Shown piece after piece: positions 1 to 64,000 of a stretch of DNA of 64,000 nucleotides; positions within the stretch are counted from its first letter, which is position 1, and every line of letters starts with the position of its first letter. The stretch is from Macrostomum lignano (taxonomy: Eukaryota), in assembly GCA_002269645.1 (NCBI GenBank), contig NIVC01003167.1:51645-115644 (forward strand), in the 5' to 3' direction. The position numbers were made by a program, and so were the translations under genes. Below the pieces are notes generated by a model. The model was not told the DNA's origin, ran no database searches, and was given only the letters and a program-made list of their open reading frames with translations.

Positions 1-319
1 TTGAACATATTCGAATCTGTTTTGTTATAATTAGTGTGTGAGAGACATTCAAATGTATACAGCAGTGAGTTTCTTGATAAGAAAACAGTGTTTATATACT
101 GACATACTATCTGTTATTCCAACCGGTTTCCTATTCGTCACTACTAAGCTATTGCTTTGGTTCGCCCTTCTGCTTATCAACTATGAATAAGGGAAGCTTA
201 ATTTTGCAATCCTATTGCACTACTTTTAGTAAATTAAATAGATAATTACATTGGAAATTGGATTTTTGTTCAGTTGAACCTGTTAATCACGAGCTCTCTG
301 CATGCAGTCATCAGATCCC

Positions 320-815
320 CAAGGACAACTTAAGTAGAAGGACGCAACACTCGAAATCTTTGGTAAATGTTTTGAAGGCAACTTTTAAACGTTTTTTCAA
401 GTGACAGACCAATTTAACATGAAAAATCGATTAATGCGTCGTTAGAGCAGCATGTGAGGCACAAAATAGTGTGATTAGGACTTTCTCTGACACTGTTAAG
501 AGACCCAATCACTGTTTTAGTGTTGAAAATCGTGAAATTTCCTATCTTCGTAGTGTATTTTTCCGATGAAACCTGCCTTTAACACTATTTCTGAACGAAA
601 AGCTTTATGAATATCGATAGAACAATAAGAAAGGCACAACATATCAAATGATGAACACTGGATCTGTCTCCTATCGAAAGTAATAACAATTTTTGTGCTG
701 AAAAAATTAAAACCTCTATCTCTGTAGTGTATTTTTCGGCGAAAGTTGCCTTCAAAACATTTACCATAGATTTCGAGTGTTGCGTCCTATATATATGTTA
801 CTTGAGTAGTCCTTG
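320..815. repeat. Imperfect inverted repeat pair (MITE-like relic)
   Basis: 339-385 is the reverse complement of 742-788 (47 bp, 1 mismatch). Outer blocks 320-334 and 801-815 also pair with 2 mismatches. No coding capacity or TSD recognised. Confidence 0.55.
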
Positions 816-917
816 CAGATCCCATGCCTGATGATGTGGAATATTGAAAATTCATTAGAGATTAAGTATTCGGGTAAGAGGTTGAGTAGAGAGTTGATGG
901 TGTATAAAAGAGTGTAG

Positions 918-1062
918 AGGATAGAGAGTTGAGAGTTGAGAGTTGAGAATAGAGAGTAGAGAGTAGAGAGAGTAGAGAGTAGAGAGTAGAGAATAGAGAG
1001 TAGAGAGTAGAGAGAGTAAAGAGTAGAGAGATAGAGAGTAGGGAGTAGAGATAAAGTAGAGT
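918..1062. repeat. (GAGTA/GAGA)n low-complexity microsatellite
   Basis: Repeated gagagtagagagtag units. Confidence 0.85.
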
Positions 1063-1561
1063 TGAAAAAATAGAAGTTATTAGCCATAAAGGCCATAAGA
1101 TTTAAGATATTAGTAAAAAATCAAATTTAAAGAATTCTGCCCGACCTTTCGGCCATAGACAGGTCAAGGCAGCGCCGCTTTGTATCTGCGCATAAAATGA
1201 TTCATAATAACGCATCGTTAATTGCAATATAAAAATGGCAGAATCTGGTCATTCTCAGAACGATCTTCACCTATTCAACACCACAGTGCACTGCGTGAAT
1301 GGCAGTCCAGTTAACTGGCTGCCAGTGCCAAGTGAAGGTCAGCTGGTCTCAGCAACTCCGGAGCAATCGGTGATTAAAAATTCATATCCTCTGCTGCCGC
1401 AGCAGCAACAGCAGCAGCCAGCTTCCTTGCTGCAACATCTAGTTAACGCTTCCAAGTTTTATGTTGCTCAGGTAACGTAATTAACTAATAATATACGTTG
1501 GTTATCATTGGCACCAAACATAAAGATATTCAGGATTAGCGCCAAGATGACCAACACTTCC

Positions 1562-1950
1562 GTATCACCTTGACCCATCTGACCCACACTCCAGTATCAC
1601 CTTGACCCATCTGACCCACACCCCAGTATCACCTTGACCCATCTGACCCACACTCCAGTATCACCTTGACCCATCTGACCCACACCCCAGTATCACCTTG
1701 ACCCATCTGACCCACACTTCAGTATGATCTTGACCCATCTGACCCACACCCCAGTATCACCTTGACCCATCTGACCCACACTTCAGTATGATCTTGACCC
1801 ATCTGATCCACACCCCAGTATCACCTTGACCCATCTGACCCACACTTCAGTATGATCTTGACCCATCTGACCCACACTTCAGTATCACCTTGACCCATCT
1901 GACCCACACTTCAGTATGATCTTGACCCATCTGATCCACACCCCAGTATC
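1562..1950. repeat. 32-bp minisatellite, about 12 copies
   Basis: Unit gtatcaccttgacccatctgacccacacccca; copies start at 1562, 1594 and onward. Confidence 0.95.
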
Positions 1951-2063
1951 ATAACTCTTGCTCCTCTAGACCCCCTGGCCAACCTAATGCCCTCGACCTG
2001 TTTGCTCATTTGACCCCCAACTTGACCCCCTTGGCTTGACCCTGTGCCTCTGCCGCAACCCAG

Positions 2064-2453
2064 GTGGACTCTTGGGGCCCATTGACCTGCTTCTGGCGAC
2101 TGCAACGAGACTACTGCATCAAGACGTCCAACAGGGAGGCCACTCTCTATCACTTGACCTCGGCTGACCCAAGTTCGAAAGCTTCGAACTGGCTTACTGG
2201 CTACTGTCAACTGCCTGACGGCCAACTGAGGCGAGCATTCCAGCTCCGGCGGGTGTACACCTGCCCCATGTTCGCGGCGGACCTGCTGCCTCTGCCCGTG
2301 TGCACCGCGTGCGCCGAGATTCTGTGCAGCGACTACTCGCCGTCAACGGGGTTGGCGGCGGACGTTACGAAATCTTTAGGGCTGGTCCGGTCGGCCTGGG
2401 GTCCCGTCAAAGGCTTCTGGCTGAGCCGCCATGGCAGCAACAGGCGCTACCAG
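2064..2453 (+). CDS. Penultimate exon of an uncharacterised host gene
   Basis: CAG acceptor at 2061-2063, 130 open codons (VDSWGPLTCFWRLQRDY...RRYQ), then CAG|GTGGGG donor, phase 0. Confidence 0.6.
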
Positions 2454-2504
2454 GTGGGGTCCGGCTGCTGCTGGGGTGCTGGCGTCTGCCGTGCTGCGCT
2501 CCGT

Positions 2505-3250
2505 CTCTGCATCTCCCTCTCTGCATCTTCCTCTCTGCATCTCCCTCTCTGCATCTCCCTCTCTGCATCTCCCTCTCTGCATCTCCCTCTCTGCATCTCC
2601 CTCTCTGCATCTCCCTCTCTGCATCTCCCTCTCTGCATCTCCCTCTGTGCATCTTCCTCTCTGCATCTCCCTCTCTGCATCTCCCTCTCTGCATCTCCCT
2701 CTCTGCATCTCCCTCTCTGCATCTTCCTCTCTGCATCTCCCTCTCTGCATCTCCCTCTCTGCATCTCCCTCTCTGCATCTCCCTCTCTGCATCTCCCTCT
2801 GTGCATCTCCCTCTCTGCATCTCCCTCTCTGCATCTCCCTCTCTGCATTTCCCTCTCTGCATCTCCCTCTCTGCATCTCCCTCTCTGCATCTCCCTCTCT
2901 GCATCTCCCTCTCTGCATCTCCCTCTCTGCATCTCCCTCTCTGCATCTCCCTCTCTGCATCTCCCTCTCTGCATCTCCCTCTCTGCATCTCCCTCTCTGC
3001 ATCTCGCTGCGTCTCCCCTCCCCATCTCCCTCTTTCCACCCCCTCCCCATCTCCCTTCACGTCCCTCTCTTCATCTCCCTCTCCCCATGTCACACTCCCC
3101 ATCTCCTTCTCCATTTCTCTCTCCCGATCTCCCTCTCCTCATGTCCCTCTCTGCATCTCCCTCTCTGCGTCTCCCCTCCCAGTCTCCCTCTTCCCACCCC
3201 CACTCCATCTCTCTCCCCATCTCCCTCTCCCCATCTCCCTCTCCCCACCT
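2505..3250. repeat. 14-bp minisatellite (CTGCATCTCCCTCT)n, intronic, degenerating 3'
   Basis: Near-perfect copies 2505-3004, then CT-rich decay. Confidence 0.95.
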
Positions 3251-3299
3251 CCCTCAAGCATCCCCATGCCTGCAGCTCCCAGCCCGCCCCACTCCGCAG

Positions 3300-3551
3300 A
3301 TCAGCACGGAGCGGCTGATGAACTTCTGTTGGAACGGCGACACCTCAACGGAAGTCGAACCGCTGGAGGTGGCGCACCGCGGCTCCGTGCACTGCGTGGC
3401 TGCTGTGCGTTGGCACCGACACCTGCGCACCGTCTACTGCGACAACAGCGGCATGGATGTCAGCTTTACTGAGGCGGCCGCCGAGCTGGCAGCCGAGGAT
3501 CGACTACTGTTGCTATGCGGGCTTATCTACGCTTGGGAGCAGATTGGCTGA
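3300..3551 (+). CDS. Last coding exon of the same uncharacterised host gene
   Basis: Acceptor ccgcag ends at 3299; phase 0 and in frame with 2064-2453 (ISTERLMNFCW...AWEQIG*). Confidence 0.6.
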   Translation: MSTERLMNFCWNGDTSTEVEPLEVAHRGSVHCVAAVRWHRHLRTVYCDNSGMDVSFTEAAAELAAEDRLLLLCGLIYAWEQIG

Positions 3552-3624
3552 GACTGATCGACTGAGAGCGGCAAGCCCGGAAATGAGCTGCTGAGCAATT
3601 TGCAGACCGAGAGTAGTGAATAAA

Positions 3625-3831
3625 TTGACTGACTGTTGCATCGGTTTGATCATTGATTGATTAACTGATTGATTCATTGAATAATTGATTGAATAATTGA
3701 TTGATTGATTAATTGATTAATTGATTGGTTGATTGATTGATTGATTGATTGAATAATTGATTGATTGACTGATTGATTGACTGATTGATTGATTGATTGA
3801 TTGACTGATTGATTGATTGATTGATTTATTG

Positions 3832-3863
<32 letters not shown>

Positions 3864-3930
3864 CTGATTGATTGACTGATTGATTGACTGATTGATTGAT
3901 TGACTGACTGATTGATTGATTGATTTATTG

Positions 3931-3966
<36 letters not shown>

Positions 3967-4317
3967 CTGATTGATTGATTGACTGACTGACTGATCAATT
4001 GATTTATTGATTGATTGACTGATTGATTGATTGACTGATTGATTGATTGACTGACTGACTGATCAATTGATTGATTTATTGTTGATTGATTGATTGATTG
4101 ACTGATTGATTGATTGATTTATTTATTTATTTATTGTTGATTGATTGATTGATTTATTGATTGATTGTTGATTGATTGATTGATTTATTGGATGATTGAT
4201 TAGATGATTGATTGAATATTTGATTGATTGATTGATTGATTGATTGACTGACTAATTGATTGATTGATTGATTTATTGTTGATTGATTGATTTATTTATT
4301 GGTTGATTGATTGAATA

Positions 4318-4355
<38 letters not shown>

Positions 4356-4388
4356 GATTGATTGATTTATTGGTTGATTGATTGAATA

Positions 4389-4466
<78 letters not shown>

Positions 4467-4605
4467 GATTGGTTGAATAATTGATTGATTGATTGATGGA
4501 TTGATTGATTCACTGACTGATTTATTTATTTATTTATTTATTGGTTCATTGATTGATTGATTATTTATTTATTGGTTGGTTTGTTGATTGATTGATTGAT
4601 TGATA
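3625..4605. repeat. (ATTG)n microsatellite, about 1 kb, imperfect
   Basis: Direct reading. Confidence 0.95.
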
Positions 4606-5164
4606 ATAAAATTAAATTGGTGCATAGCTTGTTTAATTAATTGATTGGTTTAAATATTTTCACTCTCAATTAGTCACGTGATTTGTTGCCATCCTGCTCA
4701 GTCTAAATCTTTTACTGAGTCCATCAAAACAGATCTTCAACAACCAGGCAGTCTCAAATTTAGACTATGCTTATTTTTTTTAAAGCTCGAAATAACAAGC
4801 AAGTTTTCAAATGTATATTTTTCGAAAATAAATCAACATCGGAATTGTAAAAATTTTTGACTTTCTGACATACTGACGACGGAGCTTTAAACTTTCTGCA
4901 CTTTTACAGAAACAGCCGTTCAACTGTGGGAAACTATGGTAATAAACCGCAATATAAGCATGCAATCACCTTTATGTCAATCAATCTTAGCAGGTATGCA
5001 GAGAAGAAATAATTAATTGAATTATAACAAACTGCACTGATGCAAAAGTTGTTTTTAAAATGGACTTGTTTTGATAAGAAGAAATACCAACTGGCTCTGG
5101 GATACTTTGATATTTTTTCATAAACTTTTTCATTTCATAGCATGTTGGACACTACATGTACATG

Positions 5165-5345
5165 ACAGTAGATTACAGTAAATAGCAGTAGAAAACAGTA
5201 ACAGTAGAATACAGTAAATAACAATAGATTACAGTAAACAACAGTATATTACAGCAGGTAACAATGGATTACAGTAGATTACAGTAAATTGCAGTAGATT
5301 ACAGAGGATTACAGTAGATGACAGCAAAGTACAATAGGTTGCAGT
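5165..5345. repeat. Degenerate attacagta-type tandem repeat
   Basis: Repeated tagattacagta-like units. Confidence 0.6.
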
Positions 5346-5729
5346 GGGTTACAGCCAGTCTGTTATGAAAATACCTCAACTGATAAATGTTTTGAAGGTT
5401 TAAATTTTTAAGCAGAAAATATAGATATGATTAAAGCAAGTTGAGAGCACTCAAACATGAGCACTACGCAAGCATCGGGGCTCATAAATAATTAATGAGC
5501 TGCTGGACTCAGAGAGGCAATCAATAACAGTGAAAAAAATTCTCGTTAATTGCTGTAATGAAGTGCTTTAGCCCAGTATGAGCGCATGATATGCAGAGCT
5601 TATATATAACATTAATTGTTCACATGATAACTAAATATATATTTAATTTTACAACTATCAATTACGCAAAAGTTTGTTGGCTACCAGGCAAGAGTTTTGG
5701 CGCCATTAGAACAGGGGGCAATAATAATA

Positions 5730-5855
5730 GGTGCTATAATTCCCTATCAGGTAACTGCAGGTAGCAATAACAGGTGCTATGATTCCCTATCTAACAGGTA
5801 GCAATAACAGGTGCTATGATTCCCTATCTAACAGGTAGCAATAACAGGTGCTATT
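5730..5855. repeat. About 37-bp tandem repeat, 3 copies
   Basis: aggtagcaataacaggtgctatgattccctatctaac repeated. Confidence 0.75.
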
Positions 5856-5916
5856 CCAATGATCAATTTGATTCCAGTGCCGGCAGTTCGAAACCGGCAG
5901 TTCGAAATTCGCCTGC

Positions 5917-6318
5917 TCAGATGCTCACATTGGTGCCTCGCCTCTGCTGCGGCTGCAGCAGCAGCGACCGGCGCTCATGAAGCTCAATTTCGGACGCGCA
6001 AGCGACAATTTGACCGGCGCCACACTGCGCCGAGCTCCCTGACGCGGCGGTTGCCGAGCGCGCGTGGCGCAGCAACTGGCGCTGCTTGCCGGCGCTGAAG
6101 GCTTGCGCGCTCATTCGGCGCGAGGTCCGACGCCTGGCGCAGGTCTCAGCCAGTCTGGCGCGGGTTTTCCGATTCAAACAAAAACAAGCGGATAGCAGGC
6201 AGCCGTGCAGATCCACGATCACTTCCGCTACGAATGAGGTCACGGGTTCGCGTCCGCGGCCGAGAATTTTCGCTATGCAAAAATAGGGCAGCCAGGTGAC
6301 GCCTAGGATGACTGACAC
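5917..6318 (-). CDS. Methuselah-like / family-B 7TM GPCR, last exon (TM6-TM7 and C-tail)
   Basis: CAG acceptor at 6321-6319; VSVILGVTWL and DLHGCLLSACFCLNRK resemble the family-B TM6 (LxGxTW) and TM7 (LQG..F..C.N.K) motifs; phase-0 join to the 11280 exon. Confidence 0.7.
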   Translation of the reverse strand: MSVILGVTWLPYFCIAKILGRGREPVTSFVAEVIVDLHGCLLSACFCLNRKTRARLAETCARRRTSRRMSAQAFSAGKQRQLLRHARSATAASGSSAQCGAGQIVACASEIELHERRSLLLQPQQRRGTNVSI

Positions 6319-6547
6319 CTGCGGGAGAGGAATTCGACAAATGTTTCGAGAGCTCGAATAGTCAACATTCGGGGCTACTTGGATAATAAATTTTCAGAAT
6401 CTTTGAGGATTTCTGAGATCCAGAGTTTCGGCGAGTTGGGATTATTTGGAAGTGAAAGTGAGAGTGTTCACGTCTGACGATTAAGAAAGTCAGGGGCCGC
6501 CTGTGCACCCTGTGTGAGCGTGTGCATGAGTTCGCGCCTGTGTACAG

Positions 6548-6722
6548 TGTAATGACTCAGACTAGCTATTTAGTTTGGCGAGAGAAACGATGCACTTAAA
6601 TGAGCCGACTGCTCAATTCAATATATTTATAGGCCCGAGAGCATTGCGTAATAAGAGTATTGCTACGAGTTAGTTCATCGACCAAGCCAAGTACATTATT
6701 ACCGCGCAGAGCGTACACTACA
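6548..6722 (-). repeat. 3' LTR of Gypsy element 1
   Basis: Direct repeat of 11052-11226. Confidence 0.95.
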
Positions 6723-6952
6723 TCTCTCCTCATTTTGGATTAAAAGTTTTACTGCAAAAGGTTTTTAAAAAATGAAAATTACCACAAATACGAGTAAAAT
6801 CTTGCAAAGAAGAAACATTAATAGAGAAAATGTTACTGATTGTACATGTAATGCCTTAGCTGGAGAATGAACAATTTTCTATCCGCAATCTCAAGACGCA
6901 AAAGCAAAATCAAACAAGATATTAGCGTCAGTCTGCCAAGCGCGAGTTATAG

Positions 6953-9900
6953 TTAAACCCTATAGTTCACTTTCACCTTGGCCTCTCGGGGGTGTGGTCG
7001 CAGCGCAATTGGAGGGGTCGCGGGTTCGCTCCCTGCAGCTTGCAGGATCGGCGGTGCGGTCTCCCCGACAGGAAAATCGGGCTCTGCATCTGGCGCTACC
7101 CGCTTCAGGTCAGTGCAGTGCCGCCTGCAAACTCTGGCGCCCTGCCGAATGGTCATCGAGTCGCCCTTGACACTCTCGACCAGCCAGGGTGTCCACTCGA
7201 ACGGAGTCTCGCCCTTGAGCGGATTTAGTCGGCGCCGGAGCACCGTGTCGCCGACTTTGAGCCCATGCGGTCTCGCCTGCTGTCGCTTGTCCGTGTAGCG
7301 CTTGCCCTTTGCCTTGCTGCTGGCGTCCTGCTGTCGGAGCCTCCTGTCTGCGATGGCCACCGGTCTCGACGGCCTGATTGACGGGATGGCGTCGTTTGGG
7401 ACGCGACCCAAGAGCAGCTCGGCTGGTGCCCGGTTGGTGGTTCGCTGCGGCGTGCAACGGTAGGCCAGCAGCCACTCGTCAAGGGCCGCCCTCCAGTCGC
7501 GCTTCTGGGCTATGGCAGCTCGTACAACCTTATTGATGGAGCGGTTCAGGCGCTCAGTGATGCCGTTGGCCTGCGGATGCAGCGGTGTGATGAGACGCTG
7601 CCGGATTCCGTAGCTGTCCAGAAAGCCTTTGAACTGGGCCGAGGAGAATGGCGGGCCGTTATCGGTGACCAGTACCTGCGGGATGCCGAATCTGGCGAAC
7701 GAATTCCTCAGCTTGGGAATCAGCGCTTCGGCCGTTGTGGTCTGGACGATCTCGACTTCAGGGAAGCGCGAGTAGTGGTCGACGCAGACGAGCAGCATAC
7801 TGCCTTGAATGGGGCCTAGCAGGTCTGCCCCTAGTGTTAGCCATGCAGCTTTCGGGATCGGCGTCGGCTTCAGCGGCGCGGCGGTCACGTCGGCCGCGTG
7901 CGACGTAGCTGCACAGGCTCGGCAGGCACGCACGAAGAGCTCTGCTTCTGTCTGCATCCTCGGCCACCAGACTTTGGTGCTCAAACGGTCAACCGTCTTG
8001 CGCAGGCACTGATGACCGCGGTGTGCCAGGTCCAAAACCAGGCGCCGAAGCGCCATTGGAACTACGATTCTCTGGCCCCGCAGGAGCACGCCGTCTGCTG
8101 CCGATAGCTCATTCCGTAGGGCGTGGAGCGATCGCGTCTCCGCCGACTCGAGGCTCCATCGTCCTGTCTCCAGCGATCGAATAGCGGCTTGAATTGTTGC
8201 ATCTTGCAGCGAACTCTCTTGCACTGAGGACAGCGACAGCGCGTTCGGTATGGCCGCCTGGACGATTGCAGCGATGCAGAGGGTGTCGAGCTCTTCGCCG
8301 ACATTTCTTCCTCGTGTTGGCAGCGGCTGCCGGCTCAGCACGTCCGCTGGGTTTAGTGGGCCAGGCTGGTATTCGACTGTAAATTTCATGTGCTGAATGC
8401 GCAGCGCCATTCTTTCGATCCTCGGGGGAGGCCTTGAGCCACTGCTGAACAATGCGATGAGCGGCTTGTGGTCTGTCACCACCGTAAATGTCGGAGCGCC
8501 GTGCAGATAGTACTGAAATTTCAAGCAGCCGTATTTGACGGCCAGCGCCTCCTTCTCAGTCTGGGAGTAGCGCTGCTCAACATCGGACAGCGTCCGGCTG
8601 GCGTACGCGACAGGCCGGTTGGTGCCGTCCGCTTGCGTCTGCGTTAGGATCGCGCCCAGGCCCGCTGGGCCGGCGTCGACGATGAGTTGCGTCGCTAGGC
8701 GGTGGTTGAAGAAGGCGAGGGTGCCGCTGGTCGCAATCCGGGTCTTCACGTCGTCAAAAGCTCGTTTCTCGAGGTCGGTCCATGCCCAGGGCTCGCCTTT
8801 CCTAGTCAGATTGCGCAGTGGCCTCGCTACATCCGCCAGCCCGGGGGTGAATGAGGCCAGATAGTTGACCAGGCCTAGGAACGAGCGCACCTCTGTGGCG
8901 GTCTTTGGCTCGGCAAATGCATGGATGGCTTCCAACTTGGACTGGGTTGGTCTGACACCTTCACTGGACAGCTGCATCCCCATGAACGTGACCTCGGTAC
9001 GGGCGAGCTTGCATTTTAACGGATTCAGCGTCAGCCCGTGCTGCGCCAGTCGTCGCAGACATGCCTGCAGGTTGCTGTGGTGCTCCGCCACGCTGTGCCC
9101 ATACACGATGATGTCGTCGTGAATCCATTTTACTTTCGGGAGTCCAGCTAGCACGGATGACATGACCGCCTGGAGAATTTCCTGGGCCGTAGACAGTCCC
9201 ATACAGAGCCGTGTCAGCCGCCGCAGGCCTCGTGGTGTCGAAAAAGTCAGAAGATGGCGGCATTCGTCGGCGACTGGGATTTGATAAAATGCCTTCGCGA
9301 TGTCGAGCTCTGAGAATAGCTGCGCTCCTGCCATGTCTCCCGTCACCTCCTCGAATGTCGGGATGGGATGCCGCTCTCTGATGACCGACTTGTTCAGGTC
9401 TCTCAAGTCCTGCGTAATCCTGATCTCGCCTGGAGTCTGCTTGGGCACGACGACGATGCGGGCTACCCACGGACAGGGGCCTTCCACCGGCTCGATGATG
9501 CCTTGGTCCTCGAGGCACTGCAGCTCGGCGTCGACTGCCTGTGCGAGATGTATTGGCACCCTTGATGGGGGATGACAGATCGGCCTGGCTCCCTCCTCCA
9601 GGAAGATGCGGGCGGCATAGTTTTTGAGCCTGCCGATTCCGCTGAAGACTTGTGCGTTCTCCGTTAGGAGTTCGTGCAGGGCCGGTGCCCCCGGCGCATG
9701 TAGGACGTCCTTTGGGATCCCTGTTAGCATGCTGTCTAGCGAGACCTCGGGAGACGGACGCAGCTGGCATGCCACCTTGTTCTCCGGGCCGACTCGCAGA
9801 ATCTGAAGTCTTTCAGCGCTTCTCCGGCCAATGATGCAAGCGCCCTCACCGTCGAGCACCAAGAACGGTAGTGTCTCGTGGATCTCGAACACGCTGACTT

Positions 9901-11029
9901 GCAGGTCTGCCTTGCCCAGCAATCTCAGCGGCTCTTGGCTTCCGTATGGGTAGACCTTGTCGCTGGCGGGCTGCAGCGCGGCTTTTTGCGGCATCCTGTC
10001 GTAGGCCGCCCTGTCGATGATGTTGCAGGCCGCGCCGCTGTCGATGAGCACCTTTGTCTTGAGCCCGTTAATTGTCGCAGGCGTCCAAGTAGAGCCGTAG
10101 TTCCTCAGGGTGAATAGCTCGTGCTCGATGGGGTCGTCTTGCAGATATTCGACTCGACCCGGCGGAGCCTCCTCCTGCGGTTCGTCAACGGTCCTCAGAG
10201 GGACTTTAGCTGCTCCTCGACACGCCCGAGCAAAATGACCCATCTTGCCGCAGCGTCGACACGCCTTGTTACGGGCTGCCTCGCACGTCTGATGCCCTGG
10301 TCGCCCGCAGCGATCGCAGTTGATGCCGCTGTCTCTTGCCGCGGCAGCCGGCCTGGTTGTATGGGATGGTCGGTTACGAGGTGGACGCAGCGCCGCCACA
10401 TTCGAAGCGGAAGGATGGCCCGTGTCGGCTGCGGCGCCGATCTCCATGGCCTGGGCCTGCTGCTCCGCTGCCTCCCTCGCTCGGATTCGCTTCAAAACGT
10501 CGTCTAAGGAGACATCGTTGAGCTGCAGGAGTTCCCTCCTGATCCTCTCGGACCGGTAATGAGCCACGATCTTGTCCCTGATGAGCGAGTCTCGGAGTTC
10601 GCCGAACGTACATTGGTCCGCAGCCTTGCGTAGCCGATGATACCAGGCCTCAATTGACTCTCCTTCCTCCTGCCGGCATATTTCAAACTGGTACCTGAGG
10701 AAGACAACGCCGTTCTTTTGGTCGAAGATACCCTGCAACTTTTTGATGAGCTCCTCCGCGGACTCTCCTTTCTTGACGCCGTTATCGTCCATGAAGTCTT
10801 CCAGCTTCTCGCCCGCAGTGTAAACTAATAGCTCCAGCTGCTGTGTCGCATCTGTGATGCCAGCTGCGCGTATGTAGCTGCTGAACCTTCGCGTCCAGGT
10901 TTTCCATCGCTGAGCTCTTGTCAGAGGATCGCCTTCGAGGTCAAAGGCGTCTGGTGCCGCGAGTTGCAGGGCCTGTGCCAGATTTGCTGAATCACCGGTC
11001 GTTATCAGTGCGCGGGGGGTTGGCCTCAC
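6953..11029 (-). CDS. gag-pol: Gag-Pol polyprotein, 1358 aa, uninterrupted
   Basis: Two zinc knuckles (CDRCGRPGHQTC, CRRCGKMGHFARAC), protease LIDSGA, RT IHDD, RNase H (VDAG...EKEAL...TDHKPL), integrase HHCC and DDE (ADLLGP, TDNGPPF, NGITER). Confidence 0.95.
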   Translation of the reverse strand: MRPTPRALITTGDSANLAQALQLAAPDAFDLEGDPLTRAQRWKTWTRRFSSYIRAAGITDATQQLELLVYTAGEKLEDFMDDNGVKKGESAEELIKKLQGIFDQKNGVVFLRYQFEICRQEEGESIEAWYHRLRKAADQCTFGELRDSLIRDKIVAHYRSERIRRELLQLNDVSLDDVLKRIRAREAAEQQAQAMEIGAAADTGHPSASNVAALRPPRNRPSHTTRPAAAARDSGINCDRCGRPGHQTCEAARNKACRRCGKMGHFARACRGAAKVPLRTVDEPQEEAPPGRVEYLQDDPIEHELFTLRNYGSTWTPATINGLKTKVLIDSGAACNIIDRAAYDRMPQKAALQPASDKVYPYGSQEPLRLLGKADLQVSVFEIHETLPFLVLDGEGACIIGRRSAERLQILRVGPENKVACQLRPSPEVSLDSMLTGIPKDVLHAPGAPALHELLTENAQVFSGIGRLKNYAARIFLEEGARPICHPPSRVPIHLAQAVDAELQCLEDQGIIEPVEGPCPWVARIVVVPKQTPGEIRITQDLRDLNKSVIRERHPIPTFEEVTGDMAGAQLFSELDIAKAFYQIPVADECRHLLTFSTPRGLRRLTRLCMGLSTAQEILQAVMSSVLAGLPKVKWIHDDIIVYGHSVAEHHSNLQACLRRLAQHGLTLNPLKCKLARTEVTFMGMQLSSEGVRPTQSKLEAIHAFAEPKTATEVRSFLGLVNYLASFTPGLADVARPLRNLTRKGEPWAWTDLEKRAFDDVKTRIATSGTLAFFNHRLATQLIVDAGPAGLGAILTQTQADGTNRPVAYASRTLSDVEQRYSQTEKEALAVKYGCLKFQYYLHGAPTFTVVTDHKPLIALFSSGSRPPPRIERMALRIQHMKFTVEYQPGPLNPADVLSRQPLPTRGRNVGEELDTLCIAAIVQAAIPNALSLSSVQESSLQDATIQAAIRSLETGRWSLESAETRSLHALRNELSAADGVLLRGQRIVVPMALRRLVLDLAHRGHQCLRKTVDRLSTKVWWPRMQTEAELFVRACRACAATSHAADVTAAPLKPTPIPKAAWLTLGADLLGPIQGSMLLVCVDHYSRFPEVEIVQTTTAEALIPKLRNSFARFGIPQVLVTDNGPPFSSAQFKGFLDSYGIRQRLITPLHPQANGITERLNRSINKVVRAAIAQKRDWRAALDEWLLAYRCTPQRTTNRAPAELLLGRVPNDAIPSIRPSRPVAIADRRLRQQDASSKAKGKRYTDKRQQARPHGLKVGDTVLRRRLNPLKGETPFEWTPWLVESVKGDSMTIRQGARVCRRHCTDLKRVAPDAEPDFPVGETAPPILQAAGSEPATPPIALRPHPREAKVKVNYRV

Positions 11030-11051
11030 TGAGAGTTTGCTTGCGACGCCA

Positions 11052-11226
11052 TGTAATGACTCAGACTAGCTATTTTTTTTGGCGAGAGAAACGATGCACT
11101 TAAATGAGCCGACTGCTCAATTCAATATATTTATAGGCCCGAGAGCATTGCGTAATAAGAGTATTGCTACGAGTTAGTTCATCGCCAAAGCCAAGTACAT
11201 TATTACCGCGCAGAGCGTACACTACA
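11052..11226 (-). repeat. 5' LTR of Gypsy element 1
   Basis: Direct repeat of 6548-6722; followed on the minus strand by the TGG-initiated PBS. Confidence 0.95.
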
Positions 11227-11279
11227 TACAGTACTTGAGTGCTTGTCTGTGCTCAGCGGCTTGGGCAGAACTGCCTCAC

Positions 11280-11983
11280 CTTAAGCGTGACAATGGCCAG
11301 CCTCGACTGGCTCGCCGCCGCCCGCCTCCCGATGGATCTGGCGGCCTGGCGACTCCTCAGCAGCAGCATGGCGCACAGGGCCCCCAGCACGGCCAGGTTG
11401 ATGAGCAGACTCAGGCCCAGGGGCACCACCGACAGCCCGACCATCAGCCACTGCTTGGCGGACGCGGCGTCGCATCGTCGATTGTTCAACAGTCCGAAAC
11501 GAAAGTGCAGCGCGGCCAGGGCGGCCGTCAGCAGTGCGGGCATCAGCCAGACGAAGGCGGACAGCCTGGCGTAGCCCCAGCGAGTCTCCCTGCTGGGCCG
11601 CACCGTCCGGGAGCCGATGGAGATCAGCAAGTCAATGCCAAACACGGCCGCCCAGGCGAAGGTGCCAGTCAGGGCTAGGAAGCTGGCTAGAAGGGAGGTC
11701 AGGCACACGGGCTGGGGGAGGGCCACTGACCTGCCAGCCAGGTGCAGCAGCTCCACAACCAGCAGGCAGGAAGCGTGCCAGCACAGGATGAAGCCAGCTC
11801 GGTTGCGCAGCTGAGCAACGCTGCGGTAGACGGTCAGAAAGGCGACGAGGCTGACCAAGGAGCAGGCCAAAACCAGGTACAGGATGGCGCTCTGGACTGG
11901 TCGGTGCAGGTAGCTGCGGCCGCTCCCGTTCACCTGCGAGATGGGCGGCAGTGTCTGGGGATTGAGGAGCGTCATTTTGAAGT
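11280..11983 (-). CDS. Methuselah-like / family-B GPCR exon (TM1-TM5)
   Basis: Five hydrophobic helices, LRN after TM1, WLMP-type TM4, extracellular Cys; AAG|GTGAGG donor at 11280/11279; candidate acceptor ccacag just upstream of 11983. Confidence 0.75.
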
Positions 11984-12129
11984 CTGTGGTGTCTTGTGAG
12001 TTTCTTGTGGTGCCTGGGGTGTCTTTTGAGAGCTTTGGCTTTTGTGGAATGTATAAAGGTGGTTATTGGTGTCTGGGGTGTCTTTTGAGAGCTTTGGCTT
12101 TTGTGGAATGTATAAAGGTGGTTATTGGT

Positions 12130-13000
12130 GTCTGGGGTGTCTTTTGTGGAATCTAAGGTGTCTTTTGTGAAATCTAAGGTGTCTTTTGTGGAACCTAAGG
12201 TGTCTTTTGTGGAACCTAAGGTGTCTTTTGTGGAACCTAAGGTGTCTTTTGTGAAATCTAAGGTGTCTTTTGTGAAATCTAAGGTGTCTTTTGTGGAATC
12301 TAAGGTGTCTTTTGTGAAATCTAAGGTGTCTTTTGTGGAACCTAAGGTGTCTTTTGTGGAACCTAAGGTGTCTTTTGTGGAATCTAAGGTGTCTTTTGTG
12401 GAATCTAAGGTGTCTTTTGTGGAACCTAAGGTGTCTTTTGTGGAACCTAAGGTGTCTTTTGTGGAATCTAAGGTGTCTTTTTTAGAATCTAAGGTGTCCT
12501 TTGTGGAACCTAAGATGTCTTTTGGTCGTCTGGGGTGTCTTTTGTGAAATCTAAGGTGTCTTTTGTGAAATCTAAGGTGTCTTTTGTGAAATCTAAGGTG
12601 TCTTTTGTGGAATCTAAGGTGTCTTTTGTGAAATCTAAGGTGTCTTTTGTGGAACCTAAGGTGTCTTTTGTGAAATCTAAGGTGTCTTTTGTGGAATCTA
12701 AGGTGTCTTTTGTGGAACCTAAGGTGTCTTTTGTGGAACCTAAGGTGTCTTTTGTGGAATCTAAGGTGTCTTTTTTAGAATCTAAGGTGTCCTTTGTGGA
12801 ACCTAAGATGTCTTTTGGTCGTCTGGGGTGTCTTTTGTGGAATCTAAGGTGTCTTTTGGTTGTCTGGGGTGTCTTGTGGAATCTAAGGTGTCTTTTGGTT
12901 GTCTGGGGTGTCTTGTGGAATCTAAGGTGTCTTTTGGGTATCTGGGATGTCTTTTGGGAGTTCTGAGGGTGTCCGTAATTAAAACAATCTGGGGTGTCTT
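12130..13000. repeat. 21-bp minisatellite (gtgtcttttgtggaatctaag)n
   Basis: About 35 or more copies, degenerate on both flanks. Confidence 0.95.
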
Positions 13001-13462
13001 TTTTGGAATCTAAGTTGTCTTTTGGATGACTGAGAGGTGTCCTTTGAGGATCTGGGATGTCTTTTGTGGAATCTGCGAGTATCTTTTGACAGACTATGGG
13101 TGTCTTTTCTGAGATCTGGGATGTCTTTTTATAGAGGCCTGCTAGTGGTAAATTTTAGCTAGGAGTTGTTCTATAAAACAGAGGATCATTTAAAACTGCA
13201 CGGACATTATGCCCTTTCGCCTTTATCGAAAAATGAAATTATAAACTGAAATTGTTTATTCCACCAGCATCTGTTGGCTTCCATACTAGACCAGAAAAAG
13301 ATTGAATATTCTCATTTAGAGCATCAGTCTCCCATCATCTGAATAGCTCTAACTATCGTACCAGTTACTTGTGTATGGAGATCCAATCCAGATTTTTTAA
13401 TCCAATCAGTTCTAACTAATAATTGGATTTCAAGAAATATTGAAATAAACATAAAAAGTAGG

Positions 13463-14404
<942 letters not shown>

Positions 14405-15074
14405 GGTAAAATTGCCAGAATGGGCAACAGCCAGTGCCATAATTAGATGCAGCAGTCTGCAGCCAGAGGTCACATATCCGCTACAGACTCCGTGCAGTTG
14501 TAAGCTGCAAACCGTGTCCAGTTGAAGAGGCCGCATCAATTACAGGCCGATTCTCTGGCGGAGGCTGTCCTTTACCCGACTTACTTGTAAAAGCCCCCCT
14601 GCCCTCCCCCACCAAACTAGCCGGTGCAGCTGATTCCTGCAAAATTCCATCCAAATTAGGAAAAGTGTGGAAGTTTCCATTAGAAAAACTGAAAACTCTG
14701 TGCTATAGCTTAACACAGCATATTTATGGTAATATGGGAAATTTAATGTGTAGCGGGTGCTACAACTATGAAAAAGCAGATAATTGCAGTGGAACAAAAG
14801 TGTGAAGCTAGCGGTAGGAAATGCCGCTCTGGCTTCTTAGCTTCGCGCTGTCGAACTGTATTTGATTATAAACAACTGCCATAGACAATAGAAGTATACT
14901 TAGTGTTGTAGTGTTGTAGTGTTATATTAAAACACATAGTGCTATAACTACCTCCCTCCCAAAAGGAAGATAACTATATGTGCATCGGTTCGGTACAGTA
15001 ACATCATGAAAACAGCATCATGCACAAACAAGAACATGTTCTTAGTGTCCGTAGGGGCACAAACCACGCAAAGT

Positions 15075-18000
15075 TTACGCAAAAGTGACACGGCGGGGTC
15101 TCAACCTTGCTCGGATGGGCTCATCCATATCGGAGGTCTTGGTAGGCTCATCGCGCTGGGGAGTGGGCAACCGTGCTGGTTTAACGCGGTCGATTGCAAC
15201 GCTTGTTGGTGTCCCGCGGATGTCGAGTGTAAAGGTGAGCGGTGAACGGTGCAGAACAGGAAATGGACCTTGGTAAGGTGCTTCCAACGGCTTACGGACA
15301 CGGTCGAGCCGGAGCCAGACGTGGCTGCAGCTCTGTAGGTTGTCTGGAAGGTGCACCGGTGTTGCGCGCGTGCGTGGCAGACGGTACGGGTAGAACAGAT
15401 TGTGCAGACGATGGGATAGTTGGGTCAGGCTGGCATCCTCTGTGACTACCGGTGGTACGATCGGTTGCTCGCCTGTTACACCGGAGAATGGGCAGTGGCC
15501 GGCCTCGTCAGGTTGAATTCGTAGTCCGAGTAGGACAATCGGCAGTTGTTTTAACCAACAGCGACCTCGCGCACGAAGAGCAGCCTTCAGAGAGCGATGT
15601 GCTCGCTCCATCAGGCCATTGGCTCGGGGTTATACGCTGAGGTTCTTATGTGATGGATGCCGAACAGCTTGGTAAACTCTTCCATGAGCTCTGCACGGAA
15701 CTGGGCACCCTGGTCCGTAATGAGCGTCAGGGGTGGGCCAAAGCGTGACACCCAGGCGCTGAGGAATCCTTGAGCTACAAATGCGGCAGTGATGTCCATC
15801 AGCGGAATGGCCTCCAACCATCGGGTGTAAGCGTTGATTACTGTAAGTAGATAACATGGCTGTTGTTGACCGTTAGGCTCTGGTGGTGTTAGTGGTCCGA
15901 CGATATCCATGTGTACCGTCGCGAATCGCTGAGAGGGAGTCGGTAACTGGTGTAATAGTCGGTGTACATGCTGAGTTACCTTGTTGGCTTGGCAGTGTAG
16001 GCATTCCTCTGTCCAACGGCGCACATCGCGAGAGATCTCCGGCCAGAAGTAGCGATGGTTGATCAATCGACAGCTAGCCTTGACCCCAGGATGGGCTAAT
16101 GAATGAATCGATGTGAAGATGTGCTTTCGCAAGTCTGGTGGAACGACTGGTCGCGGATTGGGATATGACGTTTTGCAGAGCAGTTGACAGTCAGTCAGTC
16201 CGATGTCGAACAACTTGAAAGTGCTGGACTGAGATGGCAACGTTGAATCCCGCTGTTGAGCGCGTGCAATTGCTGGTAGGTCAAAACTGGGCAACATTTG
16301 AGTCTCTTCGTCCGTTGGGGCTATCGCATGTGCGGCAGCGACCAGGACTTCTGATGTTGCGATGTTGCCAGGGTCTTTCGAGGGTCGGGACAGTGCATCA
16401 GCAATGACGTTGGCTTTACCGGTGATGTGAACCACGTCCGTGACAATCTCTGAGATTGTTGACATCTGGCGCTGCTGTCTGTCCGAGAAGCGTTCCTTGC
16501 TGCTTGCAAAGGCTCCGATAATTGGCTTATGGTCGCAGAACACCGTCACTGTCTGGCCTTGCAGCAGGTGCTTCCATGCCTTGATGGCAGCGAAGATAGC
16601 AAGTAGCTCCCGGTCGAAGGTGCTGTATTTAGTTTCGGTGTCGGAAAGCTTTCTGGACAGAAACGCGAGAGGCGTAGAGTCGCCGTCTACGACCTGGTGC
16701 AGACAGGCACCGATCGCCATGGCACTGGCATCCATTGTTACTGTGAAGTTGGCCTCCGGATGCGGAAAAGCGAGAGTGACAGCGTCAGCGAGCGCGTCTT
16801 GCAGCGCTCGCCATGCCCGGTCATGTTCTGGGAGCCAACTGAAGGTGCCGTGCAATAGTTGTCGCAGCGGGAGTAGCAGCTGTGCGTAGTGCTGAATGTG
16901 GCGTTGGTAAAAGCCGAACATGCCGAGGTATCGCTGCAGCTCCCTGCTGTCCTTGGGTGGAGGAAGAGTACGTAGGGCGCTGACTCGATCGGGCAGCGGT
17001 CGAATCCCGTCTCCAGAAATCTGATGGCCCAGGAACTCGATTGTATTCTGATAGAATTGGCATTTGTGAGGGCTTACACGCAGTCCGTTGTCGCACAGGC
17101 GTTGCAGTACGGCATGTAGATGTGCCTCGTGCTCCTCGCAGCAGGTGCTGTGAATCAGAATGTCGTCAATGTAGGTGACAACGAATGGCATGTCGCGGAA
17201 AATCGCATCGACGAACCGTTGAAAGGTACTGGCTGCGTTGCGTAGTCCAAATGGCATGCGCAGATACTCAAACGAACCGAATGGTGTGCAAACTGCAGTC
17301 TTCTCTATGTCTTCCGCCGCGATGGGTACGAAGTGGTAAGCCTTGACTAGGTCAAGCATACTGAATACTCGTGAACCATGGAGTCGATGGTGAAAGTGCC
17401 CGATGTGGGGTATCGTGTAGCGGTCTGGCTTGGTTACTGCGTTGAGTGCGCGCTAGTCGCCGCAGGGACGCCACGAGCCGTCCTTCTTCTTCACCATGTG
17501 AAGAGGGGACGCCCATGGACTGGCAGAGGGTCGCACGATGCCGAGGCGCAGCAGTTGGTCAAACTCCGCCTTCGCTGCGTTGAACTTGGCTGGAGGGAGC
17601 GGACGAGGTCGGCAGAATAGCGGCTTGCTGTCGGTAATTATCTGGTGGCTGACTGTGCTAGACGAAGGCGCAGACGAATAGTCTGGGGCTTCTGCTAGCT
17701 GAGGGAAAGCATCGAGGGGTGTCGCTAACACTGACGATGTTGCTAGCACCTGTGGGGCTGATTCTGCTGTTGCTTGGAGAGCTGCATGAAGTTGAGTAGT
17801 CGGGTCATGCAGACGTCTGTTATGCATGTCAATTAGGAGACCGAACTTAGCCAGGAAGTCGGCTCCCAAAATCGGCGGTGTATCAGCAACGATGAAGTTC
17901 GCGGAAAACAGGCGGCGTAGCTCTGGGACTGCGACAGACAGTGAGCACTGACCGAGAGTACTAAATTCGCGACCATCGACGCTGCGTAGCCGGACCTGCG

Positions 18001-18112
18001 TGGGTGCCAGCAGGTGGCGAGGTGCAAGGTCCAAAAGCAGCAGGGAGCGCTCAGCACCGGTGTCCACAACAAAACGAACTGTTTCTCCGAACAATTTACA
18101 GGGTAACAACAA
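15075..18112 (-). pseudogene. pol: pol of Gypsy element 2 (protease-RT-RNase H-integrase)
   Basis: VVDTGA, YIDD, RNase H, HHCC and DDE motifs. One in-frame TAG in RT (PCGD*RALN, about 17453) and a 1-nt deletion at about 15625 (PRANGLMER). Confidence 0.9.
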
Positions 18113-18156
18113 GGAAGCGGCCTCGTTGAGGTCATGGCTCGGCCCTAGCGCATGAC

Positions 18157-19007
18157 CTACGCGTTTGTTGGACTGGTAGCGCGCAACTGGGCCGGCGTAG
18201 CCTGACGGCTATTGAGCACGCGTTGTGGTTTGGGTCCGGGCCACTGGCACCATGGTCGGCAGGTGCGCGCGTCTGCGCCGTAGTAAATGTGGCCGTTGCA
18301 GACCTTTTGCCTTGGCTGTCGGGTGCGTCGCTGGGGTCGTGCCTCACGGGCGCTGTTTGGCGAAGGAGCCGACGGTGCAGCGGTAGCTCGCGCGATTGTG
18401 TGGAATGGTGTCGTGGGGCCGGCGACCGCCAACATGCTGTCAGCGATCCTCGCGAAGTTGTCGAGTGCTTCAGATTCGTGGCCGACGAGTGCCGAACGGA
18501 TGTTGCCGGGAAGGGCGGACAGCAGGCGGGACTTGACGATCGAGTCATCGACCTGCAGGCCAACTTCGGAGAAACGCCGTCGAATGTCCGTAACCAGCTG
18601 TGTAGGACGGCGATCACCGAGCTCGACCGCGGCGAGCGCTTCTTCGATGTGCTGGTGGCGGTTGGCCCGGAGTAGTTCCGTCACAGCTGACTTCAGTGCT
18701 TCGTAATCATCTTCTAAATCGGCAATGTCGCAGGCGACGTCTTCCGGCAGTGCGGACAGAGCGTGATGAAACTTGGTCGTTGGACAGGTGATGCGGGCCA
18801 AGACGAACTGGGATTCCAGTTGACGGAACCAGACATCAGGCGCTTTGCGGTAGAAGGGTGGTGGGCGCGGACCGTGCCACGGTTAACCGGCTCTTGGACC
18901 ATCGAGGCTGTGCCCCTCTCTGCAGTAGACGTAGCGCCGGTGGTGTCGGTAGCGGTCGAAAAGTCGCTAGTGACCACCGTTTGTCGCTTGTTGCGTTTGC
19001 TGGGCAT
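18157..19007 (-). pseudogene. gag: gag of Gypsy element 2
   Basis: ATG at 19007; PPPFYRKAPDVWFRQLESQF...CHCC motif; one frameshift at about 18870. Confidence 0.85.
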
Positions 19008-19799
19008 CGTGATTTGCAGCCAGTTGTTATCGCACGCTCTGCTACCACTTTGTAGCGGGTGCTACAACTATGAAAAAGCAGATAATTGCAGTGGAACAAA
19101 AGTGTGAAGCTAGCGGTAGGAAATTCCGCTCTGGCTTCTTAGCTTCGCGCTGTCGAACTGTATTTGATTATAAACAACTGCCATAGACAATAGAAGCATA
19201 CTTAGTGTTGTACTGTTGTAGTGTTATATTAAAACACATAGTGCTATAAATGAAAATGAAAAACCATATTTATTGAAAGTCCAGGCAATGCCGTTTCGTG
19301 GAAATAATATCGCTGGTGAAACAGTTATCGCTTCCTCGCTTCGGCGCACTTTCAGTCAGGCTCAGACTGGATTGAGTTGGACTCGGCCAGTTGTGAGGGG
19401 AGGGGGAACGCACTGAAATCCCAGAGTGAGCTGCTGTTTGAACTGTAAACTTCCCATGAGTAGCCATCTGGCTGTCTGGCCGTTCTCAATACGCTTCCGC
19501 TGCTATAGTTTTGAAGCAGACTTTGATGACGGCCGGGACTGTTGAACTGTAACTATATTACTGTTATACAGCAGTGTATTGTTCAGCTGAGCTCATTTTC
19601 TCGGTCACCCTCTCAGCCTCTCGAGTTATTTTTTCTACATGTGAGTTTTCCAAGCGACAATAGAAATTCCTTTTTGAAATCATAAAAAAAGAAGCTGGGG
19701 ATCAGCGACGGTCGTGCTTTGTAGAGTGAGAAAAAATGATCTTATAGTGAAATGGTTAAGACATGTGAGGTCTGGCGGATGGGGTCGGATGTGGGAGAG

Positions 19800-21362
19800 A
19801 GAGGTGAGGGAGAGAGAGAGAGTTAAGGAGACAAGCGAGGGAGACAGGTGAAGGAGACAGGTGAGGGAGACAGGTGAGGGAGACAGGTGAGGGAGACAGG
19901 TGGAGGTAGACAGGTGAGGGAGACAGGTGAAGGAGACAAGTGAGGGAGACAGGTGAAGGAGACAGGTGAAGGAGACAGGTGAGGGAGACAGGTGAAGGAG
20001 ACAGGTGAAGGAGACAGGTGAGGGAGACAAGTGAAGGAGACAAGTGAGGGAGACAGGTGAAGGAGACAAGTGAGGGAGACAGGTGAAGGAGACATGTGAA
20101 GGAGACAGGTAAAGGAGACAGGTGAAGGAGACAAGTGAGGGAGACAGGTGAAGGAGACAAGTGAGGGAGACAAGTGAAGGAGACATGTGAAGGAGACAGG
20201 TAAAGGAGACAGGTGAAGGAGACAGGAAAAGGAGACAGGTGAGGGAGACAGGTGAGGGAGACAGGTGAGGGAGACAGGTGAAGGAGACAGGTGAAGGAGA
20301 CAGGTGAGGGTGACAGGTAAAGGAGACAGGTGAAGGAGACAGGTGAGGGTGACAGGTAAAGGAGACAGGTGAAGGAGACAGGTGAGGGTAACAGGTAAAG
20401 GAGACAGGTGAAGGAGACAAGTGAGGGAGACAGGTGAAGGAGACAGGTGAAGGAGACAGGTGAGGGAGACAGGTGAAGGAGACAGGAAAAGGAGACAGGT
20501 GAGGGAGACAGGTGAGGGAGACAGGTGAGGGAGACAGGTGAAGGAGACAGGTGAAGGAGACAGGTGAGGGTGACAGGTAAAGGAGACAGGTGAAGGAGAC
20601 AGGTGAGGGTGACAGGTAAAGGAGACAGATGAAGGAGACAGGTGAGGGTAACAGGTAAAGGAGACAGGTGAAGGAGACAGGTGAGGGAGACAGGTGGAGG
20701 GAGACAGGTGAGGGAGACAGGTGAAGGAGACAGGTGAGGGTGACAGGTGAAGGAGACAGGTGAGGGAGACAGGTGAGGGAGACAGGTGGAGGGAGACAGG
20801 TGAGGGAGACAGGTGAAGGAGACAGGTGAGGGTGACAGGTAAAGGAGACAGGTGAAGAAGACAGGTGAGGGTGACAGGTAAAGGAGACAGGTGAATGAGA
20901 CAGGTGAGGGTAACAGGTAAAGGAGACAGGTGAAGGAGACAAGTGAGGGAGACAGGTGAAGGAGACAGGTGAAGGAGACAGGTGAGGGAGACAGGTGAAG
21001 GAGACAGGAAAAGGAGACAGGTGAGGGAGACAGGTGAGGGTGACAGGTAAAGGAGACAGGTGAAGGAGACAGGTGAAGGAGACAGGTGAGGGTGACAGGT
21101 AAAGGAGACAGGTGAAGGAGACAGGTGAGGGTAACAGGTAAAGGAGACAGGTGAAGGAGACAGGTGAGGGTAACAGGTAAAGGAGACAGGTGAAGGAGAC
21201 AGGTGAGGGAGACAGGTGGAGGGAGACAGGTGAGGGAGACAGGTGAAGGAGACAGGTGAGGGTGACAGGTGAAGGAGACAGGTGAGGGAGACAGGTGAGG
21301 GAGACAGGTGGAGGGAGACAGGTGAGGGAGACAGGTGAAGGAGACAGGTGAGGGTGACAGGT
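19800..21362. repeat. 13-bp purine-rich minisatellite (GGAGACAGGTGAR)n
   Basis: 13-bp period over about 1.55 kb. Confidence 0.95.
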
Positions 21363-21894
21363 GAATGCAATAGTTGAGAAATAAGAGAGGCGATAGGAGC
21401 AAATGCTGACTAGAAATTCATTCCGCCAATAAAAGACAAACTGCTATAAGAGACGCAGCTCGAAGCAGAGAGACAGCTAAAAGCTGTCAGTGTACACTGT
21501 GCTGTTCGGGTATGTCTGACAGGAGGTGTCTGACCCGTCTGCTTGGGTTAATTGACTACCAGCGCCCCCCGGCCCCTAGAAAGGTCCTCTCAATTCTCTC
21601 TCAACACTGGATCTGCGATTTCCGCTTGGGCCAAGCGTGCATATAAAAGTTTGTGAATTCATTTTTCCTGGCTGGGTTAGAAAGAACTCCTTTCCAGAGC
21701 TTTAGAGGGACATTGAAGGTCGCGTTCTAAATTGAATTCTAGCGAACATTTTTGCTGGAAGACCCAACACTTCCTCGCTCTCCTCTGCTCGCACCTTTAT
21801 GACAGCGCTAATTAGCTGTTTAGAAAAGTACAGCTGCACTCTGTCACTCTTATGCTGTAGTTAGTTTACAGTTTTCTGTTACACTCTGTTCTTT

Positions 21895-22851
21895 TATTCG
21901 GTTGTCGAGAGTCGAGAACCTTCCTCCAAACCGAGTTTAATTTTAAAAACGGAAGGACTTAAAGAAACGAAGTAATTGACATCTGAATCAATCACATTCT
22001 GCCATTTTTCAGTCAAAGACATAATGCCATCAGTGTGGACTTTCTCAGGTTTTGAGTCAGTTATCCAGGGCTTCTTCATCGGGTGAAAGATTTGCTCATC
22101 AATTCGTTGGTCAGAGCCAAGAACAGATAGTAGGTTGCTGGGCGCCAGATTGGGGGAATACGGAGGATGAGGCACCAATATAACTTTTGGCGAGTCACCT
22201 TGGCAGTGTGGGGGTGGGCATTATTGTGCAGGAATTGGACCGGGCCATGATTTGGTCGCTTCTATTGGCAGTACAGGTCGGCCGTAATCGATGTGTTGGG
22301 TGGTAAATGTGGTCACACATTTACAGTCCCACCAAACGCACAGCATGACCTTGCGGGGGTGGAGTCCGGCCTTAGGCTGTGGCTCAGGTGTCGCGTCAGC
22401 ACCCACCCACGACCAGCGACGCTCGAGGTTCACGTACATGTATAAGCACCATTTTTCATCGCCAGTAACAATCGACTACAGCCAGCTGTGTGTGCACCGA
22501 TCGTTTTGATGGTCAACCCCAAGGACGCGTGGTTTATCGGGGATCAGTCTCGATGACTGTGCGCAGGGGCCGGGTCATCATCCACCTCAGAAGGGTCCTG
22601 GAGGGTCAGAAGAATCCACCTCATATCTTGACCGGAGCAAATCTTTGAGGCTGAAATCTCCCTGGCGAAACCGAGCAAACCAATCTTGTGCAGTGGGTTC
22701 AGACACGGTACCAACACAATGAGAAGTAGTCTGTCAAGATCGCACACACCCACCCTCAATATATACCCACACAGTAAGCTTCTAGAATGTTGCAGAAAGT
22801 TCTGGAATCGAATTTTCAATAAATCGAGATAACATCCTCGACAACCGAATA
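21895..22851 (-). mobile_element. Decayed mariner (Tc1/mariner) DNA transposon
   Basis: 15-bp terminal inverted match TATTCGGTTGTCGAG at 21895-21909 and 22837-22851 with terminal TA. Transposase fragments IVTGDEKW, GLHPRKVMLCVWWD and PHPPYSPNLAPS lie in broken frames. Confidence 0.88.
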
Positions 22852-22899
22852 TTAGTATGTAGATTTGGTACTCACTGTCAGTCTGTTATTCTGCCACTC

Positions 22900-23742
22900 T
22901 GTCACTCTATCCCTCTGTCACTCTGTCCCTCTGTCACTCTGTCACTCTGTCACTCTGTCACTATGTCACTCTGTCACTATGTCACTCTGTCAACCTCTCA
23001 GTCTTTCACTCTGTCACTCTGTCACTCTGTCACTCTATCACTCTGTCACTCTATCCCTCTGTCACTCTGTCGCTCTGTCACTCTGTCACTCTGTCGCTCT
23101 ATCACTCTGTCAATCTATCCCTATGTCACTCCGTCACTCTATCCCTCTGTCACTCTATCCCTCTGTCACTCTGTCACTCTGTCACCCTCTCAGTCTGTCA
23201 CTCTGTCACTCTGTCACTCTGTCACTCTGTCGCTCTGTCACTCTGTCACTCTATCCCTATGTTACTCTGTCACTCTATCCCTCTGTCACTCTATCCTCTG
23301 TCACTCTGTCACTCTATCCCTCTGTCACTCTATCCCTCTGTCACTCTGTCACTCTGTCACCCTCTCAGTCTGTCACTCTGTCACTCTGTCGCTCTGTCAC
23401 TCTGTCACTCTATCCCTATGTTACTCTGTCACTCTATCCCTCTGTCACTCTATCCCTCTGTCACTCTATCCCTCTGTCACTCTATCCCTCTGTCACTCTA
23501 TCCCTCTGTCACTCTATCCCTCTGTCACTCTATCCCTCTGTCACTCTATCCCTCTGTCACTCTATCCCTCTGTCACTCTATCCCTCTGTCACTCTATCCC
23601 TCTGTCACTCTATCCCTCTGTCACTCTATCCCTCTGTCACTCTGTCACCATGTCACTCTGTCACCCTCTCAGTCTGTCACTCTGTCACCATGTCACTCTG
23701 TCACCCTCTCAGTCTGTCACTCTGTCACTCTGTCACTCTGTC
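22900..23742. repeat. 8-bp-based repeat (CTGTCACT)n with CTATCCCT variants
   Basis: Direct reading. Confidence 0.93.
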
Positions 23743-23770
23743 ACAGGCAGTCACTCCGTCACCAACTCAC

Positions 23771-23974
23771 CCCCGCCGACAAATTCGCTGCAAACGCCGC
23801 AGCGGCGCCGGCGAACCCCGACGCGCCAGAATTTGGCGCCGCCGCCCAGAACGCCTGAGCTGCCGACGGGTGTCGAACTCCGGGGACCGACGCCGCTGCG
23901 GCGCCGGCTGAACCGCTAGCTAGCAGATTCAAATCCGCGCCAATTTGAGAAGATAACGACTCGTCTGGTTCCAT
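23771..23974 (-). CDS. Putative first coding exon (Ala-rich), possibly of the GPCR gene
   Basis: ATG at 23974, GC-rich island between two repeat arrays, GTGAGT donor at 23770. Its phase (0) does not match the 11983 acceptor (1), so an intervening exon would be needed. Confidence 0.35.
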
Positions 23975-24079
23975 TTATCCGGTCTTAGTTGGAAGCTTCA
24001 GTAAAACTTTGTCGACACGGAGAATGGATTCTCGTAGTTAGTTACTCTTGCCAGTCAAAGCTTGGTCCTTCCGGCAGAA

Positions 24080-24585
24080 TCGGTCACTCTGGCACAATCG
24101 GTCACTCCGGCAGAATTGGTCACTCTGGCACAATTGGTCACTCTGGCACAATCGGTCACTCTGGCAGAATCGGTCACTCTGGCAGAATTGGTCACTCTGG
24201 CACAATCGGTCACTCTGGCAGAATTGGTCACTCTGGCAGAATCGGTCACTCTGGAAGAATCGGTCACTCTGGCAGAATTGGTCACTCTGGCAGAATTGGT
24301 CACTCTGGCAGAATTGGTCACTCTGGCAGAATCGGTCACTCTGGAAGAATCGGTCACTCTGGCAGAATCGGTCACTCTGGCAGAATTGGTCACTCTGGCA
24401 CAATCGGTCACTCTGGCAGAATTGGTCACTCTGGCAGAATCGGTCACTCTGGAAGAATCGGTCACTCTGGCAGAATTGGTCACTCTGGCACAATTGGTCA
24501 CTCTGGCAGAATCGGTCACTCTGGCAGAGTCGGTCACTCTCGGTCACTCTCGGATCGGTCACTCTCGGATTGGTCACTCCGGCAG
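24080..24585. repeat. 18-bp minisatellite (cggtcactctggcagaat)n
   Basis: About 27 copies. Confidence 0.95.
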
Positions 24586-25304
24586 AATTGGACACGCTTT
24601 AGTAGGCGTTATTTTTTATTATATAGGATTCTAATCAATTCTTTTAATTCGTGTTGCCACGGGTAGAAAATCAATTCCTTTTATATTTACTTTACTCTGG
24701 CTTCTATTCGTATCCAAGTGCTGTAGCTCTGTCTGTTACCCACCCCTGTCCCAGCCATTTGTAGTCTCTCTGGGCTAGCTAGAGCGAGAGTTCCTATTGG
24801 ATCAGATGTGCGGGGAGCAGCTGATGGCATCCAGAACTTTTTGAAAGCTGAACTGATATTGGAAGACTTTTCTCTCTATGGCTTGGCTCTTTGTGAGAAA
24901 TTTTCAGTTCCTATCGGTTTTGGAGATGCTCAAGATTGAGATTAAAATCTACCGACAAATTTATGGACTTCTAAAGCTAGAATCTGAATTGAAATCTGCA
25001 GGACAAATTCATGGACTTTTAAAACTTGTATCTGGATTGAAATCTGAAGTCGTAACGTTATGCAGAAGCTCGCTTATTACTGTGTTAAATTGTAAAACTG
25101 CTCTTACAAGCAGCGCCCCAGAAAGCTTGACATCCCAGGCAATTAGCTGTAGAAACTTGCACTTTTATTTACTTGTGTTTACTTGTGGAAGCCGAAAATT
25201 GGCCAAAATTAAAAAATAGTTTGCAAAAAACTTTAAAATAAAGTTTATTGTTTCACAACTTCTGTTTTCTATATGTGACCTTTATTCACTCTCTATAATC
25301 CTCT

Positions 25305-25490
25305 ATACCCTCCTCTATACCCTCCTCTATACCCTCCTCTATCCCCTTCTCTATCCCCTCCTCTATATCACCCCTCTATCCCCTCCTCTATCCCCTCCTC
25401 TATCCTCTCCTCTATACCCTCCTCTATACCCTTCTCTATACCCTCCTTTATACCCTCCTCTATACCCTCCGCTATACCCTCCTCTATACC
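25305..25490. repeat. 12-bp repeat (tataccctcctc)n
   Basis: Direct reading. Confidence 0.85.
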
Positions 25491-26058
25491 CTTTATCTCC
25501 AATCTCTTTACTCTTCCCTCTCTCTCTTATATTTGCCCTCTCTTTTTGATGAAAAGTTAACAAACAGCTCATTCCAGCAAGAGTCTGATCAAGGTTAAAG
25601 CAAAAATAAATCACCTTCATCGGATGCCCCGGTCAAGTTTATTGAAAATTTGGACAGGCAAAAAAGTAATTTTTCCTCGCCATGTGTCTTTTCACGAGAT
25701 AAGGCGAGCGAAGGAAGGAAGGGTCTTCTAGAAGATCCTGGAGCTCGCAAGGAAATTCAACTCTTAGATTGTTGGCAAGAGACAAGGCTTGATGTATGCG
25801 CTGCTGTTGCTAGGGGGCCGAGCGGCTCTGGAACTCAGAAAAATAAAAGGAAGCAGTCGGATTAGACTGGGATAAACTGGATTGAACTGACACACTCGCT
25901 GAAGGTTAATTAGACTGCGCCTGAGAGCTCTCGATCTCCATCTGATTCGGGAGTAATCTAGGATTAAATGCTTCATCTACTCCAGCATCTCTGCTCTGAG
26001 CTGATGCTTTCAACTTAATTGTACGGCTCTGTTTAAATTTGGTGTGTTTACCTATGGA

Positions 26059-26494
<436 letters not shown>

Positions 26495-26974
26495 GAGTAT
26501 TTATTTCCAGGAATCGTTGGTGATGGATGCGCCCGCCAGTCTCCTCAGTCCACTGTGCACTCTCATGCAGCTGCTTCGCAACCGACTTAAGTAACCATGC
26601 CATTGACTATGCATATGACAGTCTCCTATCTGTTCAATAATTAATTGCTAGGAGCCGAAACAATAAGCTGCCAGCATGTACTTATTATAAACAGCTCTGC
26701 AGCAGCCACTTCCACTAAGTATCAATAAATCATAAATTGATATTGCAGCTTATACAAAGTAAAGAATGAAAAGTTAGGCTTATTTTCGAGCTAGCTGATT
26801 AGTTTGAGCTTGTGGTGATTGTAAACTTGGGCATTTCCTGGTCATGTACCCAGTCGTAAGTGGGTTAATCTTATCAGTTTATTAGGTCAATGCCAAGGGA
26901 TTATAACTATAGCTGCCATACCTATCTGGCTACTCAAAATAAGTATATTGATCTGATGTATACATAAGATTTGG

Positions 26975-27270
<296 letters not shown>

Positions 27271-27684
27271 CTAAAAGCAGGAATATTCATATGAATATGC
27301 ATTCTAGCACATAGAGACCGCTGCATGCCCAACTGCAACCAATGTTTAGCTATATGACTGTTATGCAGAACGGCATTTGAAATGCATAATTTATGACGTC
27401 CAGTTTTGAATGTCGAGGAATAAGAAGAGAGTTAATTATGATTCCAGTGTTATTCAGAACGACCGAATTCCAGTTGCTATGCGAGGCTCAGTGAAATTTA
27501 ACAGTTTTTGTCATTATCTGAGTCCGCCATACTGGCGCAGAAAAAGTGCACATGAACGAAACGATGTGGATTTATATGGTCCTGCACAGCCGTTCTCTTT
27601 AGTTTTTTTTACATGTATCAAGATGACAAATTGGAACTGCCGCCTAACGTCCCTCTTATGGCAACCCCTGCGGCGGCTCAGCTA

Positions 27685-27955
27685 GATTTCCCCATTGGTG
27701 ACCTTGGATTTCCCAATTGGCGTCCTTGGATTCCCCAATTGGTGCCTTGGATTCCCCAATTGGCGACCTTGGATTCCCCAATCGGCGACCTTGGATTCCC
27801 CAATCGGCGACCTTGGATTCCCCAATTAGCGCCCTTGGATTCCCCAATTGACGACCTTGGATTTCCCAATCGACGACCTTGGATTCCCCGATTGGCATCC
27901 TTGGATTTCCCAATTGACGACATTGGATTCCCCAACTGACGACCTCAGATTCCCC
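27685..27955. repeat. 22-bp minisatellite (ccttggattccccaatcggcga)n
   Basis: About 12 imperfect copies. Confidence 0.9.
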
Positions 27956-28474
27956 AATGGATATGGAAGTGATAAAATTAGTGACTACGATATGAAAAGA
28001 GATAAACAATTTTAACTAGTCAATACTGAGCCATGAGCGCTGAGCGAAGGTCAGAAATACATATACAATTTTGAAGTAAGAGTCGATATGGTTGAACGCG
28101 GTTGACAAAAACAAAAACCAGTCTAAAACTGATCGCCGGGGATCATGCAGTCTCTTAATAATCTGTTTTGTAAATTGCTTCAACGAAGCCCCCCATTTTC
28201 CTAATTGTCTTGTCACATGAATAAAAGCCGTTATTAAAATAATAGGGGCAGCTGGTTTAGCTATTAATTAAATTGGGAGGCTGGATCGGGTCGCAAAGGC
28301 AGGCGGTCAACATATCATATGGCCTTGAAATCTATTTTTAGCTTAATACCACAGCAATAATGTGCTGCTTGCGCTGCTACTCGTGTCAGGAGTCGTTTTC
28401 ACCTGCACATTTGGTTGGGAATGTTGTTGTCATGATTAATTGTCAATGAATTATTATGTAAAAAATGCTGAAAG

Positions 28475-30541
28475 TACCAGGGGCTTTGGCACTAGGGGTT
28501 TTAGCACCAGGGGTTTTAGCACCAGGGGCGCCAGCACTAGGGGTTTTAGCACCAGGGGTTTTAGCACGAGGGGCTTTGGCACTAGGAGCTCTAGCACCAG
28601 GGGCGCCAGCACCAGGGGCGCCAGCACCAGGGGCGCCAGCACCAGGGGCGCCAGCACCAGGGGCGCCAGCACCAGGGGCGCCAGCACCAGGGGCGCCAGC
28701 ACCAGGGGCGCCAGCACCAGGGGCGCCAGCACCAGGGGCGCCAGCACCAGGGGCGCCAGCACCAGGGGCGCCAGCACCAGGGGCGCCAGCACCAGGGGCG
28801 CCAGCACCAGGGGTGCCAAAGCTACTGCATGGGGCGCCAAAGCTACTGCATGGGGCGCCAAAGCTACTGCATGGGGCGCCAAAGCTACTGCATGGGGCGC
28901 CAAAGCTACTGCATGGGGCGCCAAAGCTACTGCATGGGGCGCCAAAGCTACTGCATGGGGCGCCAAAGCTACTGCATGGGGCGCCAAAGCTACTGCATGG
29001 GGCGCCAAAGCTACTGCATGGGGCGCCAGCACCAGGGGCGCCAAAGCTCCTGCATGGAGCGCCAAAGCTACTGCATGGGGCGCCAAAGCTACTGCATGGG
29101 GCGCCAAAGCTACTGCATGGGGCGCCAAAGCTACTGCATGGGGCGCCAGCACCAGGGGTGCCAAAGCTACTGCATGGGGCGCCAAAGCTACTGCATTGGG
29201 CGCCAAAGCTACTGCATGGGGCGCCAAAGCTACTGCATGGGGCGCCAAAGCTACTGCATGGGGCGCCAAAGCTACTGCATGGGGCGCCAAAGCTACGGCA
29301 AGGAGGCGCCAAAGCTACTGCATGGGGCGCCAAAGCTACGGCAAGGAGGCGCCAAAGCTACTGCATGGGGCGCCAAAGCTACTGCATGGGGCGCCAGCAC
29401 CAGGGGCGCCAAAGCTACTGCATGGGGCGCCAAAGCTACTGCATTGGGCGCCAAAGCTACTGCATGGGGCGCCAAAGCTACGGCAAGGGGGCGCCAAAGC
29501 TACTGCATGGGGCGCCAAAGCTACGGCAAGGAGGCGCCAAAGCTACTGCATGGGGCGCCAAAGCTACGGCAAGGAGGCGCCAAAGCTACTGCATGGGGCG
29601 CCAGCACCAGGGGCGCCAAAGCTACTGCATGGGGCGCCAAAGCTACTGCATTGGGCGCCAAAGCTACTGCATGGGGCGCCAAAGCTACTGCATGGGGCGC
29701 CAAAGCTACTGCATGGGGCGCCAAAGCTACTGCATGGGGCGCCAAAGCTACTGCATGGGGCGCCAAAGCTACTGCATGGGGCGCCAAAGCTACTGCATGG
29801 GGCGCCAAAGCTACTGCATGGGGCGCCAAAGCTACTGCATGGGGCGCCAAAGCTACTGCATGGGGCGCCAGCACCAGGGGCGCCAAAGCTACTGCATGGG
29901 GCGCCAAAGCTACTGCATTGGGCGCCAAAGCTACTGCATGGGGCGCCAAAGCTACTGCATGGGGCGCCAAAGCTACTGCATGGGGCGCCAAAGCTACTGC
30001 ATGGGGCGCCAAAGCTACTGCATGGGGCGCCAAAGCTACGGCAAGGAGGCGCCAAAGCTACTGCATGGGGCGCCAAAGCTACGGCAAGGAGGCGCCAAAG
30101 CTACTGCATGGGGCGCCAAAGCTACTGCATGGGGCGCCAAAGCTACGGCAAGGAGGCGCCAAAGCTACTGCATGGGGCGCCAAAGCTACTGCATGGGGCG
30201 CCAGCACCAGGGGCGCCAAAGCTACTGCATGGGGCGACAAAGCTACTGCATTGGGCGCCAAAGCTACTGCATGGGGCGCCAAAGCTACGGCAAGGGGGCG
30301 CCAAAGCTACTGCATTGGGCGCCAAAGCTACGGCAAGGAGGCGCCAAAGCTACTGCATGGGGCGCCAAAGCTACGGCAAGGAGGCGCCAAAGCTACTGCA
30401 TGGGGCGCCAGCACCAGGGGCGCCAAAGCTACTGCATGGGGCGCCAAAGCTACTGCATTGGGCGCCAAAGCTACTGCATGGGGCGCCAAAGCTACGGCAA
30501 GGGGGCGCCAAAGCTACTGCATGGGGCGCCAAAGCTACTGC
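28475..30541. repeat. Composite GC-rich satellite with 15-, 21- and 22-bp units
   Basis: Units gcaccaggggcgcca, ggcgccaaagctactgcatgg and ggcgccaaagctacggcaagga, arranged in blocks. Confidence 0.95.
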
Positions 30542-31895
30542 AGAAATCTGCGGGTAAATCGTTGACATATTTTAATTAATCGCCCTACTGACAGCATCGA
30601 TTGACAATTCGAATTAAAATTTGCACTGAATAACTTCAATTTCGCGTTCAATTTTCAAGCGTGACGTTAAGTAAGTCTGTAATGCCATATGTAGGATATA
30701 ATGCCATGCATGTGTATGTTAAAATCATACTTTGCTTTAGCTTTCAAGATTGAACTCTTTTCCAGACTTCAAGCACATAGTATTGTATGTTAATCCCTGA
30801 TGCCTAAGCGGGGCGGATTTATGTACATACTTTATTATTGATTCAAGCTCCCAATATACTCCCCAACCAACACGCAGGGGGTAGTGGCCTTGGCGCCACC
30901 TCCCAAAATTAGGTTGATAGAACATACTGCTGCACCCCCTAAAAAAACAAAGTTTGCGGCCTTTAAACTTGAATTTTCGCCCCCTACACGCATTTTTTGC
31001 GCTTCCTGGCTTAAAAATTGGCGCCCCTCATACTCATGTTGGCGCCCCAACTTGGATTCCCCCGAAATGGAATTCTAGATCCCCTCACACACACTGTGTC
31101 TATAGCCTAAAGCTTTAAATGCATTATGCACCATATACATACATGTAGGAAACGCAATTACTATTGAAGGCTCTTTTATAGCGGTATTAAATAATAAGAA
31201 GGTTTTTGGCACACCTTGAACCGAATAGAAACTTCAAATTTTCGAAAACTTCTCCACCATTATTGGCACATATCCAGGTCTTTTGCATGCTATTTTCTGC
31301 TAGGTAAAAACTTATATGTAAACAGTTCTTATTTTGTAATTCTGCATTTACTTTTCCTTACTTTTTGCTTGTTTAAAGCTTTTAATGGTACATGTATATT
31401 GCGTTCCAAAATCAAGGACGACTCAACAAGTAATAACTCGAGCACTCGAATAGTATCTACATGTAGAGGAAAATCCCTGCAAAAATAGTCGATAAGGAAT
31501 TTTTTCGGGCAAAGCAAAACAAATAGGTCGACAACTCTATCGTTTGCCCTTTCCATTTATCGTTTACATATGCCAATATTTAAAGATTTCTTAATCGTGA
31601 TTCTGTAAGACAGTATAACAAAAAACCGTCTGCAATTTCCTAATAATTAACAGATAGTGTATTAACTTTTTATAATTTATTTTTTTTAACTACTGAGTAA
31701 TCGTTAAAAAATAAAACTAATTTAGAAAGGAAGAAAATTGTTGATTACACATAGGTTTTAATCTGACGTGCATAATATTATTTAATGTGCACACGAGATA
31801 CCTAAACGAAAGTAACGTCCTAATTTTATTTGTAAGCCTGACGAAAAGGCAGTGAATGATATGATTTCAAAACGGTGCTGATAGAATGATTCGGA

Positions 31896-34800
31896 ATGCA
31901 GAATTCGAAGAATACGTGTGAAATTAGGGCAGTTTTGAAGGAATTGGATCTGCTAAAGGGATACGAATGCCCAGTAGCAAATGAATACAATAAAGGTCTT
32001 TTAACACAGGTAAGTCAGTGTAGTCTACAATTTTAAGCAGTAGTTTATGACTTGACGACTAGAGCACTGATTATCGGAACTTAATGTTTATTTTTTTAAT
32101 TTAGCAAGGGCGGCAGGAATTGGTAGCAAGGAAAATAAAGTTTTGCTACTGATATGTAGCTGCTACATATATAGTTGTATAAAAAGGATACTATCAGATA
32201 AGAGTACACGAGAGAAAATAATGTATAATAAATAACAATAGCAATGTAAATAATAAAATAAAATATATTTTTATTTCTATATGTTGTTAATGTTGTCTTT
32301 GTTGCTTTCAATTTAGCAATAAGTGTTAATTACTATGCCATCTTAAAACTATCCAACCGACTAAACTAACTTGCAAAGAATTCACAGTACTATTTATTGT
32401 TTTAAATAATTTTGTTTCTAAAGGCTTCAATATAACTGAAATAAATGTTATAGTCTTTAATAACAAGATTGTTAATTTAGTTAGTACAAGGTAAGTCAAG
32501 TACTTAAAATGAAAGATAAAAATATCCTGCCATTTACAATTTCTTTAAATTAATAATTCAAATTTGTATTTAAATTTTATTTCTTAAATGTGACGTCTTA
32601 ATAACACCAGCGATAAATTTTGTTCATATCGAGGTCCAAAGTCTGCGCGCCACAACTGAGCAACAGGCCAGCGAGATTTCGGCGCTAGACAACTCAATCC
32701 TCGGTCTGACGGCGCGCCTCTCAGCTGCCCGCCAGGCGATCCAACCAGCGCGCCAATTGTTGTCGTCCGCTGAAGCCGATGTGGCCTCGGAGCGGCGCCA
32801 ATCTGGCGCCATCGAGCGCGAATTAGAGAGACTTTGCGCCGACCTGTCCGAGAGTGGCGCCGTGCGCCGTCAATTAACGGCCTGTAGGCGCGCGATTGCC
32901 AATCTGGAGGCGCGTCGATGCCGGATGCGTCAGCGGCTGGACGGAGAATCGGCGCCAAAAGAGGAATTGGCTGAACAGGCGGCTGCTTCAGCAGCGGAAG
33001 CAGCAATTTCAGCAGCTGGAACTGCCGCAGCCGAAAGCAACAGAAAAGAGTTGGACTTGCAAAAATTGGAACAGTTGAGAAGCGCGCTTGACAAACGACT
33101 GGGGGAGCGGCGCCAGCGGCTGCAGGTTGTGACCGAGGAGGCCTCTGTAAGCAGCTTGGTTGAATTTTTCGTAAAAAATTCTTCAAAATGATAAAGCAAG
33201 TGAAAAACTTTGCTTAAAAACTTGTTGAATGGACCTGGACAGGAAATATACTATCTTTAGTAGTTTCACTGTCAGTTAAACACTAAAAACTGAATTCAAA
33301 CAACTTATAAGTTTGAATTTTTTCTTATAAAAAATCCTGGTAAAACAAAAAGCCTCCATAGTTTTCTTAGAAACGATCCTTTTAAATAACAATATTTTTA
33401 AACAAATTTCTTAGAAACGAACTAATTTAAACAAATTCAGGCGGCTCAGGCCGAATGCGCCGGCGCTCGATCCCAGCTGCGGGTCGATCGGCGCGAACTG
33501 CGCAAGCTGCGGCGCCAGGTTGGCGCTGTCGCACTAGACCGGCTGGCCGGCCGAGACCGGGAGATCGAACTCCTGACCTGCCGGGCTGAGACCGCCCTAA
33601 GCCGGCTGCAGGCCGCCCGCTGCGAGGTCGCAAATTTAAGAGAAAAATTTGAAGCCACTCGCGACGACACAAAACGCACTCGGCGCAAATTGGCGCAACA
33701 GAGAGCGCGGCTGAATGAGGCTGGCGCCGAGGCGAGGCGATGGCGCCAGGCTGTGGCGCTAGTTAGGCGCCAATTAATGGCGCTAGCGCGATCGAATGAA
33801 GCGGCTAAGCGCGAACTGGGAGATGCGCACAGTGTGGCAGATCAGCTTGAAGTAAGCTGGACCGGATGCGGTGTCCGATTGAGAAAAAATTGGGGTGTCC
33901 GAGGGAGACACAGTGAGGTGTCCGAGAGAGACACAGTGAGGTGTCCGAGGGAGACACAGTGAGGTGTCCGAGAGAGACACGGTGGGGTGTCCGAGAGAGA
34001 CACGGTGGGGTGTCCGAGAGAGACACGGTGGGGTGTCCGAGAGAGACACGGTGGGGTGACCGAGGGAGACAAAGTGAGGTGTCCGAGGGAGACACAGTGA
34101 GGCGTCCGAGGGAGACAAAATGAGGTGTCCGAGGGAGACAAAGTGAGGTGTCCGAGAGAGACACAGTGAGGCTAAGGTGTCCGAGGGAGACACAGTGAGG
34201 TGTCCGAGGGAGACAGTGGGGTGACCGAGGGAGACAAAGTGAGGTGTCCGAGGGAGACAAAGTGAGGTGTCCGAGAGAGACACAGTGAGGCTGGGGTGTC
34301 CGAGGGAGACACAGTGAGGTGTCCGAGGGAGACAAAGTGAGGTGTCCGAGGGAGACAAAGTGAGGTGTCCGAGGGAGATACAGTGAGGCGTCCGAGGGAG
34401 ACAAAATGAGGTGTCCGAGGGAGACAAAATGAGGTGTCCAAAGGAGACAAAGTAGGTGTCCAAAGGAGACAAAGTAGGTGTCCGAGGGAGACAATCTGGG
34501 TGTCCGAAGAGACAAGGTCTGCTCCATCCCGCACTGCCGCTCGCAGACTCAAGTCGCAGCCCAGCGCGCCAAGTTCTCCAACATTCAGCGTCAGCTGGAG
34601 CGACTTTTTCGCCGGCCATCATCGAATTCCCACCGGGATCAGACTGCCGCGGCATCGTCAGACAAGGAAGAGTCGGCGATGCTGAAAAAGTTTCAAACGG
34701 CGTTGCGTCGATCGGAGCGGCGTCTGGAGCGGCTGCAGCGTCGTAGTCGGCCTCGGGTGGCCGCCCGGCTGCAGGCCCTGACGGTGGAAGCCGACCAGGC

Positions 34801-37044
34801 CGAAGTCACGTTGAAGGAGCGGCGCCAGTTGCTGTCGGCGGCGCATCAACGATTGGCGTCGCTCAGACGGGCCGGCAACGAACAGGCGGCGACATCAAAG
34901 TCGATGGAGGAGGCAATCGAGAGGCTGGCTCGGGGACTGCAGACTGAAGAGACTCGCAGGGCCGCTGAGAGCGAGAAGCGGGCTGGTCAGGATCTGGAAT
35001 TGAATAGTGAGTTTTGCAATTTCGAATTTAATTAGTCACCAAGGCTCCTTGATTTGGTTGCTATGGGCCGACAATCTGGTTACAAAGGTCGATTGTCATT
35101 TTTATTTTTATTATAAAATTTGAACTAACTCGCAGACTTGAAGTCGGAGCTTACAGCCCAGCTCGACCAGCTCACCCAGCTGTCTGATTGGCTCAACTGC
35201 CCGACTCAGCTGCGCCAAATGCGCGCCACAGGCGCCGAATGGCGCCGCGACATCGACCGGCTGCGGGGCGAAGCGGCCCGTCTTGGCGCCGAGATTCGCG
35301 AGCAGCAGCGCGATAGCGAGCTGGCGCAACGCGCCGTGGCGCGAACGGCGCGCGAACGTCGTGCAGTTTCCGAAGTGCGCCAACGCGCCGACGCCGAGAC
35401 AGAGCGCCTGCAGCGCAGCCTGGCAACCGCCAGGGAGGCCGGCCCCACCGACAGTGACGCGGCCGATGCGGATTTGCCGGACATCGAGACGCCGGCGGCT
35501 AGACGGCGCCGATTCGCGCGCGCCGCGTCGGCGCAACGAAAAGCGCAGGAGGAGCTGCGCCGCTGTCAGGCCTGGCTGCGGCGGATGCGTCGACTTCGGC
35601 GCCAGGCTCAAGCCATCGGGTCAGCTGGCCCCACTTTCGAGACTGTGAGTGACCGGCCGAGTTAGTTCAGCTAATGTATTGCATATTGCCCGAATCTGAC
35701 TCTCTCCCTCTGTCCTCAATGTACGTCGCCCACGACTCTCCATCCCCAATATTACCTGAGTCTCTTACCCCCTGTCCCCAATGTGCATTGCCTGACTCTC
35801 TTACCCCCTGTCCCCAATGTGCATTGCTCGACTCTCTTACCCTCTGTCCCCAATGTACATTGCTCGACTTTCTTACCCTCTGTCCCCAATGTACATTGCT
35901 CGACTTTCTTACCCTCTGTCCCCAATGTACATTGCTCGACTTTCTTACCCTCTGTCCCCAATGTACATTGCTCGACTTTCTTACCCTCTGTCCCCAATGT
36001 ACATTGCTCGACTCTCTTACCCTCTGTCCCCAATGTACATTGCTCGACTCTCTTACCCTCTGTCCCCAATGTACATTGTTCGACTCTCTTACCCTCTATC
36101 CCTTATGTATATTGCCTGACTCGCTTACCTCCTATCCTCAATGTACATTCCTCAATTTCCTTGACCCTCTTACCACATCCCCTTGCTCCAAACGTACATT
36201 GCCCGAGTATAAGTTCCTGAAACTCTGTCTATATGCACATTTGCATGGCCAGGAATATTAACTAACTCTAAACTGTCTACCATCTACAATGAAATTGGTT
36301 TATATCTTTACTAAACTATTCTACTGCTTCAACCACCAGATAAAGATCGACGACAGCTTAGAAACGACAGGAAACGACGAAAGATCACAGGCCGACAACG
36401 GCAGCGGCAGCAGGGAGGAGCTGCTGGCTGTCAAGGAGGCGCTCGCCGAACAGCGTCGACAACTTCAAGAGAACCTGGCATCGGCTGTTGCTCGCCTCGA
36501 CGCCAGCCGTCGGCGCCGAGAAGATCTCCTTGCCGGGATTGATTCGGCTGCGGCCGAGCAGACGCGACTCGACGAATCGACAACTCGTCGACGCGCCGAC
36601 ATAGCCGCCCTAGCCGCCGCGGTCGAGCAACTTCGCGTCGAGAGCGTCGATCGTCAGGCGTCGATCAAACGAGCCGACGAAGCTGCGTCGCGAGCGGCAC
36701 GTGAAACGGCCGTCAACTACAAAGACTCCTTCTCCGGCTCCCAGTCTTCGTCGCTGTTGCTATTCTCTGACATCGACACGCGCGTCTGGTCAGATTTCAA
36801 TCGTCGGATTGCCGACGAGCTGCTCAGACTGGCGCGGCGACAGGCGTCCGATGACTGCAAAGGCGACGGCAGCGATGAGGTGTACAGCTGCGTGCTCAAG
36901 CTGCTCCAGGAGGCATCGGTGCCGTTCACCTCGCAGCCGCTGCTATCGGCGAGGCCGAGGCGACGCCAACGATCTCTGACTCAGTCGGTCAGCGACCAGC
37001 GAACTCAATTGTCAATGGCGCGGGTCTCCATAGAGATGATTTGA
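31896..37044 (+). CDS. Long coiled-coil host protein (about 900 aa, 6 exons)
   Basis: Exons 31896-32009, 32634-33146, 33441-33851, 34547-35006, 35136-35644 and 36340-37044. All junctions are GT-AG with matching phases (0,0,0,1,0). Heptad-rich E/R/Q/A/L sequence. Confidence 0.75.
33897..34495. repeat. 23-bp intronic minisatellite (gtgaggtgtccgagggagacaca)n
   Basis: 23-bp period. Confidence 0.92.
35760..36130. repeat. 36-bp intronic minisatellite
   Basis: ccctctgtccccaatgtacattgctcgactttctta, about 9-10 copies. Confidence 0.92.
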
Positions 37045-37134
37045 GAACAAAAGCTGGACTGCTCACTCACTTTGAGTCTCTAATTATACATGTACGAAAG
37101 AGTTGTTAGGCTGTAGTAAAAAACCCGAAAATTC

Positions 37135-37578
37135 ACAAACCCGAAACTTCACAAGCCCAAAACTTCTCAAGCTCGAAGCTTCACAAACCCGAAATTTCAC
37201 AAACCCGAAACTTCTCAAGCTCGGAGCTTCACAAACCCGAAACTTCACCAATACGAAACTTCACAAACCTGAAACTTCACCAAACCGAAACTTCGCAAGC
37301 TCGGAGCTTCACAAACCCGAAACTTGAAAACCCGAAACTTCACAAACCCGAAACTTCTCAAGCTCGGAGCTTCACAAACCCGAAACTTCACAAACCCGAA
37401 ACTTCTCAAGCTCGGAGCTTCACAAACCCGAAACTTCACCAACCCGAAACTTCACCAACCCGAAACTTCACAAACTCAAAACTTCACAAGCTCAAAATTT
37501 CACAAACTCGAAACTTCACAAACCCGAAACTTCACAAGCTCAAAACTTCACAAACCCGAAACTCGAAACTTCACCAAC
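37135..37578. repeat. aaacccgaaacttcac-type tandem repeat
   Basis: 16-bp core with higher-order variants. Confidence 0.85.
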
Positions 37579-38165
37579 TCTATTGACTCTATAGAATTCT
37601 ATTGATTTCGTGTCACTTTAAGCTACTTACTCTACTGTAAGTGGAATATTGGCAAAGTTTTTAATTGTCTTGTAGTATTATATTTATTCAGCTGTGGCAA
37701 TATTTCTGTCTGATGCGCTTGTTAGGTGATGTAAGAAAACTTTTACTTGTTTATCTTGTAAATTGTAAAAGATCTTGTAAAGTAAATACAAGCTACTTAC
37801 TATAATATAGTAAGTTGAAGCACTTTTAAAGACTAGCAAAATAATTTGTTTTTAAGGCAGTAAAAAACGTACTTTGCAATAAGTATATTTTCACTATGCA
37901 ATAAAGAAATGGTTATAATTATTAATAAATGGATTCTAAAATACAGCTAAAAACATAACAAATGCACTGCATTTACTTGTTAACCGTAATTTAATTAGTT
38001 ACTTAAACTTAAATCCTGTATTGGACCACAATTATTTAATTAATTTTGTGTAATAGCACGCAAAAAATGTTGACACAAAAATGGAATTAATAAAAATAGC
38101 CTATTTATGGGTATAAGCATTTAAGCTAGGCCTGTGAGCAACTTTGCAAATCGAATGTTTTGTAG

Positions 38166-39190
38166 GGCGATTTCTAAGAGTGCAGGGTGATTTCTAAGAG
38201 TGCAGGGTGATTCCTAAGAGTGCAGGGTGATTTCTAAGAGTGCAGGGTGATTTTTAAGAGTGCAGGGTGATTTCTAAGAGTGCAGGGCGATTTCTAAGAG
38301 TGCAGGGCGATTCCCAAGAGTGCAAGGTGATTTTCTAAGAGTACAGGGCGATTCCTAAAAAGTGCAGGGTGATTTCTAAGAGTGCAGGGCGATTTCTAAA
38401 AGTACAGGGCGATTTCTAAAAGTGCAGAACGATTCCTAAGAGTCCAGGGCGATTCCCAAGAGTGCAAGGTGATTTCTGAGAGTTCAGGGCGATTTCTAAG
38501 AGTGCAAGGCGATTCCTAAGAGTGCACGGCGATATCTTAGGAGTGCACGGCGATTCCTAAGAGTACAGGGCGATTTCTTAAAGTACAGAGCGATTTCTAA
38601 AAGTGCAGGACGATTTCTAAGAGTGCAGGGCGATTCCCAAGAGTGCAGGGCGATTCCCAAGAGTGCAAGGTGATTTTCTAAGAGTGCAGGGCGATTCCCA
38701 AGAGTGCAAGGTGATTTTCTAAGAGTGCAGGGCGATTCCCAAGAGTGTAGGGCGATTCCTAAGAGTGCAGGACGATTCCTAAGAATGCAGGGCGATTTCT
38801 CAAGAGTGCAGGGCGATTCCTAAGAGTGCAGGACGATTCCTAAGAATGCAGGGCGATTTCTCAAGAGTGCAAGATGATTTCTGAGAGTTCCGGGGATTCC
38901 TAAGAGTGCAGGGCGATTCCTAAGAGTGCAGGGCGATTCCCAAGAGTGCAAGGTGATTTTCTAAGAGTGCAGGGCGATTTCCAAGAGTGCAGGGCGATTC
39001 CTAAGAGTGCAGGGCGATTCCCAAGAGTGCAGGGCGATTCCTAAGAGTGCAGGGCGATTCCCAAGAGTGCAAGGTGATTTTCTAAGAGTACAGGGCGATT
39101 CCTAAAAAGTGCAGGGCGATTCCTAAGAGTGGCAAGGTGATTTCTGAGAGTTCAGGGCGATTCCTAAAAATTCAGGGCGATTCCTAAGAG
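38166..39190. repeat. 20-bp minisatellite (agggcgattcctaagagtgc)n
   Basis: About 50 copies. Confidence 0.95.
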
Positions 39191-39390
39191 TTTATTGGCA
39201 CTTTTGGAGAATAAAAAGAGGCTTTTTAATAAGCGACTTTCTGGAATCCTATTAAGCAAAATGGTTTAAAAAATAAATTTTAGAACCGCAGTTCTTTTGT
39301 ATGAATAATTTCAAGTTTACATACGATTCTAACAAAGATAATAACTAGAACACAAAAAATAAACTGATGGGATTGAAAGCAGCCTACTCA

Positions 39391-40046
39391 TCAACTGTTA
39401 GCACACTTGCCATTACTCGCCCCTAGAGACGACTGTAGCCGGGCAATCTGCTCTTCAATTCTTGCTAATCCCCTACGAAACTCGGCCTCGTCAGCGTCAG
39501 AGTCTCCCAGATCGCTGTCTAGAGATTCATCATCATCATCATCATCATCAGCGTCTCTGAGACCTGCTGGCTGAGTCGGCGCTGGAGCCGACGCCGGCGC
39601 CGTGTCGAGAGTCGGCGGCGAAGATGTCGCAGCAGGCGGCGGCAAAACAGCTTGATAATCTCGGCAATTATAGTTATTATTATTATTGATATTAATACGA
39701 GGCTGCTGATGCCGCTGCTGCTGCTGACTGACGCTACTGATTGCGTAATCATCCTCCTCACCGTAATTGAAAGCTGACGAAGGCGAATTGGCGACCAGTG
39801 CGGCGTGGCGAGCCAAATTCTCGGCTGTGAGCAAAGCGCTGGTCGGAGTTGGCACAGGGGGTGTCGCAGCTGCCGCCGAAGCCGACGCAGGGGCGTTGCT
39901 AGCCCCGTTGCTAACGACGCTAATTGGGCGAGAGAGCCTGTATAATTAAGATCAATCAAGGAAAAAATTAACAGAGGGTCAGCTGTTCCCTATCAGTAAA
40001 AACTTGAAGGTTTTGTTAAATAGATAAAAAATAGATACATAGATAC

Positions 40047-40078
<32 letters not shown>

Positions 40079-40177
40079 ATAGATGGATTGATGGATAGAT
40101 AGATAGATGGATGGATGGACAGACACACAGACAGACAGACACACAGACAGACAGACACACAGACAGACAGACAGACT

Positions 40178-40237
<60 letters not shown>

Positions 40238-40247
40238 GCCAGCCAGC

Positions 40248-40283
<36 letters not shown>

Positions 40284-40294
40284 AATACAGACAA

Positions 40295-40352
<58 letters not shown>

Positions 40353-40455
40353 GGACAGCCAGACAGACAGCCAGACAGACAGACAGACAGATAGACAGAC
40401 AGACAAACAGACAAACAGACGGACAGCCAGACAGACAGACAGACAGACAGCCAGC

Positions 40456-40503
<48 letters not shown>

Positions 40504-40504
40504 A

Positions 40505-40559
<55 letters not shown>

Positions 40560-40590
40560 GAGACAGACAGAGACAGCCAGCCAGCCAGCC

Positions 40591-40625
<35 letters not shown>

Positions 40626-40627
40626 GA

Positions 40628-40715
<88 letters not shown>

Positions 40716-40773
40716 AAGACAGACAGACAGACAGACAGACAGGCAGACAGACAGACAGAGAGACAGACAGAGA

Positions 40774-40804
<31 letters not shown>

Positions 40805-40827
40805 ACAGACAGACAGACAGACAGAGA

Positions 40828-40862
<35 letters not shown>

Positions 40863-40889
40863 ACAGACAGACAGACAGACAGACAGAGA

Positions 40890-40920
<31 letters not shown>

Positions 40921-40926
40921 ACAGCC

Positions 40927-40969
<43 letters not shown>

Positions 40970-40983
40970 GAGACAGACAGAGA

Positions 40984-41022
<39 letters not shown>

Positions 41023-41111
41023 ACAGCCAGACAGACAGACAGACAGATAGACAGACAGACAAACAGACAAACAGACGGACAGCCAGACAGACAGACAGAC
41101 AGACAGCCAGC

Positions 41112-41154
<43 letters not shown>

Positions 41155-41156
41155 AA

Positions 41157-41215
<59 letters not shown>

Positions 41216-41267
41216 GAGACAGACAGAGACAGCCAGCCAGCCAGCCAGACAGACAGACAGACAGAGA

Positions 41268-41302
<35 letters not shown>

Positions 41303-41344
41303 ACAGACAGACAGACAGACAGACAGACAGCCAGACAGACAGAA

Positions 41345-41377
<33 letters not shown>

Positions 41378-41430
41378 GGCAGACAGACAGACAGAGAGAC
41401 AGACAGAGACAGCCAGCCAGCCAGCCAGCC

Positions 41431-41461
<31 letters not shown>

Positions 41462-41463
41462 GA

Positions 41464-41494
<31 letters not shown>

Positions 41495-41516
41495 ACAGAC
41501 AGACAGACAGACAGCC

Positions 41517-41567
<51 letters not shown>

Positions 41568-41581
41568 GAAACAGACAGAGA

Positions 41582-41612
<31 letters not shown>

Positions 41613-44600
41613 ACAGACAGACAGAGAGACAGACAGAGACAGCCAGCCAGCCAGACAGACAGACAGCCAGACAGCCAGTCCTCACCTAGTCATCTCTTTC
41701 AGCTCTTTCTCCAACGCGACAGTTCGAGACTCCAACGAGCCTCGAGCCGCTTCGGCTGCCTGCAGCCTGGCGAGCAGCTGAGCCTCCCTGCGGCCCCATT
41801 CCCGCCTGGCGGCTTCTGATTGGCTGGCAGCACTGGCGGCCATCGATTCTGATTGGCCAGAGCTGCTAGCAGTTTTTAATTTCCCTTCCAATTGACGAAC
41901 TCGACGACGCAGCGCGCGATTCTCGTTTCTGAGCTGACTGGCCACCGTGTCAATGTCCGCCGCCAGCTGGTCAATGTGGCTGTCCAGCTGGGACAGCAGG
42001 CTGACACAGTCAGGCCTGTGAGCCACTTTGCCGGCCAGTTGACATGCAAGCTGGCGAATGCCGACCAGGGGGTCCGGCGACGCTGTTGGCTGCGGCTGCT
42101 GGCCGCGTTTCTGGCTGCTGATCGATGCGGATGCTGGCAAAGTTTTGTTTTGATAATTTTTTTATTTTGTGCGATGTTGCCCCATGTCTCTTATATTGAT
42201 CATTCAATGACTGCCCATGTCTCTTATATTGATCATTCAATGACTGCCCATGTCTCTTATATTGGTCATTCAATGACTGCCTATGTCTCTTATATTGGTC
42301 ATTCAATGCCTGCCCCATGTCTCTTATATTGATCATTCAATGACTGCCCATGTCTCTTATATTGATCATTCAATGGCTGCCCCCATGTCTCTTATATTGG
42401 TCATTTAATGGCTGCCCATGTCTCTTATATTGGTCATTCAATGGCTGCCCCATGTCTCTTATATTGGTCATTCAATGCCTGCCCATGACTCTTATATTGG
42501 TCATTCAATGGCTGCCCATGTCTCTTATATTGGTCATTCAATGGGTGCCCCATGTCTTTTATATTGGTCATTCAATGGCTGCCCCATGTCTCTTATATTG
42601 GTCATTCAATGGGTGCCCCATGTCTTTTATATTGGTCATTCAATGGCTGCCTATGTCTCTTATATTGGTCATTCAATGGCTGCCCCATGTCTCTTATATT
42701 GGTCATTCAATGGCTGCCCATGTCTCTTATATTGGTCATTCAATGGCTGCCCCATGTCTCTTATATTGGTCATTCAATGGCTGCCCCATGTCTCTTATAT
42801 TGGTCATTCAATGGCTGCCTATGTCTCTTATATTGGTCATTCAATGGCTGCCTATGTCTCTTATATTGGTCATACAATGGCTGCCTATGTCTCTTATATT
42901 GGTCATTCAATGGCTGCCATATGACTATTATATTGGTCATTCAATGGCTGCCCCATGTCTCTTATATTGGTCATACAATGGCTGCCTATGTCTCTTATAT
43001 TGGTCATTCAATGGCTGCCCATGTCTCTTATATTGGTCATTCAATGGCTGCCCCATGTCTCTTATATTGGTCATTCAATGGCTGCCCCATGTCTCTTATA
43101 TTGGTCATTCAATGCCTGCCCATGACTCTTATATTGGTCATTTAATGGCTGCCCATGTCTTTTATATTGGTCATTCAATGCCTACCCATGACTCTTATAT
43201 TGGTCATTTAATGGCTGCCCATGTCTCTTATATTGGTCATTCAATGACTGCCTATGTCTCTTATATTGGTCATTCAATGGCTGCCCCCTGTCTCTTATAT
43301 TGGTCATTCAATGCCTGCCCATGACTCTTATATTGGTCATTCAATGCCTGCCCATGACTCTTATATTGGTCATTTAATGGCTGCCCATGTCTCTTATATT
43401 GGTCATTCAATGACTGCCTATGTCTCTTATATTGGTCATTCAATGGCTGCCCCATGTCTCTTATATTGGTCATTTAATGGCTGCCCATGTCTCTTATATT
43501 GGTCATTTAATGGCTGCCCATGTCTCTTATATTGGTCATTCAATGGCTGCCCCCTGTCTCTTATATTGGTCATTCAATGCCTGCCCATGACTCTTATATT
43601 GGTCATTTAATGGCTGCCCATGTCTCTTATATTGGTCATTCAATGACTGCCTATGTCTCTTATATTGGTCATTCAATGGCTGCCCCATGTCTCTTATATT
43701 GGTCATTTAATGGCTGCCCATGTCTCTTATATTGGTCATTCAATGGCTGCCCATGTCTCTTATATTGGTCATTCAATGGCTGCCCATGTCTCTTATATTG
43801 GTCATTCAATGGGTGCCCCATGTCTTTTATATTGGTCATTCAATGGCTGCCCCATGTCTCTTATATTGGTCATTCAATGGGTGCCCCATGTCTTTTATAT
43901 TGGTCATTCAATGGCTGCCTATGTCTCTTATATTGGTCATTCAATGGCTGCCCCATGTCTCTTATATTGGTCATTCAATGGCTGCCTATGTCTCTTATAT
44001 TGGTCATTCAATGGCTGCCCCATGTCTCTTATATTGGTCATTCAATGGCTGCCCCATGTCTCTTATATTGGTCATTCAATGGCTGCCTATGTCTCTTATA
44101 TTGGTCATTCAATGGCTGCCTATGTCTCTTATATTGGTCATACAATGGCTGCCTATGTCTCTTATATTGGTCATTCAATGGCTGCCATATGACTATTATA
44201 TTGGTCATTCAATGGCTGCCCCATGTCTCTTATATTGGTCATACAATGGCTGCCTATGTCTCTTATATTGGTCATTCAATGGCTGCCCATGTCTCTTATA
44301 TTGGTCATTCAATGACTGCCCCATGTCTATTATATTGGTCATTCAATGGCTGCCCATGTCTCTTATATTGGTCATTCAATGACTGCCCATGCCTCTTATA
44401 TTGGTCATTCAATGGGTAACCCATTTATATAAGTATCTCGATTAATTTACAACACAGGTGCTAATTTCAAGAGTCAAGCACGCACCAGCGCTTGCCAGGA
44501 CTTCTTTTAATAGACCCGAACACGTGGTGACCTCGAACCCTTGGTTTGTCGGCGTAACAGGCTGCTGGGTCATGCCGCCACCGAGACCCGGTCCAGATCG

Positions 44601-45017
44601 TCGAGCAGCTCCAGCCTTGGCCGATAAGCAAGCACTTTTCACTGGTCCAGCAGAGGAAGGCGCAGGTTTATGATTTTGATTTGGTAGTGTGGCTGATGAT
44701 GCAGCAGTTGCTGCATTGTAGCTGCTGGAGACTGAGATTGAGGGTAGACTGTCATCCTAGAGAAACATGAAATATTGATTTTAATTCTTATGCATGCATT
44801 CTGCAAGAAATTAATTAAAATATAATATTTGTATAAATACGAATTGTTTAACACATACCAAAATATTCTCCTTGTTGGTGGCAGCTCGCGGAGTGCTAGG
44901 TGAAGATGCAATAGTCCTTCCATTGGGTGTCCTTGGTTGATGCGAATTCCAAGGGGGCTTGTTTTTAGGTGGTGTGGCTACAGAGTTGCCATTAGCACCT
45001 GCAGTGCTGCGCCTCAT
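39391..45017 (-). CDS. CCDC14-like coiled-coil protein (474 aa, 4 exons)
   Basis: Exons 45017-44859, 44756-44486, 42133-41686 and 39937-39391 with GT-AG sites and matching phases (0,1,2). The C-terminus DEAEFRRGLARIEEQIARLQSSL resembles my recollection of the CCDC14 C-terminal motif (not searched). Confidence 0.7.
40035..41678. repeat. Compound (GATA)/(GACA)/(GCCA)n microsatellite, intronic
   Basis: Direct reading. Confidence 0.96.
42180..44415. repeat. 33-34-bp minisatellite, about 65 copies, intronic
   Basis: Unit atgtctcttatattggtcattcaatggctgccc(c). Confidence 0.96.
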
Positions 45018-46894
45018 ACTTATTTGTTTTATTTATTATAATTAGCAAAAAACTGCAGCTATATAAGCTTGGAACTAGATTTGAATTAGGCTGAAAAAGA
45101 GGTAGTTTGAAGAAATCTATAATACTAAGGTTTTTAGTTAAACCTTTTAGTTAATTACTAGGATTCTTGGTGTTAAAATAAAATTAAAAGTATGCTCATA
45201 GAATAATCTGTAAAAATATGGAGTCTATAGACTAACTTCTGTAGGTCAAAAAGACTTATAAATGGCAAAAAGGTCACCTGCTTTCTAATAGAAAATTTGA
45301 TCTATAAATATATTTACGCCAGCTATGGAACTTGGTTGGCTCTAATAGTCTTATAAAAACTTGTAACATCATTTTGTACCTCAGTTGGCTTTTTGGTACC
45401 CAAATTAGAAATTAGACAAAATTAAGTATGGCTAAAGTTTAAAAGTAATCTAATGCTTGCCTATTATAGTTATGTGAATTAGGATTGATAAAACTGCTTT
45501 CTATAGGCCCCCTAGCTTTTGTATAGTAGCTAGACAGTAGACTTACTTCATTAATTAAATTAAATCAAATCAGATAAACTTCAATTATCTCATTTAATTT
45601 AAATGAGAATAGAATGATAGATACATAAAATTAGATAGATATATCAATTTAACAAAATTAATAATGCATTAATAAGACTATTTGTTAAAATAGAGAAGCC
45701 GTAAATATTTTAATATAAAATTACTTTTTAATTTATTAATTAATAACAAGTATACCAAATTGCTAAATACAAAAAATGCAGGTAATTTTTATACAGCTTC
45801 ATCCAGTGCATTGTCATCATTAATAAAAAACTAAAACTTGCCAATTTAGAAATTGCACTGCATTGGTGTTGTCTACACTATAATTTTGTATGATTCAGAT
45901 TTAAATCGCATAGCCTGTAGCCATAGACATAGTCATAGCTTGTATCATTTTACTAATAATGATGAAAAAATCCGAGACTTATATACGGAATATATATATA
46001 TATATATGGTATATATATGTTATATATATTATGGTATACGAAGTAAGATAATTTAAAATAATATTCAATTGTGATGAGGACGAAATATTGGAACTGTCAT
46101 TGTCTTTTACAAGAAAAATTTCTTAGAACCAAACTACTTATCTATGTTTTAAAGTAGTGCGAATTTTTTGTAAACCTAACAAACGTATTTTATATATGTG
46201 GCTTTTAAACAGCTTTTCTAGGACGCTTGTTGTTTTTACCTTTTCTTATAGTTTTTTAAAAGCAAAATGTTTTTTCATACAAAAAGAGCCTATAGTCCGC
46301 TTGGGTTTACAGTTTGACTTTTAAAAAGATACTAAATTACATGGTAAAATCTATCTTATCTACCTTGTTCTCGCTAACACTGAAACCAAAATTTTTTATA
46401 GTGCAGTTTGTAGCAATTTGTAGCAGTTTTTAGCAGTTTAAAACATAAAAATTGCATTTCCTCAATTGCATCAGTATTGGGAAGCTAAGTGACGCTATGT
46501 CTCAAGAGAATTGAGGGGTGTTGAAATATTCATTGAATTCTGAGGAATCTATAACTTCCAACTTACTAAATGAAGTCAAATTGTTGCGAAAATCCGAACA
46601 AGTACACATCCATGGACGTGTCAGTCAATTTATTATACTCTTTAGGCCTAATGACTATGCTTATGCTCAAATCTTATAAGTGCCTACCTATGCCTATGCC
46701 AAAATCTGCTATATATATTATAAATTTCTATTTAGAAAGGAATGCATATAATGACAGCATGAAGGAACATTAACCGATATCGCTTGAAAATAAAATATCC
46801 AATACATTATTTTTGCGTCCCGCATAAAAATCATTTTCTAAAAATGCAAGATGATTTTACTTTCAGCTCTCAAAAAAGTATAGTTGACTCATAA

Positions 46895-47063
46895 ATGGAG
46901 GCCGAATTCTCAGCCAGTGAACCCAGCCGTGGGCAGCAGCGCTATCCAGGATGGCACAGTGGACACTCGAATGCAAATGACGTGGAGTTTTTGAGAGATC
47001 AGCATGAGGAAATTTTGCTAGCTCTACGATCAGAAATTGAAAGATTACGCAGGGAAAATAATG
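46895..47063 (+). CDS. First coding exon of a CCDC74/CCDC92-like gene
   Basis: ATG at 46895; VEFLRDQHEEILLALRSEIERLRREN resembles the CCDC74/92 N-terminal coiled coil (FLQQQHxExLxxLHxEIxxLKxEN, from memory); strong G|GTAAGT donor at 47063/47064. Confidence 0.6.
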
Positions 47064-47432
47064 GTAAGTTAGTAGTTAAAGGGTTACTTTGTGTGCTAAT
47101 CCTTCATTAAAAGTAACTTTATTGTTAGTATGGATTCAAGAACTTTAGGTAAGCACTATAGCTTGTAAAACAGCTTGTTTAGATGGATTTTCTATAGCGA
47201 AAAATCTGCTAGACCAACTTTGCTGACAGGAGTTCATTTTTCTAACTAAATTTTGTGAGGCAACTCTTTTTAGAAGTCAAAGTATATCCTCCATTACCCG
47301 TAAGGTATTTTTTATAAAACCCATACCTCCTAAAAATTCTATGAAACGTAGTTTCCGTCTTTCTACTGAAGTAGTCCTTGAGTGAAACCTCGGAGTAGAA
47401 GGCATGAGGGGGCTTTTGGGACAAAATTTTTC

Positions 47433-48154
47433 ACGTCCTCCATAATCCCATTAAATCCATCTATATTATCCCTGACAGAATCAGAAAAAAAGGGGGGTCG
47501 CACTCGCTAACAAAACGTCCTCCATAATCCACCTAAATCCATCCATATTATCCCCGACAGAATCAGAAAAAAGGGGGGTCGCACTTGCTCACAAAACATC
47601 CTCCATAATCCTATTAAATCCATCCATATTATCCCTGACAGAATCAGAGCATAACAGGTGTCCTAGTTGCTCCGAAAACTTCGAACATAATCCCATTAAA
47701 TCCATCCATATTATCCCTGAATCAGAGCATAACAGGTGTCGCACTCGCTTACAAAACTTCGAACATAATCCTCCTAACCTATCCTCCTTCCTCCACGACA
47801 GAATCAGAGCATAGCAGGTGTCCTACATAATCCACTGACATCCACCCATAGCATCTTCGAAACAATCAGAAAACAATCTGTATTCTTCTCCACACATTCA
47901 ATCTGCAACGTGCTACCAGATCCCTAAGACTTTAAATCCCCTAACCCAGGGTCCTTACCCTTTGAAAAAAAATCTAAATTTTCTCTAAAAATGTTTCCAG
48001 TTGTCTCTCCAGGTTCTTATTACAAAGCGCACGAGCCTAATTACAAGAGTAAGTACCGATGCAAACTTGAATGCAGCGAGTACATGAGAAAATATTGGCC
48101 CGGCGTTGATATCAATGTCCCTAATATTAATCTAGCTCTCCAAAGACACTGGTT
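47433..48154. repeat. Left terminal inverted repeat (at least 720 bp) containing about 82-bp tandem subrepeats
   Basis: 47541-48154 is the reverse complement of 63385-64000, with a few substitutions and scattered 1-nt indels. Confidence 0.95.
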
Positions 48155-48182
48155 CAGAACACAGCTGAGAAAATTTGCTTAG
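47991..48182 (+). CDS. Left-TIR copy of the small TIR gene (63 aa; C-terminus from unique sequence)
   Basis: The first ~55 codons lie within the TIR; AAAAATG start context. Confidence 0.45.
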   Translation: MFPVVSPGSYYKAHEPNYKSKYRCKLECSEYMRKYWPGVDINVPNINLALQRHWFRTQLRKFA

Positions 48183-49022
48183 TCATGCTAGTAAGAGTTT
48201 GGCTCTGCATGAAAGGTACAATCGTTGATGGTAATTTCACTTAAAACAAAGAAAAGAAAGAAAGCAGACCTTATTTATTAATTGTTAAATAAATACCGTA
48301 CCGTAATACGGTACCGAAAATACCGTATTGTAGTTGGAGTTTATTCTATGAAGCTTTGAATTTTTATTTATCGAAATTTTGTAATAAATAGAATAACAAT
48401 GTTTTACATAAACAAAAACAAGAATGATTATTAATTGGTGGTACTTCTAAAATTGTCTACAAGTTGCTCTAAATTTATATTAGAAGGAAGGTTATCTAAC
48501 AAACCTACAGTATCCTCTCTACATATCCCACATTTTCTCGTGTTATTACTTGAAGTAAGAATTTCTAGTCATAATACTTATAAGTAGGCTCTAAACAACT
48601 TGACGCCATTCTGGACTGTCTCGGAAAAACCACACATGATTTTCTCTAACGTGTTAGAAAAAATTATGTACACACATCATTTTCTCTAACGCGTTAGAAA
48701 AAATCATGTGCGCCCAGTACGTTCAAGGCCGTCTCCCCAGCTGGCCTTGGGTACCTCGGTTTCAGAGAAATCTCTCTCCCATGCCAGTGTACGCTTTCTG
48801 TTACACTCCGCTATTCTTAACACACAACCTTGGCGACAACCTCTTCATGCCTTTCTTGCCTTGCCCCCCCCCCCCTAGTGGTATCTAGTGGTAAGTGATA
48901 TCTTACCACTTCTCTCTACACTCTATGAAAATATTAATACTTATGAAATCTTAACACAACAAACAATAACCTAAAGGACTTGTCAATAAAATGCCTGAAT
49001 AAATATTAGAGTGTTGTCACCG

Positions 49023-49884
49023 TCAGCACGTCTTCACTTTTTTGTCCTCGTCCTCATCTTTATCATCTTCCTCGTTGGCCTCTGAAAAAAAGCAACGTTT
49101 TAAGAATTATCAATTTAAATTTAATAGAATTAAAACTGTGAAGCAATTACTTACCGTCTTCGTACCAGGCTTGGATTGTCTTTTCAAATTCACCTTCCAT
49201 TGTAAGGAAGGCAACACTTTCGTGCTGCATTCTCAGCAGCTGGTCAAATCTGGTGTCGGTGGCAGCCTTCTTGTGGATTGGAGCGCTATAGTTCAACACA
49301 CGCCCCATTGAATAACCCGAGAAGATCAGCCCCGGGAACTCCAGGCACAGCCGGTAATACTTCACATAATCACTCACTTTCCGAATGGTTACGTCAAACA
49401 CACGAGCTAGCTCGCGTTCGTCCATACCAAACTTTGAGCTTAAATAGTTGACTCTTCTTCCGAACTCGAATTGTAAGATCGCCTTAAGTATTGACACATT
49501 GTCAATGCCAACTATCACTTGTTTGGTGCCCTCGATAATCGATGTTCTCGACAAATCAAACAACTTTTCTCCGACGAAATTAATCGAAGAGAATAGTGAC
49601 TGTAGACTGACTCGCACGCCGCGATCTTCGATATCCTCCAATTTTTCCTTTATTTTTTCAATTACGGTTTCCTCTTGTCTATTCTCTTCTTTCTTCTCCG
49701 ATACGCTCTTCCGTTTGTCTGGCAGACCGTTTAACTTTTGCAAGCTTGCTTGAAGCCTCATCAGCTCTTCATTGGGAAAGTCTCGGAGGCGAGCTCCCAG
49801 CAGCGATCAATCTTTTTTTAATAACGATGTGGTCATCTCCACAACGTCTGAGATGCGTCTTTGTTTCTCTTTAGACAAAGCCAT
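49023..49884 (-). CDS. Intron-containing viral orphan with a putative HTH and acidic tail
   Basis: ATG 49884 is in frame with 49761 except for one TGA. 73-nt intron 49154-49082 (G|GTAAGT...TTTTTTCAG|A) joins in frame to ANEEDDKDEDEDKKVKTC*. ERELARVFDVTIRKVSDYVKYY looks HTH-like. Confidence 0.7.
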
Positions 49885-49947
49885 GCTGGGATTTCAATAG
49901 TATATACAATCGAATGTGTGTGTAGTGTGTTTAGCGTTTTCTTTTTG

Positions 49948-50092
49948 CTTTTATACAGCCGGCTAGGGTGGAAATGAAAGTTTCCAGAACGTAGTTAGCA
50001 AACAAGAACACACGGTGTACAAGCGGAGGACCAGATCGCTAAATATGAAAACGAGCTAGCACCCAGACGTCACCCAGACGTCACCCAGACGT
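49948..50092 (-). promoter_or_regulatory. Pol II-type promoter of the HTH-like gene
   Basis: TATAAAAG at 49955-49948, 64 nt upstream of the ATG; 3 x 11-bp repeat cacccagacgt (50060-50092) creating two TGACGTCT CRE/ATF-like sites. Confidence 0.55.
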
Positions 50093-50321
50093 TAACTAGC
50101 TTCCGAGCGATCGATTCCCTCCACCCGTTTGAAGTCCCTGTACATTTCCTTGGTTGATTGGGGATGTCAAAGCGGAAAGGAAAGCACGCGTGGAACTTGT
50201 ACATTCGCAAAATCGATTAGAGGGCTGCGCTCCCTCAACAAATAGCAGTTACCCCACCCTTTTCAAAATGCACCTGTTGCGTTTGGCTAGGGCTGAGAAT
50301 AATAGTTAAGCCCTTCCCGAC

Positions 50322-50810
50322 TCAAGCGCCTCTCTCTACCCCCAGCTCTTTCAGCAGTCTTCCTAGTACCTCGTTTGGAGCGCACAAAATAAACCCAGCT
50401 CCCTCTCTCCCCGTGCAACCGCCCTCTCTCCCCAAACACCCACCCTCGCCGTCGATCCCCAACCCCAGCTTTTTCTTACCAAAAATAACCGCCTTGACTA
50501 ATTTCCGAGCGATCGACTCACGAAATCCGCTTGAAGCCCCTATATTGTCTAGTCTCTTAAGCATTTCTTTGTCCCAACGATTCTTCTCCTCAGGAAAATC
50601 TCTATATTTAACGTCATGCCACATGCAGACAGAGTCTAGCTCGTTCACAGGCTCATGCCCAGGATTTGGATTATCGTTTGTATCTAACTGTATTTCAAGT
50701 GGATTCAAAGGCCCGCAATATTTGTACCCGGGAAGTGTCCAGCCTTTGTTTGGATGAGGAAGCTTTTCTATCAGTCCATGTGAATCTAACTTACCACCAG
50801 AGCGTTGCAT
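50322..50810 (-). CDS. Parvovirus-type phospholipase A2 domain protein (adintovirus PLA2-like)
   Basis: LPGYKYCGPL calcium-loop-like motif, PVNELDSVCMWHDVKY catalytic HD..Y motif, downstream D.EM. Confidence 0.88.
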   Translation of the reverse strand: MQRSGGKLDSHGLIEKLPHPNKGWTLPGYKYCGPLNPLEIQLDTNDNPNPGHEPVNELDSVCMWHDVKYRDFPEEKNRWDKEMLKRLDNIGASSGFRESIARKLVKAVIFGKKKLGLGIDGEGGCLGREGGCTGREGAGFILCAPNEVLGRLLKELGVERGA

Positions 50811-50840
50811 TATTTTATTTTAAATTTTCTTTTTAAAAAA

Positions 50841-51878
50841 ATGACAGATCAGAAACTTAAAAAACTCTACTACAGCGACAAAGGATTCTTTGTAGGAAAA
50901 AATGCAGTCACCAAACTCGCAGAACTAAGTAAGGAACCAAAAGCTAAAGTAGAAAAGTGGCTCTCTAAGCAGGCTGTCTTTCAAGTCTATTTCCCACCTG
51001 TTATATTTACAAGACCTCACTTTAGCATCTATAAACCTAATGAGGCGCACCAAGCAGACTTATTGTTTCTCCCCAATGACTCGGGCTACAAGTATGCTCT
51101 TACAATTACAGACGTTGCTTCCAGATATAAGGAAGCTCGCCCACTCAAGACGAAGAAGTCAGAAGCAGTTGCAGCCGCCCTCCAAGATATTTATAAAAAC
51201 TCACCCCTTAGTTACCCTGAAATCTTTATGACGGACCCGGGTAAAGAATTCATGGGTGCAGTGAAATCACTTCTACATAAGCATGACACAAAAATTCGCT
51301 ATGGCAGAACAAACTTGCACAGAGACCAGGCTTTTGTGGAAAGATTCAATCTAACTCTAGCCAAGAGGCTATTCACTAAGCAGACAGCTGAGGAGCTGAA
51401 ACTAAAAAGTGGTCAGTACTATTCAAAATGGACAGAACGGCTCCCCACTGTTATAGAGCAACTGAACAATGAAGTCACACGTATGACTGGATTGAAACCA
51501 TCCCATGCAATTAAACAAGACACTGTCAAACTTAAGGCAACTCATAGAACAGACAACAACACTACAACCCCACACAACACACACAACACAAAACACACCT
51601 CGAACTACCCTAAGCTTCCAGGAGTTGAATCACCATACATACTGACAAACTCTGAGTTTCTACGCTTTTTATATCTACCTGGAGAGCTAGAGAAGGACAC
51701 CAAAAGAAGAGCTACAGATCCATACTTCAGCCTTGATGTACATAAAATAGACAGACATTTTACCTCCGACTCCGGTGACTATTACTTTTTATCTCAGGCC
51801 TTTAACCCTAAATCCCCCACGCGGTCATTCACTAGAGCTGAACTCCTAGTGATACCAGCTGACACAGAAATTAATTAA
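50841..51878 (+). CDS. int: Polinton retroviral-type (rve) integrase
   Basis: HQADLLFL...DVASRY...MTDPGKEF...AFVERFNLTL, giving a DDE triad; intact ORF. Confidence 0.95.
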   Translation: MTDQKLKKLYYSDKGFFVGKNAVTKLAELSKEPKAKVEKWLSKQAVFQVYFPPVIFTRPHFSIYKPNEAHQADLLFLPNDSGYKYALTITDVASRYKEARPLKTKKSEAVAAALQDIYKNSPLSYPEIFMTDPGKEFMGAVKSLLHKHDTKIRYGRTNLHRDQAFVERFNLTLAKRLFTKQTAEELKLKSGQYYSKWTERLPTVIEQLNNEVTRMTGLKPSHAIKQDTVKLKATHRTDNNTTTPHNTHNTKHTSNYPKLPGVESPYILTNSEFLRFLYLPGELEKDTKRRATDPYFSLDVHKIDRHFTSDSGDYYFLSQAFNPKSPTRSFTRAELLVIPADTEIN

Positions 51879-51898
51879 TTAAAATATTAAAATAAAAA

Positions 51899-52354
51899 AT
51901 GACAAAGATTGAAACCAGAACCATCAATAAACTCAATAAAATCATTGAATCAAAGAAACCAGGTCTTATATCAATTAAAGGTGCCAAAGTAAAAGTCGAT
52001 CCCGTGCAGCAAATAGTTCAGTGTAATGAGCAAAGACACAGCATCACAGATGAAAAGTCAGGAGGAATCCTACCATTAGCAGCTCTTATTCCGATCATTG
52101 CAGGCGCTGTAAGTGCCGCAGGTGGTGTAGCTGGAGGTGTAGCAACTGCTGTTAAAGCTGGGAATGATAGAGCCCACCAGCTAGAATTGCAAAAGATTGC
52201 AAGAGATAAAGGTATAACAATTAAGGCAGGAGATGGTTGCCCGGATTTTGATGATTGTGATGATTGTGAGCATGAAAATTCTGTAAGCAAGTCTGACATT
52301 GTCAAAGCCATCATGACACTGCACAATGCTGGGTTTACAATAATGCGGATGTGA
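51899..52354 (+). CDS. Adenovirus protein X (pX/mu)-like core protein
   Basis: SGG|ILPLAALIPIIAGAVSAAGG closely resembles adenovirus pX GG|ILPLLIPLIAAAIGA. Confidence 0.75.
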   Translation: MTKIETRTINKLNKIIESKKPGLISIKGAKVKVDPVQQIVQCNEQRHSITDEKSGGILPLAALIPIIAGAVSAAGGVAGGVATAVKAGNDRAHQLELQKIARDKGITIKAGDGCPDFDDCDDCEHENSVSKSDIVKAIMTLHNAGFTIMRM

Positions 52355-52478
52355 TGAGGTTTAAAACCCCACTTTATCCAGCTTCATAAACCTAGCGATA
52401 CTTATAGGATGTAGAAACAGTTCAACTTTTCTATCAGGGTGGTCACCCTCAAAAAAATTTTTTATTTTATAGAAAAAA

Positions 52479-55400
52479 ATGCCAAAAGCTAATCCAGCAA
52501 GAGATTTAGTCAACAAATATTTTTCAAAAGGCGTCTCATTTCAAGACAAAAGTAATTTACTAAGAGAAGCATGCAAACAAAAGTTCAACACCGACCCTGG
52601 TCACCTGGGAAGCTATGAAAAACAGTTAGAAATCATCAATCAATTAGAATCAAACCAGTATGCGCCTATAAAAAATTCTGCAAAGGAACACCAAGAGAGG
52701 AGTCGCAACTTAGTTAACAAATACGAAACTCTCACTGGTGAAAAAGCAAGTACCCACAAAATAAGCAGGAACAAGAGAAATTAGAGCAATTAATCCATTT
52801 AAAAGAGTCGGAGCTTGCCATTGAAGAGATTAATTTTGCACAGAGGAAGTTTACAGAACATTACATAGAGTACACAATCCCAATAAACGGCACCAACGGT
52901 ACCACCGCAAACATCTACGACTATAAAGACAGCATCCAATCAGTTGTTGATCACACACTCAAAACACGCAAGACCTTTAAACTACAGATATCATTCAAGA
53001 TTGCATTTTATATGCCTGCAAAACCTACTGAGCATCTCGAGTATTACATGACAACAAAGGCAAAGCCATTCACCCCTACAGACACACTGGATCCTTTCCT
53101 TCAAGATGTCAATAAGAAAATTGAAGCGTTTACATCCAGAGGTTCCGGATGGGTCGTGGGAGGGATTCAAAGAGCGACTGTCATGGTCATGAAATATGAC
53201 CCACTTAAAGCCTCCTCTTATATAGAGCTCCCGCATAAGCTAGCCGGTAAAAAAGCTTGCATAAATGTTAAAAATAAAGACAATTGCTGTGCTCTATGGG
53301 CAGTTCTTTCTGCACTTCTTCATGATAGTGTCCCTCACCACCCCGAAAGAACCTCAAATTATCAAAATTATTTCAACTACTATCTCATCGAATGCGAAAA
53401 GAAGGGAATCTGGTTTGACAAAGGAGGCTTGGCGATCTCTCATATCCCAAAGCTAGAAGAAGTGTTTAATAACAAAATTAGAATCACAGTCTTTGAGTGG
53501 AGTGAAAAAACTGAGAAAGTTCAACCGGTCAGATGTAGCAAAGACGTTTTAGATCCTGAGGGGAAAAGGCGGACTGAAGTGGATCTTCTAGTGATTGGTA
53601 ATTTACTAGAGGAGGCTCACTATGTTTGGATTAAAGATCTTTCAAGACTCATTCACAAGCAGTTGAATAATCATCACGAGGCTGTTGCCATCTGCCGCTT
53701 GTGCCTTAAGCATTACAGTGGACCTGAACGCTTTGAAAAGCTAACAGAGCATGAATTATCATGCGAGGATCACCCGACAAATTGCTCTCTTCCTTCAGCT
53801 GAAGAGAAGTATCTCCGGTTTAAGAACTATCACAAGATGGAGAAGCTCCCATTTGTTGTATATGCTGATTTCGAATGCTCAATCATGCCGGAAACTCAAA
53901 AACAAACTCCAACTCAAAAACAAACTCCAACTCAAAAACAAACTCAAACTCAAAAACATATCCCCAATTCAGTAGCATATGCCTTTATTACTACCAAAGG
54001 ACTTGTTGAGTATAATTATTTCTTTGGAGAGCAGTGTGTGGAGCAGTTTATTGCCAGAATGTTAGAGTTGCAAAGAGTGATTAGCACCCTTCAACCTGTT
54101 CCAATAAGTATGTCTGAGGAGGATGAAATTAATTTCCTATCAGCAACTCATTGCCACATCTGCAGGAAACATTTAACTTGCACTAATATTAAAAACCCCA
54201 CCGTTAGGGACCACTGCCACTATACTGGGAAATTTAGAGGTGCAGCGCATAACACCTGTAATCTAAAGCTAAAATCGAACATTCATGATCTAACAATATT
54301 TTGTCACAACGCAAAGAACTATGACATGCATTTAATAGTTGAAAAAATCGGCATGATTCCAGACATACACCTTGATTGCATCGCAGAGAACAAGGAGAAG
54401 TTTAAGTGTGTTGATATTAAACAGGATAATTCGGGTAAAGGTGAAGGTTCGGGTACAGGTAAAATAAGACTGAAGGATTCATATCAATTTCTAGCTGCCA
54501 GTCTAGACGAACTAAGCAAGAATCTAAAAGATGAACAATGTACATATACAAAGATGTTTGCAAGTAAAATTAACAACAGTGATGAATCATTTAAACTCCT
54601 GAGAACCAAAGGCTTCTACCCCTATGAGAATATTACTGGATATCACGTATTTGAAGATGGTTTACCACCACAGGAGAAGTTCTTTTCAAAGCTAACAGAC
54701 TCTGGAATCTCTGACAAAGACTATGAGCACGCGAAGCATGTCTATAATTACTTTAATTGTCAAAACTTCTTCCAGTATCACCTGCTTTACCTCTACACAG
54801 ATGTGTTTCTGCTGGCCGATGTGTTTGAAACCTTCAGATACACCTGGTACACAGCATACGGCCTCGATCCAGCACATTATGTGTCTCTGCCTGCCACTAG
54901 CTGGGAATCTTTGCTTAAAATGAAATGGGATCAAGATCCAGATTGGTACATTGAACTTCTTACAGACATTGACATGTACAATTTTGTCGAATCGTCAAAG
55001 CGAGGGGGAATCTCAATTTGTGTTAACAGGTATGCAAAAGCAAACAATCCCTACATTGAATCTTACAATAAGGAGCAGCCCTCAAACTACATTACTTACT
55101 TGGACGCTAATAATCTCTACGGGTGGGCGATGAGTCAAGATCTTCCAGTTAGAGATTTTCGATGGCTACCCTCATCAGAATTTAAATGGGACTTTTCATT
55201 GGCTGCCATTTATGAGGTTGATGTTTACATTCCACCAGAGCTTCACGACTATTTCTCTGACTTTCCACCCTTCCCAGAGAACATCAAGTGCCCGAAAATA
55301 ATCGAAACTCCCAATGATAATAATGGAACTTGGCACCTGTCAGGAACAGAAAAAGAACATACAGAGAAACTAACACAGAATCTAAACAACAAACACGTTA

Positions 55401-56381
55401 CAAAATCCATTACAAACTGCTTCAATATTTTATCTCACTTGGTTGCAGGGTCACCAAAGTTCACAGGGCTCTTACATTTACAGAGGAAGCGTGGATGAAA
55501 CCCTACATTGATAAGAACACCCAGTTTAGGACCAAAGCAACCAACGACTTTGACAAGAACCTCTTTAAGTTGGCCAACAACTCTGTCTATGGCAAGACTC
55601 TTGAGAATGAGCGGAAAAGAACAAACCTGAAACTTGTTACCTCATCAGAGCCTGATGTTATTCAGGCAAATATGTCAAAGCCAACATTCAAAGAACTCCA
55701 TATCTTTAATAGCTACTTAGGTGTGATCATATTTTACAAAACCAAGGTGACGCTGCGCAAGCCGATCTATACAGGTGTCACTGTTCTCGACGAATCAAAA
55801 CGTCTGATGTACCAGTTCTTCTATGGCATGAAGCAGCAGTACAAGGATAAAATGAAACTCTTGTACACTGACACAGACAGTTTTATTATGGACATTCAAA
55901 CAGAAGACATTTATCAGGACATGCTGCAGCAAAAAGATTGTTTGACTTGTCTGAGTATGACGAATCTTGCAGGACGCTGAATGGTGATCAAGTGTTTGAC
56001 GCCACTAACAAGAAAGTGATTGGGAAAATGAAGGACGAGATTGCTGGTGATATAATCACTGAATTCATTGGGTTGAGAGCAAAGTCCTATTTTATAAAAT
56101 GTGAGTCGTCAGACCCAATTAAAAAATCAAAGGGAATTCCGAAACGTGTGGTTAGGAAGGAAATTAATGAAGCTGAATACAGAGACGCCTTGAATTGCAA
56201 CAAAAAGACATCACATGAGTTCTCAAAGCTACAATCTAAAAACCATATTATTCACACAATTCAGCAAAAGAAGATTGGACTGTCAGGTGCAGATAACAAG
56301 AGATTCATTTTTGATGACAATATCAACAGTCTACCGTTCGGGCACTGGAGGTTAGGTTTAGGAGGTGGATATTGGGTTTAG
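52479..56381 (+). CDS. polB: Protein-primed family B DNA polymerase, with 3 apparent 1-nt frameshifts
   Basis: Exonuclease YADFEC and HNAKNYD, EndoVII-like CHIC...RDHCH..G..RG..H..CNL, YLDANNLYGWAM, KLANNSVYGK, YTDTDS. Frame switches at about 52750, 55330-55498 and 55938-55980. Confidence 0.95.
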
Positions 56382-56414
56382 GTTTGAGAGAAAGTTTAAT
56401 AAACCTCATAAAAA

Positions 56415-56814
56415 ATGACAACAAATAACTTTCTTGAAGATTTGGCTAACGAACTGGAAATCCCAAACTTTAGAGGAATATTTATGAGGGACACTCTGCC
56501 TGATTTTCCTCTAAGAAAGAATGCGGCATCATGAACTTTGACACACCGATAAGCCAGGATCTCATTGGGTTTGCTGGGTGATTGATCCCGATCGCAAGCA
56601 CAAGTGTTATTACTTCGATAGCTATGGGACGGCAGTACCAGAAGAGCTAAGAAATTATATGAAGGGAAAAAATAATAAAAAAATTTATCGCTCAGACTTT
56701 ATTCTCCAAGGTCTTAGCAGTGATATTTGCGGTGAGCTGTGCATGACTGTTTTGTATGCAATGACCAAAACACGAAAGACCTACAAGGAAATTATTCTTG
56801 GCTGTGTTTCATAG
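56415..56814 (+). CDS. pro: Adenain-like cysteine protease (frameshifted near 56520-56560)
   Basis: NFRGIFMRDTLP, GSHW (His), YFDSYG (Asp), Q...ICGELC (Gln/Cys). Confidence 0.9.
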
Positions 56815-56818
56815 GGGT

Positions 56819-57543
56819 TCATTGTGGTGTATTTCTCGTTGTCCTTCTTGCCGAATTTCTTGCCGACTTTCTTTCCACATAATGTTGAAGAACTTTCTCG
56901 AGTTCATTTCTCAGCTGACTCATGTCATCAGTACCGACCATGTTCAAGTTCATTCGAATTGATTGTTCATAAAGATCCTGAATGGTTTTGAACTCATCCT
57001 CTGAAATGAACTTATCCTCGATTGCCCTTGAAATGTACCCTATGATTGATGTGTGCACCCCTTTCTCTTTTACTTGCTTCTCCTGTAGCTGCTTTAGTTT
57101 TTTTCGCCTGTTTCGCGCTAATGCTCCAGTAATTGCTGAAATAAGTCCACATGCAGCACCCACTGACCAGTGGATTGCGATTGGGGCTGTGATGGCTGGC
57201 AACGTGAGACAGCTGCAGCAGATCCAGATAGAACAGACACAGATCCTAGAATCATATTGCTGTAGTCGAAAAATTTACAGTGGTTGTCATAGCGCTTAAT
57301 TTTCTTTGTGTTGTGGAAAATATTTTTTTCAAGATCATCTCGCATTTTTTGAATCTCTACCAGTCGAAACTGTTGAGAGTTACAAGTAATGACGGGGTAC
57401 AGTTTTTGTTGCTCATATTGGGGTGCATTCAGATTCGGTGCCAGGCTTTGTGTGTTCGAATTCGGTGCCATTGGGTTTGGTGCTGTCGGTATTTTAGGTT
57501 CAACGTATTGAGACTGATCGTATAGAGAATTTTGTTGGGCCAT
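56819..57543 (-). CDS. Conserved Polinton membrane/coiled-coil protein (one frameshift at about 57200)
   Basis: QQFRLVEI...FDYSN, a two-helix hydrophobic segment, then ISRAIEDKFISEDEF; this pattern is recalled from other Mavericks. Confidence 0.65.
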
Positions 57544-57635
57544 TTTTTTCTCTAGAAAAAATAAAAAAAATTATAAAACTATCCGGTTGAAAGATCTGTT
57601 TTCCTTTTGATAATTCCATCTGCACCGCCGGTTGT

Positions 57636-58444
57636 CTAGGCGGCTCTCGTGACGCCGGAGGATCGCGAGTCCAGCAGGCAGCGGCTGGGCGGCTGACGTT
57701 TGAGAGCGTGCCGGATTACTCCGGCGGGGTCCAGAGCTCCTTCTACTCGATCTGTAGACATGACCGGACGAGCAGTAGATTCTGCTTCATCAATAGCAAT
57801 ATCACGAAGATTGAGTGTTCTCTCCAGACGATTAAGCCTCCTTATTATTTTACCCCAAGAGCTATACATTCCGTTTAGATAGCTACTGTGTGATACATCG
57901 TTTCTCTCTAATGCATCAAGTCTTTCTTTAATTCTATCATGCAACGCTGTTGACTGGTTCATGAACTCTTCTAAATTATTGACTTTAACTGTGTTGGTTG
58001 CGACGTTTTCTTTAATTCTATCATGCAATGCTGTTGACTGGTTCATGAACTCTTCTAAATTATTCACTTTAGCTGTGTTTGTGAAAACTCCTCCTTCAAG
58101 AATACGCATCCGTCTATCAATGGAATTTCCCAGAAGATTAACTGTCGATCTCAAGCCGTTGATTAGCGAGACTATCGAAGTTATTTCTGACGTTAGTTCA
58201 TTAGTTGCGTTTAACAACGGCACATAAAGCTTATCACTTTCAAACTTCTGCCTAGCTACTTTAAGCCTGAGATCTTCATGTTTATCTGTATGGAGCGCTC
58301 TAATTGTTTCAGTCTGTTTTTATTCAGTTTGATCTCTGGGATCTTTTCGTCGCTGTTGATATATCGCCTGTCAAGTATGGATATTTGAGCTGATGTAAGA
58401 GCGCTGTTGCCAGAAATGGATTCACCTGCAAAGTTTATTGACAT
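57636..58444 (-). CDS. Coiled-coil, possibly fibre-like viral protein (frameshift at about 58290)
   Basis: ORFs 58256-58444 and 57636-58223 are joined by a 1-nt shift; internal 84-bp (28-aa) duplication. Confidence 0.5.
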
Positions 58445-58460
58445 CTTTTAATAGCAAATT

Positions 58461-59261
58461 TTAAATTACAGTTCTTTTTTCTTTGCTGATAATCACAAAC
58501 TGGTAAGGCTGATTCCACTTGTCATAGCAAAGATTAACGAATTCCTCTTGTGAAATCTTTCTGCTTGAGTTTTTTGTTGGATTTATGAAATAGGCAGGCG
58601 CAATGACCTCATTGTAAAATCTTTTTAACCTGTCCTGTGGAATGGTTGGAAACAGGAGAATCAGATTGCAGTTCCCACGAATTGTTTTGTTCGGGAGCTC
58701 GAACCAGTTCTGTGCAATGTAAATTACATTACAATTGTTATGTCGCCCTCTTGTAAAATAGTTTTCTATCTGCTTCTGTGGGCCTGTCATACAATCATCA
58801 AAGACGATCAAATGCTTTCTCCCCTTTTCTAGCTCATCTGGTTGGGGTAGAAGTTTGGTCTTTGGATCAGCCTGTGGATCTCCATAGGTGAACACTTTAA
58901 TGTTCTGCCATTTTTCATTGTCTTTGAGGTGCTTTGCATATTCGGCAGCTACAATTTCAGGGTTACTGGGAAGGCTCATTTGGTTATTAAAACATGCAAT
59001 AATGTCCTCTTTGTTCAGCTTGTTTTGAAGCCCTGCAATCAGCATTCTATACTCATCTTGATACAGTGTGGGAGAGTAGATGTGCAGAGTGTCATAGTCG
59101 ATAAATCCAGGTCTAAGAAGCATGTTAAAGACTCTGAATGTTTTACCTGAACCTGACGAACCAACAACAATGCATCTGAAGTGACTCGGGATTGACTCAT
59201 GATGAGAAAACTTAATCTGATTACGCGTCCAGTGAGGATTGAAGTCGTTTGAAAAGTCCAT
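58461..59261 (-). CDS. A32-like (FtsK/HerA) genome-packaging ATPase
   Basis: Walker A GSSGSGKT, Walker B LIVFDD, FTRGRHNNCNVIYIAQ motif; intact. Confidence 0.95.
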   Translation of the reverse strand: MDFSNDFNPHWTRNQIKFSHHESIPSHFRCIVVGSSGSGKTFRVFNMLLRPGFIDYDTLHIYSPTLYQDEYRMLIAGLQNKLNKEDIIACFNNQMSLPSNPEIVAAEYAKHLKDNEKWQNIKVFTYGDPQADPKTKLLPQPDELEKGRKHLIVFDDCMTGPQKQIENYFTRGRHNNCNVIYIAQNWFELPNKTIRGNCNLILLFPTIPQDRLKRFYNEVIAPAYFINPTKNSSRKISQEEFVNLCYDKWNQPYQFVIISKEKRTVI

Positions 59262-59303
59262 TTTTTCTATGATGAAAAAAAAAATAATTAAATAATAAAT
59301 AAT

Positions 59304-59482
59304 TTAGATGTGTCATTTCGGGACTTAGATGTGTCATTTTGGGACTTAGATGTGTCATTTTGGGACTTAGATGTGTCATTTTGGGACTTATTGGGACTTA
59401 GATGTGTCATTTTGGTACTTAATTGTGTCATTTTGGGACTTAGGTATGTCATTTTGGGACTTAGGTATGTCATTTTGGGACT
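59304..59482. repeat. 21-bp tandem array inside the virus
   Basis: ttagatgtgtcattttgggac x ~8 plus a partial copy, upstream of the ATPase. Confidence 0.92.
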
Positions 59483-59524
59483 AGTCTTGTACCTTTACAT
59501 TTCTTGTACCCTCGGAAAGTACCT

Positions 59525-59903
59525 TTAGTCAAATTTGAAACCACTTCCTTTTTTAATGCTTGCTCTCATCTTCTCATAGACTGCAGGGTCCACACTGTCT
59601 GGGTTTGGGGCCAGCGGGGCCAGTGGAGGCTGAATCTCTTGTTTAGGTGTTACAGTATCCTTTATCTTTTTGGCTGCTGTGGCTACACTGCCAGCCGCTT
59701 CGGCAACGTTCTTGATGTTCTCTTTGTTCTCTCCAATGACCTTAAAAATCTTGGCCCCCTGAGCGATCAAATCGGCAAGACCGTTCCCTGAGCGTTCTTT
59801 TCTTGGATAGTGGCCTGCAGGGAAAAGTCCAGATCCGCGTTTAATGAGATTAAGTTCCTCTTTGTCATAGTATTTTCCACGTCTTTCTCAAAATAATCGG
59901 CAT
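59525..59903 (-). CDS. Small viral protein with repeated GxG protease-site-like motifs (frameshift at about 59870)
   Basis: YDKEELNLIKRGSG|LF...RSGNG|LADLIAQG...KKGSG|FKFD*. Confidence 0.55.
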
Positions 59904-59924
59904 CTTTTTAAATAGAAATTTATT

Positions 59925-61128
59925 TTTTGTTAAACCGTGAAAGCAAAGTTCTCTTGCTCTTTTATCGATATATTTTCTCTCAAGCATTTTGTCCAGGATG
60001 TTGACAAATTCTTTTCTATTCTCGTCTTTCATTCCGGTCTTTGCCGCTCCTAGAAGAACAGCTAACCGCTTGTAGAATTCAGGCATGCCTTTTCCGGAAG
60101 AGCTTGGAGGTGATTCGAATGATTGGTCAGAGGAGGAACTGTCATGTGGCGCTTGTCTTTGTTGAGGTGTGAATACTCTGTCATTGATTCGCTTCATTCG
60201 TTCTGGGGAGAGCCGCTCTAATTGTCGCCAAGTATCAGGGTTTGTATCTTTGTACTGGGAAATCTCATTTGGCCCTGCTTTTTCAAGCGCTTCTAGTACT
60301 TGTTCGGGTGTGATTTGTTGCTGTGGCGGTGGAGGTTGTTGTGGTTGTGTTTGTGGTTGCTGCTGTTGTGGTTGTTGTAGTTGTTGTTTTGGTTGCTGCT
60401 GTTTGTGGTTGCTGCTGTTGTGGCTGTGGTTGTTGTGGTTGTTGTCTTATGACCTCTTCTTGATCCGGCAAACCAAACCATTGTTTAAAGTATTTGTATT
60501 TTCTAAACCTGTTCAAGTCAATCCTGTTTTCATGTAAAACTTTCAAAACACCGTTGTTCTTGAGAATGTCTATGTCCCTCTCTAAAGCGAAGGTAACCAG
60601 ATCTCTATAATTCTTTAATTGCTTCTCGGATATTTTTTCCTGATTTTTAGTCATGTAGTCGAGTAAACTTTGAGTGAAGGGGATTCGTTTAGTTTCTGCG
60701 CCTTTATTGATTGAAATAGTTTCCTTCGTCACTTCAATGTTGTAATCCGCCGGTTCCCCGGTGATATTTTTTCGCCAGGCGCTAATTCCAAATATATATT
60801 TTCCATCATCCGTTACGGGGCCAAAAAAGTTATCCGTCACTTTCATCTGCACTGGTTGTCCTGGTTGCTGAGCCTGTGGTTGTCCCGGTGAAGATGGGAT
60901 TTTACCCAATGTGTTTTGCAACTGGCTCTCTTGAATATCATCAATTGTTTCCTTCACAGTGTCGATGTTTTTCTTCGCTTCTGTGTATCCAGGTTTGTGA
61001 AATTCGGTGGCTGCTTGGACGAATTCATTGTAAGATTGTTGTTCTTTGTTGATTAGTCCGGTAACTCGTTTCTCTGCTTGCGCCAGCTTTTCTAGTTCAG
61101 AGATATGATATGAACTTTTCCGCTTCAT
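59925..61128 (-). CDS. Polinton core-like protein with Q/T-rich linker (frameshifted)
   Basis: ORF 60283-61128 continues through frameshifts into SGKG|MPEFYKRLAVLLGAAKTG...EFVNILDKML, a C-terminal pattern recalled from Polinton ORFs. Confidence 0.6.
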
Positions 61129-61158
61129 TTCTTATTTTATTTTATTTTTAGTTAAAAA

Positions 61159-62383
61159 ATGAACGACCCACTGACACCAGTTTTCTACAAAATTAACAAG
61201 CCTATTTTGAGTGATGATAGCACAATCAAAGCGACACAAGTTAGAGTTCCGAGTCACGAGAACCAGAATGAAACTAATCTTGGTCCTGGTCAAACACTGA
61301 CATTTACATACAATGGATGTTCGTCTCTGGTTAGTGTGCACAGTCTTAAGAGCGGCTTCCATATGACATTTCAATTCAAGACAAAGGGTGGTGCGGATGC
61401 GGCTCGTGCTAACGTTGACAAGCATGATGCGGATGTGGCTCTGATCAGTAACTTTTGGGCGTACATGTTCAAGGAGTTTAGTGTATCGAATGGGAGCACA
61501 GAGTTGGAGCGAATCGCCAACTTTGGAATTGTCTATGACGCTCATTGTTTGATCGAGAATCCTGATTTTATTCAATTGGGAAGTGGTGCGGGTTTTATTG
61601 CAGACGAAAAAGAAGGAGATATCAATGACAGTGGCTATAAAAATAGGAAGAAGAGATACAACTATGCATTGCAAGGTGCTGATGATGCTGCTAAGAACCC
61701 GCAGTATCGGTCTGTTGATGTATTTGTACCATTGAGATTCATGAGTGGATTCTGTAATACATTTAATCGACTGACTAGTAACTTTAGCTACACATTTAGG
61801 ATGACTAGAGATGATCGCAGTAGAGTGTTGTGGACTGGGGCGGACCACACAAGGATGGAGGTGAAGCTAACCGGAATCGAGCTGTATTTGGAAGTCATTG
61901 AGCCAAAGACTGCACTAAAAGCGGATTATCTTAAGGCAATAGAGAAGGACATTGATGTTGCATACACAGCCTACATGTGTCGAGATGAGCGAAACGAAAC
62001 TAGAACAAACATCTGCATTAAAGAGGGATCATGCAGCAATCCAAGGTATATCATTATTAATATGAGAAACCCAAATAGCATCATACGCTACATGCATGGA
62101 GACGTGCGGTCCATTCAGCATGAAATCAGTGATAATCTTTACCCTGCACTGCCACAAAATGGAGATTTTTTACAGCGAGTTGGTCGACTTGGTTGTGAAA
62201 GAGAACAATGGAATTGCTATCACTGCTCTTCAATATGGAACTCTATATCCGATGTTTGGCGCTGATGTGTCTGCCAGACAAATGCCTACTGATAACAGCC
62301 CTGTGAATATCGTGACTAACATTGAAAGGACTACCGCAACACCCGTGGACCTGTACATTATCTATGCATTGAGAGGAAGGTGA
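61159..62383 (+). CDS. Major capsid protein (double jelly-roll/hexon-like), frameshift at about 62170-62200
   Basis: NFWAYMFKEFSVSNGSTELERI, VFVPLRFMSGF, IELYLEVIEP, NPRYIII, LYP...DF and PMFGADVSARQ match Maverick MCP blocks. Confidence 0.85.
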
Positions 62384-62441
62384 AGCTTAACATGATCAAC
62401 AATTCATCCAGTAAAGTTTAAATATTTTTTTGTGAAAAAAA

Positions 62442-63304
62442 ATGGAAGCGATTGCTGAAAGACTAAATAATATTGTTTCTCACTCTAAGGAGAGCATTCC
62501 TATTACAATAACTGGGCGAATTAATGACTCAAACGGGATTTATTTGTTGAAAAATTAGAGCAGGCGATTCGCCTGGATCCAGGTGCTAATTACCATGTCT
62601 ATCTTAACGACTTCACTGGTTGGTCAAACGTTCCTAATGTGATGGCAGCAAATAATAAGTTTTATTACAAATGGAAAGGTGCAGCAGCAGACCCTGTGGT
62701 ATTTCATGTGAGCACGCAAAGTGTGGATACCTACAATAACTTTCTAGAAAACGTCTTTACTAAGAGAGGCCATTTTGAGACACCTGATGCGAGTAAGCCA
62801 GAGAAGAAACTGTTCCCTGTCAAACTAACCTATGATCTCACTGTAATGAGAGTGGTCATGCAAGTTCACAAAAAATGCGGAGGTTGAGTTTAAAGATGAC
62901 ACTTGGTATAGGGAAGGATTCGAGAAGAAAGTTTATAAGGCAGAATCCGCAGCGCGGACCGCCACTCAAGCATCGGGGACTGTTAGAATGGTCCGGGAAA
63001 GTGTAACGCGTTTGTTCTTAGCACCCAATATTGCAGACATTGTAAAGGGTTTGAATATTCTAATCAGAAGCAATCTCAGTCTTGATTGGGTATTTAAGGG
63101 AAAGCGAACGAATATTTTGTACAACATCTCCAACTCTGTTGCTGGAGGACAGATGGTGGTAGAGAAACCAAATCCAGTGAAAAGAGTTGTATTGAGTAAT
63201 AAGAGATTCACGAGATTGTGCTACAGTTTGAGACTGAAGATGGGATGGGCGTTGATTTTAATGGGGAAGAGTTTGTATTGACGTTGATCATTGAAAGAAT
63301 GTAA
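62442..63304 (+). CDS. Minor capsid protein (penton-like single jelly-roll), several frameshifts
   Basis: AIRLDPGANYHVYLNDFTGWSNVPNV...NNKFYY; C-terminal VAGGQMVVEKPNP...EDGMGVDFNGEEFVLTLIIERM*. Confidence 0.8.
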
Positions 63305-63308
63305 GAAA

Positions 63309-63547
63309 TCACAATTGTCTAATGATTTCTACAAAGTTATAGTAGCTGTCGTAATCTTTTACATAGGTTACTCCATACTTATGAAACCAGTGTCTTTGGA
63401 GAGCTAGATTAATATTAGGGACATTGATATCAACGTCGGGCCAATATTTTCTCATGTACTCGCTGCATTCTAGTTTGCATCGGTACTTACCTTGATAATT
63501 AGCTCGTGCGCTTTGTAATAAGAACCTGGAGAGACAACTGGAAACAT
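63309..63547 (-). CDS. Small Tyr-rich gene at the right end (about 79 aa), N-terminal part within the TIR
   Basis: Reconstructed with the left TIR copy as MFPVVSPGSYYKAHEPNYKSKYRC...LQRHWFHKYGVTYVKDYDSYYNFVEIIRQL*; net -1 indel versus the left copy; stop is 4 nt from the minor capsid stop. Confidence 0.6.
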
Positions 63548-64000
63548 TTTTAGAGAAAATTTAATTTTTTTTCAAAGGGTAAGGACCCTGGGTTAGCGGG
63601 ATTTAAAGTCTTAGGATCTGGTTAGCACGTTGCGGATTGAATGTGTGGAGAAGAATACAGATTGTTTTCTGATTGTTTCGAAGATGCTATGGGTGGATGT
63701 CAGTGGATTATGTAGGACACCTGCTATGCTCTGATTCTGTCGTGGAGGAAGGAGGATAGGTTAGGAGGATTATGTTCGAAGTTTTGTAAGCGAGTGCGGA
63801 CACCTGTTATGCTCTGATTCAGGGATAATATGATGGATTTAATGGGATTATGTTCGAAGTTTTCGGAGCAACTAGCGACACCTGTTATGCTCTGATTCTG
63901 TCAGGGATAATATGGATGGATTTAATAGGATTATGGAGGATGTTTTGTGAGCGAGTGCGACCCCCTTTTTTTTCTGATTCTTGTCGGGGATAATATGGAT
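63385..64000. repeat. Right terminal inverted repeat (truncated by the window end)
   Basis: Reverse complement of 47541-48154. Confidence 0.95.

Follow-up and report, generated by a model that had tools for sequence, protein, structure and literature searches.

Adintoviruses, among them an Alpha PolB class, have been described by Starrett et al. (PMC8502044), where the Corynactis coral adintovirus is placed, judging from page layout, in the Alpha panel of Fig. S2, and no flatworm adintovirus is named in the main text or in part of the supplement. In Polinton PolB, a vOTU domain has been defined with a Cys and a His (PMC11161782). The cargo region of nematode Mavericks contains protease or kinase genes that derive from the host and have introns, and a fusogen is present in these elements (Widen et al., 10.1101/2022.07.12.499685). 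High counts have been reported as well, with 287 copies in axolotl and 7.8% of one coral genome (PMC8097293, PMC11131425), those of vertebrate Mavericks being defective copies with at most 38 intact ones per genome (PMC8097293). Particle formation by animal Polintons has been in question, and a passage in a 2021 vertebrate survey states that Polinton particles had not been observed. Here, a provirus of the Polinton/adintovirus type, approximately 16.7 kb long, is described from the flatworm Macrostomum lignano. The kind of element is known, while this member is new and useful since its host is a laboratory model.

The window, i.e. the whole 64,000-nt stretch of DNA analysed, ends together with its contig at position 64000, so that the right end of the provirus is missing. 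An earlier note, made from the letters alone, had proposed a Polinton/adintovirus in a probable flatworm host. Both proposals were borne out, the former by core-gene Pfam matches, terminal inverted repeats (TIRs) and a 6-bp target-site duplication (TSD), the latter by the names of homologues, which point to M. lignano. Its start at 47370 had to be corrected to 47394 (5'-AGTAG), 24 nt further inside. Pairing of 47541-48154 with 63385-64000 gives 604 matches, 5 substitutions (0.8% divergence) and 12 one-base gaps, in line with the few substitutions claimed earlier; the complete TIR measures about 761 bp. Genome-wide, 485 occurrences of the terminal 20-mer contrast with none of a reversed control, so the ends are not due to chance. 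TIR, total length and TSD all fall inside published Polinton ranges (TIR 100-1500 bp, length 13-25 kb, TSD 5-8 bp; 10.1101/2023.08.22.554363). The provirus occupies the intron directly after a host CCDC92-like exon, the following exon being located past the right end on contig C2627. Two other host gene copies without provirus (contigs C2030 and C374) contain an empty intron of 282-284 nt in which the target hexamer is single. The recent integration suggested before is thus supported by the exact TSD, the empty homeologous sites and the low substitution divergence of the TIRs.

Table 1 Features of the provirus and its left flank (window positions)
Feature	Position	Strand	Remarks
Host exon, CCDC92-like coiled-coil gene	46895..47065	+	Pfam CCDC92 33.6 bits, above cut-off
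TSD, left copy (6 bp)	47388..47393	.	Hexamer repeated after right terminus on C2627
Left TIR	47394..48154	+	~761 bp, begins AGTAG; ~82-bp tandem repeats inside
Short TIR-encoded ORF	47991..48182	+	63 aa here; 78-80 aa in most copies
Cargo gene in swappable slot	49147..49884	-	Helical protein, predicted HTH-like C-terminal part
PLA2-like protein, parvovirus-type	50322..50810	-	PF08398 E 9e-14; unbroken
rve integrase, retrovirus-like	50841..51878	+	PF00665 E 2e-10, 41.1 bits (cut-off 32.6); open 345-aa frame
pX-like core protein, adenovirus-type, separate gene	51899..52354	+	PF05829 E 5e-7; unbroken
Protein-primed PolB	52479..56381	+	Four frame pieces; PF03175 and PF02945 matches
Adenain-like maturation protease	56415..56814	+	Two breaks
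~240-aa protein with hydrophobic segments	56822..57543	-	One break
~270-aa coiled-coil orphan with 84-bp repeat	57636..58447	-	Differs among copies; one break
Packaging ATPase, A32/FtsK-like	58461..59261	-	PF04665 (Pox_A32) above cut-off; unbroken
21-bp tandem repeat array	59304..59482	.	
~129-aa orphan	59525..59913	-	Broken; dN/dS 0.12
~405-aa orphan, Q/T-rich tract	59913..61128	-	Broken; dN/dS 0.13
Major capsid protein	61159..62440	+	Double jelly-roll by model
Putative minor capsid protein	62442..63305	+	287 aa in most copies; three breaks here; assigned by position and size
Right TIR	63385..64000	-	Shortened ~146 nt by contig end; complete end on C2627

Thirteen internal genes and one short ORF per TIR make up a set of about 15 (Table 1), marginally below the roughly 16 counted before. 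In the window, four internal genes (PLA2, integrase, pX and ATPase) are unbroken and nine are frame-broken, and Pfam matches above cut-off were obtained for PLA2, rve integrase, Adeno_PX, DNA_pol_B_2 and Pox_A32. The ATPase sequence displays Walker A and B motifs, and for the protease a natural 133-aa ORF from another copy passes the cut-off of Peptidase_C5 (PF00770, 21.9 bits). The TIR-encoded ORF, for which a Pfam search yielded no family, clusters across elements, with 15 of them at one end and 22 at the other (dN/dS 0.31, n=29). The protein with hydrophobic segments, likewise without a Pfam family above cut-off, may resemble adintovirus GasderminX and would in this respect set the element apart from Alpha adintoviruses. 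There may also be a resemblance to the Beta-class virion module (GasderminX and cupiennin genes, with the hexon in the Terrapene cluster), for which no family scored above cut-off.

PolB comprises a vOTU-like region, an EndoVII-like insert, exonuclease motifs and polymerase motifs, the latter two being alignable with adintovirus PolB. Its match to PF03175 (DNA_pol_B_2) is above cut-off but modest (41.7 bits). Identity to Polinton-type polymerases is 38-45%, with the named ones from coral and ants; two pieces share 34% and 48% with PolB of the Corynactis coral adintovirus, the nearest named relative. To this protein also the vOTU-like region aligns with one conserved Cys and one conserved His, a call by motif and not by fold.

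For the major capsid protein, the jelly-roll fold on which the earlier note had staked its capsid assignment was confirmed by structure modelling. While the double jelly-roll profile stayed below cut-off (E 7e-4 in the window, 2e-5 on a natural 428-aa copy), the model of this natural copy reached a pLDDT of 93.1 and gave 338 PDB matches at E<=0.001, headed by capsids of virophage, iridovirus and PBCV-1. The best of them is the Sputnik major capsid (E 9e-18, TM 0.65), a match at fold level with only 10-12% identity. A single-sequence fold of the window's own ORF reached a pLDDT of 31, and a search of PDB sequences with capsid alignment profiles returned no real match. PF21738 was matched by 97 of 104 aligned relatives; capsid relatives at 70-77% identity exist. 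The adjacent gene likely encodes the minor capsid protein, judging from position and size. Its product found no match in Pfam or in a profile search of PDB sequences, and its Atlas look-alikes, at 0.98, are unnamed Nucleocytoviricota proteins.

The frame breaks seen in the window are probably assembly errors, as comparison between copies suggests. Most other copies do not have them, three PolB breaks being absent from 16-17 of 17, and contigs reading one insertion disagree on the location of most breaks. On C2627, which reads the same insertion as the window, both capsid frames are open. One-base indels outnumber substitutions in three of five same-insertion comparisons; the error rate is uneven, since one comparison gave 36 substitutions versus 19 indels and another no difference at all. 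Another insertion was assembled three times, and two PolB frame differences recur in each of its assemblies, so that part of the decay is probably genuine. None of 19 copies has an unbroken PolB, the longest frame without a stop covering 818 of ~1301 aa; the assembly error rate alone could explain this. Faster decay of PolB than of capsid genes is unsupported, as gene length, homopolymers (17 vs 11 runs/kb) and about 1 indel/kb could suffice.

All genes measured are under purifying selection, with dN/dS values of 0.09 for the major capsid (n=15), 0.21 for the minor capsid (n=15), 0.17 for the protease (n=7), 0.15 for the integrase (n=9) and 0.27 for PolB pieces, and a pN/pS of 0.06 for the ATPase (n=10). 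For fish Mavericks a value of ~0.001 has been reported (PMC8097293), a far stronger signal. To a large extent, the signal seen here reflects distances between sublineages (major capsid dS 0.33), and it may be older than the current spread.

The family as a whole, which the earlier note did not recognise, comprises about 240 near-identical assembled copies in M. lignano, corresponding to 80-240 independent insertions and an estimated 0.5% of the assembly. Exact probes found, besides the 485 termini, 244 major capsid, 240 integrase and 213 polymerase sites, and the integrase gave 117 scored genome matches at 90-100% identity. Matching sequencing runs number 20, from 7 studies and all of a single organism, with none recorded as RNA. 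Of 29 loci with both ends, 22 have an exact 6-bp TSD and three of the other seven differ by one base. In this family, TIR identity dates insertions poorly: the two TIRs diverge by 4.5-9.7% in 4 of 19 TSD-bearing copies, and at least one of them is nearer to a TIR of another copy.

Next to the left TIR, copies differ in a slot which holds at least ten unrelated DNA cassettes. Several cassettes encode remotely related proteins (17-58% identity) of a single helical family, for which a homology search gave matches in M. lignano alone. The cargo protein of the window has one break near its 5' end and measures 245 aa in sister copies; it gave no Pfam family above cut-off, no real match in an alignment search of PDB sequences, and only Atlas matches below recognition level. 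Mirror-image foldbacks account for three insertions, each flanked by an exact target duplication. Both right-right foldbacks have a short arm ending in or beside the 21-bp array, and a left-left foldback occurs too. Missed-adapter artefacts are an unlikely cause, as the flanking DNA lines up with that of the empty sites and one foldback was assembled twice; over-retention of capsid arms was rejected in view of the similar capsid and integrase probe counts and the left-left form. At the homeologous sites of a foldback no ordinary full-length element was found, both sites being empty. Defective copies, i.e. foldbacks and deletion forms of 0.6-8.7 kb, have exact TSDs as well, and they are therefore likely to be complemented in trans inside a cell. 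In poxvirus terminal transpositions and in adenovirus or parvovirus snap-back genomes, a long inverted repeat arises as one arm takes the place of the other, and central genes are lost. The foldbacks share both traits but are integrated with target duplications. No description of mirror-image foldbacks in Polintons was found among the titles and abstract beginnings covered by a literature search.

We consider it probable that the provirus is a recently integrated copy of a high-copy M. lignano Polinton family whose life cycle follows that of its relatives. By analogy with these, the element would multiply as free linear DNA copied by the protein-primed polymerase, its integrase would insert it with formation of the 6-bp duplication, and a stage as a packaged particle is likely. 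Members of the family are probably still mobile and might form particles. Alternatively, it could be a self-synthesising transposon confined to the germline, with the capsid genes as passengers whose low dN/dS dates from an earlier viral phase. The likely in-trans complementation of defective copies would fit such an element, as would the lack of close relatives among viral contigs in a weak search with two short peptide patterns; the same search found none among metagenome contigs, and both negatives speak against the main reading. However, this alternative is unlikely: 16 of 23 copies keep their capsid frames open in spite of assembly errors, constraint on the virion genes is at least as strong as on integrase or PolB, and capsid and integrase probes are equally abundant.

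That the family is already dead, with real breaks, a finished burst and a count owed in part to three host subgenomes, is very improbable. Besides the broken PolB genes, retro-element-like ORFs within three copies and the repeated assembly of single insertions (one three times, two twice) agree with it, but the window insertion and two foldbacks are missing from homeologous sites, TIR divergence is at most 1.2% in 8 of 20 copies, and breaks disagree between contigs of one insertion. Least credible of all is a virophage-like element that depends on a giant virus to be transcribed or activated. In 11 of 11 genes checked, the ATG follows an A/T-rich leader with an A-run at its end, and the best structural capsid match is a virophage; yet A-rich start contexts are common in invertebrates, the capsid match is restricted to the fold, and PolB is akin to Polinton-type polymerases.

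Returning to the recently integrated, probably mobile Polinton, a bolder and rather doubtful extension is that M. lignano hosts a live particle-forming population, in which free linear genomes would recombine, swap the hypervariable HTH-like cassette and yield mirror-image defectives integrating via helper integrase. If true, Polinton virions and defective-interfering genomes would be directly visible in a culturable animal. Since the family is young, has this many insertions and retains constrained virion genes, and since the flatworm is cultured in the laboratory and has inbred lines, the particle question becomes testable by observation alone. Foldbacks and cassette slot constitute a record of element replication and recombination, and for M. 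lignano genomics a single family of this estimated genome share inserts into genes.

Compared with known systems, the element has ITRs, an rve integrase, adenain, an FtsK-type ATPase, a hexon, a putative penton, PLA2 and pX-like sequences and probably the OTU-PolB in common with Alpha adintoviruses (Starrett et al., PMC8502044). In contrast to these, PLA2 and pX are encoded separately and on opposite strands instead of as a PLA2X fusion, and PolB identity is only 34-48%. Unlike the cargo region of nematode Mavericks (10.1101/2022.07.12.499685), the slot holds compact cassettes, several of which encode distant members of one helical family. Whereas high counts in vertebrate Mavericks are defective copies, the ~240 assembled copies here, intact or not, are one young family. 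With vertebrate Mavericks (Barreat and Katzourakis, PMC8097293) and coral polintoviruses (PMC11131425), it shares the 6-bp TSD, intronless core genes, purifying selection on virion genes and occasional amplification to hundreds of copies.

The provirus that the earlier note had claimed at the end of contig C3167 (NIVC01003167.1) of Macrostomum lignano is real, being defined by its termini, paired terminal inverted repeats (TIRs) and a Pfam-supported gene set, for which the former estimate of about 16 genes is refined to 13 internal genes between the TIRs plus one short open reading frame (ORF) inside each TIR. Its start had been placed at 47370, which was corrected to 47394 by means of a 14-mer starting or ending the fetched copies. 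Over their shared part, the TIR arms display 604 matches, 5 substitutions and 12 one-base gaps, in line with the few substitutions reported before. Pfam support was obtained within the window for PLA2, integrase, pX, PolB and ATPase, and from a different natural copy for the protease. PolB (two natural frame pieces, catalytic motifs present) shares 34% and 48% identity with the PolB of a Corynactis coral adintovirus. Additionally, the start codons of 11 element genes (e.g. 52479, 57543, 59261, 61159) are preceded by an A/T-rich leader that terminates in a run of A, and about five of them directly follow a pyrimidine tract and AG, resembling a spliced-leader acceptor. Trans-splicing occurs in M. 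lignano. Divergent gene pairs of the element have common spacers of ~30 nt.

Features of the provirus and its surroundings, in window positions
Feature	Position	Strand	Remark
Left TIR	47394..48154
Right TIR	63385 onwards		truncated at end of contig C3167
Cargo gene beside left TIR	49147..49884	-
Insertion in host intron	47257-47370		~110 bp
Dense minisatellites	1-46000
Inverted 4-nt repeat arrays	26059-26498; 40125-40564		among the minisatellites
GC-rich blocks	7000-12000; 15000-19000

A single-sequence fold of the major capsid protein gave no usable model. Using the natural 428-aa copy from contig C2627 aligned with 104 relatives, a model with pLDDT 93.1 and pTM 0.91 was obtained, and the jelly-roll fold on which the earlier note had made its reading depend was recovered: best matches in the PDB are double jelly-roll capsids, namely Sputnik (E 9e-18, TM 0.65), iridovirus and PBCV-1, and in BFVD proteins of virophage, MELD virus and adomavirus. 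From its size and location, the next gene downstream likely encodes the minor capsid. Unnamed capsid relatives (P0001-P0009; 70-77% and 44-45% identity) occur on short contigs in Logan, ENA and JGI.

Contig C2627, most likely a second assembly of the window's element, matches window 55355-64000 at 98.3%; past its right terminus the hexamer preceding 47394 recurs, after which a CCDC92-like host gene resumes with its next exon. In the C2030 and C374 copies of this gene, the intron comprises 282-284 nt and contains the hexamer once, without the element; hence, the provirus entered one of three gene copies. M. lignano has three subgenomes ~1.4-2.4% apart (PMC10733133), consistent both with three copies of the gene and with the recent integration proposed before. 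The host intron also contains an insert of ~110 bp that both empty homeologs lack; it has dozens of 75-90% matches elsewhere and is likely a small repeat.

Exact probes detected 485 termini and 244 major capsid, 240 integrase and 213 polymerase sites in the genome, with 0 matches for every control probe; the best 111 of 736 capsid candidates were scored, all being 97-100% identical. An exact 6-bp target duplication was present in 22 of 29 fetched loci having both ends, taken non-randomly from the first matches listed. Because some loci are one insertion assembled two or three times, independent insertions are estimated at ~80-240. Copies nested within copies were observed at G000:C1098:29333 and 34390, C2829:83152 and C957:97839 (contigs of the M. 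lignano assembly), the two C1098 termini adjoining the element's own 21-bp repeat array, which is also the end point of right-right foldback arms. Short elements with both termini (G000:C124:22982-23697, C289:58541-59180, C32:1150965-1151833, C544:473028-476600) either measure 640-870 bp and have no internal genes or, at 3.6 kb, carry just the capsid genes; most show an exact target duplication. Elements on G000:C110, C139 and C70 contain foreign ORFs that by eye look retro-element-like (recombinase-, protease- and integrase-region-like). A more distant relative (G000:C85:924491-935723; loci L090, L091) displays 73-82% DNA identity and an integrase oriented oppositely to the capsid arm; together with 736 capsid candidates by protein versus 285 by DNA, it suggests that this genome contains further Polinton families.

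Ratios were computed from natural full-length ORFs, excluding broken ORFs and masking windows of low identity, a procedure that biases them downwards; dN/dS amounted to 0.09 for major capsid (n=15), 0.21 for minor capsid (15), 0.17 for protease (7), 0.15 for integrase (9), 0.22 for PLA2 (11), 0.23 for pX (9), 0.12-0.34 for four orphan genes, 0.31 for the TIR ORF (29) and 0.27 for PolB pieces, much of the signal lying between sublineages; for ATPase, dS was saturated and pN/pS was 0.06. Both a high copy number and purifying selection have been described before in such elements (PMC8097293 and PMC11131425). Virion competence of the element may reasonably be inferred.

In the window, 9 of 13 internal genes are frame-broken. 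Compared with 24 non-redundant copies (leaving out three redundant copies, three gene-less loci and the window itself), its three PolB, two protease, two major capsid and three minor capsid breaks recur in few copies or none, and C2627 has both capsid frames open, with breaks of its own in other genes. Where two contigs cover a single insertion, 11-19 one-base indels per 4-7 kb separate them in four of five comparisons, while the fifth pair shows none. Judged from these assembled contigs, the rarity of common breaks and the indels between same-insertion contigs make assembly error the likely cause, although two observations count against it: PolB is unbroken in none of 19 assembled copies, and all three contigs that assemble one particular insertion carry two PolB differences in common.

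A mirror-image structure flanked by exact 6-bp duplications was seen in three independent insertions. The right-right foldbacks C1652 (assembled also as C276; 11.3 kb) and C633 (13.1 kb) contain two capsid sets but lack integrase and have at most a little PolB, their arms being 99.3-99.9% identical over 4.7-4.9 kb. The left-left foldback C975 (11.5 kb) has arms 99.2% identical over 5.4 kb and is without capsid genes. For C1652 and C975, the homeologous sites are empty. Such foldbacks could result from template switching on free linear DNA prior to integration, or could stem from repair after it. No description of palindromic Polinton derivatives was found in the literature searched, and the accessible part of 10.1101/2025.02.07.637071 held no information on foldbacks.

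Mosaicism was found in the TIRs, in the arms of copies and in the slot between left TIR and PLA2, where 21 non-redundant copies display 10 mutually unalignable DNA types plus four nearly empty slots. Proteins encoded by five cassette types, one from a right-hand slot, are linked by tblastn at 22-58% identity, and three further types share a common motif only, seen in alignment. The window's cargo protein has named homologs from M. lignano, one at 100% identity, and one Pfam match below cut-off and an automatic UniRef name hint weakly at an HTH-like fold. Mosaic exchange is described in broad terms in the available part of 10.64898/2026.10.13.758929.

The literature searched, which took in few subscription papers, preprint supplements or repeat databases, contained no description of a Polinton or Maverick in Macrostomum; slide files of PMC8502044 may list flatworm members, and the accessible part of 10.1101/2025.04.19.649669 mentions Orthopolintovirales insertions in a rhabditophoran flatworm. 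The interest of the element rests on family size, youth, foldbacks, cassette slot and a tractable host. Its identification in the earlier note holds: in gene set and anatomy it matches known Polintons/adintoviruses, as far as these are covered by the available parts of PMC8502044, PMC11161782 and 10.1101/2023.08.22.554363, and it is an additional member of this already known group. Nematode Mavericks carry a cargo region placed like the slot beside the left TIR, according to 10.1101/2022.07.12.499685.
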